Assembly: GCA_027420455.1 (NCBI GenBank)
Contig: DAIBJA010000078.1
Span: 5,669 to 69,668 of the forward strand
Length of the DNA stretch: 64,000 nucleotides
Origin: Clostridia bacterium
Lineage (GTDB): Bacteria > Bacillota > Sulfobacillia > JAJZYS01 > JAJYTV01
Direction: 5' to 3'
Part shown: positions 1 through 64,000 of the stretch, one piece after another
How positions within the stretch are numbered: position 1 is the stretch's first letter
Layout: every line of letters begins with the position of its first letter
Program-made: the position numbers and the translations under genes
The notes under the pieces: model-generated
Databases searched by the model: none
Seen by the model: the letters and a program-made list of their open reading frames with translations, nothing else
Told to the model about the DNA's origin: nothing

Positions 1-348
1 GCCAGGCAGATGGTAAAAGCAGGGCCGCACAGACCAAAAGGGCCCTCAGGCCCCGGAAAGGTTTTGCCATGGTTCTGCGCGTTCGACAGGTTTCGGCCAC
101 GTTCCTTCCGCTCGTCTACCTTCGCCTTTTTAAGAGACCCCGTGACGTCAGTCGCCCTTTTATAGGCTTTGCGAAATGTCATGTCGACAAAAATCGCCAT
201 GTTCTGTGTCCTAACGATGGTTACCCAGTCCATTTGCTGTGGCCAAATCAGATTAATGCGGAAGACAAGATAATGGACACAGATCAATGTATGGAGTATC
301 GTATCGCTAGCGCATACTGTGCTGTGTAAACCTGAAGGAGGCTACATC

Positions 349-789
349 GTGTCCGTCCGCACTGGCCCCTATACGGATGAAGAGATCGCAGAGATCCGCA
401 AGATGACGGCCAAGGTGCGCGAAGGCGCCCAGATCCGTGATCTAGCACAAGAGCTTGCTGTGGAACTCAACCGCTCTGCACGCGGCCTTGCCCTGACCAT
501 CGGCCGTGAGCTTGCGCGTCAGAATCCGCGGCGTCCAAGGCAGCGCAAGATCCGCGCCATCGGACGCGGTCGCGACATGATGGTCCTGACACAGCGACTT
601 GCGGCACTTGCCCGCGAGCTCGACGATCTCGGCCGCAGGCGCCGCGACCTCGACCGCTCGATCGAGACGCGCCTTTCCGAGTACTCGGAGCTCAAGTCCA
701 AGCTCTTGCAGGCGATTACGCCGGCCAATGTCGACGTGACGCCGCAACTCGCCGCCGAAGCCGCCACGGTCGAGGCGACCGAGGAGTAG
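349..789 (+). CDS. hypothetical protein (basic linker plus C-terminal coiled-coil-like region)
   Basis: ORF 319..789. GAAGGAGG at 334-341 lies 7 nt before GTG 349. No family recognised. A hairpin terminator follows. Confidence 0.45.
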   Translation: MSVRTGPYTDEEIAEIRKMTAKVREGAQIRDLAQELAVELNRSARGLALTIGRELARQNPRRPRQRKIRAIGRGRDMMVLTQRLAALARELDDLGRRRRDLDRSIETRLSEYSELKSKLLQAITPANVDVTPQLAAEAATVEATEE

Positions 790-806
790 ACCCAAACGCA
801 CCAACG

Positions 807-838
807 AGGCGCGCCCGCAAGGGCGCGCCTTTGTTTGG
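807..838 (+). terminator. rho-independent-type hairpin (AGGCGCGCCC-GCAA-GGGCGCGCCT followed by TTGTTTGG)
   Basis: Perfect 10-bp GC stem with a T-rich tail, read directly. It sits between convergent genes. Confidence 0.6.
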
Positions 839-850
839 CACCGTTTCCCT

Positions 851-2050
851 TCAGATGTCGCCCGCGTTGAGGGGGGCGGGGTGCAGCCCCTCCTGCGCCA
901 GGGTCTTGAGCAGTTGCGACAGTTCCTTGCCCACGCCAGGCACCCAGTGCAGCAGAATGATCTCCCCCGCCTGAATCGGTCCACCGTTCCACGTCTTGAC
1001 GCCCTGACCCGGTACCCACTCGGCGCTCCACATCACGACGTAACGCAGTCCCGCGGCCCACGCCGCAGCTCGTACCCCAGGGCTGACTGCGCCGTAGGGC
1101 GGACGCCCCAACGTGGGCGCTGGTACGCCGAACCAGGCGGGATAGTCACTGACAGGGCCCTGCCACTGCGCTTCGGCTTCCGTCAGCGTGAGCAGCGTCA
1201 GGTTGGGATGGTTCACGGTGTGATCCTCGATCTCGCCTCCCGCCGCGGCGAAGGCGCGCCAGTAGTCAGGGTGTTCGACCGCAGCCTTGGCGATCAGGAA
1301 CGCTGTCACCGGTATGTGGTCCCTCTGCATCAGCGCAAGCACGCTCGCGCTGGGAAACCAGCCGTCATCGATCGTCAGGTAGACCTGGCCGCCCATCTTG
1401 GCACCGAACCAGATCAGCGGTGCCTCGGGCAGGGCTGGCACCTTCACACGCCAGACGCTGCGGCCACCGCCTGGCCCTGTGACCAGAAGCCGGTAGTCAG
1501 CGGGTTCAGCGCCGCGCTTGAGTGTCACGGTCCTTGGCTGCGCCTTCTGCCAGCTGCCTGAGGGCGCGCCACGGACCGATGTGAGGGGTTCCGACGCGCG
1601 CAGGATGAGCGCAAGACTCGTCTCGTCCTCCGAGATCAGCGCAGGCGGCACTGGGGCCATGGTCACGATGTGGCAGGTCGAGGGGTCTGGCCCCCGCACC
1701 GCCACCTGGGCCGAGAAGACCTCGCCCGGCTTGAGCACAAGCGTCATGGCCCTCGTGGCCGGCTCCGTCTCGTCGAAGGCCGTAAAGGTGGTCCGGCCCA
1801 TCACATAGCCCGCGAGGAGGCTCTGGGCCGGCGTCAGCCAGATACGCAGGCGGTCGCTGCCTCGATCGAGGTGCCATCGCAGCGAGGGTGCCGCGGCACG
1901 CAACATGGCAAAGCCGCCGCCTATCAGGAGAAGGATCGCCATCAGGCCGAGCCAAGGGCGCCACCCGGAGAACGCGAAAGACAGGACGCGGATCCGTGAG
2001 CCGTGCCGCGGCACGGGTCTCCCTCCTCGACAAGGGACGCCGTAGAACAC
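851..2050 (-). CDS. polysaccharide deacetylase family protein (NodB homology domain), N-terminal membrane anchor
   Basis: C-terminal half has YLTIDDGW...VTAFL...HTVNHPNLT, typical of the NodB/CE4 domain. A hydrophobic segment LGLMAILLLIGGGF lies near the N-terminus. The start codon is uncertain. Confidence 0.75.
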   Translation of the reverse strand: MFYGVPCRGGRPVPRHGSRIRVLSFAFSGWRPWLGLMAILLLIGGGFAMLRAAAPSLRWHLDRGSDRLRIWLTPAQSLLAGYVMGRTTFTAFDETEPATRAMTLVLKPGEVFSAQVAVRGPDPSTCHIVTMAPVPPALISEDETSLALILRASEPLTSVRGAPSGSWQKAQPRTVTLKRGAEPADYRLLVTGPGGGRSVWRVKVPALPEAPLIWFGAKMGGQVYLTIDDGWFPSASVLALMQRDHIPVTAFLIAKAAVEHPDYWRAFAAAGGEIEDHTVNHPNLTLLTLTEAEAQWQGPVSDYPAWFGVPAPTLGRPPYGAVSPGVRAAAWAAGLRYVVMWSAEWVPGQGVKTWNGGPIQAGEIILLHWVPGVGKELSQLLKTLAQEGLHPAPLNAGDI

Positions 2051-2151
2051 GACATCCTATGTGCGAGGTGCCAGGAGCAGGCCCGTGGACAAGCGGAGGG
2101 CGAGATTGCCGGGCCGCCGCCTTGCCGCTATGCTCAGGCCAGGAGGGCGAC

Positions 2152-2664
2152 ATGCGCAGACGACAGCTTTTGCAGGTGCTGAAGGAGTCCAAGGAACCGA
2201 TCTCCGGCAGTCAGTTCGCGGAGATGTTCGATGTCTCCCGGCAGGTGATCGTACACGATATCGCCCTCTTGCGGGCCGAGGGCCACGCGATCGACGCGAC
2301 AACCCGCGGCTACCGCATGACGAGTGGCCCCATCGGCGTGCGCGACGTGTTCGCCGTGCGCCACACGCCATCTGAGACCCAGATCGAGCTGATGACGCTC
2401 GTCGATCTCGGAATCGTCGTCAAGGAGGTCGTCGTCGACCACCCGGTCTACGGCGAACTGCGCGGCGGCCTCGAGCTCCACTCGCGCCGCGATGTCGACC
2501 TGTTCCTGGACCGGTTGCGCGAGCACGGCGGCCTGCTCCTCAGCGTGCTCACGGGCGGAGCCCACGTCCACACCGTCGAGGCGCCGGACGCCCCTACGCT
2601 TGCTGCGGGGCGGCAGGCTCTCGCAGAGCTCGGGATCCTCGACGAAGCAGAAGATAGAGGCTAG
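2152..2664 (+). CDS. niaR: NiaR/YrxA-type transcriptional repressor (HTH + 3H domain)
   Basis: Reads MRRRQLLQVLKESKEPISGSQFAEMFDVSRQVIVHDIALLRAEGH..., with a C-terminal His-containing 3H-like region. AGGAGGG lies upstream of ATG 2152. The longer listed ORF start at 1888 is implausible. Confidence 0.7.
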   Translation: MRRRQLLQVLKESKEPISGSQFAEMFDVSRQVIVHDIALLRAEGHAIDATTRGYRMTSGPIGVRDVFAVRHTPSETQIELMTLVDLGIVVKEVVVDHPVYGELRGGLELHSRRDVDLFLDRLREHGGLLLSVLTGGAHVHTVEAPDAPTLAAGRQALAELGILDEAEDRG

Positions 2665-3889
2665 CGGCCACCGCGCCGCCGACATAGTAGGCGATATCAG
2701 CGCCGCCCATCGCCCGGGCCGCCGGCCCGGTGAAGAGCGACTGCGACATGAAAGGCACCGACGCGGCGAGGCCGATCACGAACGCCCAGAATCCGACCCC
2801 GACTGTGCCGGGCGCCTTGGTCATCGCCCTTTCGGACAGCACGACGCCGAGCCATGGCGCGATCCAGTAGGAGAGCAGCAACAGGAAGGACTCGTAATCC
2901 GCGCTGAATCCGCGCATGCCCAAGAGCGCCAGCACGGTGCCCAGCACCCCGACGAGCACCGCCGCCAGGGCACGCGGCATGCGTATGCCGAGAGCCAGAA
3001 GCGATGTCGCACCGGTGTAGATGTTGAGGAGGTTCGCGGTCAGTGTGCCGAGGATGCCCGCGGCGAACACGAACAGGGCGAGCCTGTCGGCTGCCGCCTG
3101 CAACAGGGGCACGGCGTCGAAGAGCCTGAAGTGCGACGCAAGGGCGACGCCGATGACCTCCACCCAGAGACAGGAGGCGAGCGATCCGAGGAAGGTCCAG
3201 CCAAAGACGGGCCATTTGCGGGTCTTCGTCGGGAGGTAACGGGAATAGTCCGAGGCGTACGGCGCCCAGGAGAAGACGTAGGAAGCGATCATGGCGATGC
3301 CGAGGGCGAAGAGGGGCCAGCTGAACCCGCCGGATGAGGCAGAGCCGAAGCCGAGGGCGGCGGCGCGCCAGGTGAAGAAGGCGAAGGTCAGGACGAGCAG
3401 GATGCTCACCCACCTCTCCACCGTGTGGACCATGTCATATCCGACGGCCGCGATCGCGACCTGCAGCGCACCGATCAGGACGATGCCCCAGGCCTCCGGC
3501 AGATGCAGGAGGCTCGCGAGGAGCTGCCCGCCCAGGAGCGAGTTGACCGCAAACCATCCGAGACACGACAGCCAGTTGAGTGCTGCAGGCAGGTAGACGC
3601 CCAGGCTGCCGAACCCCGCGCGTGACAGCGCCAGCTGCGGCAGCCCGCTTTCCGGTCCCATGGTCGAGGCGATGCCGACGAGCGCGGCACCGATCAGGTT
3701 ACCGATGACGACCGTCGCCAGGGACCACCAGAGTCCGAGTCCGAACGAATAGAGCAGGACGCCGAGGAACCAGGGCGGGATACCGAGGTTGGCTGCAAAC
3801 CAGAGCGTGAAGAGACTCGAACTTTTGCCATGACGCTCCGCGGCGGGGACAGGTTCGATGCCGCGGGACTCGATCCGCAATGGGACCAC
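2594..3889 (-). CDS. NCS1-family (purine-cytosine/CodB-like) permease
   Basis: 431 aa, polytopic. N-terminus IEPVPAAERHGKSSSLFTLWFAANLGI is typical of cytosine/purine permeases. Its 3' end overlaps niaR convergently by 71 nt. Confidence 0.75.
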   Translation of the reverse strand: MVPLRIESRGIEPVPAAERHGKSSSLFTLWFAANLGIPPWFLGVLLYSFGLGLWWSLATVVIGNLIGAALVGIASTMGPESGLPQLALSRAGFGSLGVYLPAALNWLSCLGWFAVNSLLGGQLLASLLHLPEAWGIVLIGALQVAIAAVGYDMVHTVERWVSILLVLTFAFFTWRAAALGFGSASSGGFSWPLFALGIAMIASYVFSWAPYASDYSRYLPTKTRKWPVFGWTFLGSLASCLWVEVIGVALASHFRLFDAVPLLQAAADRLALFVFAAGILGTLTANLLNIYTGATSLLALGIRMPRALAAVLVGVLGTVLALLGMRGFSADYESFLLLLSYWIAPWLGVVLSERAMTKAPGTVGVGFWAFVIGLAASVPFMSQSLFTGPAARAMGGADIAYYVGGAVAASLYLLLRRGSRALREPAAPQQA

Positions 3890-4083
3890 CTCCAGGCTCT
3901 AGGTGACTATACACCTGTCTTGTCATGCTGCACAACAAGACAACCCTGGCCCTGTCGCCCTCCCTGTGCAATGAGACCCTCCGGTTCGCCCGCTGCCGAA
4001 TCCGTGCAGCGGAGGCTGTCCGGCAACACGCCTTCCTCCGCCGAGCCATAGCATGCAGCGGCAGGCGCCCGGAGGGAAGGCTC

Positions 4084-4677
4084 ATGCACGCGCTCATTCT
4101 TGCCGTCCTGATCGGCATCGCCGGCAACCTCGACAACCTGGGGGTCGGCGTGGCCTACGGCGTGCGCAAGATCGGCATCCCGTTCCGCAGCAACCTCTTC
4201 ATCGCGCTGATGGCAGCCCTCGGCACGTTTGTCGTCGCCTACGCAGGGCTGGGCATCGGCCACGAACTCGCCCCTGCGATCGCCAACATGTTCGGGGCCG
4301 GCGTCATCATCGCCGTGGGCGTCTGGGTGCTCTGGCCGCGCAGGCCGAAAGCTCAGGAGGCGCATTCCACGGACGCCATCGGACTCGTGTACCATCCTGA
4401 GCACGCGGACATCGACCAGTCGGGAGACATTTCGGTCGCAGAGTCGCTGGCGCTCTCGGTCGGGCTGGGCATCAACGCCTGGGCCGGCGGGTTCGGCGGC
4501 GGCATGGTCGGCCTGCCGCCGTGGCTGCTGGCGCTGAGCACCGGTGTCTTCAGCTTCGCGACACTCTACGCCGGGGAGCATCTCGGCCGCAGGGCGCTCG
4601 GGAGCTGGCTCGGCCCCAAGGCGACGCTCGCCGCCGGCGTCCTGCTCATCCTCATCGGCATCAAGGACCTCGTCTAG
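4084..4677 (+). CDS. YtaF/MntP-like (DUF204) membrane protein
   Basis: Two repeated halves: NLDNLGVGVAYG... and SVGLGINAWAGGFG.... GGAGGGAAGG precedes ATG 4084. Confidence 0.65.
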   Translation: MHALILAVLIGIAGNLDNLGVGVAYGVRKIGIPFRSNLFIALMAALGTFVVAYAGLGIGHELAPAIANMFGAGVIIAVGVWVLWPRRPKAQEAHSTDAIGLVYHPEHADIDQSGDISVAESLALSVGLGINAWAGGFGGGMVGLPPWLLALSTGVFSFATLYAGEHLGRRALGSWLGPKATLAAGVLLILIGIKDLV

Positions 4678-5357
4678 CGCCGGACTCGAGGCCCTTGCCA
4701 GATCGCCAGGGCAAGCGCATCCGGGTCACCGGCGACGGTCGCAAGGAAGGATGCCGCCTCGAGCGTCCTTTCGACGCGGACGGGATCCTCCGCCAGGACG
4801 AAGAGCTCGCGCCGCGGTCCGTCCTCCTGCCACTCGCGGTAGCGGAGCCACTTGTGCCGGAGCTGCCGGGTCCCCTCCGTGCCGCAATCCACCTCGATCA
4901 ATGCGTCACCGTATGGGGGACGACGCACCAGGGCGTCCGGCACCAGGGTACGTTCGCCAAGGCCTGCTGCGCTGCGATAGTCGAGCCTGGGTTCCGCCAG
5001 ATAGGCGCCTTGGGGCATGCCGCTCCGGCGCAAGGCGAGGTAGAGCTCTGCGCGCCTTTGTTCGTGCCCCAGACGCAGGGCTGCGTAGGCCCTGAGCCCG
5101 TCCGCCCGCTCCTGCCCGAGGAGAGTCCGCGCCGCCCGCACGCCTGTCTGGGCAAGGTAGACGATCGTCCCGCTCGCTGTCGCCACCTCGCGCAAGAGGG
5201 CCCCGTCCTCGAGCAGCTTGATGGAACCGCCCGAGAGCGCTGCGAGGGTCTCCGCCTGCTGACGCGTCACAAAGCGGGCCTGGTAGAGGTCCTCGAGCAG
5301 TTCCCGATCGGCCGGGCCCAGACGCAGGAGACGTTCGGTGAGATCCGGGCGCGTCAC
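4674..5357 (-). CDS. replication-relaxation family protein (putative)
   Basis: 227 aa. The N-terminal wHTH-like region (LLEDLYQARFVTRQQAETL) and the position immediately downstream of a T4CP gene (4-nt overlap) match the usual pairing. The assignment is from memory of the family. Confidence 0.5.
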   Translation of the reverse strand: MTRPDLTERLLRLGPADRELLEDLYQARFVTRQQAETLAALSGGSIKLLEDGALLREVATASGTIVYLAQTGVRAARTLLGQERADGLRAYAALRLGHEQRRAELYLALRRSGMPQGAYLAEPRLDYRSAAGLGERTLVPDALVRRPPYGDALIEVDCGTEGTRQLRHKWLRYREWQEDGPRRELFVLAEDPVRVERTLEAASFLATVAGDPDALALAIWQGPRVRR

Positions 5358-6862
5358 GGCCTTGGCAGCCGGACCAGAACGGGCGGCAAGAGGCGGCCCC
5401 CCGCCGCCACCTCCGCCACCGCCTGGCCGCGCGGCAGGCGGCGCAGGGTCTCCTGATCGAAGCGTGGCGCCTCGCGCAGTCCGCCGCCTGGGCTCGTGAC
5501 GAAGCGTCGGCCGAGGGACTCGCGCAACTGCTCGAGATCCTCGCGTCCCAGGCCCCCCAGCAGCACGCGATTGCGCGCGTTCGCCAACACCGCCTGACGA
5601 AGCTCCTCCGGCAACTGCCCGAGATGCTGGTGGGCAAGGACGGCGCCCACGCGGTGGGAGCGCGCCTGGGCGAGGAAGCTGCCAAAATCCGCCTGGGCGA
5701 AGGTCTGGAATTCATCGGCGTAGATGAAGGCGGCGGGCCCCTTGCTGCGACGCAGGGCCGCCGACTGGAAGAGGAGCAGCGCGAAGGAGCCCACGGCACG
5801 CGCGCCAAGGCCAATCTCACCTTCCGGCAGCGCCAGGGAGAGCATCTCCCCATCCGCGAGCAGGCGGTCGAAATCCATCCGTGGCGTCTGCGTGAACAGC
5901 CGACGCGCCCAGGGATGCGCAAGCACCTCGGAAAGCGCCGATTGCACTCCAATGAACGCGTCCTGCCGGAAACGCGGACTCCATCCCCCCACCTCGTCGC
6001 GGAAGTACCTGCGAACGTGGGCAGACTTCGCCTCGAGCAGCACCTCGCGCCGCATCTCCTCGCTGCGCAGGAATTCGGCGAGGTCTGGCAGCGTGGGCTC
6101 GGGCATGGCCTCCTTGAGCGCGAGCGCGGCGTGGCGCAGCATCGCCTGACCCACGCTGCGGTAGAACTCGTGCTGGCTGCCAAAGGCGCCGAACAGCGCG
6201 TAGGCCACCGTCTCCGCCGCCACCTCGGGCTCCCCCGCAAAGGGATCAAGGCCGACAGCGGGCTCTTCCTGCGGCCGCAGCGCGATCACGCGGCGACCTC
6301 GCGCCTTCCCTTCGGCGACGGCCAGGTCATGGAGGTCGCCCTTGGGGTCCAGGACCAAAAGGCCGTGTCCCACCGCGATATCCTGACGCACCAAAGGCCA
6401 AAGCACGCCCATCGTCTTGCCTGAACCTGTCGGCCCGAGCACATGCATGTGCAGGAACCGGTCGTCGATGGCAATGTCGACAGGCCGTCGCAGGGTCCCG
6501 GTCACGCCCAGCCTGACGGTATCGCTCTTGATGAAGCGCGGCCGCAGCCACACCCAGATCCAGAGTGCGAGTCCGATCTCGGCCAGGAACGAGATGACGA
6601 GCCAGAATGCTGGTTGGGCCGAAAAGCCGAGGGCGTGTCCGAGAGGCACCAGCCAGAGCGCCACCACAAGGTATACGAGCGAAATGGTAAAGAGCGGACG
6701 CCGCCGCACGACCCACGGCAGGCTCTGGATCGCGTATGCGTAGAGGACCCCCGTGAGCATCACGGCGAACCAGGGCCACTGCCCGCGTGCATAGAGGTAG
6801 AGGCCAGCCAGGGAAAGCGGCAGGACGATCACAGCCAAGATGGCACGAGGGATCTTCACCAT
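5354..6862 (-). CDS. type IV secretion coupling protein-like ATPase (TraD/TraG/VirD4 family)
   Basis: N-terminal TM segments, Walker A GPTGSGKT, LVLDPKGDL, and IYADEFQTF (Walker B-like). Start taken at ATG 6862 (MVKIPRAIL) with AAAGGG upstream. Confidence 0.75.
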   Translation of the reverse strand: MVKIPRAILAVIVLPLSLAGLYLYARGQWPWFAVMLTGVLYAYAIQSLPWVVRRRPLFTISLVYLVVALWLVPLGHALGFSAQPAFWLVISFLAEIGLALWIWVWLRPRFIKSDTVRLGVTGTLRRPVDIAIDDRFLHMHVLGPTGSGKTMGVLWPLVRQDIAVGHGLLVLDPKGDLHDLAVAEGKARGRRVIALRPQEEPAVGLDPFAGEPEVAAETVAYALFGAFGSQHEFYRSVGQAMLRHAALALKEAMPEPTLPDLAEFLRSEEMRREVLLEAKSAHVRRYFRDEVGGWSPRFRQDAFIGVQSALSEVLAHPWARRLFTQTPRMDFDRLLADGEMLSLALPEGEIGLGARAVGSFALLLFQSAALRRSKGPAAFIYADEFQTFAQADFGSFLAQARSHRVGAVLAHQHLGQLPEELRQAVLANARNRVLLGGLGREDLEQLRESLGRRFVTSPGGGLREAPRFDQETLRRLPRGQAVAEVAAGGRLLPPVLVRLPRP

Positions 6863-6959
6863 ATCGAAGCCCTTTCGACATGGCCATCCTCGGCGCCTTC
6901 GCAGGATTCGAGCTCGTTCGCACGGAATACGGCGCCGGAGGTGCTGCGTTCTGGTCCAG

Positions 6960-7568
6960 TTGAAGGGCGGACGGGGTGGCGTGCGCCTCGTCATCGGTCC
7001 CCGGCCGGACCCTCAGGCGTTGGTCGGAGAGATCATCCAGAGCCTTGAGGGCGCCGCCGGTTTTCTCGGAAATGCCCGCATCGCGGTGGAGATCGCCGAC
7101 GACACGATTTCGCCCGAGCTCACCGCGGCCGTCAGTGAGGCCCTACGGCGCTTTCCCGGGCTCGGTCTCGCCAGCATCGGCCCCAAGCCCCACGCGCAGC
7201 CCTCGCGAGGCGACGAGCCCAAGGTGGTGCGCAGAACCGTACGTTCGGGTCAGGAAGTGACGCACCAGGGCGATCTCGTAGTGCTGGGCGATGTGCACGT
7301 CGGAGGTCGGCTCGTGGCCACCGGCGACGTGATCGTCGTCGGTGCACTGCGCGGCTTCGCCTGGGCAGGTGCCGAAGGCAACGAGAGCGCCATCATCTAC
7401 GCCCAGGAGCTGTCGCCGACGCAGGTGCGCATCGCCAGCGCCATCGCCCAGGGCGCGCCCTCAGCGCCCGGCGGTGCCGAATACGCCCACCTCGAGGACG
7501 GCAACATCGTCGTGGAGCCGTGGGTGGCGAAAGGCGGTCGCCGCACCCCCGCGCGCCAAAGGCCCTAG
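6960..7568 (+). CDS. minC: septum site-determining protein MinC
   Basis: C-terminal beta-helix motif: GQEVTHQGDLVVLGDVHVGGRLVATGDVIVVGALRGFAWAG...AIIYAQELSPTQVRIA. The start is ambiguous (TTG 6960 or GTG 6981). Confidence 0.75.
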   Translation: MKGGRGGVRLVIGPRPDPQALVGEIIQSLEGAAGFLGNARIAVEIADDTISPELTAAVSEALRRFPGLGLASIGPKPHAQPSRGDEPKVVRRTVRSGQEVTHQGDLVVLGDVHVGGRLVATGDVIVVGALRGFAWAGAEGNESAIIYAQELSPTQVRIASAIAQGAPSAPGGAEYAHLEDGNIVVEPWVAKGGRRTPARQRP

Positions 7569-7617
7569 TCGCGCTCAGGAAGAGGGCCCACCGCAAGCGC
7601 GGCGGGCTCTCTTCTCG

Positions 7618-8274
7618 TCACCGTGCGAACGTGACCTGCACGAGCATGGCATAGCTCGGTCCAGGCGTCGTCAGCCTCCGCATGTGGACGCTGACCACCT
7701 GCGGCCGCCCGAGCTGTTCCTGGAGAGCGGAGGCAATCGCCTGCGCGTCACCTCTCGCGGCCCGGACGGCTGCGGCCACCGCACTCGCCCGTTCACTCGC
7801 GCTCGGGGCTTGATACTGGTCCGCGGTGCCCTGGACCATGGTGGCGCCACTCGCCACGGCAGCGTCGATGGCCGCGCCGAGTTGACCGGCCTTGGCGATG
7901 CGCGCCACCACGTTCTGCACCACGACATAGCCGTCGCCCTGCTGGCTGCGCTGCAACGCCCCGATGCGGTAGCCTTGCACCTTGACATCGGTCGTGGGGA
8001 CACCGGCCGAGCGGAGTCCCTGCCGCAGACGCTCAAGGGCGGCTTGCGCGTCGGACTGCGCCGAGCGGCTGTCCTGTGCGTGCGTCTCGATGCCGAGGTA
8101 GAGCGTGGCGCCCTCCGTAGGCGCTGCGACAGGTTCTTCCTCCGTAACCGTCAGCGTCGTATCGTTGGCCTTCACTTCCGCTGCGCGTCCTGTGCGTGGC
8201 GTCAGAGCCATGAGTGCGACCGCAAGAACCGCCATCGTCGTGAGAGCAGGCAGGGTACCACGAAACCATTGCAC
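7618..8274 (-). CDS. SIMPL/DUF541 domain protein (secreted)
   Basis: Has a signal peptide. The pattern LYLGIETHA...A...ALERLRQGLRSAGV...DVKVQGYRI is typical of the SIMPL family. Confidence 0.65.
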   Translation of the reverse strand: MQWFRGTLPALTTMAVLAVALMALTPRTGRAAEVKANDTTLTVTEEEPVAAPTEGATLYLGIETHAQDSRSAQSDAQAALERLRQGLRSAGVPTTDVKVQGYRIGALQRSQQGDGYVVVQNVVARIAKAGQLGAAIDAAVASGATMVQGTADQYQAPSASERASAVAAAVRAARGDAQAIASALQEQLGRPQVVSVHMRRLTTPGPSYAMLVQVTFAR

Positions 8275-8386
8275 GGAACCGCCTCCCTGCAGCCAGCATT
8301 CCCCTGCGTGAACTGGACATGCGTTCCGCAGGAAGGGTCCCGCTGGCAGCGAAGGCTAAAAGGCTACCAGTTGCGGAGGTGGGACC

Positions 8387-11227
8387 ATGCGCAGATATCT
8401 TGGCGCCTTGGCAGCGGTGGTGCTGCTTGCGCCCTTTGTCGCTGCCGCGACGCCGGCCGCCGCTCAGGCGCCGTTTTCCGATGTGCCCTCGACCTATTGG
8501 GCCGCAAGTGCCATCGACGCGCTCGCGGCACAGGGCGTCATCCGCGGCGAACCGGACGGACTCTTCCATCCGCTCGCGCCCGTGACGCGGGCCCAGTTCG
8601 CCGCCATGATCGTGCGCGCCGAACACCTGCCGAAGGTCAGCGTCGGGCCGAATTTCAACGACGTCACCCCTGCCAATACGCTCTACGCCGACATCGAGAC
8701 GGCTGCAGCCGACGGCCTGATGCTCGGTGAAAGCCTGACAAAGTTCGCGCCAGGAGCCACGATCAACCGGGCCATGGCGGCCACCATCGCGGTGCGGGCC
8801 ATCGGGCTCGGACCTCTGGGCAACGACCTCCAAAGCCAGCCGGCAGGCTACGCCGACAGTGCCCGCATCCCGAGCTATGCGCTCGGCTACGTGGTGGCGG
8901 CCAAGCGCCTTGGCCTGATGCAGGGCATGGCGGGCAACGTCTTCGACCCGGCGGGCTCCCTCGACCGCGCACAGGCCGCAGCCGTCATCTACCGCATGCT
9001 CGGTCTCCCGCCGCAAAGCATCTCGTCGCTGGCCGCGTCGGTGGTCAGCCAGGTCAACGGCGGAAGTTCCGCCACCTCGATCGCGGTCGGACAGTCCACC
9101 ACACTCTGGTCTGTCGCCCGCGACGCCTCGGGTCTCCCGGTACCTGCCACGGTGACGTGGAGCGCAAGCGGTGGCACGCTCAACGGCACGACCTTCAGCG
9201 CCCAGTCGCCGGGCAGCTATCAGCTGATGGCGACCGTGCAGGGTTCTTCAGCGAGGAAGGCCATGACCATCCACGTCGAGCAGGCCACTTCGCTCGCCAT
9301 CTACGGCCTGCTGGAAGTGGCCGGACCGGGTGCCACGGTGCCGGTGCAGGTAACGGTCCTCGACCAGGGCGGCAAGCGCGACGTCGCCGACGGGTCCCGC
9401 GCCATCACGCTGACGGCGACCAACGCGAGCTCGCAGCCGGTCACCCTGACCCAGACTGCCCAGGCAGGCCAGACGACCTTCAATTTCGCGCCGCCAGCCG
9501 CGGGACCGTGGTCCCTCACAGCCAGCGCGCCGGGCCTCGCGAGCGGCACGGCGGCCTTCGATGTCCTCGCCACACCTTTCCCCAGTCCGTTGCAGCTGAC
9601 CGGCCCGGCCCAGATCCTGCCGGGGCAATCCGCTGCCGTGACGGCCAGCCTGCCGACAGGGGCGAGCGAGTCGTCGCCCGTCACCCTGACATCGAGCAAC
9701 CCGGCCGTGGTGTCGGTAGGGGGATCCGGCACGGACTCCTTGACGCCAGCGGGCCTCTCCTTCCAGGTGCAGGCCCTTGCACCTGGCAGCGCCACGCTCA
9801 CCCTGAGCAACGGCGCGGGCGCCTTCGAGAGCGCCACGCTGGCGGTTACGGTGCCGGCGCTCGGCCAGTTGGCCCTTCCCGCGCCAGCCGCGGTCACGGC
9901 GGGTCAGCAGGCGACGGCCATCGTCACGGTCATGCCCAGCCTGCCGGCACCACCTCCCAGCGTCGCCCTCACGCTCGTGAATCCGCAAGGCGTCTCCGTC
10001 GCCACCATGACGGCCACAGCCCAGGGTAGCGCCGCATCGTTCAATCTTCAGGAGGACGAGGCCGGCACGTGGCAGCTCAAGGCGTCGGCACCTGGCTATA
10101 CCCCGGCGACGACCAGCTGGGTAATCAATCCGGGTCCCGCGACGCAGCTGATCGCCACCGGCGCTCCGTCCACCATCGTCGTGGCTGGCCAGAGCGCGAA
10201 CCTGCAGGTCATGCTGGCCGACAGCTACGACAATCCCGTGGCGTCGCCGCTCAGCGTTGCCCTGACGACGCAGGGCAACGCCGGGACCCTGACCGGAGTC
10301 GCAACGGCCCTGCCCGGTCCAGGCCCGGCGGCGGTGTTCGACGCCACGACTCCCGGCACCGAGACCGTCGACGTCAGCGATCCCGCGGCACCTCAGTTCG
10401 GCACTCAAGCGGTTACCTTCCGCGTCATCGCCCAGAGCGCGGACGTCGTTGCGGGAAAGGGATTCTGGCTGCTCAGCAGCGACCTGGCCAAGATACCCGC
10501 GCCGCAGCTCATCGCCCAGCTGAAAAGCCTGGGCGCGACCCACGTCTACCTCGAGGTGGAGACCAGCTACGGCTTCTACGGCAGCGACCAGCTGCGCACA
10601 TTCCTCTTTCAGGCGCACGATGCAGGCATCGCGGTGATCGCCTGGGTCTACCCGTACCTCAACAACGTAGCCCTCGACGAAAGCCTGACACAGCAGGTGG
10701 CGGACTACGTAGCCCCAACCGGCGACAAGCCGGACGGCATCGCGGCGGACATCGAGGAGAACCTGAGCGCCTCGGCCGTCTCGAGTTATGCCGCGGCGGT
10801 GCGTCAGGCGCTCGGCCCTGCCGGCGTCCTGATCGCTGTGACCTACCCGCCCATCTACCACGAGAACTATCCCTACGCCGCCCTGGCACCTTACGTCACG
10901 CTCTACGCGCCCATGGACTACTGGCACTATCAGGCCACGAGCGAAGATTTCACCCAGGCCTATCAGTACGTGAACCAGACCGTCGGGCTGATACGGCAGC
11001 TCTCCGGCCTGCCTCAGGTGCCGGTCACCGTCATCGGACAGTCCTACGACATGTTCTCGAGCGGCGCACAAGGCGTCTTCAGCCCGACACAGCTGGAAAT
11101 CGAGGCGGCCTTCCAGGCTGCGAGCGATGCAGGCGCTATCGGCATCTCCTTCTACAGGCTGCCGACCGCGACCGCGAGCGAACTGCAGACGATTGAGACG
11201 CTGCCCTTCCCGGACGCGAGCAACTGA
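8387..11227 (+). CDS. S-layer homology (SLH) domain cell-surface protein with Ig-like repeats and C-terminal TIM-barrel-like glycoside-hydrolase-like domain
   Basis: Signal peptide, then three SLH repeats (FSDVP..YWAA.AI..L...GVI.G; FNDV; YADS). Long Ala/Thr/Ser-rich beta repeats follow. The C-terminus reads GFWLLSS...GATHVYLEVETSYG...AWVYPY. Confidence 0.75.
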   Translation: MRRYLGALAAVVLLAPFVAAATPAAAQAPFSDVPSTYWAASAIDALAAQGVIRGEPDGLFHPLAPVTRAQFAAMIVRAEHLPKVSVGPNFNDVTPANTLYADIETAAADGLMLGESLTKFAPGATINRAMAATIAVRAIGLGPLGNDLQSQPAGYADSARIPSYALGYVVAAKRLGLMQGMAGNVFDPAGSLDRAQAAAVIYRMLGLPPQSISSLAASVVSQVNGGSSATSIAVGQSTTLWSVARDASGLPVPATVTWSASGGTLNGTTFSAQSPGSYQLMATVQGSSARKAMTIHVEQATSLAIYGLLEVAGPGATVPVQVTVLDQGGKRDVADGSRAITLTATNASSQPVTLTQTAQAGQTTFNFAPPAAGPWSLTASAPGLASGTAAFDVLATPFPSPLQLTGPAQILPGQSAAVTASLPTGASESSPVTLTSSNPAVVSVGGSGTDSLTPAGLSFQVQALAPGSATLTLSNGAGAFESATLAVTVPALGQLALPAPAAVTAGQQATAIVTVMPSLPAPPPSVALTLVNPQGVSVATMTATAQGSAASFNLQEDEAGTWQLKASAPGYTPATTSWVINPGPATQLIATGAPSTIVVAGQSANLQVMLADSYDNPVASPLSVALTTQGNAGTLTGVATALPGPGPAAVFDATTPGTETVDVSDPAAPQFGTQAVTFRVIAQSADVVAGKGFWLLSSDLAKIPAPQLIAQLKSLGATHVYLEVETSYGFYGSDQLRTFLFQAHDAGIAVIAWVYPYLNNVALDESLTQQVADYVAPTGDKPDGIAADIEENLSASAVSSYAAAVRQALGPAGVLIAVTYPPIYHENYPYAALAPYVTLYAPMDYWHYQATSEDFTQAYQYVNQTVGLIRQLSGLPQVPVTVIGQSYDMFSSGAQGVFSPTQLEIEAAFQAASDAGAIGISFYRLPTATASELQTIETLPFPDASN

Positions 11228-11297
11228 AGGCAGAGCCGAGTGGCCGCCGCCTATGCGGGCGGACTCTCGGCATCTGCGGAGCTGATAGGCTTGCGGT

Positions 11298-12710
11298 TCA
11301 GACGAGGCGCACGACGCGGAACGAGGTCTTGCCCGCGCGTCGCGCCCCGCGCTGCAGCACGATGCCGTAGAGAAGATCCCTGGCGCCGTGGAGGACACCG
11401 AGCGGCAGCGAGAGTTCCACGATCCGGCCCGCGAAGCGCGCGCGGATGCCGGGGTCCAACCCTGGCTGCTCGCCATCCCAGAACACCGGGCGCATACCAG
11501 GACCGATGTCGATGCGCCGCCGCAGGTAATGCTGCGGCAGACCTTGGCCGAAGGCCATGAGGAAATTGCGCAGCACGAGGTCGCGTCCGGGCTCCTGGCG
11601 CAGGGCGATGCGCACCAGGAGGCGCCCCCCGTCCTGGGCCATCCGCACATCCTGCACCAGGCTGCGCGCCCCCAGGAGGTCGGCGAAGAGCGTGCCCTCC
11701 GGATCCTCGATATCGTTGGTCACCCGCGACCAGGAGCCTTCCCAGGCGGCGACCAGACGCGCGGGAAAGAGACCGAAGAGCTCGTTGCGGCGAGCGAACG
11801 CGATCAAACGGTCCGACATGACTTCCATCTGCGAATGGTAAAGCCGGATCGCATCCGCCTTTGCCGTCACCGTGGCGCTCGTCAGAACCTGGCGGTACCA
11901 GGTCGTCCCCACGTGGGCGAATTCCCACGGCGGCAGGAGCGCCCTATCGGGATGGAACCCGAACGGCAGCGGCCAGTCGCCCCAGTGCACGAGATACCTG
12001 AGACATGCCATCCCCGTCACGAAGGCATGTCCTTCCTGGCGCAGCCGCTCGATCGCGGCGTCGGCGAAGGCCGCCATGGCCCAGTGGTCGGGGTGCACGT
12101 CGTTCGGGTGCGGCAGCACGAGGATCGCCGGCCGGATGGTGCGAATCGCTTCATATACGGCCTCGAACTCGTCTTCACCCGTGTAGGCTACGCCAGGCTG
12201 CACGGTGTCCTCGTACGGATCCCGATCGCGCTGGGTGAAACGCGACCGGTACGCCGTCCGCCAGTTGTAGAGGAAGAGGTGGTCGGTGCCGCTGTCCGGA
12301 AAGCCGAGGAACCTGATCCGGCTGTCCTGCAGCCCGAGGCTGCGGACGGCCGCCCTGGACTCGGCCATGCGCATGCGTCCAAGGCGCAGATAGTCTTCCG
12401 GCGTCGGGTCGGTGGTGAAATAGACGCGGTCGGCGTCCGCGGGAAACCCGTCGCCGCTCGTCGCCACCAGGACGTGCACATCGCTCCCGGCCGCAAGCAT
12501 CTCATGCCAGAAGCCGCCGCTGCCCAGCACCTCATCATCGGGATGCGGCGCCAGGATCAGAATCGGCGATGTCTTGCCCACGGGCAGCCGGCCCGAAGAC
12601 GCCGTGCCCGAGGGCGTGAAAACGGGATCGGTCAGGAAGAAGCCGCCCGTTGCCAGGAGGAAGCCTCCGAGACCTGCGGTCAGAAGCTCTCGACGCGTCA
12701 TCCGGCGCAA
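11298..12710 (-). CDS. PIG-L/LmbE family deacetylase with Tat-type signal and C-terminal extension
   Basis: MRRMTRRELLTAG is a twin-arginine signal. ILILAPHPDDEVLGSGG and the later HPDH match PIG-L motifs. Confidence 0.75.
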   Translation of the reverse strand: MRRMTRRELLTAGLGGFLLATGGFFLTDPVFTPSGTASSGRLPVGKTSPILILAPHPDDEVLGSGGFWHEMLAAGSDVHVLVATSGDGFPADADRVYFTTDPTPEDYLRLGRMRMAESRAAVRSLGLQDSRIRFLGFPDSGTDHLFLYNWRTAYRSRFTQRDRDPYEDTVQPGVAYTGEDEFEAVYEAIRTIRPAILVLPHPNDVHPDHWAMAAFADAAIERLRQEGHAFVTGMACLRYLVHWGDWPLPFGFHPDRALLPPWEFAHVGTTWYRQVLTSATVTAKADAIRLYHSQMEVMSDRLIAFARRNELFGLFPARLVAAWEGSWSRVTNDIEDPEGTLFADLLGARSLVQDVRMAQDGGRLLVRIALRQEPGRDLVLRNFLMAFGQGLPQHYLRRRIDIGPGMRPVFWDGEQPGLDPGIRARFAGRIVELSLPLGVLHGARDLLYGIVLQRGARRAGKTSFRVVRLV

Positions 12711-12749
12711 GGGAGTCGGCCTCGCTCTCCTGGAATTATGACACGGCGA

Positions 12750-13628
12750 TCATAGCAGACCGTTCGCCTTCGCCACCTCGGCCAAAAAGGCCCTCACGCC
12801 CTGGCGAAGTTCCGGGCGCTGGAGTGCGAAGCTGATCTGGGCCCGCAGCAGGCCCAGCGGCTCCCCGATGTCGTAGCGCTCACCGACCACGGTGACGGCG
12901 TATACGGGCCGGGACTGGCAGAGCGCGCGCAAGGCGTCCGTGAGCTGGATCTCGCCGCCTGCTCCAGGCTCGACTCGCGCGAGATGGGAGAAGATCCCCG
13001 GCGGCAACACGTACCGACCGACGACGCCAAGATGCGACGGAGCCTCCTCCTGCCTTGGCTTCTCCACCATGTCGAGAACCCGGAACACGCCGGGCTCCAC
13101 CTCTTCTCCAACCGTCACGACCCCATACCGGCTGATATCCTGCGGCGGCACGGGGACGACGGCGACCACGGGCGCATCGAGCCGCTCAGCGACGGAGATG
13201 AGCTGCGACAGGGCAGGTTCAGGACTGAGATAGAGATCGTCGGGCAACAGAACAGCGAAATCCTCCCCGTCAATGTGGCGTTCGGCACAGGCAATCGCAT
13301 GGCCGAGTCCGCGCGGGGTTCCCTGCCGCACGTAGAAGACCTGAAGGCGGTCCAGGAGCGCCTGCAGCTCGCCCAGCCGCGGGTTGCCTGTCGCCTCGAG
13401 CAGGCGTTCGAGTTCGATCGCACGGTCGAAGTGATCCTCGATCGCCCGCTTGCCGCGGCCCGTGACGATGAGGAGGTCACGAATGCCGCAGGCGTCCACC
13501 TCTTCGGCAATGTAGTGAATAGCCGGCCGATCGACGACCGGAAGCATCTCTTTCGGCTGGGCCTTTGTTGCAGGAAGAAAGCGGGTGCCGAGACCTGCCG
13601 CCGGCACTACGGCCTTTGCAACACGCAT
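12750..13628 (-). CDS. galU: UTP--glucose-1-phosphate uridylyltransferase
   Basis: KAVVPAAGLGTRFLPATKAQPKEMLPVVDRP and VEKP motifs; 292 aa. Confidence 0.9.
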   Translation of the reverse strand: MRVAKAVVPAAGLGTRFLPATKAQPKEMLPVVDRPAIHYIAEEVDACGIRDLLIVTGRGKRAIEDHFDRAIELERLLEATGNPRLGELQALLDRLQVFYVRQGTPRGLGHAIACAERHIDGEDFAVLLPDDLYLSPEPALSQLISVAERLDAPVVAVVPVPPQDISRYGVVTVGEEVEPGVFRVLDMVEKPRQEEAPSHLGVVGRYVLPPGIFSHLARVEPGAGGEIQLTDALRALCQSRPVYAVTVVGERYDIGEPLGLLRAQISFALQRPELRQGVRAFLAEVAKANGLL

Positions 13629-13697
13629 GAAGTCCTCCTGAGACTTTGGTGGTGGCTAGTGTCTCCACCATTGTAGCCGATCTCCAGCTTGCCGTGA

Positions 13698-14231
13698 TCA
13701 GTGCCAAAGCCAGCCCGCCACGATGATGGCGGTCGCGTAGCCGATGGCATCGACGCTCAGGCAGAGTGGCAGCGCATAGCGCGAGCGTCGCACCCCGACC
13801 GATCCGAGATAGACGGTCAGCACGTAGAGCGTGGTCTCCGAGGAGCCTTGGATGGTGGAGACCAGGTGGCCGAGAAAGCTGTCCGGACCATGCTGGTGCA
13901 GGAGAGAGAGAACGAGACCCGCCGACGCCGAACCGGAGAGAGGTCGCACCAGCAGCAGGGGCAGAAGAGCGGCCGGGACACCGAGTGGCCGCAGGACGGG
14001 TGCCAAGGCGGTGCTCAGCATTTCGAGAGCACCGCTCATGCGGAACGCGGCCACTGCGACATAGATGGCCAGGAGATAGGGAAACAGGCTCAAGGACAGC
14101 TGCAGCCCCTCGCGGGCCCCTTGCACGAACTCGGCGAGCAGGTCCACGCGCCGCCAGAGGCCGTGCAGCAGAACGGCAGCGATGAAGATCGGCACAAGCC
14201 AGCCCGCCAGGCTTCCCACTGCCTGGATCAT
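13698..14231 (-). CDS. spmB: spore maturation protein B (nucleoside-recognition domain)
   Basis: 177-aa membrane protein starting MIQAVGSLAGWLVPIF. ATGA overlap with spmA. The upstream part of the listed ORF is Arg/Gly junk. Confidence 0.7.
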   Translation of the reverse strand: MIQAVGSLAGWLVPIFIAAVLLHGLWRRVDLLAEFVQGAREGLQLSLSLFPYLLAIYVAVAAFRMSGALEMLSTALAPVLRPLGVPAALLPLLLVRPLSGSASAGLVLSLLHQHGPDSFLGHLVSTIQGSSETTLYVLTVYLGSVGVRRSRYALPLCLSVDAIGYATAIIVAGWLWH

Positions 14232-14815
14232 GCGCTCGAGCGGGCGGCCCGGCGGAATACTCCGTGCAGCACCAGCGCGGAGATGAATGCCACGCCCGTG
14301 ACGATGATGGAAGCCACCGCGGTGCCGGCCGGGTCGAGCGAACCGGCCGCCGCGCGCATGGCGATGGTTCCGGCCGGCAGCAGATTCAGTGCGGCCGAGT
14401 TGAGCACCAGGAAGAGGATCATCTCGTCCGACGCCGTTTCCTTCTCCGGCATCGCGTGCGCGAGCTCCTGCATGGCCTTGAGACCGAACGGCGTTGCCGC
14501 CGATCCAAGGCCAAGCGCGTTGGCTACAAGGTTCATCGCCATCAGGGCAAAGGCCGGATGCCCGTCCGGAAGCTTGCGGAAGAGCAGGCGCAGGAGCGGT
14601 AGCAACGGCCGCGCGAGCAACTCGAGCAAACCGCTCTTTTCCGCGATGCGGCTCAGCCCGAACCAGAACGCAGTCACCGCCGCGAGGTCCATGGCCAGCT
14701 TGGCTGCCTGCATCGCCTGCGTGAAGAGCCCAGACCCCAGGCTGTCGATCGTACCGTGCGCACCGCCGACGCCCAGGGCGATCAGCATCAGGAGCGCCCA
14801 CACGGCGTTCAGCAT
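14228..14815 (-). CDS. spmA: spore maturation protein A (nucleoside-recognition domain)
   Basis: Reads MLNAVWALLMLIAL...LVANALGLGSAATPFGLKAM. AGGGGG lies 7 nt upstream of ATG 14815. Confidence 0.7.
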   Translation of the reverse strand: MLNAVWALLMLIALGVGGAHGTIDSLGSGLFTQAMQAAKLAMDLAAVTAFWFGLSRIAEKSGLLELLARPLLPLLRLLFRKLPDGHPAFALMAMNLVANALGLGSAATPFGLKAMQELAHAMPEKETASDEMILFLVLNSAALNLLPAGTIAMRAAAGSLDPAGTAVASIIVTGVAFISALVLHGVFRRAARSSA

Positions 14816-14924
14816 CGAGCTACCCCCTGCCCTGTTTCTATGGCTCGTCGCGACAGGGAAGACCAGGCCCGGGTAAGAGCGCATATGCTGTCTGCGGTTC
14901 GATTTCGGTCAAGGGGGACTCAGG

Positions 14925-15290
14925 GTGCTCTATGCAGTTCTTCGCTCGAAGATCCACCGGGCGCGCGTGACGGAGGCGGTCCTCGACTACCAGGGCAGCC
15001 TTTCGCTCGACGCGGATCTGATGGCTGCGGCCGACCTCAGGGAGTTCGACTGGGTGCAAATCACGTCGATGGCCAACGGTGCCCGTTGGCAGACCTATGT
15101 CCTGACCGCGCCCAAGGGCAGCGGCACCGTCCGCGCGAACGGTGCGGCCGCACGCCACTTCGCGCCCGGCGACGAAGTGATCATCCTCGCGTTCGCCTAC
15201 GCGACCGCCGAGGAACGCCTGCGCAGCTTACCGCGCATCGTCCACGTCGATGGGGCCAACCAGCCGGTGACACCTACAGGAGACCTGTAG
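14925..15290 (+). CDS. panD: aspartate 1-decarboxylase
   Basis: Reads MLYAVLRSKIHRARVTEAVLDYQGSLSLD, which includes the Gly-Ser self-processing site; 121 aa. Confidence 0.9.
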   Translation: MLYAVLRSKIHRARVTEAVLDYQGSLSLDADLMAAADLREFDWVQITSMANGARWQTYVLTAPKGSGTVRANGAAARHFAPGDEVIILAFAYATAEERLRSLPRIVHVDGANQPVTPTGDL

Positions 15291-15339
15291 GCACTAGTGG
15301 AAGATCTCCTGCATCGTGCCCCGAAGGGAGCCTTCACGC

Positions 15340-16449
15340 GTGCAGCTTCGTCAGGTGGAGATCTTCGCTTTGCGGATGCGCCTGAGACACCCGTTCGAAA
15401 CCAGCTTCGGCCGCGAGGACGACCGGGAGTTCCTCCTGGTGCGCGCCGAGACCGAGGACTTCGTGGGCTGGGGCGAAGTGACGGTATCCAGAGACCCCTT
15501 CTACTCCTACGAGACCGTAGCGACGGCGCAGTCGGTGCTGCACGATTACCTCGTGCCGTGGGTCCTCGCTAGGCCGATCGGCCATCCGGACGAACTCGGC
15601 CCACGTTTCGCACAGGTGCGAGGCCACCAGATGGCCAAGTCCGGCCTGGAAGGGGCGGTATGGGACATCTACGCCCAGGAGCTCGGTCTGCCCCTCAGCA
15701 CGGCACTGGGCGGGACGCGGCAGGAGATCGAGGTAGGCATCTCGATCGGCATCGAGCCGACCGCGGAGCTATTGCTGAAGCAGGTGGAACGATTCCTCGG
15801 CGAGGGTTACCGGCGCTTCAAGATCAAGATCAAGCCGGGCGTCGACTACGACCGGCTCAAGGCGGTGCGCAAGGAGTTCGGAGCGATCCCCATGATGGCC
15901 GACGCGAACTCGGCCTACACGCTCGATGACCTGCCCCTGCTGCAGCGGCTGGATGATCTCGACCTGATGATGATCGAACAGCCCTTGGCCTATGACGACA
16001 TCATCGACCATGCCACGCTGCAGAAGCAGCTCAGGACACCGATCTGCCTCGACGAGAGCATCCATGGCCCGGGAGACCTCAGGAAGGCCATCGCCCTTGG
16101 CTCCGGACGCATCCTGAACGTCAAGATCGGACGGCTGGGCGGACTTTCCGAGTCCGTGCAGAGCCACAATCTGTGCCAGGATGCCGGCTGGCCCGTCTGG
16201 TGCGGCGGCATGCTGGAGTCTGGCGTCGGCCGACTCCACAATGTGGCCATCACCACGCTGCCCGGCTTCACGCTGCCCGGCGATACGGCAGCCAGCAGCC
16301 GGTACTGGCAGGAGGACATCATCGAACCCGAGGTGATCGTCTCGCCGAGGGGTACCATACAGGTGCCGGATGCGCCAGGTCTGGGACACAAGGTGCGCGA
16401 AGACATGGTGCGATCGATGGCCCATGCGCACTGGGCGATGCGCAGCTAG
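15340..16449 (+). CDS. o-succinylbenzoate synthase / N-acylamino-acid racemase family (enolase superfamily)
   Basis: KIKIKPG (KxK), MMADANSAY, MIEQPL, CLDESI and NVKIGRLGG catalytic and metal motifs. GGGAG precedes GTG 15340. Confidence 0.8.
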   Translation: MQLRQVEIFALRMRLRHPFETSFGREDDREFLLVRAETEDFVGWGEVTVSRDPFYSYETVATAQSVLHDYLVPWVLARPIGHPDELGPRFAQVRGHQMAKSGLEGAVWDIYAQELGLPLSTALGGTRQEIEVGISIGIEPTAELLLKQVERFLGEGYRRFKIKIKPGVDYDRLKAVRKEFGAIPMMADANSAYTLDDLPLLQRLDDLDLMMIEQPLAYDDIIDHATLQKQLRTPICLDESIHGPGDLRKAIALGSGRILNVKIGRLGGLSESVQSHNLCQDAGWPVWCGGMLESGVGRLHNVAITTLPGFTLPGDTAASSRYWQEDIIEPEVIVSPRGTIQVPDAPGLGHKVREDMVRSMAHAHWAMRS

Positions 16450-17076
16450 ATGACACGACCGGCGAAAGAGGGCCAGACGGGTCGCCAGGAGGCGCTTCTC
16501 GCCGCGGCGGCCGCCGTCTTCGCGCAGCAGGGCTACCACGCGGCGACCATCGCGGAAATCGCACGACGGGCCCATGTGGCCACTGGGACCTTCTATCTCT
16601 ACTTCCCGTCGAAGGAGCAGTGTTTCGGCCAGCTCATCGCCACTCTGTACGACGAGGTGCTGAGAGAAGTCCGACGGCGCAGACGCGGCGCCGGGAGCGT
16701 GCTCGTCAAGCTGGATCGATCTGTGCAGGCCGTGCTGCAATGCTTCAGGCAGCGCCAGGACCTGGCGTCGATCGTGCTGTTGCAGGCCTCCGGCGCGACG
16801 AAACCGCTGCAGGAACGCCTCACCGCGATCGAGTCGGACCTTCTCCATCTCCTTGCCACGGATCTAGCCGAAGCAGTGCAAGCTGGACTCATCCCCCCGG
16901 GTGACGCGGCGTTGAGAGCGCGACTCGTCCTGGGCGCCATGCGCGAGGCCCTGGTTTATGGCTTGGCTCAGTCCGGGCAGTCTGCCCCCGCCGACGCCGA
17001 AGTGCGCCGCTTCCTGCTCTGGGCTGTCGGCGGACAGGCCGCCCCTGTTGAGGAAGAAAGTTCTGCTACGTCTTAG
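16450..17076 (+). CDS. TetR/AcrR family transcriptional regulator
   Basis: The HTH reads ATIAEIARRAHVATGTFYLYFPSKEQ. The ATG directly abuts the preceding stop codon. Confidence 0.85.
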   Translation: MTRPAKEGQTGRQEALLAAAAAVFAQQGYHAATIAEIARRAHVATGTFYLYFPSKEQCFGQLIATLYDEVLREVRRRRRGAGSVLVKLDRSVQAVLQCFRQRQDLASIVLLQASGATKPLQERLTAIESDLLHLLATDLAEAVQAGLIPPGDAALRARLVLGAMREALVYGLAQSGQSAPADAEVRRFLLWAVGGQAAPVEEESSATS

Positions 17077-17112
17077 TAGATGCGGGCATCGCACGAAACT
17101 GGAGGTGTGCCG

Positions 17113-18756
17113 TTGCAGCGCCTAGCCATCATCGCAGCCGTCGCCAGCCTCCTGCTGACGTTCGGCGGCACCGCGCAGGCAGGAGGCACGGCGCCGGCAG
17201 CGTCCCCCGTTTTGAGGGTGGGCGTCGTGGGCACGTTCGGCACCCTCAATCCCCTGCTCTATAGCACCCAGGCTGCCGCAGACGTCCTTGGCGCGACCTC
17301 GGACGGTCTCATGAGCTACCGTCCCGCCAGCGCAGACGGTAGCCTCCACTACGTGTGGCGGCCCGATCTCCTTGCGTCGACGCCTCGCATCACGATAACG
17401 GGCACACCGGGCCCCACAGCCGACGTGACCATCGTCTATCGCCTGCGCCGGGGCCTGCGCTGGTCCGACGGCAAGCCTCTGACGTCGCGGGACATCCGCT
17501 TCACATGGCAGGCTATCATGGCGCCCGGCAACGGAGCCTACCAAGCCGGATACAACCAGATCACAGCGATCGCTACGCCCGACCGCCTCACCGCCATCGT
17601 CCACATGCATGGCACTTTCGCGGCCTGGCAGACCCTCTTCTCTGCCCTGCTGCCCTGGCATGCGCTGCATAGCCGCCTTCAAACCATCGCGACCGACAAG
17701 GCCTACAGCGATCATCCGCTGTCGACCGGGCCGTACGCTGTGCATCAGTATAGGAACCCAAGCGTGGTGCTCGTGGCGAACCCGTATTACTCGGGCCAGG
17801 ACGGGCCGCGGCCGGCATTCAAGGAGATCGTGGTGTCGTCCTACAGCCGACAGTCCTATCTCGTCGCGGCGCTCGAGAAGCATCAGGTCGATCTGGGCGA
17901 TCTCATGGCGCTCAACACAGGCACCGTCCAGACGCTGCGCAACCAGCGCTTCGCCATCGACAGCGTGCCGAGCACAGTATTCGAGCAGTTCACCTTCAAC
18001 CTGCGCGATCCGATCGCCGGCGACCTGAACGTACGGAGGGCCTTCTATCTGGCATTGAATCGCCAGAAGATGGCCGCCAGCATCTCAGGCGGCCGCTGGC
18101 AGGTCGCGACATCGGACCAGCCGCCCTGGAGCTGGGCGTTCAACCCGAAGGTGCCGGTGGTGCATCAGAACGTTGTCCAGGCCCGCAGCATCCTCGCACA
18201 GGACGGCTGGCAGATCGGCAAGGACGGGTTCTTCCAGAAGAACGGACAGGAACTCGTGCTGGACGTCTCCCTGACCCATACGCCGCTCCATGCTGCGATC
18301 ATGCATTATGTGACGCGCGAGGAAGCCAAGGCGGGCATCCGCGTCCTGCCCGTCTACTTCACGACCCAGGCCCTGTTCGGACCCAACGGCATGTTTGCGC
18401 AGGGCACCTTCCAGGTGGGTGAGTTCGGTCTCATGAACAACGTCGACCCCGACGACGCTGCGATCTGGAATTCGAACCTCGGCAGCCCCTACCAGCAGGG
18501 AGACGACTTCTCCGGCTACCAGAATCCGAATGTCAACCAGTGGACGCTCGATGCCCTCAACCAGATGAACCCGTCGCTGCGGGCGCAGGATTACCGGCGG
18601 GTACAGATGCAGCTCTACGAGGACCTTCCCATGGTGCCGCTCTTCTACGCCTCGACCGAGACGGTCTATAGCCCTCGGAGGATCGCGCGCGTCTCGCTGA
18701 GCGCCTATAGTGGCACATTGTGGAACGCGAACACCTGGCGCCTCCCTTCCAAGTAG
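17113..18756 (+). CDS. ABC transporter substrate-binding protein, family 5 (peptide/nickel type), no cognate permease adjacent
   Basis: Signal peptide plus family-5 SBP-like sequence (RRGLRWSDGKPLTSRDIRFTW...). GGAGG lies 7 nt before TTG 17113. Confidence 0.75.
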   Translation: MQRLAIIAAVASLLLTFGGTAQAGGTAPAASPVLRVGVVGTFGTLNPLLYSTQAAADVLGATSDGLMSYRPASADGSLHYVWRPDLLASTPRITITGTPGPTADVTIVYRLRRGLRWSDGKPLTSRDIRFTWQAIMAPGNGAYQAGYNQITAIATPDRLTAIVHMHGTFAAWQTLFSALLPWHALHSRLQTIATDKAYSDHPLSTGPYAVHQYRNPSVVLVANPYYSGQDGPRPAFKEIVVSSYSRQSYLVAALEKHQVDLGDLMALNTGTVQTLRNQRFAIDSVPSTVFEQFTFNLRDPIAGDLNVRRAFYLALNRQKMAASISGGRWQVATSDQPPWSWAFNPKVPVVHQNVVQARSILAQDGWQIGKDGFFQKNGQELVLDVSLTHTPLHAAIMHYVTREEAKAGIRVLPVYFTTQALFGPNGMFAQGTFQVGEFGLMNNVDPDDAAIWNSNLGSPYQQGDDFSGYQNPNVNQWTLDALNQMNPSLRAQDYRRVQMQLYEDLPMVPLFYASTETVYSPRRIARVSLSAYSGTLWNANTWRLPSK

Positions 18757-18767
18757 GCGTATGACAA

Positions 18768-18798
18768 GGCCCCGCCGCCCAGCCGCGGCGGCGGGGCC
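18768..18798 (+). terminator. GC-rich hairpin downstream of SBP gene
   Basis: GGCCCCGCCGCC-N7-GGCGGCGGGGCC, a perfect 12-bp stem. There is no clear U-tract. Confidence 0.45.
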
Positions 18799-18970
18799 CA
18801 CTCGTCTCACCAGGGACAGGCGATGGGTCGCATGGTCCACACGGCCAGCACATTGGTGTTAGCATAAGACTATAGCGAGGGCCACTTGGCGGCGATCGTG
18901 CTCCAGTTGTCCCAAGCGCCATTTCCATGAAGGGAAGAAGCCCGGGTCTTGCCGGGCGCCGCCTACGACG

Positions 18971-19444
18971 TTGCCGGAGGAGTTCCATCGCCTGATGGGC
19001 AGCTGGGCGACCGGTGTCACCGTCGTCACATGCCTGGGTCCGCACGGACCGCACGGCATGACGGCGAACGCTTTTCTCTCGGTATCGCTCGAGCCGCCTC
19101 TTGTCCTCGTGTCGATCGGCCAAGAGAACGACTCGCACGCGATCATCAGCGCATCGCAGCGCTTCGCGGTCTCGATCCTCGCCGCGTCGCAGCAGCATCT
19201 CTCGGTTCACTTCGCGCAGCGCTTCAAGGACTCTGGGCAGGCGCTCGCAGCTGTCGCCTGGTCTTTGAGCCCTTCAGGCCTACCGTGGATCGACGGGGCG
19301 GTCGGACACCTCGAGTGTGCCGTGGAAGGGATCTTCACCGCGCAGGACCACACGCTTTTCCTTGGACGAGTCCTGCACCTCGACGGTCCAACCGACGCAT
19401 CGCCGCTTGTCTACTTCCGCTCGCGCTACACGACCACCGGCTGA
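18971..19444 (+). CDS. flavin reductase family protein
   Basis: Reads FHRLMGSWATGVTVVTCLGPHGPHGMTANAFLSVSLEPPLVLVSI. The listed start codon is TTG. Confidence 0.8.
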   Translation: MPEEFHRLMGSWATGVTVVTCLGPHGPHGMTANAFLSVSLEPPLVLVSIGQENDSHAIISASQRFAVSILAASQQHLSVHFAQRFKDSGQALAAVAWSLSPSGLPWIDGAVGHLECAVEGIFTAQDHTLFLGRVLHLDGPTDASPLVYFRSRYTTTG

Positions 19445-19509
19445 CCATTGGCTGTGCCGGTGGTGTCCAGAACGTAGTGGACTTCGAGACGCCCGATTTC
19501 GCGGATTAT

Positions 19510-19860
19510 CTAGCTCGCACGGGCTGTAGCTTCGTCGAGGCGGGCACCACCGGCGGCCCGGCGCAGCGCCTGGTCGCCGATGGTGAAGCGCGAGACGCGG
19601 CGGACGGTGGCGCGCAGTTGCGAGCTCAGAGCCTCGATCGCGTCGGTGGTGCGCAGGCCACGGCGTAGCTGGGCAGGAAGGCCCAGCTTTAGCACGGCGA
19701 GGGTCTGCTCGAGCCCCTCGCGCAGGCTGCCGGCGGCGCCGGGGTACTTGACGTCCACCTCCTTGGCGAGCGCCTCGCGGTCAACTCCTTTCTCGTGCAC
19801 CCCGAGTCTGACAATCCCGGGGAGGAGGGCGCCACCCGCATTCCCCACTGAAATTCGGAA
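19510..19860 (-). pseudogene. IS256-family (mutator-type) transposase remnant
   Basis: KYPGAAGSLREGLEQTLAVLKLGLPAQLRRGLRTTDAIEALSSQLRATVRRVSRF matches the C-terminal IS256 signature (KYP...L..F..P......TTN.IE.LN..IRRR). The catalytic core is missing. Confidence 0.7.
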
Positions 19861-19953
19861 CCTACCCGGGGCGTGTCTGGTCCCGTGCACGACCGTGCCG
19901 CCTGCCGTTGCGGCAGGCGGCACTTGCCCGACAAGGTGCAGGACCTTACCTGA

Positions 19954-20229
19954 TCAACCGCCTGAGATGGCGCGCAGAAGCCAGACCTCGTCGCCGTCCT
20001 TCAGCTGGGTTGTCCAGAGCTTATGACGCTCGACCTTGGTCTCACCAACGAACAGGTTGAGATGGGGCCTGATCTGGCCGTCCGCCTCCACGATCCTGGG
20101 CAGGAGGGAAGGGCTCGAGACGGCGACGTCCTGCAACAGCTCCCCTAGACTCTGGCGGGCAGGCTGCCGGGTGTGCGGGGCCATGCCCACCTCCCGCGCC
20201 AGATCATCCGGCAGATGCAGGGTGATCAT
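19954..20229 (-). CDS. MoaD/ThiS-family ubiquitin-like small protein (C-terminal GG)
   Basis: 91 aa ending ...DGDEVWLLRAISGG, a beta-grasp-like pattern. Confidence 0.65.
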   Translation of the reverse strand: MITLHLPDDLAREVGMAPHTRQPARQSLGELLQDVAVSSPSLLPRIVEADGQIRPHLNLFVGETKVERHKLWTTQLKDGDEVWLLRAISGG

Positions 20230-21293
20230 CGGATGGCGGCGGCTTTCACCGAGAAGACGCGCGGCAGGTGGGCTGCGATCTCCTGCCAGTGGCGTCCCCC
20301 ATCGGCAGAGGCGTAGACGCTGCCCGATGTCGTACCGAAATAGAGGCCCAAAGCATCCTGGCCGTCATCGTCCATGGCATCACGCAGCACAGTGGCGTAA
20401 GAGGTCGGCGGCAGGCCCGCGGCGAGCGGCTGCCACGTGGCGCCAGCGTCCTTCGTGCCCCATACACCGAGTGTTCCTTGCGCCCAGCGCTTCTCGTCGG
20501 ACTGCAGCGGGATGACATAGGCGGCGTCCGGGTCGCCGGGGTGGGCGACGATGGGGAAGCCGAAGTCCCCGGGCAGACTCCTGCCCACCTCGTGCCAGGT
20601 ATCGCCACCGTCGTCCGAGCGGTACACCCCGCCATGGTTCTGCATCCAGAGCCGCGCGGGATCGGCACGGCACACGTCGATCTTGTGCACGCATTGCCCC
20701 GCCTCGGGATAGCGCTGCCCCTCTGGCAGGAAACGCGCCTCGATCCCCGCGTTGATCGGCAGGAAACTCTCGCCGGCATCCTTCGTCCGGTAGGCGCCGC
20801 CGGCCGAGCATGCCGTATAGATGGTGCCGTCATCTGCCGCCAGCACCGTGTGCAGGCACTTGCCGCCGTTGCCTGGGCCCCAAAGCTCGTGCGTCGGGTG
20901 GCGCCGCAGGGAGGCCACCTCGCTCCAACTGTCGCCCCCATCGACCGACCGGAAGAGGCCGCTCGCCTCCACACCTGCATAGAGCGTGCCGGGCTCATCG
21001 TCTCCCGCCGGCGTGATCGCCCAGATGCGCGTGACCTTCTCCTCGTCGTCGCTCCCGTAGGAGGGGACGATCCCCGCGTCCCACGTCCGGCCGAAGTCCC
21101 GTGAGCGGCGTATCGACGGCCCGTAGAATTCCGAGTTGACGCCCGCGAACAATACGCCGCTGCGCGGATCCAGCACCGCGGTGTAGCAGGGTGTCTGCGC
21201 GAAGTCCGGACCTTCGACGCTCCAAACGCGGCGATCGTGGGACCTGAAACGGAACAGCCCCTTCGCTGTCCCGACAAGCAGCATGAACTCCAA
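20226..21293 (-). CDS. BNR/sialidase-like beta-propeller repeat protein
   Basis: Repeated S.D.G.TW motifs: RSRDFGRTWDAG, SVDGGDSWSEV, RTKDAGESF, RSDDGGDTWHEV, TKDAGATWQPL, ASADGGRHWQEI. Confidence 0.75.
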   Translation of the reverse strand: MEFMLLVGTAKGLFRFRSHDRRVWSVEGPDFAQTPCYTAVLDPRSGVLFAGVNSEFYGPSIRRSRDFGRTWDAGIVPSYGSDDEEKVTRIWAITPAGDDEPGTLYAGVEASGLFRSVDGGDSWSEVASLRRHPTHELWGPGNGGKCLHTVLAADDGTIYTACSAGGAYRTKDAGESFLPINAGIEARFLPEGQRYPEAGQCVHKIDVCRADPARLWMQNHGGVYRSDDGGDTWHEVGRSLPGDFGFPIVAHPGDPDAAYVIPLQSDEKRWAQGTLGVWGTKDAGATWQPLAAGLPPTSYATVLRDAMDDDGQDALGLYFGTTSGSVYASADGGRHWQEIAAHLPRVFSVKAAAIR

Positions 21294-21384
21294 CGTGTAC
21301 TCCCCCTTTGACTGCCCTGATCAGGGCAACCGACACGTTGGCGGTTTCATACGACAGACGCGAAGGGCACTCCTGCGTTCCTGA

Positions 21385-22521
21385 TCACTGCGCGATGCGG
21401 ACCTGCTGAGGCAGGAGGAGGGACCCGAGAAATCCCGCGATGCCGAAGATCCAGAGCAGCCCCAGCACTTCCCGCACGCCGACCGCATCCGCCATCTGCC
21501 CCAACCAGAGCATCACGACACCGCCCAAGCCGATCGCGAGGCCGATCGTCAAGGATGATGCCACGGCCTGCCGGCCCGGCAGCAGTTCCTGCGCCAGCAC
21601 GACCGTAGTGCTGAAGGTGGCGACAATGGCAAAGCCCAGTACTCCAAGATCCACGAACTGCCAGAGTCCGCCAAGACGCGGCAGGAGATAGAGGAGCGGC
21701 GTCGTGGCCACCCAGCTCCAGAGCATGAGGCTGCGCCGTCCGAAGCGGTCGGAGATCGGCCCACCGACCAGTGTGCCGAAGGCGCCCATGATGAGGAAGA
21801 AGAAGAGAACGGCTCCCGACAGGCTCGGTGACAGCACGTGCAGATGGGAGAGGTAGAGCGGGAAGAAGGTGAGCACGCCATACTGCGCAACACTGCGTAG
21901 GACGACGACCAGCACGAGGATCGAGAGAAGGAGCCACGGCACCGGCGCCGTCTTCATCTCGTGCACGGGTCGGGCCGCGACCTGACGTGGGGCGAAGAAG
22001 CGCAGGACGATCAGGGCCAAGGCGCCGGGGATGAGAAACCAGATCACGCCCGAGAGCCCGAAGGCGTGGGTGGTGAGCCCCGCCAGAAGCGGACCAAAGG
22101 CGAAGCCGATGTTCCCCCCGACGGAAAAGATGCTCATACCGGATGCGCGTTTCGCTCCGGCGGCGAAGTAGGCCGCAGACGCACCCACCGGATGGAAGGC
22201 GGCCACGCCGATGCCGGTGACCGCGACCAGCGCGATGAACGCGGTATAGCCACCCGCCAGCGCATAAGCGGCTGTTCCGATCGCGGCCAGCGCGAGCGCC
22301 AGCGGCATCAGCCAGGGCATCGGACGCTTGTCCGCAAGCAGGCCGAAAAGAGGCTGGATCACGGACGACGTCAAGCTCGAGACCAGGATGACGAGCGCCG
22401 CGCTGCTGTAGTCAAGGGAGAAGAGCGCCGTGGCCAGCGGCAGAAGTGCCGGGACGGCGCCCGAGTTCAGGTCGGCTGTGAAGTGCGCGAAGCTGAGGCT
22501 CAGGAGGGCACGCCGGTTCAT
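21385..22521 (-). CDS. MFS transporter
   Basis: 378 aa with about 12 TM segments. Contains GLLADKR and DRFGRR loop motifs. Confidence 0.8.
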   Translation of the reverse strand: MNRRALLSLSFAHFTADLNSGAVPALLPLATALFSLDYSSAALVILVSSLTSSVIQPLFGLLADKRPMPWLMPLALALAAIGTAAYALAGGYTAFIALVAVTGIGVAAFHPVGASAAYFAAGAKRASGMSIFSVGGNIGFAFGPLLAGLTTHAFGLSGVIWFLIPGALALIVLRFFAPRQVAARPVHEMKTAPVPWLLLSILVLVVVLRSVAQYGVLTFFPLYLSHLHVLSPSLSGAVLFFFLIMGAFGTLVGGPISDRFGRRSLMLWSWVATTPLLYLLPRLGGLWQFVDLGVLGFAIVATFSTTVVLAQELLPGRQAVASSLTIGLAIGLGGVVMLWLGQMADAVGVREVLGLLWIFGIAGFLGSLLLPQQVRIAQ

Positions 22522-23399
22522 CCCGCCGCCGGCACCGCGAGAAGATCGGCGATGGCCGCGTCGATTTCTCCCGCCGCCGTGCCCGAAACGGGCTGGAGCG
22601 GAGGCACCGGATCACCAGCCGCAAACCCAAGGCGCGCGGCGGCGTACTTGAGCCCAGGGATGCCATAGCGCCGCGTCACGAGCGCATTCAGCCGCACGAG
22701 CGACCGCTGCGCCTCGGCTGCGGCACTGATCTCGCCCGCCTCGAAGAGGACTGCGGCGGAGCGCATGCGGTCCGGGACAAGATTCGCAAGGGCTGCAATG
22801 GTGCCCTGGGCGCCGTGCGCCATAGCGGCCAGAAGCGCCCCCCCGGAACCGACGTAGTAGCGGAATCCGTCGGGCCGACTGGCGAGGATCTCGACAAGCA
22901 GTGCGAGGTTCCCTGTGGAGTCCTTCATGCCCACGACGCCCGGAATGGCGGCTATATCGAGGATGTCCTGCAGGTCGAGCATCATGCCGGTGTAGGACGG
23001 GATGTGGTAGAGGTAGGTCGGGCCAATGGCCGAGATGGTCTTGTAATACTCCCGCAGCGCAGCGCCCTTGAGCTGTGGGGTGTAGTAGTGCGGGGTCACG
23101 GCGAGGAGTCCCGTCGCACCGAGCTCCATCGCCCGTTCCGCCAGGGCGACGCTGGACTCCGTCGTCTCGGAGCCCACCTGCACGAACACAGTGCGGCCGG
23201 CTGCACCGGAAAGAACGGTCCGTACCGCCTCGAGCCGCTCCTGCCCCGACAGGTAGATGTACTCGCCTGAGGAGCCGAGGACGAGGAATCCGTCGAGCGC
23301 GGGACCTAGCTTCGCGACGTTCGCCGCCAGGCCATCGAGGTCCAGTCGTCCCTTGGCATCGCGGGGGCTGATCAGAGGCGCCAGGATTTCTGCCGACAT
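22518..23399 (-). CDS. dihydrodipicolinate synthase/N-acetylneuraminate lyase family protein
   Basis: Carries the GSSGEY motif and DapA-like length. GAGGTGA lies 8 nt before ATG 23399. 4-nt overlap with the MFS gene. Confidence 0.75.
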   Translation of the reverse strand: MSAEILAPLISPRDAKGRLDLDGLAANVAKLGPALDGFLVLGSSGEYIYLSGQERLEAVRTVLSGAAGRTVFVQVGSETTESSVALAERAMELGATGLLAVTPHYYTPQLKGAALREYYKTISAIGPTYLYHIPSYTGMMLDLQDILDIAAIPGVVGMKDSTGNLALLVEILASRPDGFRYYVGSGGALLAAMAHGAQGTIAALANLVPDRMRSAAVLFEAGEISAAAEAQRSLVRLNALVTRRYGIPGLKYAAARLGFAAGDPVPPLQPVSGTAAGEIDAAIADLLAVPAAG

Positions 23400-23532
23400 C
23401 GTTCGGATCACCTCGGATGCTCCCATTCTTTCCGGGAAGGGCCCTTACCTGCCATGCCCCAACTTCGCAGCTGGTACCACGTGTCTAGCCTGCCCAACAT
23501 CGTGGCAACGCTTGGGGTGGGAGGCAGGAAAG

Positions 23533-23808
23533 ATGCTCAATCGCAGGTTCGAACAGGATGGCGTCATTGCAGGACATATCGGGCACTACGGCTTTGATGC
23601 TCGCCTGACCCAAGGCCGCGTCAGCTACGGTCTCAACCACCGCACGCTCTACAAGGGAGACGGGCGCATCGCCCAGCTCCGCATCTGGCGCTTCGGCCGC
23701 AGCGGCGAGATTGTCACCCTCGCCCTCTATGATCGGGGCTGGCGCTTTGGCCGCATCGAACATCTCGGAATTGTCCGCCGCCTCGTGCAGGCCCTGGACG
23801 GCCGTTAG
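23533..23808 (+). CDS. hypothetical small protein (91 aa)
   Basis: GGGAGG at 23518-23523 precedes ATG 23533. No family recognised. A strong hairpin follows. Confidence 0.45.
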   Translation: MLNRRFEQDGVIAGHIGHYGFDARLTQGRVSYGLNHRTLYKGDGRIAQLRIWRFGRSGEIVTLALYDRGWRFGRIEHLGIVRRLVQALDGR

Positions 23809-23859
23809 CGCAGGCAGCCCATACCTTGTAGATCAGTTCAAAGAATTTGTGGGAAACTG

Positions 23860-23897
23860 AACAGCGGCACCGCCCTCAATCAGGCGGTGCCGCTGTT
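23860..23897. terminator. bidirectional hairpin between convergent genes
   Basis: AACAGCGGCACCGCC-CTCAATCA-GGCGGTGCCGCTGTT, a perfect 15-bp stem. Confidence 0.7.
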
Positions 23898-23912
23898 GTG
23901 CCAGCGCATTCC

Positions 23913-24533
23913 CTAGGGGCCGTCAAAAGGATGCGTAGACTTCGCGAACTGTACTAGCACCCTCATCGGCACTGCACGCCCCGTCAGCGTCACCAGAACG
24001 GAGCCGGTGTTCGGCTTGCTCGTGATCCACCGTGTCCTACCCTCGACAAATTCGAGGACGTTGTCCCCCAAACTCGCATTCAGCTTCCCCTCTACCACGG
24101 ACAGCCCACCAAGAGACCTAAAGCGCGGATCTACGATGCCCGGTGTGTGCTGGACGGCTTGCCGGATCGGTTCATGCAGCCCCACGGGGTACTCCAACAG
24201 CAGGACCGCCCCGGGACGCAGGTTGCCTTTGGGTAGATGAAACTTGATCTGCGGGTTCACACAACTCAGCGTGAGTAGCCAGAAGGGCAGCGAGCTGACA
24301 TGCGACTGCATCTCGTTAAAGGTAAGCTTCTTCCATTCGGCAGGCTGGTAATCACCGCTGCACGTGTAGTGCGCAACGTTCGGTACCAGTAGTCCCAAGG
24401 ACGCAGGGAACCTGGACATCTTCTTGTGGGTCATAGCGTTGTAGATAGGGGCGCTTTCCTGCCGCGAAGTGTTCACTCCGCAGCCACCCAATACAGTCGC
24501 GAGAATGGCTATGGCGAAGCCAATGCGGTTCAT
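23913..24533 (-). CDS. lipoprotein, function unknown
   Basis: MNRIGFAIAILATVLGGCG carries a lipobox (LGGC). GGAGGA lies 6 nt before ATG 24533. The gene is lower in GC than its surroundings. Confidence 0.6.
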   Translation of the reverse strand: MNRIGFAIAILATVLGGCGVNTSRQESAPIYNAMTHKKMSRFPASLGLLVPNVAHYTCSGDYQPAEWKKLTFNEMQSHVSSLPFWLLTLSCVNPQIKFHLPKGNLRPGAVLLLEYPVGLHEPIRQAVQHTPGIVDPRFRSLGGLSVVEGKLNASLGDNVLEFVEGRTRWITSKPNTGSVLVTLTGRAVPMRVLVQFAKSTHPFDGP

Positions 24534-24937
24534 CTTCATTCCTCCAATCACCAGCATACTCCAGCAGGCTCCCGCTTCAATTCAAAGGAGGATTTCTGCG
24601 GCGGTGAACTGCACGGCCCCTCGGGATGCGGCCGCCGAACAAGGTCCTCGAGACGCCGGACGACGACCCGAAGGCCTGACGCCAGGGCGGAATGTAATGG
24701 CCAACAGACTTTGGGAGGCCCCTCTACACTGCTCGTGGAGCGGATCCTGTAGCGAGGGTTGTCAAACTCCAGCCTGGAGACGCACTCCTTCGCAAGGCGC
24801 TCGCATTTTCCCTACAGGTCCGCCAGAGGCTGGCAGGATTCGGAATTCCGCTGGTGAAAGCTGGCGGTGGCATAGAGGAAGCTGGGCTGGCGAAGCAGAT
24901 GCGTCGGCTGCGGTCCTCGAACTCAGGAGGGGATTGG

Positions 24938-25621
24938 GTGAAAGCTCTGACTGCGGTTGCGCTTACAATGGTAGGAACATCTGTGTTGGTCTTTGGGGCA
25001 GCGGCCCCCGCCTTAGCGCAGTCCGCGAAGTGGCAGACCGTGACTACTCTCTCTGGAGATGCGTCGGGCAGCTCAGCGCCGTTCACCGTTGGCGGATCAT
25101 GGCGCATTGCATGGACTTCGGCGCCTGGCTCGATCGGCAACGCTAACTTTCAAGGCAGCGTCGCAAGGGTCGGCCAAGCGCTGCCGACCGACTTCTTCGG
25201 TAACGTGATCGGGAAAGGGAGCGCTACCAGCTACGAGTTCGGCGCCGGAACCTACTACCTACAGATCAATGCCGACGAGAGATACTCGGTCGCGGTGCAG
25301 ACAAAAGTCGCGAAGCTGCCCAAGCAGCCGGCATATCACTGGAAGACGGTCTATAGCACCAGCGGTGGGTCGATAGGCAACACGGCGCCGTTCACGGTGC
25401 ACAGCCCGTGGCGCATCGTCTGGACGTCGGCACCTGGATCGATAGGTTCGGGCAACTTCCAGATCTCCGTCGAGAAGGGCTCTTCCCCTCTGCCAAGCGA
25501 CATGTTGGCCAACGTCACGGGGACAGACAAAGGGACTGGATACGAGTACATTGCGGGGACATTCCACTTGAGCATCAACGCCGACGAAAACTACACCATC
25601 CAGGTCCAGCAAGGACACTAA
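24938..25621 (+). CDS. secreted protein with two tandem ~95-aa homologous domains, function unknown
   Basis: GGAGGGG precedes GTG 24938. Signal peptide ...AAPALAQS. Repeat 1 reads KWQTVTTLSG..INADERYSVAVQ and repeat 2 reads HWKTVYSTSG..INADENYTIQVQ. Confidence 0.6.
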   Translation: MKALTAVALTMVGTSVLVFGAAAPALAQSAKWQTVTTLSGDASGSSAPFTVGGSWRIAWTSAPGSIGNANFQGSVARVGQALPTDFFGNVIGKGSATSYEFGAGTYYLQINADERYSVAVQTKVAKLPKQPAYHWKTVYSTSGGSIGNTAPFTVHSPWRIVWTSAPGSIGSGNFQISVEKGSSPLPSDMLANVTGTDKGTGYEYIAGTFHLSINADENYTIQVQQGH

Positions 25622-25707
25622 ACAGTCAGCTCGGAGGCGTCCCGCGTGGCATTTGGACTCCTCCTTGTCGCTGCGGTTGCAGGCTGATCCCAAAGGGGCG
25701 TATTGGC

Positions 25708-26037
25708 TTGCTTGTCATCTACCCCGCGCTTGGCCTCCTGGCCGCCCTCTGGCTGCTCCTCTTGAGCCTTCTCCTCGGGTGGCCCGACTTCGTCGGCATG
25801 CTCATGCTTCTCGTGGGGCTTGCCACCTTTGTGCCGAGTCGCACGTTCGCCGTGTGGAAGCGTGCGGGGATGATCGGGACGGCGCGCATCATCCTCGACG
25901 TTGTGGGGCTGGTGTGGGGTGTAGCCTCGAAGATTGTCTATCAGCGGCAGGATGCACCCGCGGTACCATATCGGCGAAGGGGTGATCCGGTTGGCGGCGA
26001 GCATCGACCTAGTGGGAGCTACCAAGGCGGCACTTGA
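25708..26037 (+). CDS. possible small membrane protein
   Basis: Hydrophobic stretch LLVIYPALGLLAALWLLLLSLLLGWPDFVGMLMLLVGLATFV. AAGGGG lies 9 nt before TTG 25708. It overlaps the next ORF in another frame. Confidence 0.3.
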   Translation: MLVIYPALGLLAALWLLLLSLLLGWPDFVGMLMLLVGLATFVPSRTFAVWKRAGMIGTARIILDVVGLVWGVASKIVYQRQDAPAVPYRRRGDPVGGEHRPSGSYQGGT

Positions 26038-26209
26038 GTACCTTCGTTTGGCGAACTATCCGACCTCCTACATGAACCTCCTTGACGCGCACGAGGTGTC
26101 AGGCTCGTGGGTGCTCGTGTTCAACCGTGGGTTTATACCCGGCAAGGTCACGGTGATGGTGGACAAGATGAGCGGTATCGTGACTAACCTACGTGTCGAG
26201 ACGGAATGA
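25934..26209 (+). CDS. possible small protein (up to 91 aa)
   Basis: The C-terminal part (MNLLDAHEVSGSWVLVFNRGFIPGKVTVMVDKMSGIVTNLRVE) looks protein-like. The start is unresolved. Confidence 0.3.
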   Translation: MSISGRMHPRYHIGEGVIRLAASIDLVGATKAALEYLRLANYPTSYMNLLDAHEVSGSWVLVFNRGFIPGKVTVMVDKMSGIVTNLRVETE

Positions 26210-26242
26210 GCGATTGGCTCGACGACTCTGCATGCCTCGGCT

Positions 26243-27526
26243 CTAGGCCACACGGCTACCGGCTGGGCGTGCGCCCAACCTGAAGAGCGGCAACGACCCG
26301 ATCAATATGAGACAACCCAGCACGAAGTAGATGAAGGGCACGGACCATACCACGGCCAGACCCCCTGCTACCGCGGCGCCGAACGGGTTTGCGAGAGTCA
26401 TGAGGGCACCCAGGGTGCCGAACACCCTCCCCATCTTCTCCTGTGGAACAATCCTCTGCATCATCGTCGTCAGGCCCGTATTCATGACACCCATCGCCAT
26501 GCCTGCGACAAGCATGGAGACCATCGTCACCCAGAGCAGCGGGATGCGGGACAGCACCACGACAGCAGCGCCGATCGCAACGATGCCGGCCGGCAGCACC
26601 TCTTCGAGGCGGAAGCGGCGGAGAATGCCGGCGGCAGTCAGCGACCCCGCTATAGCTCCGACAGTGATGGCGGCGCCGAAGAGGGCGTAGTCGAAGGCAG
26701 TTCCGTGCAGCGGGCCCTTCACCCAGGCGGCGGCGAGCACCCCGAGCCCCTGGCCGGCGAAGTTCACGAAGAGCGCTGTAAGCAACAGAGTGCGCAGTAG
26801 CGGGATGGAACGGTAGACGCGGAATCCTTCAACCCACTCGCTGTAGAGTTGCGCGATGCCTCCTCCGGGAGCGCGCCTGGCCGGGACTCGACGCGGCATG
26901 CGGAGGAACAGCAGGCTCACCACGGACACCACAAAGGATCCTGCGTTGAGAAAGAAGAGCAGGATTGGTCCGAGCAGGGACATCACGATGCCACCGCCGA
27001 ACATGCCGATGAGGCCTGCAGAGCTCGATGCCGACGCATTGAGGCCGTTGGCCGCGGCGAGCTGATCCTCGGCGACGATCTGCGGCACCAGAGCCGTCGC
27101 AGCCGGCCCGAAGAAGGTGCCGACCGCCATCAGGAGGAGCACCAGCACCAGGAACAGCCAGAGCGGCAGCACATGCAAAAGAGCGAGTACACCGAGCAGG
27201 CCCGACAGCGCCGCTCGGATCATATCGGAGCGGACCATCGTGAAGCGGTGGTCCATGCGATCGACAAACACGCCCGTCATCAGGCCAAGCACACCGGGCA
27301 AGGCCATGGCGGTACCTACCCAGCCCAGATCTGCGGCCTGGTGCGTCTGGGCCAGCACATACCAGTACACGGCGAGCTCGAAAAGATTGTTGCCTACCTG
27401 CGACACCCACTGGCCACTGAGCAGGATGAGGAGATTGCTGTTGCGCCATAGAGACGGCCGGCGCTCAGCACCTTCTTGATCCGCCACAAGCCTGTTCCTC
27501 CCCGCCCGAGCAAGACCTTGAGGCAT
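26243..27526 (-). CDS. MFS transporter (EntS/MFS_3-like)
   Basis: 427 aa and polytopic. N-terminus reads WRNSNLLILLSGQWVSQVGNNLFELAVYWYVL. Confidence 0.75.
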   Translation of the reverse strand: MPQGLARAGRNRLVADQEGAERRPSLWRNSNLLILLSGQWVSQVGNNLFELAVYWYVLAQTHQAADLGWVGTAMALPGVLGLMTGVFVDRMDHRFTMVRSDMIRAALSGLLGVLALLHVLPLWLFLVLVLLLMAVGTFFGPAATALVPQIVAEDQLAAANGLNASASSSAGLIGMFGGGIVMSLLGPILLFFLNAGSFVVSVVSLLFLRMPRRVPARRAPGGGIAQLYSEWVEGFRVYRSIPLLRTLLLTALFVNFAGQGLGVLAAAWVKGPLHGTAFDYALFGAAITVGAIAGSLTAAGILRRFRLEEVLPAGIVAIGAAVVVLSRIPLLWVTMVSMLVAGMAMGVMNTGLTTMMQRIVPQEKMGRVFGTLGALMTLANPFGAAVAGGLAVVWSVPFIYFVLGCLILIGSLPLFRLGARPAGSRVA

Positions 27527-27686
27527 ACATCAACGGTAGCCGCCATCGGAGTGGCGGCTGCCTTGCAGGAAGCTGAGCGGTTGCTACGCTGATGCCTGAC
27601 GTTTCTGCGCGACCTATTCTCCCCATAGCCTGGTATCTTCCTGCTTGAAACGGCAATCCGGCCAGAGAAGACCGGAAACTCAGGCA

Positions 27687-27725
27687 GCAGGAAAGCGGCC
27701 ACCCGGTAGGTGGCCGCTTTCCTGC
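27687..27725 (-). terminator. terminator hairpin after sucD
   Basis: GCAGGAAAGCGGCCACC-CGGTA-GGTGGCCGCTTTCCTGC, a perfect 17-bp stem with T-rich flanks. Confidence 0.75.
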
Positions 27726-27732
27726 TTCTTTG

Positions 27733-28599
27733 CTAGCCGAGCAGCTTCTTGACTGCCGGCGCCACTTCCCACGGCATCTCGACGACCGTCACGCCGGCGG
27801 CCTCGAGCGCCTTGCGCTTGCTCTCGAGGGTGCCGCGGCCCCGCTCGATGATGGCGCCTGCGTGCCCCATGCGCTTGCCTGGAGGCGCCGCACGGCCCGC
27901 CAAGTAGGCGACGACCGGCTTCGTCATCGTCTTGATGAACTCCGCAGCCTCTTCCTCCGCACTGCCGCCGATCTCGCCGACCAGCACGCAGGCCTTGGTC
28001 TCGGTGTCCTTCTCGAACTGGTGCAGGATGTCGTTGAACACCTGACCGACGACCGGGTCGCCGCCCATGCCAATTGCCGTTGACTGGCCAAGACCGGCTT
28101 GGGTCAAGGCGGCGGCAATCTCGTAGGACAGCGTTCCCGAGCGCGCAACCAGGCCGACGGGCCCTGGGGCATAGATGTGGTTCGGCATGATGCCCATCTT
28201 GGCCTTACCGGGCGAGATGACACCGTAGGTGTTCGGGCCCACGACCTTCGCACCGCGGAAGCGCGCGTACTCCACGATCAGGATCGAGTCCTGCACCGGG
28301 ATGTGCTCGGGGATCATGACGACCACCTTGCAGCCGGCGTCGATGGCCTCGAACGCCGCGTCCTTGGCGAACGCCGCCGGCACGAACACGATCGACGCGT
28401 TCGCGCCACGCTCCAGCACAGCCTCGCGCACCGATGCGAAGACCGGGATTCCGTCATGGTCCTGTCCGTACTTGTTCGGCGAGGTGCCGGCCACCACGTT
28501 GGTGCCGTACTTGACCATCTGGCCGGTGTGGAAACTGCCCTGGTTGCCGGTCATGCCCTGCACGACGACGCGGGTGTCCTGATCGATGATGATCGCCAT
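27733..28599 (-). CDS. sucD: succinyl-CoA synthetase alpha subunit
   Basis: Reads MAIIIDQDTRVVVQGMTGNQGSFH...; the phosphohistidine loop reads PGKRMGHAGAII. Confidence 0.95.
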   Translation of the reverse strand: MAIIIDQDTRVVVQGMTGNQGSFHTGQMVKYGTNVVAGTSPNKYGQDHDGIPVFASVREAVLERGANASIVFVPAAFAKDAAFEAIDAGCKVVVMIPEHIPVQDSILIVEYARFRGAKVVGPNTYGVISPGKAKMGIMPNHIYAPGPVGLVARSGTLSYEIAAALTQAGLGQSTAIGMGGDPVVGQVFNDILHQFEKDTETKACVLVGEIGGSAEEEAAEFIKTMTKPVVAYLAGRAAPPGKRMGHAGAIIERGRGTLESKRKALEAAGVTVVEMPWEVAPAVKKLLG

Positions 28600-28600
28600 G

Positions 28601-29713
28601 CTAGCGCACCTCCCCGGCCAGCTCGACGGCCTTCGCAGCCGCCTCGCTCATCTCGCGGAACGCCTCGATGCCTTCTCGGCGCAGGATCTCCACGCCCTGC
28701 TGCTCGTTCGTGCCGACGAGCCGGACGACGAGCGGCACCGGGATGCCCTGTGTCTGCTTGGCCTGGACGATTGCGTTCGCCACATCATCGCAGCGCGTGA
28801 TGCCGCCGAAGATATTGACGAAGATCGCCTTGGGCTTCATCGACACGAGCACGCCCATGGCCTGGGCAGTGGGTTCGACCGACGCGCCGCCGCCGGCGTC
28901 GAGGAAGTTCGCAGGCTTGCCGCCGAAGTGCTGCAGGGCGTCGAGCGTGGCCATGGCCATGCCGGCGCCGTTGGCCATCACGGCGATGTCGCCGTCAAGC
29001 TGCACGAAGGCGAGGCCGATCTCCTTGACCTTGAGCTCGAGTTCGGTGCCCTCGGCCACAGTGGGCAGATCCTTGTGGCGGAAGAGAGCGGCGTCGTCAA
29101 TGTTGAGCCGCGCGTCCGCAGCGATGACCTTGCCGCCTGAAACGACAAGCGGGTTGATCTCCACAAGCTCGGCGTCCTCCGCGCGGAAGACCTCGTAGAG
29201 CTTCTGCAGAATCACGGCGACCTGCTTCGCGATGTCGCCCTCGAGGCCCATCTCGGCGGCGATGTCCCGGGCCAGGTAGCCCTGCATGCCGAAGGCCTCG
29301 TCCACATGGCGACGGACGATGTACTTGTCTTCCACGTCTTCGATTTCGACGCCGCCGTGCGAGGAAGCCATGATGAGTGGCTTCCTCGCGTTGCGGTCGA
29401 CCGTGACGGAGACGTAGAACTCCCGCTCGACGTCGATCTTGCCTTCGACGTAGACCTGTTCGACAGTGTAGCCCTTGAGGTTCATGCCGAGGATCTCGGA
29501 AGCGACCTTGCGCCCCTCCTCGGGATTGGTGGCGAACTTGATACCGCCCGCCTTGCCGCGACCCCCGACCAGAACCTGCGCCTTAACGGCCGCAGGGCAG
29601 ATCTCATCGAGAGCCTGGGCGACCTCATCTGGCGTGCGACACAGCACACCCGGGGGCACGGGGATACCTTGCGCCTTGAGGCGCCCCTTCGCGAGATACT
29701 CGTAGAGCTTCAT
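28601..29713 (-). CDS. sucC: succinyl-CoA synthetase beta subunit
   Basis: Reads MKLYEYLAKGRLKAQGIPVP... with an ATP-grasp domain; 370 aa. Confidence 0.95.
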   Translation of the reverse strand: MKLYEYLAKGRLKAQGIPVPPGVLCRTPDEVAQALDEICPAAVKAQVLVGGRGKAGGIKFATNPEEGRKVASEILGMNLKGYTVEQVYVEGKIDVEREFYVSVTVDRNARKPLIMASSHGGVEIEDVEDKYIVRRHVDEAFGMQGYLARDIAAEMGLEGDIAKQVAVILQKLYEVFRAEDAELVEINPLVVSGGKVIAADARLNIDDAALFRHKDLPTVAEGTELELKVKEIGLAFVQLDGDIAVMANGAGMAMATLDALQHFGGKPANFLDAGGGASVEPTAQAMGVLVSMKPKAIFVNIFGGITRCDDVANAIVQAKQTQGIPVPLVVRLVGTNEQQGVEILRREGIEAFREMSEAAAKAVELAGEVR

Positions 29714-29726
29714 GCCACTGTCCTTT

Positions 29727-30965
29727 CTACGCTTGGCCTTCCTTCTCGCGCGTCAGCTCGATGCAGTGCTCCGCGACCTCGGCAGGGTCCACCACGCGGC
29801 GCGCGAGCCCCTCCTTGATCGCCTGCTCTGCAACAGCCTTCGCGACGGCCGGTGCCACGCGCCGGTCGAGCGGCGCCGGGATCACATAGTCGGCGCGGAG
29901 CTCCTGATCCGTGATCAGGGCGGCGATGGCACGGGCAGCAGCCTGCTTCATGCCCTCTGTGATCCTGCGCGCACGCACATCCAGCGCGCCACGGAAAACG
30001 CCCGGGAATCCGAGCACGTTGTTGATCTGGTTGGCGAAGTCGGAACGCCCGGTGCCGACGACCGCCGCACCCACTTCGACCGCCTGGACTGGCCAGATCT
30101 CCGGGACCGGGTTCGCGAGAGCGAACACGATGGAGTCCTTGCGCATCGGCCGCAGCATATCCATCGTCACGGCACCGGCCGAGGAGAGCCCGACAAACGC
30201 GTCCGCCTCGACGAGAGCGTCGGCAAGGGTTCCCTTGATACCCCGCGGGTTCGTCTCCTCGGCGACGACTTCCTTCTCCGGGTTGAGGCCGGGCCGGCCC
30301 TTGTAGATCGCGCCCTGCCGGTCGCAGAGGATGATGTCCTTGGCGCCAAGGTCGCGCAACATGCGGGAAACCATGATGCCAGACGCACCGGCGCCGTTGA
30401 ACACGATGCGAACGTCCTCGATATTCTTCTTGACGACGCGCAAGGCGTTCAGGAAGGCGGCGCCGACCACGATGGCCGTACCGTGCTGGTCGTCGTGGAA
30501 AACCGGAATATCCAGTTCTTCCTTGAGGCGACGCTCCAGCTCGAAGCACCTCGGTGCGGACACATCCTCCACGTTGACGCCGCCGAAGCCCGGCTCAAGC
30601 AGCTTCATGACCTCGACGATCTTGTCGACGTCCTGTGTGTTGACGAGCACCGGGAAGGCATCGACGCCGCCGAACGCCTTGAAGAGAACTGCCTTGCCCT
30701 CCATGACGGGAAGGCCTGCGCCCGGGCCGATGTCGCCGAGGCCGAGGACGGCCGAGCCGTCGGTCAGGATGGCAACCAGGTTGCCGCGGTTGGTGTAGTC
30801 GAAAATCGAATCCGGCTCGATCTGGATCTGCTTGCACGGTTCCGCCACGCCCGGCGTGTACGCGAGCGACAGGTCCTGCTGGTCGCGGAGCGGAACGCGG
30901 CTCGTGACTTCGATCTTGCCGTGGTGGATGCGGTGGTACTCGAGCGCCTCTTCACGCAGTCTCAT
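29727..30965 (-). CDS. NAD(P)-dependent malic enzyme (short form)
   Basis: Reads LEYHRIHHGKIEV...LSLAYTPGVAEPC...NGAGASG; 412 aa. Confidence 0.85.
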   Translation of the reverse strand: MRLREEALEYHRIHHGKIEVTSRVPLRDQQDLSLAYTPGVAEPCKQIQIEPDSIFDYTNRGNLVAILTDGSAVLGLGDIGPGAGLPVMEGKAVLFKAFGGVDAFPVLVNTQDVDKIVEVMKLLEPGFGGVNVEDVSAPRCFELERRLKEELDIPVFHDDQHGTAIVVGAAFLNALRVVKKNIEDVRIVFNGAGASGIMVSRMLRDLGAKDIILCDRQGAIYKGRPGLNPEKEVVAEETNPRGIKGTLADALVEADAFVGLSSAGAVTMDMLRPMRKDSIVFALANPVPEIWPVQAVEVGAAVVGTGRSDFANQINNVLGFPGVFRGALDVRARRITEGMKQAAARAIAALITDQELRADYVIPAPLDRRVAPAVAKAVAEQAIKEGLARRVVDPAEVAEHCIELTREKEGQA

Positions 30966-30968
30966 CTA

Positions 30969-31895
30969 TCAAAACCCCAGTACCGAAAGAGGCTCACGCA
31001 CTCCCTTCACAGAGTTGCGGAACGCCTCAGCCTCTTCCGATGTGAATTGGATCTCGAAGATCTTCTCCACGCCGCCTCGCCCGATCAGAGCGGGAACGCC
31101 GACGTAGATGTCCTTCTCGCCGTACTGGCCGTCCAGGTGGGCGATGACCGGGATGACACGCTTCTGGTCTCCGAGCACGGCCTCGACCATCTCCGCAACC
31201 GATGCACCCGGTGCGAAGTAGGCGCTGCCGCTCTTGAGCAGGTTGACGATCTCTCCGCCGCCGGTGCGCGTACGCTTGACGATTGCATCGAGGCGGTCCT
31301 TCGGAACCAGGGTCTCGATGGGAATGCCACCGACCGATGAGTACCGCGTGAGCGGTACCATCTGGTCGCCGTGGCCGCCCATGACGAACGCTACGACATC
31401 CTTCGGCGAGACGCCGAGTTCCGCCGCGAGGAAGACGCGGAAGCGAGCGGAGTCGAGCACGCCAGCCATGCCCATGACGCGTTCCGCGGGCAGCCCCGTG
31501 GCCTTCCACGTTACGTAGGTCATGACGTCCGCGGGGTTCGTCACCACCACGAAGACTGCGTCCGGCGATGCCTCGGCCGCCTTCTTGACCACTTGCGCCA
31601 CCACGTCGTTGTTCATGGTCAGCAGGTCGTCGCGGCTCATGCCGGGCTTGCGCGCGAAGCCTGCCGTCACGACGACCACGGAGGACCCGGCGGTTGCCGA
31701 GTAATCCTGGTCCCCGACGACCTTGATGGAAGCGCCGGTGATCGGCGTGGCCTCGTAGAGGTCCAGAGCCTTGCCCTGCGGGATGCCTTCGACGACGTCT
31801 ACGAGTACGACGTCACAGATGTTGCGGGCCATGAGCCAGTGGGCCGTGGTTGCGCCGACGTTGCCGGCGCCGATGATCGTGACCTTGTCGCGCAT
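30969..31895 (-). CDS. mdh: malate dehydrogenase (LDH-like type)
   Basis: Reads KVTIIGAGNVGATTAHWL...VVVTAGFARKPGMSRDDL...GGHGD. Confidence 0.9.
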   Translation of the reverse strand: MRDKVTIIGAGNVGATTAHWLMARNICDVVLVDVVEGIPQGKALDLYEATPITGASIKVVGDQDYSATAGSSVVVVTAGFARKPGMSRDDLLTMNNDVVAQVVKKAAEASPDAVFVVVTNPADVMTYVTWKATGLPAERVMGMAGVLDSARFRVFLAAELGVSPKDVVAFVMGGHGDQMVPLTRYSSVGGIPIETLVPKDRLDAIVKRTRTGGGEIVNLLKSGSAYFAPGASVAEMVEAVLGDQKRVIPVIAHLDGQYGEKDIYVGVPALIGRGGVEKIFEIQFTSEEAEAFRNSVKGVREPLSVLGF

Positions 31896-31898
31896 GCT

Positions 31899-33116
31899 TC
31901 AGCCCTCCATCCGGCGGATGATCTCGGCACCGAACTCGGATGACTTGAGTCCCTCGGAACGATCGACGGTGAGGTCATAGGTGACCTTGCCCGCCTTGAT
32001 CGTCTCTTCCACGCCCTTGACTATCAGGGCAGCGGCCTCGTTCCATCCCAGGTACTCGAGCATCATCACGCCCGAGAGGATGACCGAGCCAGGGTTGACC
32101 TTGTCCTGTCCGGCGTACTTGGGCGCCGTACCGTGGGTTGCCTCGAACACGGCGTAGCCGTCGGACATGTTGGCGCCTGGCGCAATGCCGATGCCTCCGA
32201 CCTGCGCGGCCAGGGCGTCGGACATGTAGTCGCCGTTGAGGTTCGGTGTTGCGATCACGTCGTAGAGTTGCGGCCGCAGCAGGATCTGCTGGAACATGTT
32301 GTCCGCGATGACATCCTGGATCAGGATCTTGCCGTCAGGCTGCTTGCCGCCAGCCTCCTGCATCTCCTGCCACGTGATGATCTTGTCGCGGAACTCCTCC
32401 TTGGCCACCTCGTAGCCCCACTCGCGGAAAGCGCCCTCGGTGTACTTCATGATGTTTCCCTTGTGCACCAAGGTCACGTTCTTGCGACCCTGATCGATCG
32501 CGTACTGGATCGCCTTGCGCACGAGGCGCTTGGAGCCGAAGGGGGAGATCGGTTTGATGCCGATGCCCGAGCCCTCCCGCACCGGACGGCCAAGCTCCTT
32601 GAGCAGCTCCGCCAGACGGCGGTTCTCGTCGGTGCCTGCGGGCCATTCGATGCCGGAATACACGTCCTCGGTATTCTCGCGGAAGATCACCATGTTGGTG
32701 CGCTCCGGGTGCTTGAGCGGCGAGGGCACTCCCTCGAAGTACCGGATAGGGCGCACGCAGGCGTAGAGGTCCAGTTCGCGCCGCAGCATGACGTTGAGCG
32801 AGCGGATGCCGCCCCCCACCGGGGTCGTCAAGGGTCCCTTGATCCCCACCCGGTATTCACGGAAGGCGTCCAGCGTCTCATCGGGCATCCACGAGCCGAA
32901 CTTCTCGAACGCGGCCTCACCTGCGTAGACCTGCAGCCATGCTATCTTGCGCTTGCCGCCGTAGGCGCGGCGTACCGCGGCGTCCATCACCGCCTGCGAA
33001 GGCGGCCAGATGTCGACGCCCGTGCCATCGCCTTCGATGTAGGGCAAGACAGGGTTGTCGGGTACCTCGATGCGTCCATCGACGAAGCGGATCTTCTCAC
33101 CTTCGGCGTTCTTCAA
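31899..33116 (-). CDS. icd: NADP-dependent isocitrate dehydrogenase
   Basis: Reads [19 protein letters not shown]..., [11 protein letters not shown] and [12 protein letters not shown]. Confidence 0.95.
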
Positions 33117-33148
33117 TGTACGGCTACCCTCCTGTTTCCAAAGAACGC

Positions 33149-33176
33149 CCCCGGTGGGGCGGCAGCCCCACCGGGG
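33149..33176 (-). terminator. hairpin between citrate synthase and icd (terminator/attenuator)
   Basis: CCCCGGTGGGGC-GGCA-GCCCCACCGGGG, a perfect 12-bp stem. On the minus strand it is followed by GCGTTCTTTGG. Confidence 0.55.
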
Positions 33177-33188
33177 AGCGACGGGGCG

Positions 33189-34316
<1,128 letters not shown>

Positions 34317-34495
34317 GCTCCGACCATCCCTTCCCCAGAAAACACGGGTCTTTGCCGATTGGTCCCGCTCCGTGGTTCATTGTACCACCGGGAGGGGAGA
34401 AAGAAAGACGAGGCACCCGGCGGGGGCGGGCATTAGGGCCAACTGGACCCCGCGCTCGCGCCCGAACGGACAGCCGGGTGCTAAGCTCTGCGGTT

Positions 34496-35161
34496 TTAGG
34501 GAAGGTCGGCGCCCTGATAGGCCGGTACGGAAAGCGCTTTGGACGTCCTGATCTTGATCCCGATGCCGACGGCCTGCAGCGTGTCGACCACGCCTCCACG
34601 CAAGAGAAGCGCCTGGCGCAGGGTGGTAGCGTTGCCGAGGGCCAGGATCGTGAACGGTGGCGCAGAAGGTGTGTTGTTGATCGAGAAGATGGAGCCGGCC
34701 TCGCGCACCTCGGTGGTGGCAACGACGCGCTGCCCGTTGATGGACAAGGCGTAAGCGCCGGCTGCCCTCAGCTCGTTCAGGATGCTGAGCACGTCGGTGT
34801 CGTGGATGGCAAAGATCCCCTGGCTGCCGGGGCCGCCCGGCGGTTCCGACATCACCACCTCGACACCGGGTCCCGCCACAGGTGTCAAGCCGGCTTCGGC
34901 TCTCGCCTGGTCAAGTTGCTGCACGAGATCCTTGTAGCGCGCGACGCCTTGGTCACGCCGCAAGATCTGCGCCTTAAGGGCGGCGAGCTCCTTTGCCAAC
35001 TGGTGATTCTGCTGCTCGGCCCGGAGCAGGAGCACGGCCATGTCGCCCACGTTCTCCGGCCCGACAGCCGGCACGCCGCGGTCGACGCGGAACTGGACGC
35101 CGAGCAGGATGCCCAGGAGGAGCAGCATCCCAAGCATGCCCCACATCTGCCGGCCCTTCAT
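34496..35161 (-). CDS. DUF881 domain protein
   Basis: N-terminal TM segment and coiled coil, then GPGVEVVM...IHDTDVLSILNELRAAGAYALSINGQRV, typical of DUF881. Confidence 0.7.
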   Translation of the reverse strand: MKGRQMWGMLGMLLLLGILLGVQFRVDRGVPAVGPENVGDMAVLLLRAEQQNHQLAKELAALKAQILRRDQGVARYKDLVQQLDQARAEAGLTPVAGPGVEVVMSEPPGGPGSQGIFAIHDTDVLSILNELRAAGAYALSINGQRVVATTEVREAGSIFSINNTPSAPPFTILALGNATTLRQALLLRGGVVDTLQAVGIGIKIRTSKALSVPAYQGADLP

Positions 35162-35165
35162 GCCT

Positions 35166-35327
35166 TCAGGCCTCTCCTTCTGGCTCCTCGTCGTCGCGCA
35201 TGGCGTCCACCTGCTGTTGCAGGTCCCGGGTCCGGCGCCAGACGTTGGTCACGAACAGGAAGATCAGGATGAACACCGCCGAGTACGCAAAGAAGACGTA
35301 CTCAAGAAACTGCTTCTCCACCGCCAC
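35166..35327 (-). CDS. ccmD: heme exporter protein D-like small membrane protein
   Basis: 53 aa with a single TM (YVFFAYSAVFILIFLFVTNVW) followed by RR. GGGGGA lies 7 nt before GTG 35327. It sits directly after ccmC. Confidence 0.55.
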   Translation of the reverse strand: MAVEKQFLEYVFFAYSAVFILIFLFVTNVWRRTRDLQQQVDAMRDDEEPEGEA

Positions 35328-35343
35328 CCTAAAGTCCCCCCGT

Positions 35344-36021
35344 TCAGTAGCCCAGGCGTCCGAGGCGCCGAGCCCTGCGCTCTTGCAGTTCCTGGCGCAC
35401 CTTGTCCTGGAAGGCACGCAAATAGATGAGATCAAGTGCGAGCACAAGCGTAGCGAAGAAGAACACCATGACGGCAATGAACATCTGCGGCGTAATGTTC
35501 ATGCCTGTGTCCGTGAAAACGACTGGATGGATGCTCCGCCACCACCGCACGCTCAGGTAGACGATCGGCACATCGACAAAGATGATCAGCGCGTACACGG
35601 CGCTGTACACCCGGCGTTTGGTCTCGTCATCCATGGCCTGGCGCAGCAGGAGATATCCGATATAGAGGAACCACATGATGGCCGTCGTCGTCAGGCGGGG
35701 GTCCCACGTCCAGAAGGCGCCCCAGGCGACGCGCGCCCAGAGCATGCCGGACGCCAGGGTGGCCGTCGTCATGAGAATACCGACTTCTGCCGACGCCTGG
35801 GCAAAGCGGTCGGTCTCCATCTTGCCCTTGCGGCGCATCAGCACCAGGAGGGAAAGGACGAAGTTCGCGGTCATGGCCAGAAGCGCTGTCCACGCCATGC
35901 CAAGGTGGATGTAGAAGATGCGGTAGGAAACACCGAGCGCGCGTACGTCCGGGACCCAGATCAGCGCAAGATAGAGCCCCACCACCCAGAGCGGCAGCGA
36001 GAGCCAGCGCACGTAGCGCAT
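35344..36021 (-). CDS. ccmC: heme exporter protein C
   Basis: Trp-rich WGAFWTWDPRLTT motif with flanking His residues; 225 aa. Confidence 0.85.
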   Translation of the reverse strand: MRYVRWLSLPLWVVGLYLALIWVPDVRALGVSYRIFYIHLGMAWTALLAMTANFVLSLLVLMRRKGKMETDRFAQASAEVGILMTTATLASGMLWARVAWGAFWTWDPRLTTTAIMWFLYIGYLLLRQAMDDETKRRVYSAVYALIIFVDVPIVYLSVRWWRSIHPVVFTDTGMNITPQMFIAVMVFFFATLVLALDLIYLRAFQDKVRQELQERRARRLGRLGY

Positions 36022-36024
36022 GTC

Positions 36025-36687
36025 CTACACCTCCGTCAGATACTCGAAAAGAAGCAGCGGAACCAAAGTGAAGATGCCGTCGAATGCGGCCATCAGCCAG
36101 AGCCAACTCCCCAGCTGTGATGGATTCTTGCCATAGAGGGCGTTGGTCGCGTTCACAGCGCCCAGCAGGAGTGGCGAGGTGAACGGTAGCAGGAGCGCCG
36201 GGAGCAGCAACTCGCGTAGACGCGTCTGCACCGTAAGGGCGCCCATCGCGCTGCCCGCTGCCGCGAAGCCCACGACACCGAGCACGAGCGTCCAGAGGAA
36301 GAGCCACGTGGCATGAGGCAGCGCGACTCCGAGCAGGAGCGAGAAGGCTGGGGTGAGGACTGCGGTGAGCACGAGGGTGAGGAGGATGTTGAGCGCCAGC
36401 TTCGAGAGGAAGATGGCACCGCGATCGATGGGGGCCATCAGCAGTTGCTGACCAGCCTCCGCTTCCACGCCGAACGCTCTCCCTACGGCGAGGAAACTCG
36501 AGAAGAAGATGCCGAGCCAGAGAAGCCCAGGAAACATCGGCCGCAGCACCTGCTGCCCGCCATCAAAGGCGAAGCCGTAGAGCATCGCGATGATAAGGCC
36601 GAAGATGGCCGCAGGCAGGAGAAGTTCTCGTCCGCGCAATTCCAGGCTGAGATCTTTCCAAAACAGCCAAACGGCCGCCCTCAGCAA
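36025..36687 (-). CDS. ccmB: heme exporter protein B
   Basis: 220-aa six-TM protein between ccmA and ccmC. N-terminus reads FWKDLSLELRGRE. Confidence 0.8.
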   Translation of the reverse strand: MLRAAVWLFWKDLSLELRGRELLLPAAIFGLIIAMLYGFAFDGGQQVLRPMFPGLLWLGIFFSSFLAVGRAFGVEAEAGQQLLMAPIDRGAIFLSKLALNILLTLVLTAVLTPAFSLLLGVALPHATWLFLWTLVLGVVGFAAAGSAMGALTVQTRLRELLLPALLLPFTSPLLLGAVNATNALYGKNPSQLGSWLWLMAAFDGIFTLVPLLLFEYLTEV

Positions 36688-37391
36688 AGTCCCCCGCCTC
36701 CGAGCGCTTCCCCCAAGACCTGCTCAAACGTGGCGCGCGGCGTGTCGGCGATCGGCGCCATGTACGACACCCGGCCCCTGCTCAGGACCATGACATCCGT
36801 TGCCAAGCCGAGCGCCCGCTCGGTCTCGTGCGTCGCCAGCAGAGCCGCCCCGCCCGCGGCGCAATGCTCCCTCACGAGGCGGTCAAGAAGCTCCTGTCCC
36901 CTGCGGTCCAGGCTCTGGTGCGGTTCATCGAGCAGCAGGAGCTCGGGCCGGTGCATCAGCGTCCTGGCGAGGCCGAGCCGCTGTCGCATGCCGGCGGAGT
37001 AACTGCGTACAAGGGTATGCCGGAACGGTGCGAGCCCCACTCGGCGCAGTTCCTCGACTGCGCGCTCCTTCACGTCCTGGAGCCTGTAGAGGCGTGCATG
37101 GAGCAGAAGGTTCTCGTACCCGGTGAGACCAAGAAATACACCCGGGTCGTGCCCAAGGTAGCCCAGGCGGCGTCGCAGCGCAAGGTCGTCCACCGCTGCC
37201 TCGCCACCGAAGAGACTGAGGCTGCCAGCGGTAGGCGTGCGCTGCAGGGAGAGAAGGCTCAGGAGCGACGTCTTGCCGGCGCCATTGGCGCCAAAGAGGG
37301 CGAGGCAGCGGCCGGCACCCAAAGTGAACGACACGCCGCGCAGTACGCGGCGGTCGCCAAGTTGCAGCCTGAGATCCCGCGCCTCAAGCAT
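36681..37391 (-). CDS. ccmA: heme exporter ATP-binding protein A
   Basis: Walker A GANGAGKTS, signature YSAGMRQR and Walker B LLLLDEP. Start ATG 37391 overlaps the upstream stop codon. Confidence 0.85.
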   Translation of the reverse strand: MLEARDLRLQLGDRRVLRGVSFTLGAGRCLALFGANGAGKTSLLSLLSLQRTPTAGSLSLFGGEAAVDDLALRRRLGYLGHDPGVFLGLTGYENLLLHARLYRLQDVKERAVEELRRVGLAPFRHTLVRSYSAGMRQRLGLARTLMHRPELLLLDEPHQSLDRRGQELLDRLVREHCAAGGAALLATHETERALGLATDVMVLSRGRVSYMAPIADTPRATFEQVLGEALGGGGLC

Positions 37392-38001
37392 GGGCGCGCC
37401 AGCGCAGCCGTCGCAACATGACATAGCCCACGACCGCGACGGGTACCACCCAGAGCCAAGGCAACGCGCTTTGCCATGGGCTTCCGGTCGATTGCTGCTG
37501 ATACTGCAGGTTCAGCAGCAGGTCGCTTCCGATGCCCTTGGCGCTATAGACAGCGTAGTCGCTTCCATCCCACACGGTGGGCGGCGCAGGCGAAAACTTC
37601 TGGTTCAGAATGACGGGCAGGGTCAGACCCTTGCCGACCAGGATCCAGAGGACGCCGACCTTGGTCGGGAACGCCCAGTGCAGCGAAAGGCCGCTCTTCG
37701 GCATGCGCACGTAGAACTTGACCTGCGCCGACCCGACACCCGCCGGCACCGTGAAGCGCCCTTGCACAAGAGCCGCGAGACCGGCCGGCACGCTTGCGTT
37801 GTAGGCCCCCGGCCAGATGGCGAAGACGCCCTTGCCCGGCTGCGACACAGTCTCCGTCACCGATATGGTGTTGTTCCCGGCGCGGTCGAGTACCGCCATG
37901 GCAAACGGTTCCTGCGGAGCGGACGCCGCAACCGGCAGAGCATAAAGCAAGGTCAGGCCCAGTCCGGCAGCTGCCAGAAGAAGCCTAACTCTGCTTGGCA
38001 T
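37384..38001 (-). CDS. hypothetical exported protein with C-terminal membrane anchor, embedded in ccm operon
   Basis: Signal peptide MPSRVRLLLAAAGLGLTLLYALPVAASA, a C-terminal TM LPWLWVVPVAVVGYVML and then RRLRWR. It overlaps ccmE (17 nt) and ccmA (8 nt). Confidence 0.6.
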   Translation of the reverse strand: MPSRVRLLLAAAGLGLTLLYALPVAASAPQEPFAMAVLDRAGNNTISVTETVSQPGKGVFAIWPGAYNASVPAGLAALVQGRFTVPAGVGSAQVKFYVRMPKSGLSLHWAFPTKVGVLWILVGKGLTLPVILNQKFSPAPPTVWDGSDYAVYSAKGIGSDLLLNLQYQQQSTGSPWQSALPWLWVVPVAVVGYVMLRRLRWRAHA

Positions 38002-38413
38002 GCTTGACGCCCGCCTGAATCGGCGTGGCGGGCTGGTAATGCGATGGGCACTTCATGAGAAGACTTTGCGCCACAAAGGTGCCACCGGCGTCGAGGCGAC
38101 CATCGGCGATGGCCTGCACGTCAGGCGCGCCGAAGGTATCGGGCTCGACACCGTGATAGACCACGCGCACCGTCTGTCCGCCCCCGCGCATCAGAAAGCT
38201 AAGGTAATTGCGCTGGGGGTCGTATACAACGGTCTTGCCGATCACCGTCCCGGCCACACGCACTTCGGATGTGCCGAGGAGCGCACGCTGGGAAGCGAGC
38301 TGCGGTACCGTCAGATAGTACTCCGTGAAGTGTCTCAGCCCGTTGACCATGAGGAAGGCGAGCGCGGCGACGACGACGCCAGCCGCGATCCAGAGTCGTG
38401 CCTTGCGCCGCAT
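37985..38413 (-). CDS. ccmE: cytochrome c maturation heme chaperone CcmE, CxxxY variant
   Basis: N-terminal anchor plus OB-fold-like sequence (VRVAGTV...). The C-terminal LLMKCPSHY aligns with the canonical LAKHDENY, so Cys replaces the heme-binding His. Confidence 0.8.
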   Translation of the reverse strand: MRRKARLWIAAGVVVAALAFLMVNGLRHFTEYYLTVPQLASQRALLGTSEVRVAGTVIGKTVVYDPQRNYLSFLMRGGGQTVRVVYHGVEPDTFGAPDVQAIADGRLDAGGTFVAQSLLMKCPSHYQPATPIQAGVKHAKQS

Positions 38414-38488
38414 GTACTACTCACCTTTCTCGGGTGCGCCCTAGGATTCCCTCGGGCCTGTGCCTCATGCGGCACAGGCCCGGCCTCT

Positions 38489-38815
38489 TTACGGCAGAAA
38501 CTTGCGCAGGACGCCCATGAGTTCCGTCATGGCCTCATCCGGATGACCGTCGCGCACCGCGTCGACAATGCAGCCTCGCGTATGATCCTCGAGCAGGATC
38601 AGGCCCACTCGATCCAGCGCGGCCCGCACTGCGGCGATCTGCGTCAGCACCTCCGGGCAATAGCGGTCCTCGTCTATCATGCGACGGATCCCGCGCACCT
38701 GTCCCTCGACGCGGTTCAGACGCTGCTGCAGATCCAGCTTGTCACGACGTGCAACCCCGCTGTGGACATGACACTCATGGCCACGATCTTCCGGTTCATC
38801 CTGCGCGGCAGTCAT
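38489..38815 (-). CDS. CsoR/RcnR-family metal-sensing repressor (C-H-C signature)
   Basis: Reads RLNRVEGQVRGIRRMIDEDRYCPEVLTQIAAVRAALDRVGLILLEDHTRGC. Confidence 0.85.
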   Translation of the reverse strand: MTAAQDEPEDRGHECHVHSGVARRDKLDLQQRLNRVEGQVRGIRRMIDEDRYCPEVLTQIAAVRAALDRVGLILLEDHTRGCIVDAVRDGHPDEAMTELMGVLRKFLP

Positions 38816-40212
38816 CAGTTGTCCGGAGCCCCTTCCGCAATCCAGTTGGCGATCGTCTGGATCGTCGACTTCGGCAGATACGGTCCGCCGAGCGGCATCC
38901 GTGGCTGGGCCACGCCCTCGAGCTTCTGCCAGAGCAGGGCCTTCTTGTAGTCCGTCGGTGTCGCCACTTTCATGCTCGCAATGCTGGCGTACGACGTCAA
39001 GTCCAAACCACCGGATTTTGTGGTCGGGCCATGGCAGACCGCGCAGTGCTGCTGGAAGATCGGCTCGATGTCCGCAGCGAAGGTCGGCTTGGCGATCACG
39101 GCGGAGGCCGATGCGCCACCCGACGTGCTGACGCCCTGCTGTACGGCGCCGAGGTAGGTCAGACCCACGACCGCGACCACGATGACGCTGGCAAGCCCCA
39201 TCGCGAACGGACGGCGCCGCGGCTCACGGTGCGGGTTCTTGTCGAAGAAGGGCAGGCCCACGAGCACGATCACGGCCGCGAGCGGCAGGCCGATGATCCC
39301 GAGCGGGTCAAGAGCTGGCGGAATGTACTTGAGCACCTGGTAGATGGAGTAGAAGAACCAGAGCGGCACCGGGGTATAATGCGCCTTGTTGAGCGGGTCG
39401 GCCGGTGCCAGGAGCGGTGCGTGGAACGACAGCGCCAGGAATAGGAGGATCGCCGCCACCACGACGACCAGCATGGTCATCTGGAAGACGGTGTACGGGT
39501 AGAACGTGACGAGTCCCTTGGTCCCCTTCGGCTTGCGCTCGGCCTCTTCCACGATGAGCATCTGGTTCTTCAGCACCATCGCGAAGTGGATGCCGAAGAA
39601 GACGAGGAGCAGGGCTGGCAGCACCAGCATGTGCACCGCGTAGAAGCGCGTCAGCGTCAGGCCGGAGATGTAGGCGCCGCCTCGGGCGAGGTAGGCGATG
39701 TAAAGGCCGATGAACGGCGTGTAGAACGGCATCCAGGTACCGACCATCGTTGCCCAGTATGACTGCTGATCCCACGGCAAGAGGTAGCCGGTGAACGCGA
39801 ACAGGATCGTTATGAAGAGCAGGACGACGCCTGTGATCCACGTGATCTCACGCGGTTTCTTGTAGGCGCCGACGTAGAAACCCCGCAGCATGTGGGCCGC
39901 CACGAGCACGACCATGGCGTTGGCGCCCCAGTAGTGCAGGTCGCGGATGACCCAGCCGAGCGGCACCTTCGTCATGATGTACTGGATGCTCTGGTAGGCG
40001 GTCGCGGAGGACGCCTGGTAGAACATCGCCAGCAGGGTTCCGGTCACAGCCTGATTGATAAAGACGAAGAGCGTGGCAAGCCCCAGGAAGTCGAGGGGGT
40101 TCACCGCACGCGGAACGCGATGATAGAGAAGCTCATTGAGCTGCGGTTTGATGCCGACCCGCTCGTCCAGCCAATCCATGACGGTCTGCCGGGGCTTCTT
40201 CTCCGCGCTCAC
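38815..40212 (-). CDS. cytochrome b (b6 + subunit IV-like) fused to C-terminal mono-heme cytochrome c domain
   Basis: His pairs HYWGANAMVVLVAAH and HMLVLPALLLVFFGIH. PLWF occupies the PEWY position. The C-terminal CAVCHG...GGLDL resembles a planctomycete-type cytochrome c domain. Confidence 0.85.
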   Translation of the reverse strand: MSAEKKPRQTVMDWLDERVGIKPQLNELLYHRVPRAVNPLDFLGLATLFVFINQAVTGTLLAMFYQASSATAYQSIQYIMTKVPLGWVIRDLHYWGANAMVVLVAAHMLRGFYVGAYKKPREITWITGVVLLFITILFAFTGYLLPWDQQSYWATMVGTWMPFYTPFIGLYIAYLARGGAYISGLTLTRFYAVHMLVLPALLLVFFGIHFAMVLKNQMLIVEEAERKPKGTKGLVTFYPYTVFQMTMLVVVVAAILLFLALSFHAPLLAPADPLNKAHYTPVPLWFFYSIYQVLKYIPPALDPLGIIGLPLAAVIVLVGLPFFDKNPHREPRRRPFAMGLASVIVVAVVGLTYLGAVQQGVSTSGGASASAVIAKPTFAADIEPIFQQHCAVCHGPTTKSGGLDLTSYASIASMKVATPTDYKKALLWQKLEGVAQPRMPLGGPYLPKSTIQTIANWIAEGAPDN

Positions 40213-40730
40213 GAGATCTGACCTCCAAGCATCACGCGCCCGTTCTGAACCGCGATCTCATGGTGGAAAAGGCCACGCGGTGCAGGTCCCGCGATATGCT
40301 CACCCAGCCTGTTGTACTGTGAACCATGGCACGGGCACATGAACTTCTCCAGGCTCTGGAACCACTGGACCGGGCACTGGAGATGGGTGCAATGGAAGTC
40401 GAGGGCGATGAACTGCCCCCCACCTTGATTCATGACGTAGACGCCATCGTCATAGCCGTCGCCGGTATATGAGGTCAGAATGTACTGTCCCACCGGAAAG
40501 TTGCTCACCGCACCGATGTCCTGCAGCTTCCCCGCACCGGTCGAGGAGGGGTACAGCAGGCGCAATGCGGCGCCGAGATAGCCGATCCCCACAATCCCGC
40601 CTACCGTGACCGCTCCCCAGCCCAGGAAGCGCCGACGGCTGATCTCCTTGCGATCGGAGGCGCGCTCGACGCAGTCCTGGCAAAGGTCTGTGTCGTTGCC
40701 CGTCTCGTGCCCGCAGATCCGGCATCGCAT
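40209..40730 (-). CDS. Rieske [2Fe-2S] protein with N-terminal CxxC-x11-CxxC zinc-ribbon-like segment and Tat motif
   Basis: Rieske boxes CTHLQC and CPCHGS. N-terminus MRCRICGHETGNDTDLCQDC followed by SRRRFLG. GGGGGGAAA lies upstream of ATG 40730. Confidence 0.85.
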   Translation of the reverse strand: MRCRICGHETGNDTDLCQDCVERASDRKEISRRRFLGWGAVTVGGIVGIGYLGAALRLLYPSSTGAGKLQDIGAVSNFPVGQYILTSYTGDGYDDGVYVMNQGGGQFIALDFHCTHLQCPVQWFQSLEKFMCPCHGSQYNRLGEHIAGPAPRGLFHHEIAVQNGRVMLGGQIS

Positions 40731-40784
40731 GCCACGTTTCCCCCCAAATAGCGCTCCATGAGGACTAGGCCAAAATACGCACCC

Positions 40785-40813
40785 AATTCTATCTGGTGGC
40801 CCAGGACGCGTCA
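40785..40813 (-). promoter_or_regulatory. sigma-A-type promoter for the Rieske/cyt b operon
   Basis: On the minus strand: TTGACG, 17 nt, TAGAAT, about 55 nt upstream of the Rieske ATG. Confidence 0.55.
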
Positions 40814-40952
40814 AACCGTCGGACGTGTGTTGGGCCGCATGGTCACGTTTTCGTGGTCCATCCGTCCATGCCCAGAGTCCACGTCAGGTCAGGGTTGGCA
40901 TGTATTTTACTGCAGTTTGCCCAGCCGTCACTGGTCACATGAACCAGAACGG

Positions 40953-40977
40953 AAAAAGGCCGGGCAACCGCCCGGCC
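40953..40977 (-). terminator. rho-independent terminator after mrp
   Basis: On the minus strand: GGCCGGGC-GGTT-GCCCGGCC followed by TTTTT. Confidence 0.8.
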
Positions 40978-40995
40978 CTCACCTGTCTCAAACGA

Positions 40996-42057
40996 CTACC
41001 AGGTGGCCTTGTCCACCGCCTGGGCAATTGCCAGGAACACCTTGGCCGACTCCGTTTCAGGATGACTCCAGACGACGGGCTCGCCCATGTCGCCGCCAAC
41101 CGGCAACGCCGGGTCGATCGGCACCTGGCCGAGCAGCGGGACGTGCAGCTCGCGGGCAAGCCGCTGAGCGCCGCCGCGGCCGAAGATCTCATGGGCGTCA
41201 CCGCAGTTCGGGCAGCGGAAATACGCCATGTTCTCGACAATGCCGATGACTTCCTGACCAACCTTACCGGCCATCTGGGCGACACGCCCGGCCACTCTGG
41301 CGGCTGCCTCCTGTGGCGTCGTCACGAGCAGCACCCTCGCCTTGGGCAGTTCCTGCGAGAGCGAGATGGCCACGTCGCCGGTGCCCGGCGGCGCATCGAT
41401 GACGAGGTAATCGAGCTCACCCCACGCGACCTCGTTGAGAAACTGGTCCACGAGCTTGTGCAGCATCGGACCACGCCACATCACCGGCGTGTTTTCATCC
41501 ACGAGCATGCCCATCGAGATGACCCGGACGTCGTGCACGTCGACCGGCACGATGACCCCGTCTCCCAGCACCGCCGGCTGCTGGCGCGCTGCCAGCATGC
41601 GCGAGACCGAGAAGCCGTACACGTCGGCATCGAGCACGCCGACCGACCGTCCCATGCTTTGCAGGGCGGCCGCCACATTCACCGTGACCGTGGACTTGCC
41701 GACGCCGCCCTTGCCGGAGCCGCAGATGAGAACGCGGACGGTAGAATCCTTCTTGGTGATCGTCGACACATGGTGCGGCCGCAGACGGTTGGCGAGGTCC
41801 TCACGCTCCTGCGGAGTCATGACGTCGAGACGCACCGAAACCTCCTCGACGCCAGGAATGGCGGCAACCGCCGCGCGCACGTCGTCTTCGATACGCGAAC
41901 TCAATGGGCAGCCCGCCACGGTCAGCTTGATAGCGCAGCGAACCTTGTCGCCCTCCACCTCGACCGCTTCCACCATGCCGAGTTCCGTGATCGGCTTATG
42001 GATCTCAGGGTCCATCACCGTCGCAAGGCGCTCCATGACCTGCTCTCTCGTGATCAC
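40996..42057 (-). CDS. mrp: Mrp/NBP35/ApbC-family Fe-S cluster carrier ATPase
   Basis: N-terminal DUF59-like MITREQVMERLATVMDPEI, then GKGGVGKST and a CPNC motif. Confidence 0.9.
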   Translation of the reverse strand: MITREQVMERLATVMDPEIHKPITELGMVEAVEVEGDKVRCAIKLTVAGCPLSSRIEDDVRAAVAAIPGVEEVSVRLDVMTPQEREDLANRLRPHHVSTITKKDSTVRVLICGSGKGGVGKSTVTVNVAAALQSMGRSVGVLDADVYGFSVSRMLAARQQPAVLGDGVIVPVDVHDVRVISMGMLVDENTPVMWRGPMLHKLVDQFLNEVAWGELDYLVIDAPPGTGDVAISLSQELPKARVLLVTTPQEAAARVAGRVAQMAGKVGQEVIGIVENMAYFRCPNCGDAHEIFGRGGAQRLARELHVPLLGQVPIDPALPVGGDMGEPVVWSHPETESAKVFLAIAQAVDKATW

Positions 42058-42692
42058 TCAAGCTCACGCTCCTTGTCGTCGGACCCAATCAGCCGCTTGC
42101 CGTTGCCGTCGCTTTCGCCGTTGCCACCTGGCAGCAGCGTGCCGCCGGACAGGATGATCTTCATTGCTCCCTCAACCGTGTAGTCTACCTGCTCGACGTC
42201 CTCAGGCGCGTACAGCACCAGGAGGCCCCCTGTCGGCGGCGAGAACGGCACGAACACAGCCACCTTGCCCTCTTCGGTCGGGTTTCGGGCGACGAACCCG
42301 AACGATCGCCCTCCCCCGCCGCCGTAGGGGACGAGAACGACGCTCTGGAACGTGCCGCTGCGCTGATCCGAGAAGGTGTTGACCAGCTGCTTCACCGCAT
42401 CGTACACCGTGCGCAGCACGGGGACGCGTGCAAACACCCACTCGTACAGCGCAATGAACTGTTGGCCGAGAAAGTTCGATACCAGCAGTCCGAAGAGCGT
42501 GATCAGCACCAAGGTGACCAAGAGCCCGAAGCCCGGCACCTTGACGCCCAGCATCCGGCCTAGGGCATCGAACATCGTGAAGATGCGATACCCTATATAA
42601 AGGGTGACGGCCAGCGGCAGCAGAGCCACGAGGCCCGTCAGGAAGGATTGCCGCAAAAGACGCCAAGCCGAATGCCGAGCAGGGTCCTCCAT
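42054..42692 (-). CDS. DUF502 domain membrane protein
   Basis: Reads LLRQSFLTGLVALLPLAVTLYI... with two TM segments; 212 aa. 4-nt overlap with mrp. Confidence 0.65.
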   Translation of the reverse strand: MEDPARHSAWRLLRQSFLTGLVALLPLAVTLYIGYRIFTMFDALGRMLGVKVPGFGLLVTLVLITLFGLLVSNFLGQQFIALYEWVFARVPVLRTVYDAVKQLVNTFSDQRSGTFQSVVLVPYGGGGGRSFGFVARNPTEEGKVAVFVPFSPPTGGLLVLYAPEDVEQVDYTVEGAMKIILSGGTLLPGGNGESDGNGKRLIGSDDKERELE

Positions 42693-42768
42693 CGCCTAGG
42701 GTTCCTCCCTACCGCAAGCGCAGACGAAATGCGGGCAGCCGGAGCCACCCGCGTTTCACGGTCTCATT

Positions 42769-42864
42769 TGGCGGGAGCAGGTGGGAATCGAACCCACCGC
42801 GGACCGTAAAGCCCGCCGGCTGGATTTGAAGTCCAGGGGCTGCACCAGCAGGCCGTCTGTTCCC
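42769..42864 (-). tRNA. selC: tRNA-Sec (anticodon UCA), CCA encoded
   Basis: The minus strand reads GGGAACAG-AC-GGCCTGC-TGGT-GCAGCCC-CTGGA-CTTCAAA-TCCAG-(long variable arm CCGGCGGGCTTTACGGTCCGCGG)-TGGGTTCGATTCCCA-CCTGCTCCC-G-CCA. It has an 8-bp acceptor stem (one A.C mismatch) and a long D stem with a 4-nt loop, and resembles E. coli selC. Confidence 0.85.
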
Positions 42865-42871
42865 GCGCGCA

Positions 42872-43579
42872 TTATACCATAGGCGGGTGTCTGCGTACTG
42901 CGAGATCCGCCACCAGGATCGAAACCTCATACAGTACAAGCATCGGTAGCACCATGATCATCATGGAGAACGCGTCCGGCGGAGTGACGGCCGCCGCGAC
43001 CACAAAAATGATCAGAATGGCGATGCGCCGCTGCTTGCGCAGGAACGAAGGAGTCAGGACGCCGGTACGGGTCAGGGCATAGACCACTATCGGCAGCTCA
43101 AAGATGAGCCCGAACGGAAGCGTCAAGTTGACGATGAAGCCGATATAGCGCCCCAGGCTGATGAATGCCTGGAATGGTGCGGTGGCGAACTGCAGTACGA
43201 AATGCAGCACCACTGGCAGGAACACGAAATAGCCGAACCCCACTCCGATCAGGAAGAGCAACAGCACGATCGGCGCGTACAAGACGATCAGGTGGCGCTC
43301 CGTTGATTCCAGGGCAGGTCGGACGAATGCCGCGATCTGGTAGATCAGGACGGGCGAGGTCACGATGAAGGCGGTGACAAGCGCCAGTTCGATGAAGGTA
43401 TAGAGGCCCTCCGTAGGGCTCAGGACGACAAGGCTGTGCACGGCGCCATGGGTTGGCAGGAGCAGAAAGCGGACGATGAGCCGCGCCTTGATAAACGCGT
43501 AGACGCCTACCGGGATCAGAAAGAGCAGGTAGACGAACAGGCGGTTGCGCAGCTCACGCAGATGGTCCCCAAGCGGCAT
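42872..43579 (-). CDS. tatC: twin-arginine translocase subunit TatC
   Basis: Reads MPLGDHLRELRNRLFVYL... with six TM segments; 235 aa. An alternative TTG start exists at 43594. Confidence 0.85.
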   Translation of the reverse strand: MPLGDHLRELRNRLFVYLLFLIPVGVYAFIKARLIVRFLLLPTHGAVHSLVVLSPTEGLYTFIELALVTAFIVTSPVLIYQIAAFVRPALESTERHLIVLYAPIVLLLFLIGVGFGYFVFLPVVLHFVLQFATAPFQAFISLGRYIGFIVNLTLPFGLIFELPIVVYALTRTGVLTPSFLRKQRRIAILIIFVVAAAVTPPDAFSMMIMVLPMLVLYEVSILVADLAVRRHPPMV

Positions 43580-43622
43580 GGGTCGATCGCTCAACGGGTA
43601 GACCCCCAAGCGCTGGCACAGT

Positions 43623-44855
43623 TCAAGACTGGGTCCGGATAAGGAAGGCTTCGACGCTGCTGCCCTGCGGCAGCACTGCAACTCCTTCAGGCAGCACCAC
43701 GTAACCGTTCGTCTGGGCCATGGCGCGCACACCGCCCGACGACTGGTACGGATGCACCTTGGCCTCGATCGCCCCCTCCTGGAGGGCAAGACTGGCACGC
43801 AGAAGCCTTGGCGCGTCCGGCGCCTTGGCCCGGAATTCCTCCGTCAACCGCGCCGCTGTGCGAATGAGGCTGCTCTCCGTTCCCATGAGACGCGCCACGG
43901 CCGCACGCCCGAAGATGTCAAACCCGACTTGCGCGGATAGAGGGTTGCCTGAGAGGCCGAGCCAAGGGCGGTCGCCGAGGCGCAACCCCATGGTTGGTGC
44001 GCCAGGGCGCATGCGCGACCAGTGAAAGCGCACAGAGGCGCCGAGTATCCTTCCTACCTCGCCGATGCGGTCCGCCGGTCCCACTGACACCCCGCCTGAC
44101 GTGATGAGGAAGTCGAAGTCCTCGCCGCGGCAGGCTCGTGCGATGGCCTCCGCACTGTCCTCAACAGGCCCGCGAAGATCCACGGCAGCCCCCAATGACT
44201 GCAAATGGGCCGCGATCTGCAGGCTGTTGGAATCGTAGGTACCGCCAGGCGGCAGGGGCTCCCCCGCCCGGTAGATCTCGTCCCCGGTCGAGACGAACCG
44301 CACCCTGAGCCTGCGACGAGCCCGGACGGTCTGCTGCGCCAATGTCGCGAGGAGTCCCAGGCTCTCCGGTCTGACGATCTCCCCCAGGGACAGCAGTTCC
44401 TGTCCGGGTGACATATCCTCACCCGCCTGGCGGACATTCGCCCCCGGAGCGACACGGCGCGAAAGCACCACGCAGTCTTCCTCGACGCGGCAGACTTCCT
44501 GATACTCCGCGGCGTCCGCACCGTGCGGGACCACCCCGCCAGTGGTGATGCGAATGGTCTCTCCCGGCTTCAATCCATCGCTTGCGGGATGTCCCGCCAG
44601 GGCACTGCCTACGATGCGCAGCCGCACGGGCGTCTCTTGGGATGCCGACAGCGTGTCGCCTGCGCACACCGCCCAACCGTCCACGGCGGCGCGCGGCGTA
44701 TCCGGCACCATGCGCCCCGCCAGTATCGGCTCGGCCAAGACACGGCCAAGCGCGGCATGGAGCGGCACGTTCTCGCCATCAATCGGTCTGAGATCAGCAA
44801 TAAAGCGTTCGCGGGCTTCCTCAATCGTGAACCCTCGCGGAGAGGACACGGGCAT
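43623..44855 (-). CDS. moeA: molybdopterin molybdenumtransferase
   Basis: 410 aa with MoeA N, MoCF-binding and C-terminal domain pattern (VSTGDEI..., ITSGGVSVG). Confidence 0.85.
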   Translation of the reverse strand: MPVSSPRGFTIEEARERFIADLRPIDGENVPLHAALGRVLAEPILAGRMVPDTPRAAVDGWAVCAGDTLSASQETPVRLRIVGSALAGHPASDGLKPGETIRITTGGVVPHGADAAEYQEVCRVEEDCVVLSRRVAPGANVRQAGEDMSPGQELLSLGEIVRPESLGLLATLAQQTVRARRRLRVRFVSTGDEIYRAGEPLPPGGTYDSNSLQIAAHLQSLGAAVDLRGPVEDSAEAIARACRGEDFDFLITSGGVSVGPADRIGEVGRILGASVRFHWSRMRPGAPTMGLRLGDRPWLGLSGNPLSAQVGFDIFGRAAVARLMGTESSLIRTAARLTEEFRAKAPDAPRLLRASLALQEGAIEAKVHPYQSSGGVRAMAQTNGYVVLPEGVAVLPQGSSVEAFLIRTQS

Positions 44856-44918
44856 ACCTTCTTCAGGCTATTTTCCGCTCCCATGATAGCGATCACGCGC
44901 ACTTGGCAGCAAATGCAC

Positions 44919-44943
44919 GAGCCCCCGCACAATGCGGGGGCTC
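44919..44943 (-). terminator. terminator hairpin after groEL
   Basis: GAGCCCCCGCA-CAA-TGCGGGGGCTC, an 11-bp stem about 20 nt past the groEL stop codon. Confidence 0.65.
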
Positions 44944-44962
44944 GTGCAGACCGTTTTACGGT

Positions 44963-46615
<1,653 letters not shown>

Positions 46616-46626
46616 TCAGTCTGACC

Positions 46627-46908
46627 CTACTTGATCGCGAGCAGGTCCTGCTCGCGGATGATCAGGTACTCGACGTCACCGACCTTGACCTCGGTTCCGC
46701 CATACTTCGAGAAGATGACCCGGTCGCCAACCTTGACCTCCGGTGCAACGCGGTTGCCGTTCTCCAGGACGCGCCCGGAGCCTACGGCGATGACCTCGCC
46801 CTCCTGCGGCTTGTCCTTGGCGGTGTCGGGCAGGATGATGCCGCCTGCCGTCTTCTCCTCTGCATCAAGAACCTTGACCGCGATGCGGTCACCGAGCGGC
46901 CTGAGCAC
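46627..46908 (-). CDS. groES: co-chaperonin GroES
   Basis: Reads [54 protein letters not shown] precedes GTG 46908. Confidence 0.95.
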
Positions 46909-46925
46909 AGGATCCCTCCTCCTTG

Positions 46926-46952
46926 TTGGCACTCACTCTCGTTGAGTGCTAC
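46926..46952 (-). promoter_or_regulatory. CIRCE operator (HrcA binding site)
   Basis: TTGGCACTC-N9-GAGTGCTAC versus the consensus TTAGCACTC-N9-GAGTGCTAA, between the promoter and the groES RBS. Confidence 0.85.
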
Positions 46953-47142
46953 TAGCGGAATGTATTGTATCGGGGCCCATCTTCATCGTCAAGCAAAGCA
47001 GGTGCATGTCCTCCAGTCGTTCCACCACGACGCTCTCGCCGCTTTGGAAGATGCGACAGTAGGTGCCTGGCAGCATGCCCAGCCGCTCACGCAGTTCGGC
47101 GGGAATCTCAATCGCTCCGTCGTTTCCAACTGTAACCTTCAA
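46933..47142 (-). CDS. AbrB/MazE/SpoVT-family DNA-binding protein
   Basis: KVTVGNDGAIEIPAELRERLGMLPGTYCRIFQSGESVVVERL fits a SpoVT-AbrB swapped-hairpin domain. The start codon is TTG, preceded by GGAGG. The C-terminal ~25 codons run through the groES promoter and CIRCE. Confidence 0.55.
   Translation of the reverse strand: MKVTVGNDGAIEIPAELRERLGMLPGTYCRIFQSGESVVVERLEDMHLLCLTMKMGPDTIHSASSTQRE
46964..46992 (-). promoter_or_regulatory. sigma-A-type groESL promoter
   Basis: On the minus strand: TTGACG, 17 nt, TACAAT, immediately upstream of CIRCE. Confidence 0.7.
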
Positions 47143-47330
47143 TTCCTATCGCCTCCGTAGAAGGCGATCATGCCCTTTCTCCCCCTGCAGATTCAAGGCA
47201 TTAAACCCGATTGCTTCCTACTAAACTTTTCTCTTCTCACGGGCCGCCGGGCATGCTCGCACGTGCTGGATCGCGACACCAATGTCCCCAACGACACGTT
47301 CAGTCAAACTTTCGAGTGACGTAGGACCTC

Positions 47331-48365
47331 TCAGACGAGATGGCTTCGCACCGACATCTCGACGCTGTTCTCGAGCGCAGCCCAGGAAAGGTAGCCGTGC
47401 CGCCCTCGCGGCGCGGCGACGATGCGCTCAAGACGCTGGCGCTCGCTCGTCCACGGTTCCTTGTACGCTTCATCGCCGCGCAGGAAGTCGAAGGTTCCGA
47501 CCCCTTCCTTCGCCGCTAGCCTGATCGCGTTCCAGAGCAGTATCAGGCCCGGAGAGAAGCGCGCCATGTCAGGATCGAACCCAGCCGCGTAGTAGCTGTA
47601 GCTCTCTCCGCCGCGCAGTGCGTAGAGCAGCGCCACCGTGCGGTCCCCGGACCTCAGGCGTACGAGCCGGAGGAGTCCCGCCTCGGCGTGATGCATGGCG
47701 ACAGTTACGTGAAAGGCTCTGCGCCTGCCGAAAAAGCTGCCCGGAGTCCCGCGACGCCGAAAGCGCGCCGAATGCCAAGCCATGAGTTGGGCCATGGCCC
47801 GCGGCACGTCCTCGCGCGGCACAAGATCCACAGCCAACGGCGCCTCACGGCCTAGGCGGCGCTCTGCGTAGCGGCAACGCCTGCGCAAATCGGAAGACAG
47901 CCCCGCCTCGACGGCCTCAGGGCCGCCCGCCAGGTCGAGCCTGCGATAGGCCTCGCCGGGCAGCCGCATCACCCGATAGTCCTGCCGCGACATCGCCTCT
48001 ACAAGGAGGTGACAGGAGCCCTCTTGGCGCGGCAAATCGACGACGGGTCTGCCGCCGCGCGCGAACCACTCCGCAAACGCCTGCAGCGCGTCGTTCTCTC
48101 TTCCGGGAGCTAAAAGCGGCGAGAGATAGTCGGCAAGGAGTGCACCGGCCGGACGCACGACAGCCCCAGGCCTGACGGGCCAGACACCGCAGAGCTGACC
48201 GGCATCGCGAGCGACGAGGTAACCGACGCCTCTGCCGCCATACGTCTCATGGCGTGCGAGATGCCATTGGGGTCCGGCAAAGGGACTCGCACCTGCCCAC
48301 TGCCAGAGGTCGTGCCACGCTATGAGCAGATCGGGATCGGGAAGTTCACACAGTTCGGTATTCAT
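47331..48365 (-). CDS. GNAT-type acetyltransferase, CelD/BioF2-like (Acetyltransf_6-like)
   Basis: The C-terminal FDFLRGDEAYKEPW signature is typical of the family. Start ATG 48365 overlaps the dedA stop (ATGA). Confidence 0.6.
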   Translation of the reverse strand: MNTELCELPDPDLLIAWHDLWQWAGASPFAGPQWHLARHETYGGRGVGYLVARDAGQLCGVWPVRPGAVVRPAGALLADYLSPLLAPGRENDALQAFAEWFARGGRPVVDLPRQEGSCHLLVEAMSRQDYRVMRLPGEAYRRLDLAGGPEAVEAGLSSDLRRRCRYAERRLGREAPLAVDLVPREDVPRAMAQLMAWHSARFRRRGTPGSFFGRRRAFHVTVAMHHAEAGLLRLVRLRSGDRTVALLYALRGGESYSYYAAGFDPDMARFSPGLILLWNAIRLAAKEGVGTFDFLRGDEAYKEPWTSERQRLERIVAAPRGRHGYLSWAALENSVEMSVRSHLV

Positions 48366-48961
48366 CCGTCGCTGCGTGCTCGATGTGTGAGGTGCCACCA
48401 GAGGAAGGCGGCAACAGCCACCACGACGACGGCCAACGTGATCAGCCCCGCGCCGTGCTCGATGAGGCTCTCGACACCGCGGCCGATGCCCATCCCTAAG
48501 AGAGACCAGAAGAGCGCCCATATGCCGTCTCCGATGATGGATCCCACCACGTACGGCAAGAGTGGTGCGCGCACGACCCCCGCGCCAAGGATGGCCGGCG
48601 TGCGCGTAACCCCGATCCAGCGTGAAATGGCCTGGGCAAACAGACCGTAGCGGGCAAACCAGTCTTCCACGCGCTGCATGGCCTGAGGCGGGATATGCAG
48701 CATGGTGATCGCCCGATCCAGCAGCGGCCTGCCGCCCATGCGGCCCACACCATAGCCGATCGCGTTGCCGAGCACGTTGCCAAAGGTCACGACGAGCCAG
48801 ACCATCGTGAGCGACATCTCGCCGCGCCCGATCAGGACGCCGGCAGCAACAAAAAATAGCTCGATCGGGCCAGGCATGCCTGTGCCTTCGATCGTGCTCA
48901 CCAGCAAAAGCAAGGGATAGCCGTACATGGACAGCAGATCACGCAGGTGATCCGACGTCAT
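48362..48961 (-). CDS. DedA family membrane protein
   Basis: Reads YGYPLLLLVSTIEGTGMPGPIELFFVAAGVL...FGNVLGNAIGYGVGR.GGRPLL. Confidence 0.8.
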   Translation of the reverse strand: MTSDHLRDLLSMYGYPLLLLVSTIEGTGMPGPIELFFVAAGVLIGRGEMSLTMVWLVVTFGNVLGNAIGYGVGRMGGRPLLDRAITMLHIPPQAMQRVEDWFARYGLFAQAISRWIGVTRTPAILGAGVVRAPLLPYVVGSIIGDGIWALFWSLLGMGIGRGVESLIEHGAGLITLAVVVVAVAAFLWWHLTHRARSDG

Positions 48962-48977
48962 CGGAACCGGAGGAGCA

Positions 48978-49172
48978 TCAGCGAAGCTCTTCCTCCTTGG
49001 AGGGTGGCGCGGCGGACTTATCCGCTGCGTCCGATCCTTCCTGCATGGCCTTGCGGAACTCGCGAATCGTCTTGCCCAGCCCCTGGCCGATCTCCGGCAG
49101 GCGCTTGGGGCCGAAGAGCAGGAGCGCGATCGCCAGGATGATGATGAGGTGGACCGGCGAAAGGATGTCCAT
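48978..49172 (-). CDS. tatA: twin-arginine translocase subunit TatA/E
   Basis: Reads MDILSPVHLIIILAIALLLFGPKRLPEIGQGLGKTIREFRKAM; 64 aa. Confidence 0.9.
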   Translation of the reverse strand: MDILSPVHLIIILAIALLLFGPKRLPEIGQGLGKTIREFRKAMQEGSDAADKSAAPPSKEEELR

Positions 49173-49330
49173 TTCAACCGCTCCTTTGCCGCGGTCCTCC
49201 CGCGATCAGAATGCGTACAGTATAGCACACGCGTCGGCGGCAGGCACTTGCACACGGCCCCGCCGCGTGCGACACTCGGTCCAGTGATCGTACGCGATAC
49301 CCGCGACGCATCGCCATGCAAACACATACT

Positions 49331-49500
49331 AAGCGCCAGCACTCGCCTCTAGAGGCGAGTGGACGAGGTGGGGGATCTCGGAGCTTTCGGCGGGTGACCC
49401 CCGGTTCGCCTGGACCGTCAAAGACCTCACAAAGCCAGGGAGCGATCCCTTGGGGGAAAAGGGTCGGCAGGCGAGGGACGCAATTGCGCACCCCTCTATC
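49331..49500 (+). ncRNA. glmS ribozyme (GlcN6P-dependent self-cleaving riboswitch)
   Basis: Sequence runs A/AGCGCCAG - P1 hairpin CACTCGCCTCTAGAGGCGAGTG - GACGAGG - TGGGGG...TTCGGCGGGTGACCCCCGGT...CAAAGCCAGGGAGCGATCCCTTGGGGGAAAA. It matches the conserved core as I recall it from Bacillus. The 3' limit is approximate. Confidence 0.85.
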
Positions 49501-49554
49501 TGCATGGCCTGCGCAGCTATCGCGTGAACATGCAGCGAAGGGGTGTTTTTGCTT

Positions 49555-51357
49555 ATGTGCGGCATCATGGGCTATGTCGGCCCAAGACCCGCAGCCGAAG
49601 TGCTGCTGGGTGGTCTCAAACGTCTCGAATACCGTGGCTACGACTCGGCAGGCATCGCGTTGGCCGACCAGGGCAAGATCTACCTGCAGCGCAAGGCAGG
49701 CGCCTTGCGGATACTGGAGGACGTGCTTGCCAAGTCGCCTCCTCCTTTGAGCCACATCGGCATCGGTCACACGCGTTGGGCGACGCACGGAGGTGTCTCG
49801 GACCGTAACGCCCATCCGCATACCGACTGCAACGGCGAGATCGCCATCGTGCACAACGGAATCATCGAGAATGCCGACGAGCTGAGGGCCGACCTTCTGG
49901 CAGCGGGTCATGTCCTTCGCTCGGAAACAGACTCTGAGCTTGTCGCGCACCTCCTTGAGACAGGACCCGCCGATCTGCGTCTTCGCCTGAGCGGAGTCGC
50001 GCAACGCTGCGAAGGAGCTTACGCCCTGCTGGTGATGGACGTGCATCAGCCAGATCGCCTGATCGCCGTGCGGCGCACAAGCCCCATCGCCATTGGTGCG
50101 ACGGCGGACGAAGCCTACGTGGCATCCGGCGCGATCGCACTCGCCCCGTGGCTCGGCGAATGCATCTACCTCGACGACGGCGAGATCGCCGACATCCGCC
50201 CAGGCAAGATCGAGGTCTTCCGCCTGACCGATCTGGCACCGATCGCCAAGATGCTGCACCCGATCGAGGGTGACGGGGAGTTGCCCGATGCGGGCGAGCA
50301 CGGCACCTTCTATCGCAAGGAGCTCATGGAGCAGCCCATCGCCTGGCGCCGCGTCATGGCCGGCAGGCTGGACGACCAGGGTCAGGTCAACCTGCGCGAG
50401 GACGGCATCGACCAGGAGTTCCTCCGAACGGTACAGCGCGTGGTGTTCCTTGCGATGGGCTCCTCACTGCACGCGTGTCAGATGGCGGTGGAACGCCTCG
50501 GCGATATCGTGGAACTTCCGGCGCAGGCCGAGCTCGCAAGCGAATTCCGGGACACGAGGACTTTCCTCGAGCCCGGCACGTTGGCGATCGCCGTCAGCCA
50601 GTCTGGCGAGACGATCGATACCCTCGCCGCGCTACGCCACGCGCGCAACTTGGGTGCAAGGATCCTGTCGCTAGTGAACGCACCTGGGTCTACCATCGCC
50701 CGTGAGAGCGACTATGTGCTCGACCTGAGGGCAGGATTCGAGATCTCCGTCGCATCAACCAAAGCCTTCACCACCCAGGTCATCGCGCTGGAACTCCTCA
50801 CGGCCGCCCTTGCGCAAGCCAAGGGGCGTCCTCTGCCACCCACGGACCTGCACGCGCTGCGCGCCGTGCCAACGGTGGCAGAGGACTTCCTCGACGACTT
50901 CGAATTGCCGAAGGAGTTGGTCGCGACCTGCGCCGGAGCTCCAGGTGTGATCTTTCTCGGCCGGGGACAGGACCTGAGCCTCGCGCGCGAGGGCTCACTC
51001 AAGCTCAAGGAGCTCTCGTACGTCTGGAGCGAGGCGTTCGCCGCGGGAGAGTTGAAGCACGGGCCGCTTGCACTCGTCGACCAGCGGGTTCCCGTGATCG
51101 TCTGCGTGACCGATCCGACACACGCGGTGAAACTCCGTAGTTCTCTCGCAGAGGCAACCGCCCGCGGTGGCTTTGGTGTGGCCATCGGCGCCGACTTGGG
51201 CGCAACGTTGCAAGTGACCCTCCCCCTCAAGGAGCGAATTGGCGCCTACCTCCTGGGTGCGCTACCGCTGCAACTTCTTGCGGTGGAGGTAGCTGAGTCC
51301 AGGGGGTGCCCAATCGACCAACCCCGTAATCTAGCGAAATCGGTGACGGTCGAATAG
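49555..51357 (+). CDS. glmS: glutamine--fructose-6-phosphate aminotransferase
   Basis: MCGIMGYVG provides the N-terminal Cys nucleophile. Two SIS domains follow, and the C-terminus reads ...PRNLAKSVTVE. Confidence 0.97.
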   Translation: MCGIMGYVGPRPAAEVLLGGLKRLEYRGYDSAGIALADQGKIYLQRKAGALRILEDVLAKSPPPLSHIGIGHTRWATHGGVSDRNAHPHTDCNGEIAIVHNGIIENADELRADLLAAGHVLRSETDSELVAHLLETGPADLRLRLSGVAQRCEGAYALLVMDVHQPDRLIAVRRTSPIAIGATADEAYVASGAIALAPWLGECIYLDDGEIADIRPGKIEVFRLTDLAPIAKMLHPIEGDGELPDAGEHGTFYRKELMEQPIAWRRVMAGRLDDQGQVNLREDGIDQEFLRTVQRVVFLAMGSSLHACQMAVERLGDIVELPAQAELASEFRDTRTFLEPGTLAIAVSQSGETIDTLAALRHARNLGARILSLVNAPGSTIARESDYVLDLRAGFEISVASTKAFTTQVIALELLTAALAQAKGRPLPPTDLHALRAVPTVAEDFLDDFELPKELVATCAGAPGVIFLGRGQDLSLAREGSLKLKELSYVWSEAFAAGELKHGPLALVDQRVPVIVCVTDPTHAVKLRSSLAEATARGGFGVAIGADLGATLQVTLPLKERIGAYLLGALPLQLLAVEVAESRGCPIDQPRNLAKSVTVE

Positions 51358-51381
51358 TCGTTTCTTGTTTACCAATGGGAT

Positions 51382-51480
51382 TGTGAGAGGGGATTTGAAA
51401 TCCGCCCTGGGGAAAAGAAATCCGCCGGGGGATTTAGAGATCCGCCCTGGGTCGGTTGTGAGCGGGGATTCGAAGCCGAG
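51382..51480. repeat. TGT-initiated block of three 20-bp periodic repeats (GARATCCGCCSKGGG) plus duplicated TGTGAG(A/C)GGGGATT(T/C)GAA, 24 nt downstream of the glmS stop; candidate transposon end / att site
   Basis: Read directly. TGTGAGAGGGGATTTGAAATCC starts at 51382. Repeat units start at 51397, 51417 and 51437. A second TGTGAGCGGGGATTCGAAGCC starts at 51457. Confidence 0.5.
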
Positions 51481-51981
51481 AAACTCGACGCGCGTGGGGG
51501 AGGAGACTTGGCCGCCGACAGTGACGGCGTTCGTCGCTGGGCATTGCCTCTACGCTAACGCAGAAGAAGCTTGTGCTAGTGGAGGGTACGCAGAACCCCA
51601 TGCCAAAGGTCAGCGGCCCCCTCATGGCTTGCGGTGGCGGCTCCCGTGTCGTGTACGACTTGCGTATCGTTGCCGTCTACCGTGCAGCGGCCAACGCAGA
51701 CCGCGATCACGGGCACAGCAAGGCCCCCTCGCTCGCATCCCTGCACCCTCGCCTCAATCGCATCCGCGGCCACGGCGGCCTTGTGCTCCTCGTCGGCGAT
51801 CACTGCCTCCAGCCGCTTCTCCCCTTGCTCCAGCCGGCACGGTTCATCCCCCGAGATGGCGGAAGCATCAGATGCGTTCAGCCGTGTCGTTGCACAGGGT
51901 TACCATGAGGGATTGCCGCACTGAACCGACTCGGCGTCCGTGCTCCCCAGCCGCCAGCCCGCAGTCACCACATTGTTCCGG

Positions 51982-52049
51982 ACTCCGGACAATCCGGAGT
52001 ACGTCAACGCCATCGAGGGGCCAGGAACACAGTTCCTGGCCCCTCGATG
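51982..52049. other. two adjacent perfect hairpins (8-bp stem at 51982-52000; 18-bp stem with 3-nt loop at 52011-52049)
   Basis: ACTCCGGA-CAA-TCCGGAGT and CATCGAGGGGCCAGGAAC-ACA-GTTCCTGGCCCCTCGATG. Confidence 0.6.
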
Positions 52050-52057
52050 TTCGGATA

Positions 52058-52232
52058 GCCCATCTGTCCATGAGCGACCTCAGTTCAGGCCGGTCACCAC
52101 TGCGATTAGGTAGATACCGCAACCTCTGTCTGCACGAGACCCCAGTGGAGGCCTGCCCAATAGCCCTCCGCCGTTGCGGTAGTCCTTACTGCAACCTCTG
52201 TCTGTGAGAGACCTCAGCGCAGGAGTCGGCCT
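52058..52232. repeat. three degenerate ~35-nt direct repeats (period 61 and 72 nt), each with GTC(C/T)-N5-(C/A)GAC mini-hairpin
   Basis: TCTGTC cores at 52064, 52125 and 52197. Unit consensus is approximately ACCTCTGTCTGNGAGAGACCTCAGNGNAGG. Pairwise identity is about 70-80 %. Confidence 0.5.
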
Positions 52233-52458
52233 AGCGTCCCACTGGAAATACACTTTACCACACCAAGCTGCGAGCGGGAACTTTCAGCCCTATCCCGACT
52301 CTCACCGACCGGCGCCCGAACAAGAGTTCACGGGCGACGGACTACTCGCCAGCTGCGTCATTGCTTTCTCTCCTGAAGTAGTTTGCAGAGACACCGGTTG
52401 AGATGGTGGTTGAACTAATTTCGCCGCCCGCCCCTGCTGGTACTGAATCCACATTGCA

Positions 52459-52878
52459 TCAACACTTCTGCCGATCCGAGATGGCCGTACGAACTTTTTC
52501 GACGCACCCTACAAGGTCGAGCCTTAGTTCATGCTCCCAAAACCGCAGCACCCGCCAGCGGTTGGCTCGCAGGCGTGCTGTGACGAGAGCATCGCGAAGC
52601 CGGTTCCTTGCCACCTTGGCCTGCCAGTACTCGGCGTTGCCCTTGGGCGCTCGGTAGCAGTCGGGACATCCATGCCAAAAGCACCCGTCCACGAACACAG
52701 CGACCTTTGCTCGCCCGAACACGATGTCGGGCTTGCCATCCAGAGTCTTCAGGTTTACCCGCCAGCCCCTTACGCCTGCACGCCACAAGGCTTTGCGCAA
52801 GGCCAACTCGGGCTGGGTGTTCTTCGAGGCGACCGAGCGCATGATCTCGGAGCGGGTGAGCACCTTCGATCGACTCAT
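52459..52878 (-). CDS. vsr: very short patch repair endonuclease
   Basis: Reads RSEIMRSV.SKNT.PE...PDIVF...KVAVFVDGCFWHGC...W..K...N..RD. ATGA overlap with dcm. Confidence 0.9.
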   Translation of the reverse strand: MSRSKVLTRSEIMRSVASKNTQPELALRKALWRAGVRGWRVNLKTLDGKPDIVFGRAKVAVFVDGCFWHGCPDCYRAPKGNAEYWQAKVARNRLRDALVTARLRANRWRVLRFWEHELRLDLVGCVEKVRTAISDRQKC

Positions 52879-54125
52879 CCCGCAGCGCCTGGTTCCGCCT
52901 CTTGGCCGACATCGCCGAGCAGGGCGCGGGCGTAGGCCATGGCTAACGCGCGCGCCAGAAGCGGCGGAACAGCGTTGCCGACGTGGCGCTGCTGCGTTTC
53001 CGTGACTCCAAAGAACCTGAACCGGTCGTCAAAGCTCTGAAGCCGTGCCGCCTCCCGCACGGTCAGGCTTCGCAAATCGCGGTAGTGCGTGAAGCGCCCG
53101 CTTCCCGGGTTGGAGAAGCTTGTGGTGATTGTCTGAGCGATTCCGCGGCGGTGGAGCCGAGCATACGCCTGGCTGAAGTAAGTGTCGGAGAACCGCTGGT
53201 CGTCGGCCAACTCCTGGTTTCTGCTACCCTCTTCGATGATGCGGATCTTCTCCAGAAACTCCTTCGAGTGCCTGCGCGCCTTGTGGTTGAACAGCAAGCT
53301 CGACCCCTGCCTGCGCTCTGCCTGGAACCTTGTCAGCGCAGGACCCCCATACGGCACGGCCTCTGCCCCCTCCCCTGGTTGCAAGGGCGGCAAGTCGCCG
53401 ATCGCGTCTTCTACCGTGATGTAGCTGCCGGCGATGCGCTGGATCTCTCCGCCGCCGGCATCGTCTTCGGACGGCATCAGCATGCGAGCGTTGGTGAGCC
53501 TTGGGTACGACCCGCGCGGGATGAATGGCGTGCCCAGCCCGGCGTTCCTGCGAAAGCCTACCACGATCGTCCGCTGCCGAAGCTGGGGCACGCCATACTC
53601 GTTGGCGAACACTAGCTCCGCCTTGGTGTCGTAAAGCGGCTCCACGAGGAGCGCGAACCTGTCCAGCAGATACTCACCGGTCTGGGACAGCAGAGTGGGG
53701 ACGTTCTCCATCAGGAACATGCGCGGGCGCAGCTCCAACAAGAGTGACGCGTAATCGAAGATTCGCTCGTTCCGAGGGTCGTCTGGCGACCACTTCTTCA
53801 AGCGCGAGAACCCTTGGCACGGGGGTCCGCCCACAACGATGTCGATGTCCTCGTCGTTCGAGAGGCGCGCGTGCCTGCGAATCTCGGCAGCGAGTGCTGC
53901 GGCGGAAGAACCGGCGTGGGTGTTGAGGTCTTGGACCCAGTAGGCAACGCGAGGGTGGTTCTGCTTGAACGTCGCCGCCGCCTCGCCGTCGACGTCCACG
54001 AGAAGGCGCACGTCGTAGAGCGGCGGTGCGCCGTCCTGCTTGGCGCTCATGAACCCCAGGCTGAATCCACCCACTCCAGCGAACAGGTCCACCATTGAAA
54101 GCTGACGGTACGCCACGTGCCTCAC
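52875..54125 (-). CDS. dcm: DNA (cytosine-5)-methyltransferase
   Basis: DLFAGVGGFSLGF (motif I), GGPPCQGFS (IV), ENV (VI), PQLRQRTIVVGF (VIII), GNAVPP (X). Start taken at GTG 54125, which overlaps the upstream TGA. ATG 54095 is an alternative start. Confidence 0.9.
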   Translation of the reverse strand: MRHVAYRQLSMVDLFAGVGGFSLGFMSAKQDGAPPLYDVRLLVDVDGEAAATFKQNHPRVAYWVQDLNTHAGSSAAALAAEIRRHARLSNDEDIDIVVGGPPCQGFSRLKKWSPDDPRNERIFDYASLLLELRPRMFLMENVPTLLSQTGEYLLDRFALLVEPLYDTKAELVFANEYGVPQLRQRTIVVGFRRNAGLGTPFIPRGSYPRLTNARMLMPSEDDAGGGEIQRIAGSYITVEDAIGDLPPLQPGEGAEAVPYGGPALTRFQAERRQGSSLLFNHKARRHSKEFLEKIRIIEEGSRNQELADDQRFSDTYFSQAYARLHRRGIAQTITTSFSNPGSGRFTHYRDLRSLTVREAARLQSFDDRFRFFGVTETQQRHVGNAVPPLLARALAMAYARALLGDVGQEAEPGAAG

Positions 54126-55960
54126 CCTTGGAAGAGGAAGTCCTTGAGGTCCTGTGCCGCGGCGTCCATGACGCGCTGCCGTATTTGGTCGATTGCCTGG
54201 TCGACGGCTTCTGGCGTGAGCGTGCCTTGCAAGCTGTACAAGGCGTCCTTGATGATGACGTCGACGTGCCTCTGAAAGAGGTATTCGCGCCAACGGTCGG
54301 AGTCCTGCCCTTCTCTGTCTAGGATGTGGCTTGCCAGCGGTCGGGTGGTGTTAATCCAGTAGTAACCGTTGTCGAAATCCTCCGGCCTCTGGTAGATCTC
54401 CGGCTGTCTGGGCAAGCACTGAAACGGCTCCGTGCTCCCAGGATGCTGCCAGTCGGCATCGTAGTTGGACAAAAGGACCTTCGGTGGACTGCTTGTCTTC
54501 TTGCTCTTGTCGCCGGCCCCAGCGCCCTGGTCACCGGATGGCCGAGGCTCACCCGACGGCGGGCGTTCATGGCCGCGTTCCCCGCCATCCTTACCCTGGT
54601 GGTCCGTGCCTTCGCCGCCAGACGGGTCAGCGGTCCCGCCAGGGATGTCCTGCCCCGCCCCGCCCGGCCCGCTTCCGCCGCCCGGCTCGTCGCCGCCAGA
54701 CTGGATCTCCCTTTGGGTGCGCGAAACGAAGCGCGAGGTAAAGTCGTTGAGCAGGTGGTTGTACTGTGCGGACTGCTGGAAGTCTCGCTCCTGCTCGTGC
54801 TGGCGGTCAAGGTCCATGAGCTCCGAAGCCAGATCCTCGACCTTGTTCTTCACCCACGCGAGCAGCTCATCCGTGAGGGCATTCTGCGCCAGCTTCTCCC
54901 TGTCGTTGCGTACGCAGTCCAACGCTTCAAGCGCGGGGCACTCGCACTCGCCGAAGATCGTCTCCGCCGCCGCGCGGCCTGCCACTACGCCCATCTCGCC
55001 GATCTTGTGGGTGGCCACGCAGCTGTCCTCGCACAGGAAGTCAACGGCATTCTGTGCAGCGCGTTCCCCCACGAGCGCGATGTTCGACACCCGAAGCTTC
55101 AACACGCCTGGCAACTGCGTTCCGCCCAGCGTGAGATCGATTGGGTCCTCCGTATCTCCAAAGGTGTCGGGGATCGCGAACTCCACCGGCTTCTCGTACC
55201 CAAGGCGCAGCGGGAGTTCCTCCGGCTGCAGCCTTACCATGGTGTCCCGGTACCGCACATAAACCGGGCGGCGCTGCAGCAGTCTGCTAACTTGCGGGTG
55301 CATGCGCACTTTCGACACGATCGTCTCCACGGTCGCCCTGCCACGAAACTCCTTGGGCTGCCGCCCTACGACAACCGTGAACCCGAGCTCTCCCCGCTCG
55401 ATGCTGCCGCGAATCTCCGCGGGCGCCCAGTCTAGGCTCACGTTCGCCTTCTCAAGGGCTTGCTCCAACGTCATGGGAACGTCCTTGAGGCCTTGCCTGT
55501 AGCCGTACGCGCCTCCATCAAAGCCGAAGGCGTTGAGCTTGCCCGCCCGGTAGGTCAGGAGGGTAGATGAGTTGAACATCTGCCGCATGTAGAGCTTCCC
55601 GCCGTTGCCGTGGCCTCCGAGCGTCCTTCTAAGACGCTGCCTTCCGGCGTGAACCGGCCTGCGCGCGGCTTCGGGATCGCCCCACCGCTTGAAGGAGCTG
55701 TCGATTCTTTCCTTGGTCATGCCAACGAAGTCCACGCAGCGAAAGACGCTGTCCCTCTTGGGTTTCGCCACGTCAAAGTCGAGCACGATGGCTTGCAAGC
55801 CCTCCGGGATCTGCTCGTGATTGTAAGCGTCGATGGAGTTCTTGATCCACTCGGCGAGTCCCTTAGGGTGGCTGCCCGCGAAGTCCACACCCACGACGTC
55901 TAGAAAGTGATCGTCAAATACGTTTCCTTCAGCGACAACGGGTCCTACCTCGATCGGCAA
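54122..55960 (-). CDS. GHKL-superfamily (MORC/MutL-like HATPase) protein with low-complexity linker and unassigned C-terminal domain
   Basis: N-box LAEWIKNSIDAY, DxGxG-like CVDFVGMT and G2 box GGHGNGGKLYM. A ~75-aa G/P/D/E-rich linker follows, then a ~115-aa C-terminal domain (YYWINTTRPLASHIL...). Confidence 0.7.
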   Translation of the reverse strand: MPIEVGPVVAEGNVFDDHFLDVVGVDFAGSHPKGLAEWIKNSIDAYNHEQIPEGLQAIVLDFDVAKPKRDSVFRCVDFVGMTKERIDSSFKRWGDPEAARRPVHAGRQRLRRTLGGHGNGGKLYMRQMFNSSTLLTYRAGKLNAFGFDGGAYGYRQGLKDVPMTLEQALEKANVSLDWAPAEIRGSIERGELGFTVVVGRQPKEFRGRATVETIVSKVRMHPQVSRLLQRRPVYVRYRDTMVRLQPEELPLRLGYEKPVEFAIPDTFGDTEDPIDLTLGGTQLPGVLKLRVSNIALVGERAAQNAVDFLCEDSCVATHKIGEMGVVAGRAAAETIFGECECPALEALDCVRNDREKLAQNALTDELLAWVKNKVEDLASELMDLDRQHEQERDFQQSAQYNHLLNDFTSRFVSRTQREIQSGGDEPGGGSGPGGAGQDIPGGTADPSGGEGTDHQGKDGGERGHERPPSGEPRPSGDQGAGAGDKSKKTSSPPKVLLSNYDADWQHPGSTEPFQCLPRQPEIYQRPEDFDNGYYWINTTRPLASHILDREGQDSDRWREYLFQRHVDVIIKDALYSLQGTLTPEAVDQAIDQIRQRVMDAAAQDLKDFLFQG

Positions 55961-55962
55961 CC

Positions 55963-56562
55963 TTAGGCACTCCCCTTCCGCTTTTCGATGATATTTGCGT
56001 ATCTGCTGACCATGTGGTCGTGGAACTTCCTCAGTTGTTCGGCACGTGGATGGCTAACCTCTTCTGCCGCCTTGACGGCGCCCTCCACGGTGGTCAGACG
56101 GCCGAGGAAGCCGCCGCGGTCGGTGCGCACTGTGGCGGCCAAATAGTAGTAGAGATCCGTGTCCACAACTTGGTCTGCCTTGCCGCCAGCGAACAATTGG
56201 TAGGCCTCCAGGCGCAAGATCCGGTCGATCTCATGCTCCTGGCTCCGGTCCAGCCGCTTCGCGGGTCCTCTCGGCGCATGCCCAGTAGCTCCCGCGAGCC
56301 GTGCAGCCTCTTCGAAGCCCTTGTCTGTCAATGAAAACCGCTTCTCCCGCGACACAACGAGCCCGCGGCTCTTCAATGGGCCGTACAGAGGCTTGTGCAC
56401 GTCCGAAGCGTCGGGGAACTCGGGGTACTTGCGCAGGGAGAAGTCCTGGGGGAAGCGCTTGAAGGCGCCCACCACGATGTCGTCGTAGTCAATGAACTGC
56501 GGCTCGCCGGCTGACAGCTCATACATGACGGCCAGGATCTCGTCAGCCTTGTTTCCCGGCAC
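55963..56562 (-). CDS. hypothetical protein (possible N-terminal winged-helix), operon partner of GHKL ATPase
   Basis: GAAGGAGGG lies 6 nt before GTG 56562. 199 aa. No family recognised. Confidence 0.55.
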   Translation of the reverse strand: MPGNKADEILAVMYELSAGEPQFIDYDDIVVGAFKRFPQDFSLRKYPEFPDASDVHKPLYGPLKSRGLVVSREKRFSLTDKGFEEAARLAGATGHAPRGPAKRLDRSQEHEIDRILRLEAYQLFAGGKADQVVDTDLYYYLAATVRTDRGGFLGRLTTVEGAVKAAEEVSHPRAEQLRKFHDHMVSRYANIIEKRKGSA

Positions 56563-57016
56563 GCGAAGCCCTCCTTCTTCGTGAAGTGCGGGGGGCCGAG
56601 ACGCGACCCGTGTCGACGGCCCGATCCCGCCCGGCCAGACCGTACATGCCCCTGGCCGTCCGTACAAAGCGCTTGTCCTTGCCGATGTGAGCCAACAGGT
56701 TCGCCCCCGGATTCACCCCGGAGAGCTGAGCGCCGTAGCGGCCGAGTTGCTGCGCCATCTCCACGTAGTGCATCGGCTGCCCGACCTGTGTCAGCAATTC
56801 GAACGCGGCATCGGACACTGTGCGTGAGCTTGGCGCCTCTGCCGCTGGTCTGTCCGTGACCTCAGCGAGCTCAAGAAGCTTTCGGACGTGCAATAGCTGC
56901 TGCTCCCGCTGGTCGATTTTCGCTTGCAGTGCCGCCTTGTCGGCATTGAGCTGCGCTAGCTCGCCCCGGAGTTCCTCCGCCCATCGTTGCAGCACTTCAG
57001 GGCCCAGGTCCTCCAT
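56543..57016 (-). CDS. coiled-coil + HARE-HTH domain protein
   Basis: SDAAFELLTQVGQPMHYVEMAQQLGRYGAQLSGVNPGANLLAHIGKDKRFVRTARGMYGLA matches the HARE-HTH pattern (..pm...ei...i............tl.a.l..d.rF.r..rG.ygL). AAGGGGG precedes ATG 57016. Confidence 0.65.
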   Translation of the reverse strand: MEDLGPEVLQRWAEELRGELAQLNADKAALQAKIDQREQQLLHVRKLLELAEVTDRPAAEAPSSRTVSDAAFELLTQVGQPMHYVEMAQQLGRYGAQLSGVNPGANLLAHIGKDKRFVRTARGMYGLAGRDRAVDTGRVSAPRTSRRRRASRAGKQG

Positions 57017-57038
57017 CCGGCCGCCCCCTTGCATTGGC

Positions 57039-57067
57039 ATGTTAGACCATTTTCAACGCATTGTCAA
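57039..57067 (-). promoter_or_regulatory. candidate promoter of the HARE-HTH/GHKL/dcm/vsr operon
   Basis: On the minus strand: TTGACA, 17 nt, TAACAT. This excludes the listed ATG 57040 as the start codon. Confidence 0.5.
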
Positions 57068-57220
57068 CCGCTTGCCAAATCCCCCGCCATGGCTGCGCCC
57101 CGCTGTGGCAACAAGCCGGCCTTTGCCCATCAGGTCACGGTTGGCAATCAGGGTTCGACCGAAATAGGCGGAGCGCGTCCGAACCCGGCCGACGCACGCT
57201 CCCCCGAAGGTTTACGCCCG

Positions 57221-57376
57221 TCAGGAGAGGCTAGAGTCGTCCTTCCTGCCGGCACCCTCTTCGTCGTCGAACGTGATCTCCACCTGGTCGCCGATCGCAA
57301 TCTCCATAAGTTCTCTCAAATCGAACGGCAGCACGATGCGCCCATCCGCGTCTACCTGCACGATGTACTCTCGCAC
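57221..57376 (-). CDS. AbrB/MazE/SpoVT-family small DNA-binding protein
   Basis: Reads VQVDADGRIVLPFDLRELMEIAIGDQVEITFDDE. GGGAGG lies 7 nt before GTG 57376. No toxin partner is visible. Confidence 0.55.
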   Translation of the reverse strand: MREYIVQVDADGRIVLPFDLRELMEIAIGDQVEITFDDEEGAGRKDDSSLS

Positions 57377-57722
57377 AATCCGGCCTCCCTGCCTGGAATC
57401 CAACAAGCCTCCACCATTCTAGGTCGCGCCCGTCTTCCCTTCCACGTTATGGATCTCCCACTTGCAGGCTTGGTCGAGTTCGCCAAGCGGCAATGCGGTC
57501 CCTCGCATGGTTGGGCGCCTCCATGCAGGCTTTCAAGTCCGCCCGGTGAAGCACGTGCTGGCATCCGCGAGGTGGATTTCTACCCCACGGGTCCGACGCA
57601 GGTGAGCGTGGAAGCGGTCGGCGAGATGGTGCGGCTCGGGATGAGCGACGGGTGTTCCACTACAGGGGCAACGGCGGCTACTTCCCTGGATCGACGATCA
57701 AACTACGCCGGGAGAACTAAGG

Positions 57723-57744
57723 GCGGGCCCTCGCGAGGGCCCGC
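57723..57744. terminator. perfect 22-nt GC palindrome
   Basis: GCGGGCCCTCGCGAGGGCCCGC, downstream of the minus-strand fragment at 57870-58520. Confidence 0.4.
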
Positions 57745-57869
57745 TCCCTCCCTTTACTGCATGCGCTGAACGAGCAGCACCCCCCTTCCGGCAGTGCGAG
57801 GTGAGCGCCAACGCGGCTGAACATGCATGGTTCGCCGCCGGGCCACCGAAGTAGCCGCCATCCCAGGCT

Positions 57870-58520
57870 TCATCCGCGGAGCTGATCTGCTTCGTGCCCC
57901 GCAGAGCATCGCACACACGCTCCTCGGCCCCGTTGCGCATTCCGCAGATTGCCAGCTGTCCTCCCCCCTGCGGGCCGGCCCGACAGGTGTCCGAGCAGCG
58001 AGTAGCGGTCCGGCAAATGGACAGCACGCGTAGGATCGAGGACGCGCTCACAATGTTCTGCCGTGACGGTGACGAGCGTATGCCCGTCGCGCGACAAGGC
58101 GCGCAGGGCGCTCTCCAAGGCTGCGTGAACCAGCCCCGCCGCCATTTGCGCCTTTCGGCTTCGCGGGCCGCCAAGATGGCACATGCTGTCGTAGTCCGCC
58201 CAATGGGCCACGAGCAGGGCTGACCGCCGACCTGTCGAAGCCCTCGCCAGAACTTCGGCCAGCTCCATCAAATCGTCGTAGGCGGCCGCGCTTGCGCCAC
58301 GGGCGTGGTAGCGGCTGAGCGCGCTGCCCGCCAGTGCTCGCCGAGTGACGCTGACCTGTCTCCCCAGGCACGGTTCGCCAGTGCGCAGAAATGCAGGGGC
58401 ATCCCAGACCCCGGCGAACCCTGCGGGCAGAGGGCTCTGGAGGAGGGGTGCAGCCTTGGCCTTGACGCTTGAACAGATCCAGGAGAACGACCGGCGGTTT
58501 CTGACCGACTTCCACTCCAC
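57870..58520 (-). pseudogene. alkaline-phosphatase-superfamily (nucleotide pyrophosphatase / PglZ-like) fragment
   Basis: LLVAHWADYDSMCHLGGPRS...HTLVTVTAEHCE resembles the y..D..gH..Gp / ADHG motifs of the AP superfamily. Only ~200 aa are present. Its 5' end collides with a divergent ORF. Confidence 0.35.
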
Positions 58521-59265
58521 AGGCGTCTGGACTCACGAGTACGCAGCCATTGCACTGCACCATGAAGCACTGCGGCTGCCGGACGACACCTTGCTCGATC
58601 CTAGCGACAAACCGCGTGTCCAAATGGTGATCGTGGCCAAAATCTTCGCGGAGGCCGTGGCCTCGATGGAGACCCTTGGCAAGCTGCTGCAAGCCATTCG
58701 GGCGCGTCACCCCGACGGGATCGCCTACAGATATGTCAACGGCACGGAGCACGATTCCGAACGTGGCTTGAGACTGTTCCGCCGTCCGCCCACGGATCTT
58801 CTGCAAGTGCTGCGGCTCCCCGCGCTGCCGGAGGTCGAGGCTGTCCTGCCGGAGCCCGGCGGCGTTCAACAGACGATTGAAGCCATGTCCGAGCACATCC
58901 AGGAGGTCTATGCCGCCTATCTTGAACCCCGGCCCGACGGGTCAGAAGCAAAGTCGATCGTGCGCGCATACAGGCACATAAAGCACGGCAGTTGCCTCGT
59001 CACAGACCCAAGGACGGTCGCCATCTGGTCTGCCCAGCCGTCGCCGGAGGACGTACACATCTTAACGAGGTGGCCGAATGCTCAAGAGAGCAACGAGCAC
59101 CTGGAGCTGAAATCAGTCAGCATGCGGGAACCTGACGTGTTGCAGAACATAGGCATCTGCAAGCTGGCTTCCGTAGTCGGCAGCAATCTGTGCCAGCTCG
59201 CGGTAAAGCTAATTGATGCAGGCCTGCTTTCCTACGCTCCTGAGGGCCCCAACGCAGGACCCTGA
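58456..59265 (+). CDS. hypothetical protein
   Basis: GGAGGAGGGG lies 7 nt before TTG 58456. The 269-aa composition is protein-like. No family recognised. Confidence 0.4.
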   Translation: MALTLEQIQENDRRFLTDFHSTGVWTHEYAAIALHHEALRLPDDTLLDPSDKPRVQMVIVAKIFAEAVASMETLGKLLQAIRARHPDGIAYRYVNGTEHDSERGLRLFRRPPTDLLQVLRLPALPEVEAVLPEPGGVQQTIEAMSEHIQEVYAAYLEPRPDGSEAKSIVRAYRHIKHGSCLVTDPRTVAIWSAQPSPEDVHILTRWPNAQESNEHLELKSVSMREPDVLQNIGICKLASVVGSNLCQLAVKLIDAGLLSYAPEGPNAGP

Positions 59266-59393
59266 CCTGGCTGAGGGTCCACGCCCCGGGGCAGTTCAGA
59301 CGCTGCCGTAGACGCACCGGATCGCAGACCTGTAGGCCGCGTTGCGTGACGTGCGGCGGCCTCACACTCTGAAGGACTGGCGCGCGCGTCGCC

Positions 59394-59850
59394 ATGGAGG
59401 TCTTGCTTGAAACAGACGTGCACGCCGTCGAGCGCGTTCAGATCCTTTTCCGGGACGTGGACCACCACGACCTGGCGATCGCCGTCACGCTGCAGAAGAC
59501 GGGCAACGTTCGCACCGCGGCCATCACGCCTACCGTCAAGCTCAAGCGTCAGACACTTCGAAGGACTGCAGCGACAATCACGGCAGCTCGCACGCCACAA
59601 GCTCTCGGTTCCGTCGCTGAGCTGCGGCGCTCCCGTGACGCCTTCAGGCCTGTTCCACCCCATCGTCAGGACGTTCCGCGCCGGCAGCGACAGGAGGTGT
59701 CGGCTCGCACCGGTTCCGCCACGAAATGATCCGGAGGCTGCTCACCGACGGGGCGGATCTTGGGACCGTCGCAGAGATCGCCAGCCACTCGTCGGTCACC
59801 ATGACCGAGCGGTACGGCCGGCTTCGGGACAGAGAGCGCCACGCCACCCA
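59394..59850 (+). pseudogene. tyrosine recombinase/integrase remnant (frameshifted, N-terminally truncated)
   Basis: Frame 0 reads LFRDVDHHDLAIAVTLQKTGNVRTAAITPTV (the L.w.DvD...i.v...Kt.k.R.vpl pattern). A second frame reads GSHRFRHEMIRRLLTDGADLGTVAEIASHSSVTMTERYGRL (box II H..RH...GH....T..Y). The box I Arg position appears substituted (TDVH). Confidence 0.65.
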
Positions 59851-60083
59851 TCGCGCTCACATTCCGCTCCCCCAAATCCAACGAAGAAGGCACCGCCTGT
59901 CCGTTGGCCTAAGGGCAAGGGACCCCGGGTGAGTCTCCGGGGCCTCTTCACGCACCTGCGACAGGAGTCCCATGTCGCAATAACGCGAGGTTTAGAGGAC
60001 GTTGCCGGCACTTTCTCCATTGGCAGCGCTCGGAGGATCTAGCCGACACCCGGCGAACACCTCCGCTGCTCTAACAGCTTCGG

Positions 60084-60569
60084 ATGATGGGGCACTCTGA
60101 TCCAGAAGTCGGAGGTCGTAACGTGCAGGACGCGCCGCCGCCTTCAGGCGATTCACTCGAACAGCGAGAGGCCGAGGAGTACATGCGGGACCAGCTATCC
60201 CTCCGCCTCGGCCGGCCCTTGCACAAGGCCCGGTTCCGCTTCGACAACGGCGCCTCGGTCGAAGTTGACGGCGTGCTGGACGACCCCTTCACGCTGGTTG
60301 AAATCTGGGCCCACGTCGGTCCGCCCAAGTCGGCCCAGCGTCAGAAGGTGAGCCACGACATCCTGAAGCTCATGCTGGTCGAGCGTCGGGCCGGTCGGCC
60401 GGCCAAGAAGCTTATCGTTATGGCGGATCCGGTCACCGAGGCGCACTTTCGCGGCCGCCGCTGGATCGCCGAAGCAATGCGAGAGTTCGGCATAACACTA
60501 TTGGTTGTGGAAGTGCCAACTGACATGCGCGCACGCCTGCTCGCGGCACAGCGCCGGCAGTACAGGTGA
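60084..60569 (+). CDS. hypothetical protein (possible PD-(D/E)xK-like core: VEVDGV...LVEIWAH)
   Basis: 161-aa ORF with an uncertain start (ATG 60084 or ATG 60183). The nuclease-fold idea rests only on the motif spacing. Confidence 0.35.
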   Translation: MMGHSDPEVGGRNVQDAPPPSGDSLEQREAEEYMRDQLSLRLGRPLHKARFRFDNGASVEVDGVLDDPFTLVEIWAHVGPPKSAQRQKVSHDILKLMLVERRAGRPAKKLIVMADPVTEAHFRGRRWIAEAMREFGITLLVVEVPTDMRARLLAAQRRQYR

Positions 60570-61109
60570 CTGCCTTGCACGCCACTCCCGGGACGACAGC
60601 CGCTCCTTGCTCCTCGGGCCGTAAGCAGGCAGCCCCAGGCGCCTGATCGTCTCAAGCCATGTGGCCCCGAATAGCCGCATGTGTTCGCTCGGCGCGAGAA
60701 CGCGCAATACATCCAGGATGCTGACCGTGCGATACGGTCGTGCCGTGGCGTCCCGTAAGGGCGCAACCATCGGGATCTGCGCCTCCTCAAAGCGGAAACT
60801 GCATAGAGGCACCTCCCGGCAGGCCAGCCACCCCGGGGCGCTCCGCGTGCCAAAGACCCGCGGCACCTCGTACTTCCACCAGAAGGCCCCCGCGGCGTGC
60901 TCCAGGTAGACCTCCTGACAGGCCTCCGGGGACAGGCCCGACGCGTCGATCATGCCGACGCCAGGCACACCTCTGCGTTCGGCGTTGATGCGCACCTGAC
61001 GCGACTTTGGTGGACCCATGCGCACGACCTCCACCGGCTGCACGGGATCGCCGAGGGCTCGTGCACTCTGGCGGTAGGCAAACCTCTGGCCAGGAATGTA
61101 CGTGGGCAT
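60498..61109 (-). CDS. hypothetical protein
   Basis: ORF 60498..61157, start taken at ATG 61109. Its 3' end overlaps the convergent ORF by 72 nt. No family recognised. Confidence 0.3.
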   Translation of the reverse strand: MPTYIPGQRFAYRQSARALGDPVQPVEVVRMGPPKSRQVRINAERRGVPGVGMIDASGLSPEACQEVYLEHAAGAFWWKYEVPRVFGTRSAPGWLACREVPLCSFRFEEAQIPMVAPLRDATARPYRTVSILDVLRVLAPSEHMRLFGATWLETIRRLGLPAYGPRSKERLSSREWRARQSPVLPALCREQACAHVSWHFHNQ

Positions 61110-61151
61110 CACACCACTCTTCTCGCGGGCGGCTAGGCAAGACCAGCCAAC

Positions 61152-61502
61152 TGTCAAATATTCGTGTCATACATTTGTCATACAACACCTGCGACAGCTG
61201 CGCCAGAAGCGGCTTTCGGGAACAGCCTATACCTACCATGCGCCATCGCAGAGCCCATTTCGCCCTTTGTGAGACCAGATCGGCCGAATGGTAACAATTA
61301 GTGTCATACGTTGTTTATACAATTCCCCTGAAAGCCGCGCTAGGAGCGGCTTTCAGGTACGTCCTTTTCCTTCCATTCGACACAGTGGAGCGCGTTTTGG
61401 GCCGTTTTCGGACCTGTACACCGAGGGCCGCGTCAAATCTGTCATATGTTTGTCATACAAAACAGCCGCAAGCCATGCCAGGAGCAGCTTTCGGGCGCGC
61501 CC
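61152..61502 (+). repeat. Tn7-like transposon end: terminal TGT plus three direct ~65-75-nt repeat units (period 137/138 nt) each containing a GTGTCATAC(A/G)TTTGTCATACAA-type putative TnsB-binding site
   Basis: Units begin at 61164, 61301 and 61439, each preceded by GTCAAAT/GTAACAAT. All are in the same orientation, are AT-rich within GC-rich DNA, and lie upstream of tnsA. Confidence 0.6.
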
Positions 61503-61931
61503 ACTTTCTTCTGTTCTGCGGGCCGGTTCCTGGTCCGTGCATGCAGCTTGCACCGCGAGCGCCGATCTCATGGCTTCATTACGACCAAAGCAGGTGCATC
61601 AACGTGCTCACTACCTTGCCTGTCACTCATCTCATACCATGCGGCCTTGCGCTATATCCTGCGCAGTGCCAGTTTACAGAATGCATATCGGTGGTTGACG
61701 GTTCGGCGTGAGCGGCCTACCACCAGCCATGTATGCATCTATTCCGTCCTGGGCACAATGATTTCACGTGAAGGGGATCCAGATTTGCCACACCGGCCCT
61801 GGCGTCGCGCTTGGCCAAGGAGGTCTTGCCGGTATCGGGCAGAGACAACGTTTCCTCAATGCCCCGCAAACAGATCTCGATATTCGCCTACCATCGCCGC
61901 AAGTTGGGCAACAAGTGAGGCTGACTCCGTA

Positions 61932-62225
61932 ATGCAAGACCCCTTGGCTGAGATCTCCAGGTTTCTAGCCGGGAGGCACCAGCCGATGCCCGCAGGTGCG
62001 GATGAGGTGCTGGAGCGACGTCCGGAGTTGATCGAACAGCTGTTGCGTGACCTTCGGCGGCTGCAGTGCGACGAAGGCATGGTCTTCCTCTACCGGGTGA
62101 CATGCATGGTGTGGGCAGGCTCGGTCGCGGATCTCGATGATGTCATCCGACAACCCCTCGCGGGTCCAGATATTCGGGTGGCAGCAGAGTGGACCGGGCG
62201 GTGGAAGGTCGACTCCATCCCCTAG
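61932..62225 (+). CDS. hypothetical small protein between transposon end and tnsA
   Basis: 97 aa with GC-rich third codon positions. No family recognised. Confidence 0.35.
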   Translation: MQDPLAEISRFLAGRHQPMPAGADEVLERRPELIEQLLRDLRRLQCDEGMVFLYRVTCMVWAGSVADLDDVIRQPLAGPDIRVAAEWTGRWKVDSIP

Positions 62226-62332
62226 TGGCACGTGTGCAGGCGAAGTTTGAAAACTCGCGCAGGTTGTTTAGGAGAAGGGAATGGTTTTGGCCAATCTGGA
62301 CTGCGAGGCAACGTCACAGCAGGGAGGGGTGC

Positions 62333-62527
62333 ATGGTGGCTGAGGTGGCTGGACAGTCTGGCCCGATCTGGACGCTGGCGGAGGAAGGGCCGCAGATAGT
62401 ACTGGTTCTCAGCGTAGAAGAGCGGAGCGCGCTGTCTTCAGCCCTTGAGCGGCCACCTTTCCACTCCGTTCGAGACCAGGTCATCCCCCTGGTGCCCATG
62501 CCGTCGAACAGCGAGGAAGACATCTGA
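62333..62527 (+). CDS. hypothetical small protein
   Basis: 64 aa. GGGAGGGG lies just upstream of ATG 62333. Confidence 0.3.
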   Translation: MVAEVAGQSGPIWTLAEEGPQIVLVLSVEERSALSSALERPPFHSVRDQVIPLVPMPSNSEEDI

Positions 62528-62603
62528 AACCTCTCGTTGGAGTTTGACGGCTGGCGCAGAGGCCAAGCGACCGAGGGCTCGTAGGAAGTCAGGAGGGATT
62601 GGT

Positions 62604-63407
62604 GTGACCCGGAAGAGGAAGCCGCCTGGAACCATCCTTGACCACGGCGACCGGTATCAGCCCGCCATCCAAGCCCATGACATTCGCAGTCCACACTCCA
62701 AGCGCACCCGAATCTGGGGCGTCAAGACGCATCGTTTCCACCACCTGCTCTCCCAGCTCGAATGCAGCGTTTACTTCCAGGCGGAGCGCGACGGGAGGGT
62801 GAAGGACATCCAGGAGCAGTGCGAACTGAACCGTGACGAGACCGTGATGATCGCTGCTCGGCTGGGCTACCGACACCCTGCCGGCCAGCACGCCATGACC
62901 TCCGATTTCATCATCACCGTAGTTGCTCATGACGGGTCTACCCGTCAAATCGCTATACACGTAAAGCACGCTTCAAAGTTGTCCCGCAACATGGAATGGA
63001 TCAACGTGGAGGCCTATTATTGGAGTGCGATGGGCATCCCTCTTTATGTGATTACGGAGCTGGATATCGAGGCTGAAGTCATCCATAACGGTCAATGGCT
63101 GTACTTCGTGAATACGGCGGAGTTCGACCGCCTCAGTGCGTTGCCCAACTTCGGGGAGATAGTCTCCTCGCTGACCGCCTACGTGACCTCAGGGCGCAAG
63201 CTGTCGATGGCCTGCGAACAGGCTGAACGCGACTACGGACTGCCTCCCAACTCTGGCTTGCTGATGGCGAAAGTGCTCATTCGCGAACGGGGATGGGTCA
63301 CCGATCTCTCAGTCCGAATTCGACTCGGTAGGCCGTTAGTCTTGCTGGAAGACAGAACTCAGGAGTGGCTCAAGGAGGTAACGAACCGTGAAACTGCGAC
63401 TGCTTGA
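62604..63407 (+). CDS. tnsA: Tn7-like transposition protein TnsA (restriction-endonuclease-like)
   Basis: AGGAGGG precedes GTG 62604. Motifs LLSQLECSVYFQAE (S.LE), TSDFIIT (tPDFlv) and IHVKHASKL ((E/Q)VK) are in the TnsA order. Confidence 0.75.
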   Translation: MTRKRKPPGTILDHGDRYQPAIQAHDIRSPHSKRTRIWGVKTHRFHHLLSQLECSVYFQAERDGRVKDIQEQCELNRDETVMIAARLGYRHPAGQHAMTSDFIITVVAHDGSTRQIAIHVKHASKLSRNMEWINVEAYYWSAMGIPLYVITELDIEAEVIHNGQWLYFVNTAEFDRLSALPNFGEIVSSLTAYVTSGRKLSMACEQAERDYGLPPNSGLLMAKVLIRERGWVTDLSVRIRLGRPLVLLEDRTQEWLKEVTNRETATA

Positions 63408-64000
63408 GGATCAGGTTCTGGCATGGCATTCCGAGGCAGGGAACCGGTTGACCAGGGTCGTTTCCGTCGACGTAGCCAACGGCATCGTGCACCTCTACGA
63501 CATGGAAGAAGGCAAGAAGAGCTTCCCTTGGCCGGCGAGAATCGATGACCTGCAGGCCGCACACGACGCGCTCAGCCTTACAGTCATTGCCGACCCGTAT
63601 GGCCCCCTCCGTCAGCAGGCCCGTGATGCTGCAACTCCCGCACAGCAGGAGCGTCGGGCCCTGAGATGGTCCCAGATTGGCCCGATCGTGCGCGACCCCG
63701 GGATGCTGGACAGCCGGTCCCGTGGCGAAGCGGTTGCCGAAGCGCTGTCTGAAGGCGCCAAGCTTCTGAAGGACCCCCACGCGGTGTATGAGGCCTGCCG
63801 ACGCTGCTGGTGCCGCGGCATGGTACCGGACAGCCTACTGCCCAATTTCCACAGCTGTGGGTCTCCGGGTAAAGAACGGTCATCAGAGTCATCAGAGTCA
63901 TCAGAGGACGTTGGCGCAAAGCGCGGCGTAAAGCGGAAGAAGGAAGGGAAGGAGCTCGGAATCCCGATCGGGCCGGCCGAGCTGCTTTCCATCCGCACCG
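63388..64000 (+). CDS. tnsB: TnsB/TniA-like transposase, N-terminal part (continues beyond window)
   Basis: AAGGAGG lies 9 nt before GTG 63388, and the gene overlaps the tnsA end by 20 nt. My own translation is open to the window edge. The N-terminal region is HTH-like. The catalytic DDE core is not in the window, so the call rests on synteny. Confidence 0.55.
   Translation, partial: MKLRLLEDQVLAWHSEAGNRLTRVVSVDVANGIVHLYDMEEGKKSFPWPARIDDLQAAHDALSLTVIADPYGPLRQQARDAATPAQQERRALRWSQIGPIVRDPGMLDSRSRGEAVAEALSEGAKLLKDPHAVYEACRRCWCRGMVPDSLLPNFHSCGSPGKERSSESSESSEDVGAKRGVKRKKEGKELGIPIGPAELLSIRT

Follow-up and report, generated by a model that had tools for sequence, protein, structure and literature searches.

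Analysis of the 64-kb stretch of DNA studied here (the window) revealed a repeat block directly downstream of glmS, at positions 51382-51477, which most probably represents the glmS-proximal right end of a family of Tn7-type transposons (designated family 1) and belongs to a second, non-autonomous or decayed element. The observations that bear on this assignment are the position of the block, a sharp boundary of homology at its first nucleotides, a patchy distribution among related genomes, the presence of inverted partners in another genome and a Tn7R-like architecture. The patchy distribution, the sharp homology and the inverted partners argue for the end of a mobile element rather than for a native sequence. 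A similar reading had been put forward in a first-pass annotation of this DNA, which saw here the end of a Tn7-like element distinct from that at 61152 and either non-autonomous or decayed. This reading was strengthened by the related genomes, by the inverted ends found in one of them (L004) and by the agreement with Tn7 geometry, although neither a copy of the end adjacent to tns genes nor a far end within the window was found.

The features of the window and of the related loci are listed in Table 1. The glmS ORF spans positions 49543-51357 (the TAG stop codon occupies 51355-51357), and the true start of the gene is probably the MCGI codon at 49555. The last 13 codons encode DQPRNLAKSVTVE, and comparison of the C-termini showed that this sequence is the same in E. 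coli GlmS. The final five nucleotides of the spacer that follows the stop codon (51377-51381) read GGGAT, which is the expected place of a 5-bp target duplication (the far end is absent from the window). The block itself opens with TGTGAGAGGGGATTTGAAATCC at 51382, and 20-nt repeats begin at 51397, 51417 and 51437; the units of the block are placed at 51389, 51409 and 51429, i.e. with a 20-nt period (+8, +28 and +48), and at 51464. A repeat search recovered three copies with 20/20 spacing, plus a terminal pair 75 nt apart, while TRF reported a period of 20 with 2.7 copies and a score of 68, which is the top score of the 64-kb window and its sole row with a 20-nt period. The unit motif occurs three times in 60 nt, compared with 0.93 +/- 0.96 occurrences expected across the whole window, and the observed whole-window total of 5 was reached by none of 100 shuffles. 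Two readings apply to the second terminal-type copy, at 51457: a fourth inner site, or the tip that belonged to an older copy. All sequence statements of the first-pass annotation concerning this layout (the TAG ending at 51357, the 24-nt spacer, the block starting with TGT, the three 20-nt units, the near-copy of the terminus and a palindrome) were borne out by re-reading. The palindrome, GGATTTGAAATCC, is not conserved in the other copies of the block (the counterparts are GGATTAGAAATCC in L004 and GGATTCGGAGTCC in L089), and is therefore probably incidental.

Table 1. Features of the window and of related loci discussed in the text.
Locus	Feature	Coordinates	Strand	Basis or remarks
Window	glmS ribozyme leader (context only)	49321-49476	+	Rfam RF00234, 71.7 bits, E 1.6e-14
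Window	glmS, homing target	49555-51357	+	Pfam SIS and GATase domains
Window	24-nt spacer, glmS stop to element tip	51358-51381	+	read from sequence
Window	putative terminal site of the family-1 right end: 8-nt tip TGTGAGAG and first predicted transposase-binding unit GGGGATTTGAAATCCGCCCTGG	51382-51411	+	30.5 bits, profile of 8 family-1 termini
Window	second unit GGGGAAAAGAAATCCGCCGGGGG, 20 nt past the first	51409-51431	+	repeat search; profile, 10.4 bits
Window	third unit GGGATTTAGAGATCCGCCCTGGG, 20 nt past the second	51429-51451	+	repeat search; profile, 13.9 bits
Window	second terminal-type copy TGTGAGCGGGGATTCGAAGCC, direct orientation	51457-51477	+	repeat and pattern search; profile, 9.4 bits
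Window	about 1 kb without recognisable gene, directly inside the end	51481-52458	.	ORF/Pfam, Rfam, locus comparison
Window	possible cargo cluster, restriction-modification-like	52459-57040	-	Pfam, NCBIfam
Window	Vsr mismatch endonuclease	52459-52878	-	Pfam/NCBIfam
Window	C5 cytosine methylase	52875-54293	-	Pfam/NCBIfam
Window	612-aa and 234-aa proteins without family match	within 52459-57040	-	Pfam/NCBIfam
Window	HARE-HTH protein	56543-57040	-	Pfam/NCBIfam
Window	end of a different, tns-carrying Tn7-family element: tip TGTCAAAT and three 22-nt TGTCATAC-type sites, 137-138 nt apart	61152-61460	+	sequence/repeat comparison
Window	tnsA-like ORF	62445-63407	+	Pfam TnsA N and C domains; 33% identity to E. 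coli Tn7 TnsA, E 5e-23
Window	tnsB start, leaving the window at 64000	from about 63409	+	32% identity to TnsB N-terminus, E 9e-9
L004	left end ...TAATCCCCCCTCACA, tip at 8770; inner inverted unit	8653-8666		
L004	left end, tip at 14929; inner unit	14866-14886		
L003	family-2 element TGGACTTTGACAAT...ATTGTCAGAGTCCA	3893-5414		1.5 kb, ECF sigma-factor cargo, 24 nt past glmS stop
L083	family-2 element	7729-8850		1.06 kb, RibD_C cargo, 25 nt past glmS stop

GlmS-based searches yielded 13 related genomes (14 with the window), all of them Bacillota MAGs, Thermaerobacter-like, including one labelled Thermaerobacter sp. The GlmS tree revealed three clades: (i) clade I, ((window,(L001,(L002,L003))),L086,L005), (ii) clade II, (L082,(L083,L004)), and (iii) clade III, (L089,L090). 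L094 was left out of the tree and was placed in clade I because of its 91% GlmS identity to the window. Synteny upstream of glmS is conserved; downstream of the gene, the block alone is common to the window and any of the relatives. Family 1 was detected in four of the 14 genomes, namely the window, L004, L082 (a degenerate copy) and L089, so that it occurs once or twice in each of the three GlmS clades. The TGT of these blocks follows the glmS stop codon after 24 nt (window and L082) or 25 nt (L004 and L089), and the glmS-adjacent copies all share one orientation. A profile of the family-1 end (8 termini), run over 1.38 Mb of fetched loci plus the window, found matches only downstream of glmS, within approximately 10 kb of its stop codon, in those four genomes.

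Comparison with relatives, as suggested in the first-pass annotation, revealed that the genomes nearest to the window (L094 and L001-L003, with 91-92% GlmS identity) are devoid of the block; what they have in its place is family 3, family 2 or something else. Other end families begin 23-26 nt past the glmS stop codon in nine further relatives, and the stop-to-end spacer is 23-26 nt across the 13 related genomes. These are (i) family 2 (TGGACTCTGACAAT...CTTTGTAAAGT..GTCCCT), found in L002, L003, L083 and L092, with a possible TGACAAT remnant in L086, and (ii) family 3 (TGTGGACCGACAAAAG..., with units CAATAGAAATCCGCGCT), found in L090, L093 and L094 and as a second block in L004; the blocks of L001 and L005 are without family assignment. 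The site is filled by ends without transposition genes in 12 of the 14 genomes. At least three end types fill the glmS site in this thermophilic Bacillota group, and family 1 represents a type of end new to this otherwise well-known kind of transposon. A stretch of approximately 760 nt without a called gene was also observed in L094 (11900-12660), between the family-3 end and a NUDIX gene.

The conservation of the block differs sharply from that of its surroundings. Its first 53 nt show 91-96% pairwise identity among the window, L004 and L089 (96% and 91% for the window versus L004 and L089, respectively), whereas the same comparisons gave 65-69% for the last 300 nt of glmS, 36-48% for the glmS-to-block spacer (36-55% between species) and approximately 50% for the region 100-200 nt inside the block. 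The BLAST similarity of the window to L004 and L089 begins at the TGT (51382/51381). Such a sharp boundary, combined with the over-conserved 53 nt, points to the end of a mobile element with exchangeable cargo and not to a vertically inherited flank. The glmS-adjacent spacers are unrelated, except that the 12 nt preceding the TGT of the window match, in 10 of 12 positions, those preceding a degenerate copy in L004 at 8953. The degenerate block of L082 has ordinary genes behind it, the next of which begins approximately 108 nt past the block start, leaving nothing behind the block there. L089 contains a second direct end 492 nt in (at 4538), comparable to the 51457 copy of the window, and no inverted family-1 end was found there within 5 kb.

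Beyond these genomes, a scan of metagenome DNA for AATCCGCCCTGGGNAAAAGAA returned one chance match, judged to be low-GC coding sequence of an unrelated gene (L081). Viral contigs gave no match to the DNA patterns of families 1, 2 and 3 or to the TnsA protein, and BLAST of the block against plasmids gave none. In an Acidimicrobiia MAG (L075, 3766-3800), the glmS stop codon is directly followed by CGGTGAGGGCACGAAATCCGCCC, a sequence similar to the family-1 tip plus a unit, possibly by chance.

A search for an inverted copy marking the other end of the element, also suggested at the outset, was successful in L004. This locus carries a family-1 right end at 5675 (TGTGAG...) and inverted left ends (...CTCACA) at 8770, 9176 and 14929, in which the distance between tip and sites is 43-63 nt and 105-118 nt. 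The 3.1-kb element bounded by the first pair (5675-8770) contains a PIN/AbrB toxin-antitoxin pair and no transposase, while positions 8953-9176 correspond to a 224-bp MITE-like mini-element, located 3.3 kb from glmS and composed of a degenerate family-1 right end and a left end only. Immediately past the 8770 left end, at 8774, there is a family-3 right end (its tip bases are uncertain), which indicates that the 3.1-kb element is bordered by the glmS spacer on one side and by an older, resident end on the other. The flanking 5-mers in L004 are GTTGT and GCTGT (GCTGT is exact only with three extra bases on the right tip); since they are equal in four of five positions, the family-1 target duplication is imperfect. 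Two interpretations of this locus were dropped: the two direct copies as attL and attR of an integrative island, because of the inverted partners and the family-3 end at 8774, and a reconstructed 'empty site', whose alignment to family 2 was unconvincing.

The target duplications of the sister family 2 are perfect, with TTCGC on both sides of the L003 element and CGAAG on both sides of the L083 element. The sole cargo of these two elements is RibD_C (L083) or an ECF sigma factor (L003), plus one ORF. A second right end follows directly after the 1.06-kb element of L083, which represents tandem accretion. In both L004 and L083, multiple ends of a single family, right and left, are lined up, i.e. 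tandem and nested accretion at one attachment site, with cargo devoid of transposition genes. Tn7-type insertion at attTn7 is typically recognised by duplications of 5 bp, by a position and orientation that do not vary, and by tandem accretion. The tips and units of family 3 (L090, L093, L094) are intermediate in sequence between those of Tn7R and family 1. Counted against a Tn7-type reading were the family-2 tips, which are TGG...CCA and not TGT...ACA, the imperfect duplication in L004, and the tandem ends of the same locus, which are at odds with target immunity.

No inverted family-1 end was detected in the 64-kb window, either with patterns allowing up to 3 mismatches or with the 8-sequence end profile. 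An inverted far end would read ...AATCCCCNCTCACA, with the GGGAT duplication predicted after it. A candidate left-end pair at 58036-58053 / 57951-57977 was rejected, its local alignment score of 19 being below the 99th percentile of the background, and another weak left-end candidate was noted at 52293-52304. A tblastn search with TnsA and TnsB of the window and of E. coli against 93 other loci, which covered all the family-1, -2 and -3 copies, gave no match (the sole cross-matches were those between the window and E. coli Tn7), and neither tnsA nor tnsB was found within 10 kb of any family-1, -2 or -3 end. The first-pass annotation had regarded its reading as refuted should the motif never be found beside tns genes; tblastn indeed revealed no tns-adjacent copy, in a sample of just 4 genomes and 9 ends. 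With no copy having tnsA or tnsB nearby, it is geometry and architecture only that link these ends to Tn7 proteins.

The claim that no tns gene follows the block holds for 11 kb, the first being the TnsA-like ORF, which lies behind a different type of end. This ORF and the tnsB start belong to the 61152 element, whose end motif is unrelated to that of the block at 51382. At a distance of 9.8 kb from glmS, the element points away from that gene, and its end precedes, in this order, a 259-aa ORF without an assigned family, the TnsA-like ORF and the TnsB start. The 24 nt preceding its tip are unlike the glmS spacer, so the element does not look like a displaced attTn7 insertion. The tnsAB genes of the window have an unrelated end of their own in front of them and would therefore not act on family-1 ends. 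The block, having no tnsA or tnsB nearby, was accordingly filed as non-autonomous or a relic and not as an autonomous Tn7-like element; considering also that no matching far end occurs within 12.6 kb, the window copy may be a relic left as an orphan, or else terminate an element that either is decayed and non-autonomous or extends past the window.

The DNA directly inside the end had been described as containing no credible ORF for about 1 kb, and none of the eight ORFs of 51365-52657 has a significant match in Pfam (the only hit, for 52403-52657, was a weak match to DUF6698 with E 0.08, below the cutoff). The segment 51481-52458 is similar to none of the related loci compared. This gene-less kilobase contains a perfect 18-bp hairpin (52011-52049) and, within 52053-52223, three direct repeats of 27-37 nt (at 52053/52063, 52115 and 52187, thus 62 and 72 nt apart, and 67-81% identical), two of which hold a TGTGAGAG-like core (TGTGAGAG, CATGAGCG). 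For the hairpin and repeats (52011-52223) there was no Rfam match and nothing similar in the related loci, and no cas genes were present among the window ORFs examined. The Vsr/Dcm/HARE-HTH cluster beyond may or may not be cargo of the family-1 element; it was detected in none of the related genomes fetched. On the other side of glmS, a 1.2-kb segment (47231-48415) with a GNAT (Acetyltransf_6) gene (47331-48521, minus strand) is missing in L001-L005 and present in L094; it is an ordinary indel and not an insertion sequence. A selenocysteine tRNA gene was identified concordantly by ARAGORN and Rfam at 42769-42864 (minus strand).

If the block is a Tn7-type right end, target recognition would fall to a TnsD-like selector, acting on the conserved end of the coding part of glmS, and binding of the 8-nt tip and the three to four units 20 nt apart to a TnsB-like transposase; the element would be joined approximately 25 nt downstream of the stop codon and in one orientation only. 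This scheme presumes TnsB-type binding and TnsD-type targeting. Another, rather unlikely, explanation is a large element that is still complete, with the window copy as its working right end, a left end past 64000, and the Vsr/Dcm cluster and a nested tnsAB enclosed between them. The window has kept the TGT tip and no fewer than three units intact, no left end precedes the window end, and in L004 a distance of 9.3 kb separates one family-1 left end from the closest glmS-proximal right end. However, the tnsAB genes sit behind their own unrelated end, and the loci of L082, with the next gene so close to the block start, and of L089, with no inverted end within 5 kb, speak against a large element. 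There is also a slim chance that orphan Tn7-type ends are kept beside glmS throughout the clade as 'immunity decoys', which close an essential site to cognate transposons, with competing families displacing each other. This would fit with the occupation of the site by gene-less ends in 12 of 14 genomes and with the terminal 53 nt being far better conserved than glmS; moreover, an immobile mini-element with TnsB sites in the att site cut the insertion of Tn6022 from about 100% to 2e-5% (PMC11014353). Yet several family-1 ends stand in tandem in L004, so immunity did not stop re-insertion there, the recent spread of active ends explains the conservation equally well, and no cognate transposase was found.

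It appears very improbable that the block is native to the glmS 3' region, as a terminator, an RNA of the 3'-UTR or an array of sites bound by a host regulator. The fixed distance from the stop codon in four species, as well as the block of L082 and L089, which has ordinary genes right behind it and no evident island, is what a native element would look like. This reading is nevertheless largely refuted, given that the closest relatives lack the block and have unrelated blocks in its place, and that inverted pairs occur 3 to 9 kb from glmS in L004. The RNA fold of 51340-51500 was no better than that of shuffled sequences (z = 0.18), no terminator-like site was found in 51358-51480, and Rfam returned nothing relevant for the block either at gathering thresholds or at E <= 5. 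Hardly credible, finally, is the block as the attL junction of an island inserted by an integrase, a reading close to the alternative raised in the first-pass annotation (an att site belonging to some other integrative element). It would agree with L004 having two direct copies at a distance of 3.3 kb, and with the upstream flank of the second copy, which matches the window in 10 of 12 nt, but these copies have inverted partners with TGT...ACA tips, and the 5-bp target duplications in sister family 2 are a signature of transposition. No recombinase or integrase domain was detected with Pfam and NCBIfam among the ORFs tested in the window (52.4-61 kb) and in L004 (5.6-15.6 kb). The absence of an integrase from the scanned ORFs, the inverted pairs and the family-2 duplications all told against that alternative.

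Read as the right end of a Tn7-type element, the block would bring into the Tn7 superfamily an end family not listed before, along with its two sister families. The glmS attachment site in this clade almost always holds gene-less Tn7-type ends or mini-elements with small cargos, i.e. a toxin-antitoxin pair, an ECF sigma factor, RibD_C and possibly the Vsr/Dcm restriction-modification cluster. For annotation purposes, the block would mark the true island boundary downstream of glmS and set the island apart from the neighbouring tns-carrying element. If a helper transposase is found, these short ends from thermophiles (a right end of approximately 75 nt, a whole element of 224 bp) could serve glmS-directed insertion tools; otherwise, they represent ordinary mobile-element biology, of which the clade-wide gene-less occupation is mildly interesting.

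Tn7-like elements have 5'-TGT...ACA-3' termini and generate 5-bp duplications, and their autonomous members encode TnsA, TnsB and TnsC plus a TnsD/TniQ selector. Their right ends carry closely packed, direct transposase-binding repeats past a short tip, while the sites of the left ends are more dispersed. As a reference we used the E. coli chromosome with Tn7 at attTn7, read directly. Here a 25-nt spacer separates the glmS stop codon from TGTGGGCG, the 8-nt tip, which is followed by Tn7R sites at 2509, ~2529, 2550 and 2570 (a 20-21-nt period; the site at ~2529 was read from the 39-nt repeat copy at 2509), and tnsA starts at 2635, i.e. 134 nt from the tip. The attTn7 geometry claimed for the window in the first-pass annotation thus matches a real Tn7 insertion. 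The window block resembles Tn7R in (i) the length of the spacer (24 versus 25 nt), (ii) the orientation with respect to glmS, (iii) an 8-nt tip starting with TGTG, (iv) three to four head-to-tail units with a 20-21-nt period, and (v) the GlmS C-terminus, which is identical. In contrast, its unit sequence is unrelated to that of Tn7R beyond a weak chain through family 3, no tnsA is located behind the end, and no left end is present in the window. Insertion of Tn7 is orientation-specific and occurs approximately 20 bp past the glmS stop codon, at a point that needs no particular sequence, while TnsD binds the conserved end of the glmS coding region (PMC2918618).

The 224-bp copy of L004 resembles a MITE in consisting of two inverted ends and nothing else; unlike insertion-sequence-derived MITEs, family 1 is glmS-specific and not dispersed, it has multiple Tn7-type units, and its window copy is one-ended. 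Elements of the Tn5053/Tn402 type also have terminal inverted repeats with several short direct transposase-binding repeats, and generate 5-bp duplications like those of family 2, but they target the res sites of plasmids and transposons and not the glmS 3' flank. A literature search found no papers on natural non-autonomous Tn7-like mini-elements; the gene-less elements of families 1 and 2 described here are natural, occur in thermophilic Bacillota and are as small as 224 bp and 1.06 kb, respectively.

Follow-up and report, generated by a model that had tools for sequence, protein, structure and literature searches.

The operon described here has at its core a gene pair, B and C, which is conserved across distantly related uncultured bacteria and is often found with a C5-cytosine methylase; this pair, rather than the five-gene set, is the conserved unit. 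We tentatively read the operon as a paraMORC-type, m5C-linked, restriction-modification-like module, in which a non-classical effector might clamp unmarked DNA. The window, that is, the whole 64,000-nucleotide stretch analysed, comes from a Clostridia bacterium. The preliminary description of this operon was supported in part; what it said on the five-gene unit, on methylation marking and on mobile cargo needed revision.

The operon and its products

The features of the operon and its upstream region are as follows.

57221-57406, minus strand: small AbrB/MazE-type ORF (gene caller; MazE_antitoxin, weak)
57039-57067, minus strand: sigma-70-like promoter candidate, TTGACA-17-TAACAT (motif scan and direct reading)
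56543-57040, minus strand: gene A, coiled-coil and HARE-HTH (winged helix) DNA-binding protein (Pfam profile)
55963-56562, minus strand: gene B, 199-aa partner of C with a GTG start (ORF and AlphaFold2 model)
54122-55960, minus strand: gene C, 612 aa, with the four parts below
55286-55960, minus strand: gene C residues 1-225, GHKL (Bergerat-fold) ATP-binding domain (Foldseek and invariant motifs)
54881-55273, minus strand: gene C residues ~230-360, S5-like transducer domain with conserved GECxCP and NDR (Foldseek, conservation)
54497-54880, minus strand: gene C residues 361-488, a 60-residue helix (361-420) and then a disordered linker (424-488) (AlphaFold2)
54122-54496, minus strand: gene C residues 489-612 and stop, conserved C-terminal domain with no assigned function (pLDDT 80-95)
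52875-54125, minus strand: gene D, C5 cytosine DNA methyltransferase, Dcm (profile searches and motifs)
52459-52878, minus strand: gene E, Vsr very-short-patch-repair nicking endonuclease, 139 aa (TIGR00632, Pfam)

The ORF list and direct reading of the junctions gave five tightly packed ORFs, all on the minus strand, with the overlapping or abutting boundaries that had been claimed. Genes A and B overlap by 20 nt, and a GAAGGAGG Shine-Dalgarno sequence precedes the GTG of gene B, for which a TTG at 56667 would give a longer product. A 2-nt gap separates B from C (TAA-gg-TTG), and the vsr start overlaps the dcm stop in ATGA (GGATGAG). Genes C and D overlap in GTGA (GGGTGA) if Dcm starts at GTG 54125, which gives 416 aa; the alternative ATG 54095 (406 aa, MVDLFAG...), picked by the gene caller, would leave a 26-nt gap between C and D instead. 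The promoter candidate proposed earlier is present at its site but lacks statistical significance, as two such sites were observed in 10 kb against 1.1 expected by the scan. Its -10 hexamer overlaps ATG 57040 of gene A, so that, if the promoter is real, gene A starts at ATG 57016. This start, which has GGGGG as a Shine-Dalgarno sequence upstream and was also picked by an independent gene caller, is the more likely one and yields 157 rather than 165 aa. The small ORF upstream of the promoter weakly matches a MazE-like gene that stands, alongside a PIN gene, ahead of the module in 13 other loci; it is a possible regulator whose membership of the system is doubtful.

Profile searches bore out the assignments of Dcm and Vsr, which, judged by their sequences, are both canonical. 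Gene D matches Pfam DNA_methylase (E 2.4e-50), TIGR00675 (E 3.8e-41) and PADLOC MTase_II (E 1e-81), and its translation contains DLFAGVGG, GGPPCQGFS and ENV; gene E scores 127 bits with TIGR00632 (cut-off 97.85) and E 4.5e-24 with Pfam Vsr. The HARE-HTH reported for the first gene was likewise recovered, residues 73-136 of gene A matching the Pfam family at E 7.5e-6 and 26.7 bits (cut-off 25.9); the same region also matches the HARE-HTH repeats in the profile of the L7 partner protein. The HARE-HTH module has been proposed to tell modified from unmodified cytosine. No orthologue of gene A was found in 81 loci from other genomes, where its position is taken by different HTH-rich proteins or, in the closest relatives, by nothing; since these relatives are without any HARE-HTH gene, a reader role of gene A would not be general.

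The sequence of gene B has no match in Pfam, NCBIfam, PADLOC or PDB, in line with the earlier remark that it resembled nothing recognised. Its AlphaFold2 model (pLDDT 90.3) has an N-terminal winged helix (residues ~5-92) followed by a C-terminal helical bundle (106-196). A Foldseek search with this model returned winged-helix matches only, all at E above 0.04, and no nuclease fold was found in the model or by Foldseek. Invariant among the homologues of B are D28, Y46, P50, D51, D54, H56, K57, Y60, K74, E111 and D136.

Gene C has no sequence-model match in Pfam, NCBIfam, PADLOC or PDB, and Pfam HATPase_c_3 does not detect it; the GHKL/MORC-like fold that had been suspected emerged from structure only. 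With the AlphaFold2 model (pLDDT 82.7) as a query, the best Foldseek matches were DNA-bound MORC2, MORC3 and MORC4 (E 3e-10 to 1e-8 over ~430 columns, covering GHKL+S5), followed by Hsp90 and SMCHD1, with TRAP1 also matched. Motifs I and II also line up in a weak profile match to the N-terminal domain of Hsp90. The boxes EWIKNSIDA, VDFVGMT and GGHGNGGK are present as described, and in 40 homologues the GHKL domain is invariant at E37/N41/(D44), D77/G80, G115-K122 and G193-F194-T195-V196. In the S5-like domain, G337, C339, N352 and R354 are invariant and E338, C341 and D353 nearly so. Model and motifs together make C a GHKL+S5 ATPase of MORC/paraMORC type that looks catalytically intact. The Gly/Pro/Asp/Glu-rich linker, with pLDDT below 50, holds a Big_2 Ig-like insert in longer relatives; it and the C-terminal domain are close in extent to the ~75 aa and ~115 aa given for them before. 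The C-terminal domain, invariant at P493, S498, D503, Q524, R525, D528, W535, I536 and N537, has no Pfam match, its only PDB lead being a weak, order-permuted profile match to ribosomal uS13/S18 (E 0.04).

Distribution and neighbourhoods of the B-C pair

The B-C pair was found in about 190 uncultured bacterial species. A search of 1.84 billion proteins gave 489 representatives with E no higher than 1e-3, spread patchily over many phyla. The 81 non-redundant loci from other genomes that were compared, 49 of them with full flanks, are all metagenome-assembled, and there are no members from cultured organisms apart from a distant sister pair on a plasmid of Ensifer adhaerens, in which the pairing is kept with the gene order reversed. 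In 76 of the 81 loci the gene immediately upstream of C, in the same orientation, is a homologue of B. Conservation of the five-gene neighbourhood in other genomes had been proposed as a check; the B-C pair recurs, often with a C5-methylase, and the five-gene set does not, gene A being without orthologues.

In 53 of the 81 loci a C5-methylase is encoded within 4 kb; the distal flanks, at 4-8 kb, contain none. The linked enzymes belong to three sequence classes and are placed in three different ways, a pattern implying that the association arose independently more than once. Methylation marking, inferred for the system from the window alone, is therefore a common feature but no requirement in cis, since 17 of the 49 full-flank loci have no linked methylase. 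Vsr (38 of 81 loci) tracks Dcm, not B-C, and a Dcm-Vsr fusion stands directly downstream of B-C in loci L002, L007 and L017. In 64 of the 81 loci there is a variable multi-HTH DNA-binding partner, whose domain arrays comprise HARE-HTH; alphaCTD, sigma region 4 and HARE-HTH repeats; DnaA_C and sigma region 4; or SeqA_N and Mrr_N.

No recurrent nuclease or helicase was seen among 142 neighbours in 24 Dcm-lacking loci, nor did one emerge when the ORFs up to 6 kb from C were clustered across all of the 82 loci analysed. Genes A, B and C match no nuclease, helicase or defence model in PADLOC v2, NCBIfam, PHROGs or Pfam, and no classical restriction enzyme occurs among the operon ORFs, as had been noted. 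The B-C module is absent from PADLOC v2, in keeping with the earlier failure to put a name to the system, and existing annotations say just "hypothetical".

The operon sits at the glmS/Tn7 hot spot. It had been taken for mobile cargo. The Tn7-like element visible there has end repeats that begin at 61165; the operon is placed between this end of the element and glmS, and so adjoins the element instead of being carried by it. Elsewhere, serine recombinases occur in 15 loci and VapBC pairs in 13, McrBC-like genes adjoin the Ensifer pair, and some methylase-free loci sit among housekeeping genes.

Possible modes of action

As there is no recognisable restriction nuclease in the operon, defence may work by clamping foreign DNA instead of cutting it. 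Dcm would mark host DNA with m5C, and Vsr would repair the T:G mismatches arising from m5C deamination. B, and A with its HARE-HTH, would read the methylation state through their winged helices and load C; C would dimerise on ATP like MORC, MutL and Hsp90 and close as a clamp on unmarked DNA. The likely contact surfaces are the C-terminal domain of C, which is strongly conserved, and the helical bundle of B. The clamp could then entrap or compact the DNA, blocking replication and transcription, or could hand it to a nuclease encoded elsewhere. The MORC fold, the invariant ATPase motifs, the B-C pairing, the methylase link, the DNA-binding partners, the absence of a nuclease, the mobile and defence context and the MORC/paraMORC precedent (PMC2292703) all speak for such a module, and a compacting or clamping effector is consistent with the available evidence. 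Against it, loci with no linked methylase are hard to square with a strict restriction-modification scheme, unless a methylase encoded elsewhere takes its place, and the presumed toxic part precedes the methylase in gene order. Moreover, a nuclease-free effector is argued from absence, and invariant Asp, His, Lys, Gln and Arg residues in B and in the C-terminal domain of C could hide an active site.

On that account B and C would form a new but ordinary ATP-dependent restriction endonuclease, with its active site in either place and with Dcm protecting the host as in Type II/III systems. We regard this as rather unlikely, even though polar residues are invariant both in the C-terminal domain of C (D501/D503, Q524, R525, D528, N537, R558, R564 and K571) and in B (D28, D51, D54, H56, K57, E111 and D136), the tight operon with Dcm resembles a restriction-modification system, and GHKL modules frequently come linked to nucleases, for example in MutL, in topoisomerases and in paraMORC3/Shedu (PMC2292703, PMC12137116). 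Neither B nor the C-terminal domain matches a nuclease family by profile or fold; the invariant residues of B lie in and around the winged-helix recognition helix, where DNA contact fits better than catalysis; the C-terminal domain's sole lead is to a nucleic-acid-binding ribosomal protein; and a third of the loci have no linked methylase.

Two further explanations would dispense with restriction. C might be a MutL-like partner of Vsr, with B as a DNA-binding subunit, boosting T:G repair and so cutting the mutational cost of a mobile Dcm, with no defence role. Translational coupling of C, Dcm and Vsr, the GHKL+S5 module common to C and MutL, the Dcm-Vsr fusions downstream of B-C and the stimulation of Vsr by E. 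coli MutL (cited in PMC2292703) favour this; it is nevertheless improbable given how many loci have B-C without Vsr, and that 17 of the 49 full-flank loci have neither Dcm nor Vsr. Partners with HTH arrays and nearby recombinase and toxin-antitoxin genes are also more in keeping with a conflict system. Alternatively, B-C and its HTH partners could be a nucleoid-structuring or silencing device of mobile elements (an epigenetic regulator or an aid to maintenance or partition), using m5C where available. Eukaryotic MORCs compact and silence DNA, and the top structural matches of C are MORC2-DNA complexes; the partners carry domains of RNA polymerase (alpha-CTD, sigma region 4) and DnaA (C-terminal), and the loci among housekeeping genes would suit such a role. 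The patchy phyletic spread, the swapping of methylases and links to recombinases and toxin-antitoxin genes typical of defence genes, and the lack of conserved target genes beside the module make it just as improbable.

Finally, alpha-CTD, sigma region 4 and the DnaA C-terminus are targeted by phage, and the unusual make-up of the L7 and H9 partners, together with the methylase-free modules, could indicate that partners mimic host targets of takeover factors, a phage factor switching on the B-C ATPase with Dcm secondary; this is very improbable, as the support is not direct, these domains are also plain DNA-binding modules, and the window system and its closest relatives have HARE-HTH alone or no partner.

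Comparison with known systems

In CglI/NgoAVII-type systems a C5-methylase accompanies an NTP-hydrolysing restriction part made of several proteins, in which DNA binding and motor activity are separate; the motor is of SF2 type and the nuclease belongs to the PLD family. The clamp module proposed here would likewise be an ATP-dependent m5C system, but with a GHKL ATPase as its motor and without a visible nuclease. Eukaryotic MORC2, MORC3 and MORC4 (PDB 9cdj, 5ix2 and 7k7t) provide the best structural match to GHKL+S5, and share with C a long helix after the ATPase module, a functional tie to DNA methylation and the lack of a nuclease. Yet sequence identity is 9-13%, gene C sits in a bacterial operon with Dcm and Vsr, and it has no CW or chromo-like readers, reading being left to separate winged-helix proteins.

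E. coli offers a canonical ATGA-coupled Dcm-Vsr pair and, in MutL, a GHKL+S5 ATPase that could work with Vsr; unlike very-short-patch repair, B-C is widely found without Vsr. Identification of C as MutL itself was rejected, as C is without the MutL C-terminal dimerisation/endonuclease domain and has no NCBIfam or Pfam MutL match. Shedu type I-D/paraMORC3, such as VcSduA, also employs a GHKL ATPase in phage defence and is predicted to form a dimeric clamp, but it consists of one polypeptide that ends in a DUF4263 PD-(D/E)xK nuclease, and it has no methylase or winged-helix partner (PMC12137116); the PADLOC Shedu models do not match gene C.

A precedent is the prediction by Iyer, Abhiman and Aravind in 2008 of GHKL+S5 MORC/paraMORC ATPases in Dcm/Vsr restriction-modification operons (PMC2292703). 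Like gene C, paraMORC1-5 combine an N-terminal GHKL domain with intact ATP motifs, S5 and a family-specific C-terminal extension, in operons with cytosine methylases and Vsr-family endonucleases that are sporadic across phyla. Most paraMORC operons also code for a helicase of the SF2 type and for a nuclease-like domain (restriction-fold, HNH, TIR or another), neither of which was found with B-C, whereas the gene C family has the obligate winged-helix partner B. The C-terminal domain of C is without the HxH of paraMORC5, the E-D-ExK/DUF4263 of paraMORC3 and the TIR of paraMORC4, the comparison covering these three families. The kind of system to which the operon belongs has thus been known since 2008 (PMC2292703), even if the family of gene C has not.

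The operon and its chromosomal setting

The five minus-strand genes proposed in the preliminary description were all present on an ORF check, and reading each junction confirmed the gene overlaps and the 2-nt gap it had listed. They are denoted here A (HARE-HTH protein), B (199-aa winged-helix protein), C (612-aa GHKL ATPase), D (Dcm) and E (Vsr).

Junctions of the operon, as read in the sequence
A/B: TGA of A at 56545-56543, 20 nt within B, which starts at GTG 56562 with the Shine-Dalgarno sequence GAAGGAGG ahead
B/C: TAA of B, then "gg", then TTG of C at 55960
C/D: end of C, GGG-TGA, overlapped by the GTG of D, forming GTGA
D/E: ATG of vsr overlapping the TGA of dcm, forming ATGA

The candidate promoter TTGACA-17-TAACAT was detected by our scan but is not significant (2 sites per 10 kb versus 1.1 expected). 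Its -10 hexamer shares bases with the ATG at 57040, so that gene A, if the promoter is real, would start at ATG 57016 (157 aa); this codon has a GGGGG Shine-Dalgarno sequence upstream and was picked as the start of A by an independent gene caller, as was an alternative Dcm start at ATG 54095 (MVDLFAG...). A small AbrB/MazE-type ORF (57221-57406, minus strand) lies upstream of this candidate promoter.

Both Dcm and Vsr are canonical. Dcm matches Pfam DNA_methylase (E 2.4e-50) and PADLOC MTase_II (E 1e-81) and scores above the TIGR00675 cut-off, while Vsr reaches 127 bits against the TIGR00632 cut-off of 97.85, so the Dcm-Vsr pair claimed earlier, with vsr overlapping dcm, holds. The HARE-HTH assigned to A was also recovered, if at a borderline score (PF05066, 26.7 bits versus a gathering score of 25.9), and is supported by its alignment with the HARE-HTH repeats of L7, a class of DNA-binding partner protein found beside B-C in other loci.

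Features around the operon
42769-42864, minus strand: selenocysteine tRNA gene, called by both ARAGORN and Rfam
49321-49476, plus strand: glmS ribozyme/riboswitch (Rfam RF00234, 71.7 bits), immediately 5' of glmS
49543-51357: glmS
51389-51451: three tandem 20-nt repeats, GGGGATTTGAAATCCGCCCTGGG-like, just past the glmS stop
52011-52049: perfect 18-bp inverted repeat
52115-52223: two 37-nt direct repeats, 72 nt apart
52459-57067, minus strand: the operon
61165-61495: three copies of the 21-nt repeat TGTCATACATTTGTCATACAA, at 61165, 61302 and 61440, 137-138 nt apart
62604-63407: tnsA
63388 to the window end: start of tnsB

Between glmS and the operon lies 1.1 kb of repeat-rich non-coding DNA, and its repeats might derive from a former att site or element end. 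The TGTCATACATTTGTCATACAA repeats face tnsA and tnsB, with tniB/tnsC on the source contig past the window end; they look like the TnsB-binding-site-like right end of a Tn7-like element. Tn7 usually sits about 25 bp from the glmS stop; the element here is 9.8 kb from it, and a second, matching end was not found near glmS in the window. Because the operon lies between glmS and the repeat end, it is outside the Tn7-like element on the evidence of the window. The operon is in an insertion hot spot but, being outside the terminal repeats, is not demonstrably Tn7 cargo. By GC content it could not be distinguished from its surroundings.

Predicted structures of B and C and the search for a nuclease

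Before modelling, the GHKL nature of C was based on motifs alone, since the protein had no database matches. In an alignment of 40 homologues, motif I (ExxxNxxD; EWIKNSIDA in C), which aligns to motif I of Hsp90, has invariant E37 and N41 and a nearly invariant D44; motif II (DxGxG; DFVGM in C) keeps invariant D77 and G80, with the first Gly replaced; and the ATP lid, or motif III (GGHGNGGK, residues 115-122), is invariant. The AlphaFold2 model built from this alignment (pLDDT 82.7) shows a Bergerat fold and so upholds the earlier identification. Its top Foldseek matches are DNA-bound MORC2, MORC3 and MORC4 (E 3e-10 to 1e-8, about 430 columns; target-normalised TM-score 0.47-0.53 for their ATPase modules), followed by Hsp90/TRAP1 and SMCHD1. 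At E up to 0.001 the PDB gave 284 matches; the 50 listed are without exception GHKL proteins, and Topo VI is not among them. On this model C is a GHKL (Bergerat-fold) protein, in which the GHKL domain and the following S5-fold domain form one predicted ATPase module.

Beyond this module the model has a helix of 60 residues, then a Gly-rich linker that is disordered (424-488), and finally a C-terminal domain (489-612) that folds well and is strongly conserved. For this domain no Pfam match was obtained, and the sole PDB lead was a weak, order-permuted profile match to ribosomal protein uS13 (E 0.04). Longer C relatives, of about 700-770 aa (P0078, P0099, P0104, P0119, P0173, P0184 and P0188), carry a Big_2 Ig-like insert in the linker that separates the long helix from the C-terminal domain.

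Gene B is predicted to encode a winged helix with a helical bundle (AlphaFold2, pLDDT 90.3). Foldseek searches of PDB and BFVD returned only generic winged-helix matches, all at E > 0.03; those to MukF and MotA were weak and judged not meaningful. A topoisomerase-like reading, with B as a 5Y-CAP-like domain and the DxD of the C C-terminal domain as a Toprim, was unsupported and was dropped because there is neither Toprim-like strand/helix alternation nor an upstream Glu, nor a Topo VI entry among the Foldseek matches listed.

The reported absence of a recognisable nuclease was borne out, in that searches with A, B and C gave no match to a nuclease model or fold; among the five proteins Vsr alone has a nuclease fold, and Vsr is a mismatch nickase rather than a restriction enzyme. 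Neither B nor C matched anything in Pfam, NCBIfam, PHROGs, PADLOC v2 or PDB sequences. Dcm and Vsr aside, all sequence and profile searches with A, B, C and the C C-terminal domain yielded nothing except the HARE-HTH, and the single PADLOC-DB v2.0.0 match for A, B and C was SIR2 at chance level (E 0.058). A classical Type II restriction-modification system would pair the methylase with a cognate restriction endonuclease; the methylase is present, and no such endonuclease was found in A, B or C by models or folds. The main rival to the clamp scheme discussed below places a cryptic nuclease in B or in the C-terminal domain of C, each of which has invariant acidic and basic residues; given the negative searches, we consider it unlikely.

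Distribution, conserved neighbourhood and partner proteins

Relatives of C include more than 160 full-length proteins at 35-44% identity; none of those listed has a precomputed Pfam domain, and all source names seen were "hypothetical protein". An exhaustive profile search of 1.84 billion proteins recovered 489 cluster representatives (E up to 0.001), and the family is therefore small and sharply delimited. In a scan of one genome per species, relatives occurred in 186 genomic DNA stretches. The 80 loci fetched, nearly all labelled metagenome-assembled genomes, came from Verrucomicrobiota, Acidobacteriota, Planctomycetota, Solirubrobacterales, Ignavibacteria, Myxococcota, Gammaproteobacteria and many CPR lineages. 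No relative was found in the phage collection, and a single distant one in the plasmid collection.

Neighbourhoods were counted in 81 non-redundant loci, the window's own contig excluded. A B homologue lies on the same strand immediately 5' of C in 76 of them; a contig end cuts two of the five that lack it. Conservation of the five-gene neighbourhood thus holds for the B-C pair but not for the HARE-HTH gene, A, which has no orthologue in other loci. A C5-methylase is found within 4 kb in 53/81 loci and in none of the 4-8 kb distal flanks. The linked methylases fall into three sequence classes and three placements, which points to repeated, independent recruitment.

Placement of the linked C5-methylase
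Directly downstream on the same strand (the window's arrangement): 20 loci
Upstream, in divergent orientation: 7 loci
Downstream, in convergent orientation: 15 loci

Cis-linked methylation is common, not universal: the C5-methylase is missing from 17 of the 49 loci with full flanks. Among 142 neighbour ORFs of the 24 Dcm-lacking loci, other methylases were limited to two N6/N4 enzymes, and no nuclease or helicase recurred. As the methylase is absent from part of the loci, the core machine would consist of B, C and a DNA reader. Vsr (38/81 loci) tracks Dcm rather than B-C, and a role for the pair as a MutL-like helper of Vsr is improbable, less likely than a cryptic nuclease. The sole nuclease-like neighbour seen was a short ORF directly upstream of B in a Solirubrobacterales locus (L031:7071-7322, plus strand), with a borderline GIY-YIG match (22.6 bits, equal to the cut-off).

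In 64/81 loci B-C is flanked by a different DNA-binding protein, so that the role of gene A may be conserved though the gene is not.

DNA-binding partners of B-C
L7 class (500-1100 aa), 35 loci: RNA polymerase alpha-CTD, sigma region 4 and several HARE-HTH-like repeats (examples L013:4723-7410, L029:4940-7405, L035:9893-11863)
H9 class, 23 loci: DnaA C-terminal HTH, sigma region 4 and two HNH-like zinc ribbons (examples L063:10092-11165, L003:10054-11181)
SeqA_N plus Mrr_N protein, 6 loci

The combination of alpha-CTD, sigma and HARE-HTH domains was reportedly noted by Aravind and Iyer (2012). The HNH-like CxxC...CxxC modules of H9 lack the catalytic histidine in their consensus and are probably inactive zinc ribbons. 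The loci closest to the window (L002, L007, L008 and L017) consist of B-C-Dcm(::Vsr) alone, and upstream of B no partner was recognised; a Dcm::Vsr fusion of about 530 aa stands immediately 3' of B-C in L002 (9973-11559), L007 and L017. Immediately 5' of the L7-B-C module, 13 loci (L016, L020, L022, L024, L029, L033, L037, L038, L043, L045, L049, L052 and L086) have a MazE-like plus PIN (VapBC-type) pair, and in two Ignavibacteria-type loci a VapB-VapC-L7-B-C module sits amid housekeeping genes.

A distant sister of the B-C pair is carried by a conjugative plasmid of the cultured bacterium Ensifer adhaerens (L087, NZ_CP118613.1, 59460-62548). Its C-like gene encodes 800 aa and shows 29% identity over residues 34-381. 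A 229-aa B-like gene (E 3e-10) follows rather than precedes it, which indicates that the B-C pairing persists despite a switched gene order and extensive sequence divergence. Both genes are annotated as hypothetical; they adjoin McrBC-like genes, among them one for a McrB-like ATPase (AAA_5), and a plasmid-encoded N6/N4 methylase whose N-terminus is NikA-like. This pair offers a handle for experiments.

Possible function and relation to known systems

Taken together, modelling and neighbourhood comparison show C to be a predicted MORC-like GHKL+S5 ATPase with intact motifs and B to be its predicted obligate winged-helix partner. The linkage to C5-methylases is frequent and repeated, the HTH-array partners are variable, and there is no recognisable nuclease. 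In the mechanism we propose, Dcm would mark self DNA, the winged helices would read the methylation state and load C, and C would close as an ATP-driven clamp on unmarked DNA, which might then be blocked or passed to a nuclease. As a whole this scheme is quite possible, though we lean somewhat against it. It is more doubtful that B-C might be a nuclease-free immune or silencing machine, whose MORC-like clamp, loaded by winged-helix proteins that read cytosine methylation, would topologically entrap or compact unmethylated DNA entering the cell, and a prokaryotic forerunner of the way MORC and DNA methylation act together in eukaryotic silencing. A non-defence nucleoid or silencing function is improbable, ranking below a cryptic nuclease. 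The alpha-CTD, sigma-70 region 4 and HARE-HTH are known phage takeover targets, or promoter-DNA binders; a decoy-based infection sensor, also less likely than a cryptic nuclease, is very improbable.

In plants and animals, MORC ATPases play a central part in gene silencing linked to methylation, and their descent from bacterial restriction-modification systems has been proposed. To our knowledge, apparently no methylase-linked bacterial MORC-type system has been characterized experimentally. The B-C family would be a clean test case, being compact, with two core genes, repeatedly joined by C5-methylases and with no nuclease or helicase seen. It is of interest because it could show whether a MORC-type clamp is able to respond to methylation state with no nuclease, and could settle whether a GHKL clamp alone is enough to discriminate and neutralize unmethylated DNA; a hidden nuclease, if found, would represent a new class of restriction enzyme tied to m5C. 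As the family is invisible to the models searched (Pfam, NCBIfam and PADLOC v2), defining it would also improve annotation in many uncultured phyla.

GHKL+S5 ATPases of the MORC/paraMORC kind, in operons with cytosine methylases and Vsr, were defined computationally in 2008 (PMC2292703), and paraMORC3 has since been demonstrated to be a Shedu defence nuclease (PMC12137116). No paper naming the B-C family was found in the literature on bacterial MORC/paraMORC, HARE-HTH with GHKL, or MADS/MANTIS. C shares the GHKL+S5 module with MORC2, MORC3 and MORC4, yet unlike MORC proper it has no match to Pfam HATPase_c_3, or to any Pfam model, at E up to 0.1. The DUF4263 restriction-fold nuclease of paraMORC3 (Shedu type I-D) is absent from the C-terminal domain of C by Pfam and PADLOC, and the TIR of paraMORC4 is absent from C and from the partner and neighbour ORFs scanned. 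The C-terminal HxH of paraMORC5 is likewise lacking, there being no invariant His in the C-terminal alignment. Of the other two families described, paraMORC1 has a C-terminal extension of its own and paraMORC2 an ExxxH motif in S5; no invariant ExxxH is seen in the S5 region of the homologue alignment. From the typical published neighbourhoods (PMC2292703) the B-C family differs in lacking a helicase and a nuclease and in having the B partner. We conclude that the B-C family is a real, conserved and uncharacterized variant of the MORC/paraMORC kind, set apart from MORC proper and from paraMORC3, paraMORC4 and paraMORC5.

Follow-up and report, generated by a model that had tools for sequence, protein, structure and literature searches.

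The closest described system to the element analyzed here is Tn7 from Escherichia coli, in which a heteromeric TnsA and TnsB transposase is combined with the TnsC ATPase and the TnsD selector. Tn7 inserts a couple of dozen nucleotides past glmS with its right end and tnsA side toward this gene, and it has TGT...ACA termini with sites of approximately 20 nt, which lie close together at the right end and farther apart at the left end. We found the same properties in a Tn7-like transposon of 20,874 bp, which extends from position 51382 of the window (the whole stretch of 64,000 nucleotides that was analyzed, from a Clostridia bacterium) to window-equivalent position 72255 (Table 1). Unlike Tn7, the present element has two TnsD paralogs with 28% identity between them and lacks TnsE. 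Additionally, approximately 11 kb comprising cargo, a repeat array and two small open reading frames (ORFs) separates its right end from tnsA, compared with less than 0.2 kb in Tn7, and its internal three-unit composite repeat array has no counterpart in Tn7. The element proteins also differ from those of Tn7 in being orphans with at most 32% identity to any of 1.84 billion representative public proteins.

The right end of the element lies 24 nt 3' of the glmS stop codon, and the left end lies approximately 8.3 kb past the window, which agrees with the earlier note, where the element had been expected to run off the window. The two ends share a terminal inverted repeat that is identical at 27 of 27 positions (left copy at window-equivalent 72229-72255) and a second inverted match of 23 out of 24 positions (left copy at window-equivalent 72180-72203); together, the inverted matches span 51382-51451 on the right and 72180-72255 on the left. 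Three to four sites with a spacing of 20 nt were present at the right end and two sites located 46 nt apart at the left end, so that inverted arrays of approximately 20-bp sites stand at both ends with TGT...ACA termini, in full TGTG...CACA. The motif of these outer sites, GGATTTGAAATCCGCC, is distinct from the motif of the internal array, TGTCATACA. The flanks, which read ...ATGGGAT before TGT and GGATTT after ACA, have GGAT in common, which makes up 4 of the 5 bases of a full target-site duplication, and this is compatible with a 4-bp duplication or a 1-nt slip. The insertion lies downstream of a bona fide glmS gene, in the site and orientation of the TnsD pathway; its right end is the one toward glmS, and the tns genes are directed away from that end, as in Tn7. 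Judged from their sequences, the outer ends are Tn7-like ends under the published operational criterion, namely inverted arrays of approximately 20-bp repeats in two intergenic regions (PMC8649781).

Six nucleotides after the left end, we found the relic of a third right end, which consists of TGTGGAGT and three to four copies of CAATAGnnnTTCGCGCTGAT and has no tns genes behind it. Three properties are common to the outer sites, this neighboring relic and the sites of Tn7 itself: the terminus is TGTG, the lead is 8 nt long and the 3' edge reads ...CTG(A/G). By analogy of architecture, the outer sites are probably the binding sites of the TnsB protein encoded in this element. When the sites of the true ends were searched for in metagenomes, 45 matches were obtained, all of them unrelated and none with tns genes; a 10-nt microsatellite and the coding sequence of a secretion ATPase were among them.

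Table 1. Positions of the features of the transposon and of its insertion site in the window.
Feature	Position	Strand	Description
glmS ribozyme	49321-49476	+	Rfam RF00234, 71.7 bits
glmS	49543-51357	+	NCBIfam TIGR01135, 599.8 bits (cut-off 418); attTn7-type attachment site at its 3' end
True right end	51382-51478	+	Terminal TGTGAGAG, three GGGGATTTGAAATCCGCCCTGG-like sites every 20 nt, degenerate fourth copy
Cargo block	52459-61109	.	Gene calls and Pfam; between right end and array
Array	61152-61516	+	Non-coding, internal to the transposon; conserved cores 61165-61241, 61302-61378 and 61440-61516
First module, unit 1	61165-61185	+	Tandem 11-nt sites TGTCATACATT TGTCATACAA
First module, units 2 and 3	61302-61322 and 61440-61460	+	
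Second module, unit 2	61327-61357	+	Perfect 12-7-12 palindrome, CCTGAAAGCCGC GCTAGGA GCGGCTTTCAGG
Second module, units 1 and 3	61190-61220 and 61465-61495	+	Imperfect 12-7-12 palindromes
orf79	61986-62225	+	Orphan; alternative ATG at 61932 gives 97 aa (orf97)
orf64	62333-62527	+	Orphan small gene, singleton cluster
tnsA	62604-63407	+	267 aa; Pfam PF08722, E = 1.3e-10; PDB 1f1z (Tn7 TnsA), E = 1.5e-23
tnsB, 5' part	63388-64000	+	Full gene 714 aa, ends at window-equivalent 65532; L001 gene call, HTH_TnsB

From the right end, approximately 1 kb of non-coding DNA is followed by approximately 8.7 kb of cargo, the array, orf79, orf64, tnsA, tnsB, tnsC, tnsD1 and tnsD2, and then by an SDH-protease/NfeD-like gene, a 79-aa gene and the left end. 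The tnsA and tnsB genes, which the earlier note had recognized from the window, are real. In the 1f1z alignment, the sqlE, tsDf and hvK segments of the TnsA catalytic E-D-K motif were aligned with sdlE, tDf and qvK of Tn7. The tnsB gene overlaps tnsA by 20 nt; the full TnsB protein, taken from the overlapping contig L001, matched Tn7 TnsB (7pik) over nearly its whole length (residues 67-696, E = 6.5e-49), and its DDE residues, D301, D389 and E425, were invariant in 30 relatives. The profiles that the earlier note had named were found in part: TnsA matched PF08722, and of the two transposase models TnsB matched only Mu-transpos_C (E = 0.0011) and not rve. On the overlapping contig, TnsC matched TniB (5.9e-16) and AAA_22 (8.5e-17), and both TnsD paralogs contained TniQ and TnsD domains (2.5e-29 and 1.7e-45 for the TnsD domain) and matched 8glu. 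A TnsC/TniB regulator and a TnsD/TniQ selector are thereby placed adjacent to tnsAB, and the target selector does lie beyond the window, as had been proposed.

TnsA, TnsB, TnsC and the two TnsD paralogs form the sole tns gene set in 75.5 kb (the window and the overlapping contig), where no tns remnants or pseudogenes were detected, including next to the true right end. Both tnsA and tnsB are part of this Tn7-like transposon of 20,874 bp, which occupies the canonical attTn7 site. A CRISPR-associated transposon was considered and rejected, as no element gene had a Cas domain, no Rfam CRISPR match was obtained, and the spacers of the array matched nothing in 75 kb. A first search with TnsB found this protein alone, and in an exhaustive search its best match showed 32% identity. 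The nearest relative of TnsA was a Massilia homologue with 31% identity, whose locus was uninformative on end architecture. 

The cargo contains genes for Vsr, a Dcm methylase, a HARE-HTH protein and a MazE-like protein, together with orphan genes of 612, 199, 269, 211, 148 and 203 aa; the block gave no match against PADLOC and PHROGs. Its GC3 values are host-like (0.73-0.81), and those of the tns side are 0.57-0.74. The two small ORFs that had been noticed between the array and tnsA were also called as genes in public assemblies (orf79 in both L001 and L002), and both have coding-like GC1/2/3 values of approximately.72/.44/.72 (.72/.44/.72 for orf79). Like orf64, orf79 forms a singleton cluster. 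No family or PDB relative of orf79 was found in the searches, PDB sequence searches with the two ORFs were empty, and the AF2 models (pLDDT of 64 for orf64 and 56 for orf97) were too poor to classify.

The array is located in an 880-nt non-coding gap between a leftward gene of 203 aa, for which no relative was found, and the rightward orf79-orf64-tnsABCD1D2 genes. The earlier note had described an AT-rich block in a GC-rich background, with three direct units at 137-138-nt spacing, two tandem half-sites and a conserved second module per unit, and a perfect 12-bp hairpin in unit 2; this description held in each respect. Direct reading of the sequence gave TGTCAAATATTCGTGTCATACATTTGTCATACAA at 61152 as the start of the block, and its GC content is 0.53-0.56 versus 0.645 over the whole window. 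The repeat search revealed one repeat family with three direct copies of 56-77 nt, which begin at 61165, 61302 and 61440, are spaced by 137 and 138 nt, and show identities of 70-77%. The first module of each unit consists of two TGTCATACA-like sites of 11 nt in tandem, although in unit 2 the second of these is degenerate (GTTTATACAA). A third copy, also degenerate (TGTCAAATATT), is present in unit 1 and is the source of the "TGT" at 61152. The second module includes GCYAGRAGCRGCTTTCRGG at a constant offset of 37 nt from the unit start (61202, 61339 and 61477). A scan of the window and L003 found GCYAGRAGCRGCTTTCRGG in the three units only, with a chance expectation of 0.07-0.2 matches, and for the first-module 21-mer 0.00 matches were expected in shuffles.

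The conserved stretch covers approximately 77 nt per unit, including the rigidly placed second module. In shuffle tests the inter-unit spacers had diverged to background, whereas both modules are still 75-90% identical, and this pattern in the sequence indicates that the array has been kept under selection. Several other descriptions of the array were rejected. A tandem-repeat model does not apply, as TRF was empty, the spacers are not significantly alike and the sequence to the left of 61152 is outside the repeat. An apparent in-frame peptide, SY.CHT...GAAFG, was dismissed as a sign of coding repeats, since no frame in the region has a coding-like GC3 and no gene was called. A dispersed REP-like element is excluded by the restriction of the second module to the three units, and the idea of guide RNAs or spacers by inter-unit spacers with no above-chance match in 75 kb. 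Searches with the array gave 17 single chance matches in GTDB representative genomes, all AT-rich, 0 matches in JGI metagenomes, and 0 matches in one search and 1 chance match in the other in IMG/VR.

The hairpin of unit 2 pairs perfectly over 12 bp (arms 61327-61338 and 61346-61357), the loop is conserved among the units as GCYAGRA, and the stem shows a single compensating change across the units, from C:G to T:A. These features, together with the long non-coding stretch, would suit units that are transcribed as hairpin RNAs, either as part of a long tns-operon leader or as small RNAs, for example as protein-titrating or attenuator stem-loops with a GGA/AGGAG loop. We consider this improbable. 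By hand count from the per-pair table, pairing falls to approximately 9 of 12 in unit 1 and 8 of 12 in unit 3, so that 3-4 of 12 pairs are lost without compensation, and the fold z-scores of the array are only about -2 on either strand. The single Rfam match over 60900-62700 was at chance level (E = 5.3), neither a sigma-70-like promoter nor a terminator was detected, and a hairpin RNA leaves the first module unaccounted for.

The earlier note had interpreted the array as the end of the transposon, and this interpretation was not supported: the array is not an end of the mobile unit but an internal non-coding array. It does begin with a 5'-TGT and has direct repeats of approximately 20 bp, but the TGT belongs to a degenerate half-site copy. 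Exact patterns, patterns with mismatches, a scan with the 21-mer and blastn-short of one side against the other revealed no opposite end. The motif has no inverted copy in the 75.5 kb, an outcome that the note itself had named as refuting its reading; the best minus-strand 21-mer had 9 mismatches, and TGTCATACA within 1 mismatch was absent from the minus strand between 51 and 73.4 kb. A target-site duplication is consequently undefinable for the array, as it has no partner end. Another pair of ends encloses the tns genes, which places the array inside the element, at a distance of 9.8 kb from its true right end. The sites are neither adjacent nor tens of base pairs apart, and conservation is not confined to them: with units at 137/138 nt and approximately 77 nt conserved, including a rigid second module, the array is more than a TnsB site. 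To our knowledge, no described Tn7-type end has a comparable site spacing.

The main rival explanation is that the array is a relic right end, whereby a second, tns-bearing Tn7-like element would have been nested in a non-autonomous outer element and its left end later deleted. The earlier note would then have been right about the past of the array, which would now be a one-ended fossil. The array is upstream of tnsA in right-end orientation, starts with TGT and has three direct repeats of approximately 22 bp, the GC3 shift falls exactly at the array, and the absence of homology between the sequence left of 61152 and the inter-unit spacers would allow a sharp junction. Both the GC3 shift and the TGT start are compatible with a former junction. 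Distant relatives with the canonical layout have the right end directly upstream of tnsA (L066), where the nearest upstream array is normally the end. Tn7-like elements with nested insertions or additional ends have been documented (PMC8649781, PMC11014353), and nested or tandem islands of the Tn6022/AbaR type resemble this locus in having several end arrays at one attachment site, as seen here in the relic beside the left end. The array differs from these islands, however, in having neither a partner nor the site motif of either neighboring end, and a 137-nt period with an added palindrome is not seen in Tn6022/AbaR-type ends.

We regard a relic end as unlikely, although it is the alternative to be taken most seriously. 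No left-end partner is present in the 14 kb downstream, and the deletion would have had to remove every left-end site yet halt within approximately 200 bp of the outer left end, which is intact, a limit that arises because the low-GC SDH and 79-aa genes reach that end. The outer element would have to lack tns genes of its own, of which no remnants were seen, and the tns genes are oriented as the asymmetry between the outer right and left ends would predict, an agreement that nesting would yield by chance with a probability of 50%. The spacing of 137 nt and the rigid extra palindrome have no counterpart in known TnsB ends, and the TGT is merely part of a degenerate copy.

The explanation that we favor overall, with modest confidence, is that the array is an internal component of the attTn7-inserted Tn7-like element and serves as a cis-acting, protein-binding control region, most likely a helically phased one. 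Each unit would provide a head-to-tail site, made up of a pair of 11-nt direct repeats offset by one helical turn, and, 16 nt beyond it, a symmetric 12-7-12 site. The unit spacing of 137-138 nt corresponds to approximately 13 helical turns, which would place the bound proteins on one face of the DNA, where they could cooperate by DNA looping between units. The array would then act on the tns operon or the divergent gene, or on both, to set their expression, and a host factor of the response-regulator type or the product of an orphan small ORF may be the binder. The lack of a detectable sigma-70-like promoter or terminator and the unclassifiable models of orf64 and orf97 count against a control region.

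The first module may be likened to the Pho-box-type operators of OmpR/PhoB-family regulators, as both have a pair of direct repeats with a period of 11 nt and TGTCAT as the core. The array matches 15 of 18 positions of the E. coli consensus, CTGTCATAWAWCTGTCAY; the context differs in not being proteobacterium-like, with a glmS ribozyme and 64.5% GC. No other Pho-box-like sites were found in the window, nor was there a -10 element at the distance where one would be expected.

The tandem 11-nt repeats, the palindrome and the AT-richer block also resemble iteron, parC and oriT layouts, and the array adjoins orphan cargo genes. It could be read as a captured cis site of another mobile element, such as plasmid iterons, a centromere or an oriT-like inverted repeat, but this is improbable: the element as a whole yielded no gene for Rep, Par, a relaxase or a recombinase, and three widely spaced clusters of two repeats would be an atypical layout for iterons or a centromere.

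A bolder form of the favored control region would make the array a hub that controls transposition in a deeply branching Tn7 lineage, which we hold to be quite improbable. It is drawn by analogy from the internal activation sequence/operator region of phage Mu, a cluster of binding sites inside a DDE transposon of the Mu/Tn7 transposase lineage; like the array, this cluster is approximately 1 kb away from the genes for the transposase, and it belongs to the early control region. The array and the Mu region have no sequence relationship, TnsB or a repressor would be a putative binder of the array, and enhancer use is not known from Tn7-family elements. Three phased composite sites would be bound by a second DNA-binding domain of TnsB or by the orf79/orf64 products, and this binding would assemble or silence the transpososome and the tns promoter.

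Our analysis corrects the transposon boundary by 9.8 kb and places the defence-type block with Vsr, Dcm and HARE-HTH genes as cargo inside the mobile unit, rather than in the flanking chromosome. The element occupies the classical glmS site beside the relic of an earlier Tn7-type insertion, and it adds a very divergent TnsABC and two-TnsD lineage, which is unusual in that the interval from the right end to tnsA is occupied by cargo, the array and two small genes. The array, known from a single instance, would bear on the control of transposition in Tn7-like elements if it is regulatory or enhancer-like, and as a control hub it would represent the first description of a cis-acting regulatory element inside a Tn7-family transposon.

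Exactly this TnsA was found in two public contigs, L001 and L002, which extended the sequence 9.4 kb past the window; adding a third contig, L003, brought the extension to 11.5 kb. L002 was 100% identical to the window. L001 was 99.94% identical, with 7/7 differences inside 56482-56521, and the remaining 11.4 kb was identical between the window and this ENA contig. Clustering of the differences in one 40-nt patch, with the rest identical, suggests local conversion or a strain-variable patch. Most of the differences, which fell in the orphan 199-aa gene of the cargo cassette, were silent; the amino-acid changes were one E to D and one F to Y.

The earlier note had described a Tn7-like end followed by tnsA and tnsB; the genes were correct, but the end was not supported. 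The ORF at 62604 matched TnsA profiles (PF08722 and the Tn7 TnsA structure 1f1z), and the ORF at 63388, once extended, encoded a TnsB with its DDE core; thus, the protein part of that description stands. In particular, TnsB residues 67-696 aligned with the Tn7 TnsB structure 7pik, and D301, D389 and E425 were invariant in 30 relatives. We also observed a 3 x 9-nt tandem repeat in tnsB at 63880-63906 (TCATCAGAG), encoding a SESSESSE low-complexity insert that is not in Tn7 TnsB. The gene after tnsB encodes TnsC (TniB/AAA_22), and it is followed by two TniQ+TnsD proteins with a mutual identity of 28%, each of which matches the Tn7 TnsD structure 8glu. The second is closer to Tn7 TnsD (Pfam TnsD, 1.7e-45; 8glu, 1.5e-20). 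Judged from sequence, the pair suggests two target pathways, and the glmS target would probably be served by the second paralog. The two small ORFs noted before tnsA (orf79 and orf64) are called as genes in public assemblies (61986-62225 and 62333-62527) and have coding-like GC1/2/3. No relatives of either were found, leaving both as orphans, and the quality of their single-sequence AF2 models was too low for fold comparison.

The true boundary of the transposon carrying these tnsAB genes is the right end located just past glmS. Its sequence, TGTGAGAG GGGATTTGAAATCCGCCCTG GGGAAAAGAAATCCGCCGGG GGATTTAGAGATCCGCCCTGG, has TGT at its terminus, an 8-nt lead and then three sites at a 20-nt period. 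At the left end, an inverted copy of this sequence was accompanied by a second inverted site, matching at 23/24 positions, 46 nt inward. The element flanks read ...ATGGGAT|TGT and ACA|GGATTT, with GGAT duplicated, which is 4/5 of the expected bp. These paired outer ends define the mobile unit as 51382-72255 (20,874 bp). Between the two left-end TnsB-type sites, at L001 19600-19625 (window-equivalent 72203-72228), we found a small hairpin with TTTT after it (AACCCGC ATGAGAAAG GCGGGTTTT), which might serve as an outward-facing terminator or bind a host factor. Located 6 nt beyond the left end of the element is a third right end of the Tn7 type, followed by epimerase, DUF1801 and TauE genes; since no tns genes lie behind it, it appears to be a relic left by an earlier element that occupied this attachment site.

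Features of the locus; positions past 64000 are given on contig L001, with the window-equivalent (w.e.) in brackets
Feature	Position	Strand	Basis and remarks
tRNA-Sec gene	42769-42864		ARAGORN; Rfam RF01852, 68.7 bits
glmS ribozyme	49321-49476		Rfam
glmS	49543-51357		TIGR01135, 599.8 bits
Right end	51382-51478		24 nt past glmS stop; TGTGAGAG, three sites, one per 20 nt, and a degenerate fourth
Cargo cassette (Vsr, Dcm methylase, orphan 612-aa and 199-aa genes, HARE-HTH protein)	52459-57016	-	
MazE-like 51-aa gene	57221-57376		
tnsA	62604-63407	+	Pfam PF08722, 1.3e-10; Tn7 TnsA 1f1z, 1.5e-23, E/D/K residues aligned
tnsB	from 63388	+	714 aa; 20-nt overlap with tnsA; Tn7 TnsB 7pik, 6.5e-49
Two adjacent TnsD/TniQ paralogs	14464-17755 (w.e. 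67067-70358)		Domain and PDB matches
Left end	19626-19652 (w.e. 72229-72255)		Inverted copy of right end, 27/27 identical
Relic Tn7-type right end	19659-19745 (w.e. 72262-72348)		TGTGGAGT, then CAATAGnnnTTCGCGCTGAT x3-4, 20-nt spacing

The three-unit repeat array at 61152-61516, which the earlier note took for the transposon end, lies 9.8 kb inside this element. The lack of an inverted copy of its motif had been named beforehand as the observation that would speak against an end. Such a copy was absent from the whole 75.5-kb composite, where the best minus-strand 21-mer had 9 mismatches, and no minus-strand TGTCATACA was present at up to 1 mismatch between 51 and 73.4 kb; the array as an end was therefore not borne out.

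We consider the outer ends probably cognate to this TnsB. They enclose the tns genes and occupy the position expected of a TnsD-targeted element, the asymmetry between right and left ends fits the tns orientation, and the TnsB is a full-length Tn7-type TnsB. Additionally, they have family hallmarks in common with the relic end and with Tn7 sites: TGTG stands at the terminus, the lead is 8 nt long, the sites recur every 20-22 nt, and each site is edged by ...CTG(A/G). Two observations count against this assignment: in relatives (L066), the right end is directly upstream of tnsA, and GC3 shifts at the array, from 0.73-0.81 in the cargo to 0.57-0.74 on the tns side. Alternatively, the tns genes and the array could form an inner element nested within an outer one, which requires more: an outer element without its own transposase, and a deletion of every inner left-end site that halted within ~200 bp of an intact outer left end, a limit set by the low-GC tns-side genes extending up to that end. 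The composite contains tns genes in one set only, and no pseudogene of this kind was found beside the outer right end. The outer ends, our preferred pair, also agree with the criterion by which 6,549 Tn7-like transposons were delimited, that is, two intergenic regions with at least two shared inverted ~20-bp repeats, one of them at most 20 kb from tnsB (PMC8649781).

The sequence description of the array itself was accurate in its start, three units, tandem sites, hairpin and GC drop. The block starts with TGTCAAATATTCGTGTCATACATTTGTCATACAA at 61152, and a repeat search revealed one family whose members, three in direct orientation, lie at 61165, 61302 and 61440 (spacing of 137 and 138 nt) and were 70-77% identical across 56-77 nt. 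An 11-nt site occurs twice in tandem at the start of each unit (TGTCATACATT / TGTCATACAA), and in unit 2 the second copy is degenerate; the 21-mer of this first module had 0.00 matches expected by chance. At a constant 37-nt offset, every unit contains GCYAGRAGCRGCTTTCRGG, which was confined to the three units (chance expectation, 0.07-0.2 matches) and forms, together with the preceding 12 nt, a 12-7-12 palindrome. This second module is perfect in unit 2 (61327-61338 / 61346-61357) and pairs at ~9/12 positions in unit 1 and ~8/12 in unit 3 (hand count, per-pair table), with one compensating change, C:G to T:A, among the palindromes. The block has a GC of 0.53-0.56 vs 0.645 (64.5%) for the whole window. 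TRF did not detect a tandem array there, and comparison of the stretch left of 61152 with the repeat revealed no continuation. The array lies in an 880-nt gap. On one side is a leftward 203-aa gene, whose start is 43 nt away from the array, and on the other is the orf79-orf64-tns string, which reads rightward. This 203-aa gene (-) and an orphan 148-aa gene (+) are convergent, with a 72-nt overlap at 60498-60569; the adjacent 211-aa gene call at 59407-60042 (GC1/2/3 of.62/.66/.66, without coding-like GC3) may be in the wrong frame.

No frame of the array had coding-like GC3 and no gene was called there, indicating that it is non-coding. Neither an Rfam match nor a consensus promoter or terminator was detected at the array, and its folding was only marginally better than that of shuffles on both strands (z = -2.1 and -1.8). 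The modules are conserved, whereas the inter-unit spacers (~55-60 nt) have decayed to background, with a mutual similarity no greater than that of shuffled sequence, a contrast that points to selection acting on two DNA (or RNA) motifs with rigidly fixed separations. The 11-nt period of the direct repeats equals one helical turn, the symmetric 12-7-12 site follows 16 nt later, and ~13 turns separate the units; this geometry suggests proteins on one DNA face cooperating over distance. We tentatively regard a cis-regulatory protein-binding array as the likeliest function. By analogy, it might instead act as a Mu-like internal enhancer/operator of a Tn7-family element, which we consider very improbable. 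A candidate lead is that the first module fits 15/18 positions of the E. coli Pho-box consensus. OmpR-family dimers bind such sites in a head-to-tail arrangement, and no second site of this type occurs within the window.

The cargo cassette probably serves in restriction or defence, but PADLOC and PHROGs gave no matches in it. The ~1-kb non-coding stretch inside the right end contains a perfect 18-bp hairpin (52011-52049) and a 37-nt direct repeat pair (52115 and 52187). A 20-nt motif (GTCTGTGAGAGACCTCAGCG-like) was found at 52066, 52128 and 52200, and again at 56848-56867. The tRNA-Sec gene at 42769-42864, taken with the glmS ribozyme and the 64.5% GC, gives a hint about the host.

The best relative of TnsB among 1.84 billion representative proteins was 32% identical, and the nearest relative of TnsA was a Massilia protein (31%). 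A word-indexed search with TnsB returned only TnsB itself; the SESSESSE-coding repeat is likely to have swamped this word-based search as well. No homologue of the 203-aa neighbour was found. The array motif had no above-chance occurrence in GTDB representative genomes, JGI metagenomes or IMG/VR, nor did the true-end motif in JGI metagenomes or IMG/VR. Tn7 ends have four right-end and three left-end sites (cited in PMC8649781), and the element follows the Tn7 pattern of packed right-end and spaced left-end sites. As in Tn7, the right end and tnsA side face glmS, and the tns genes read away from it. The locus is a very divergent but architecturally canonical Tn7-like transposon in attTn7, with two mildly unusual traits: cargo that separates the right end from tnsA, and an internal three-unit composite repeat array whose role is probably regulatory.
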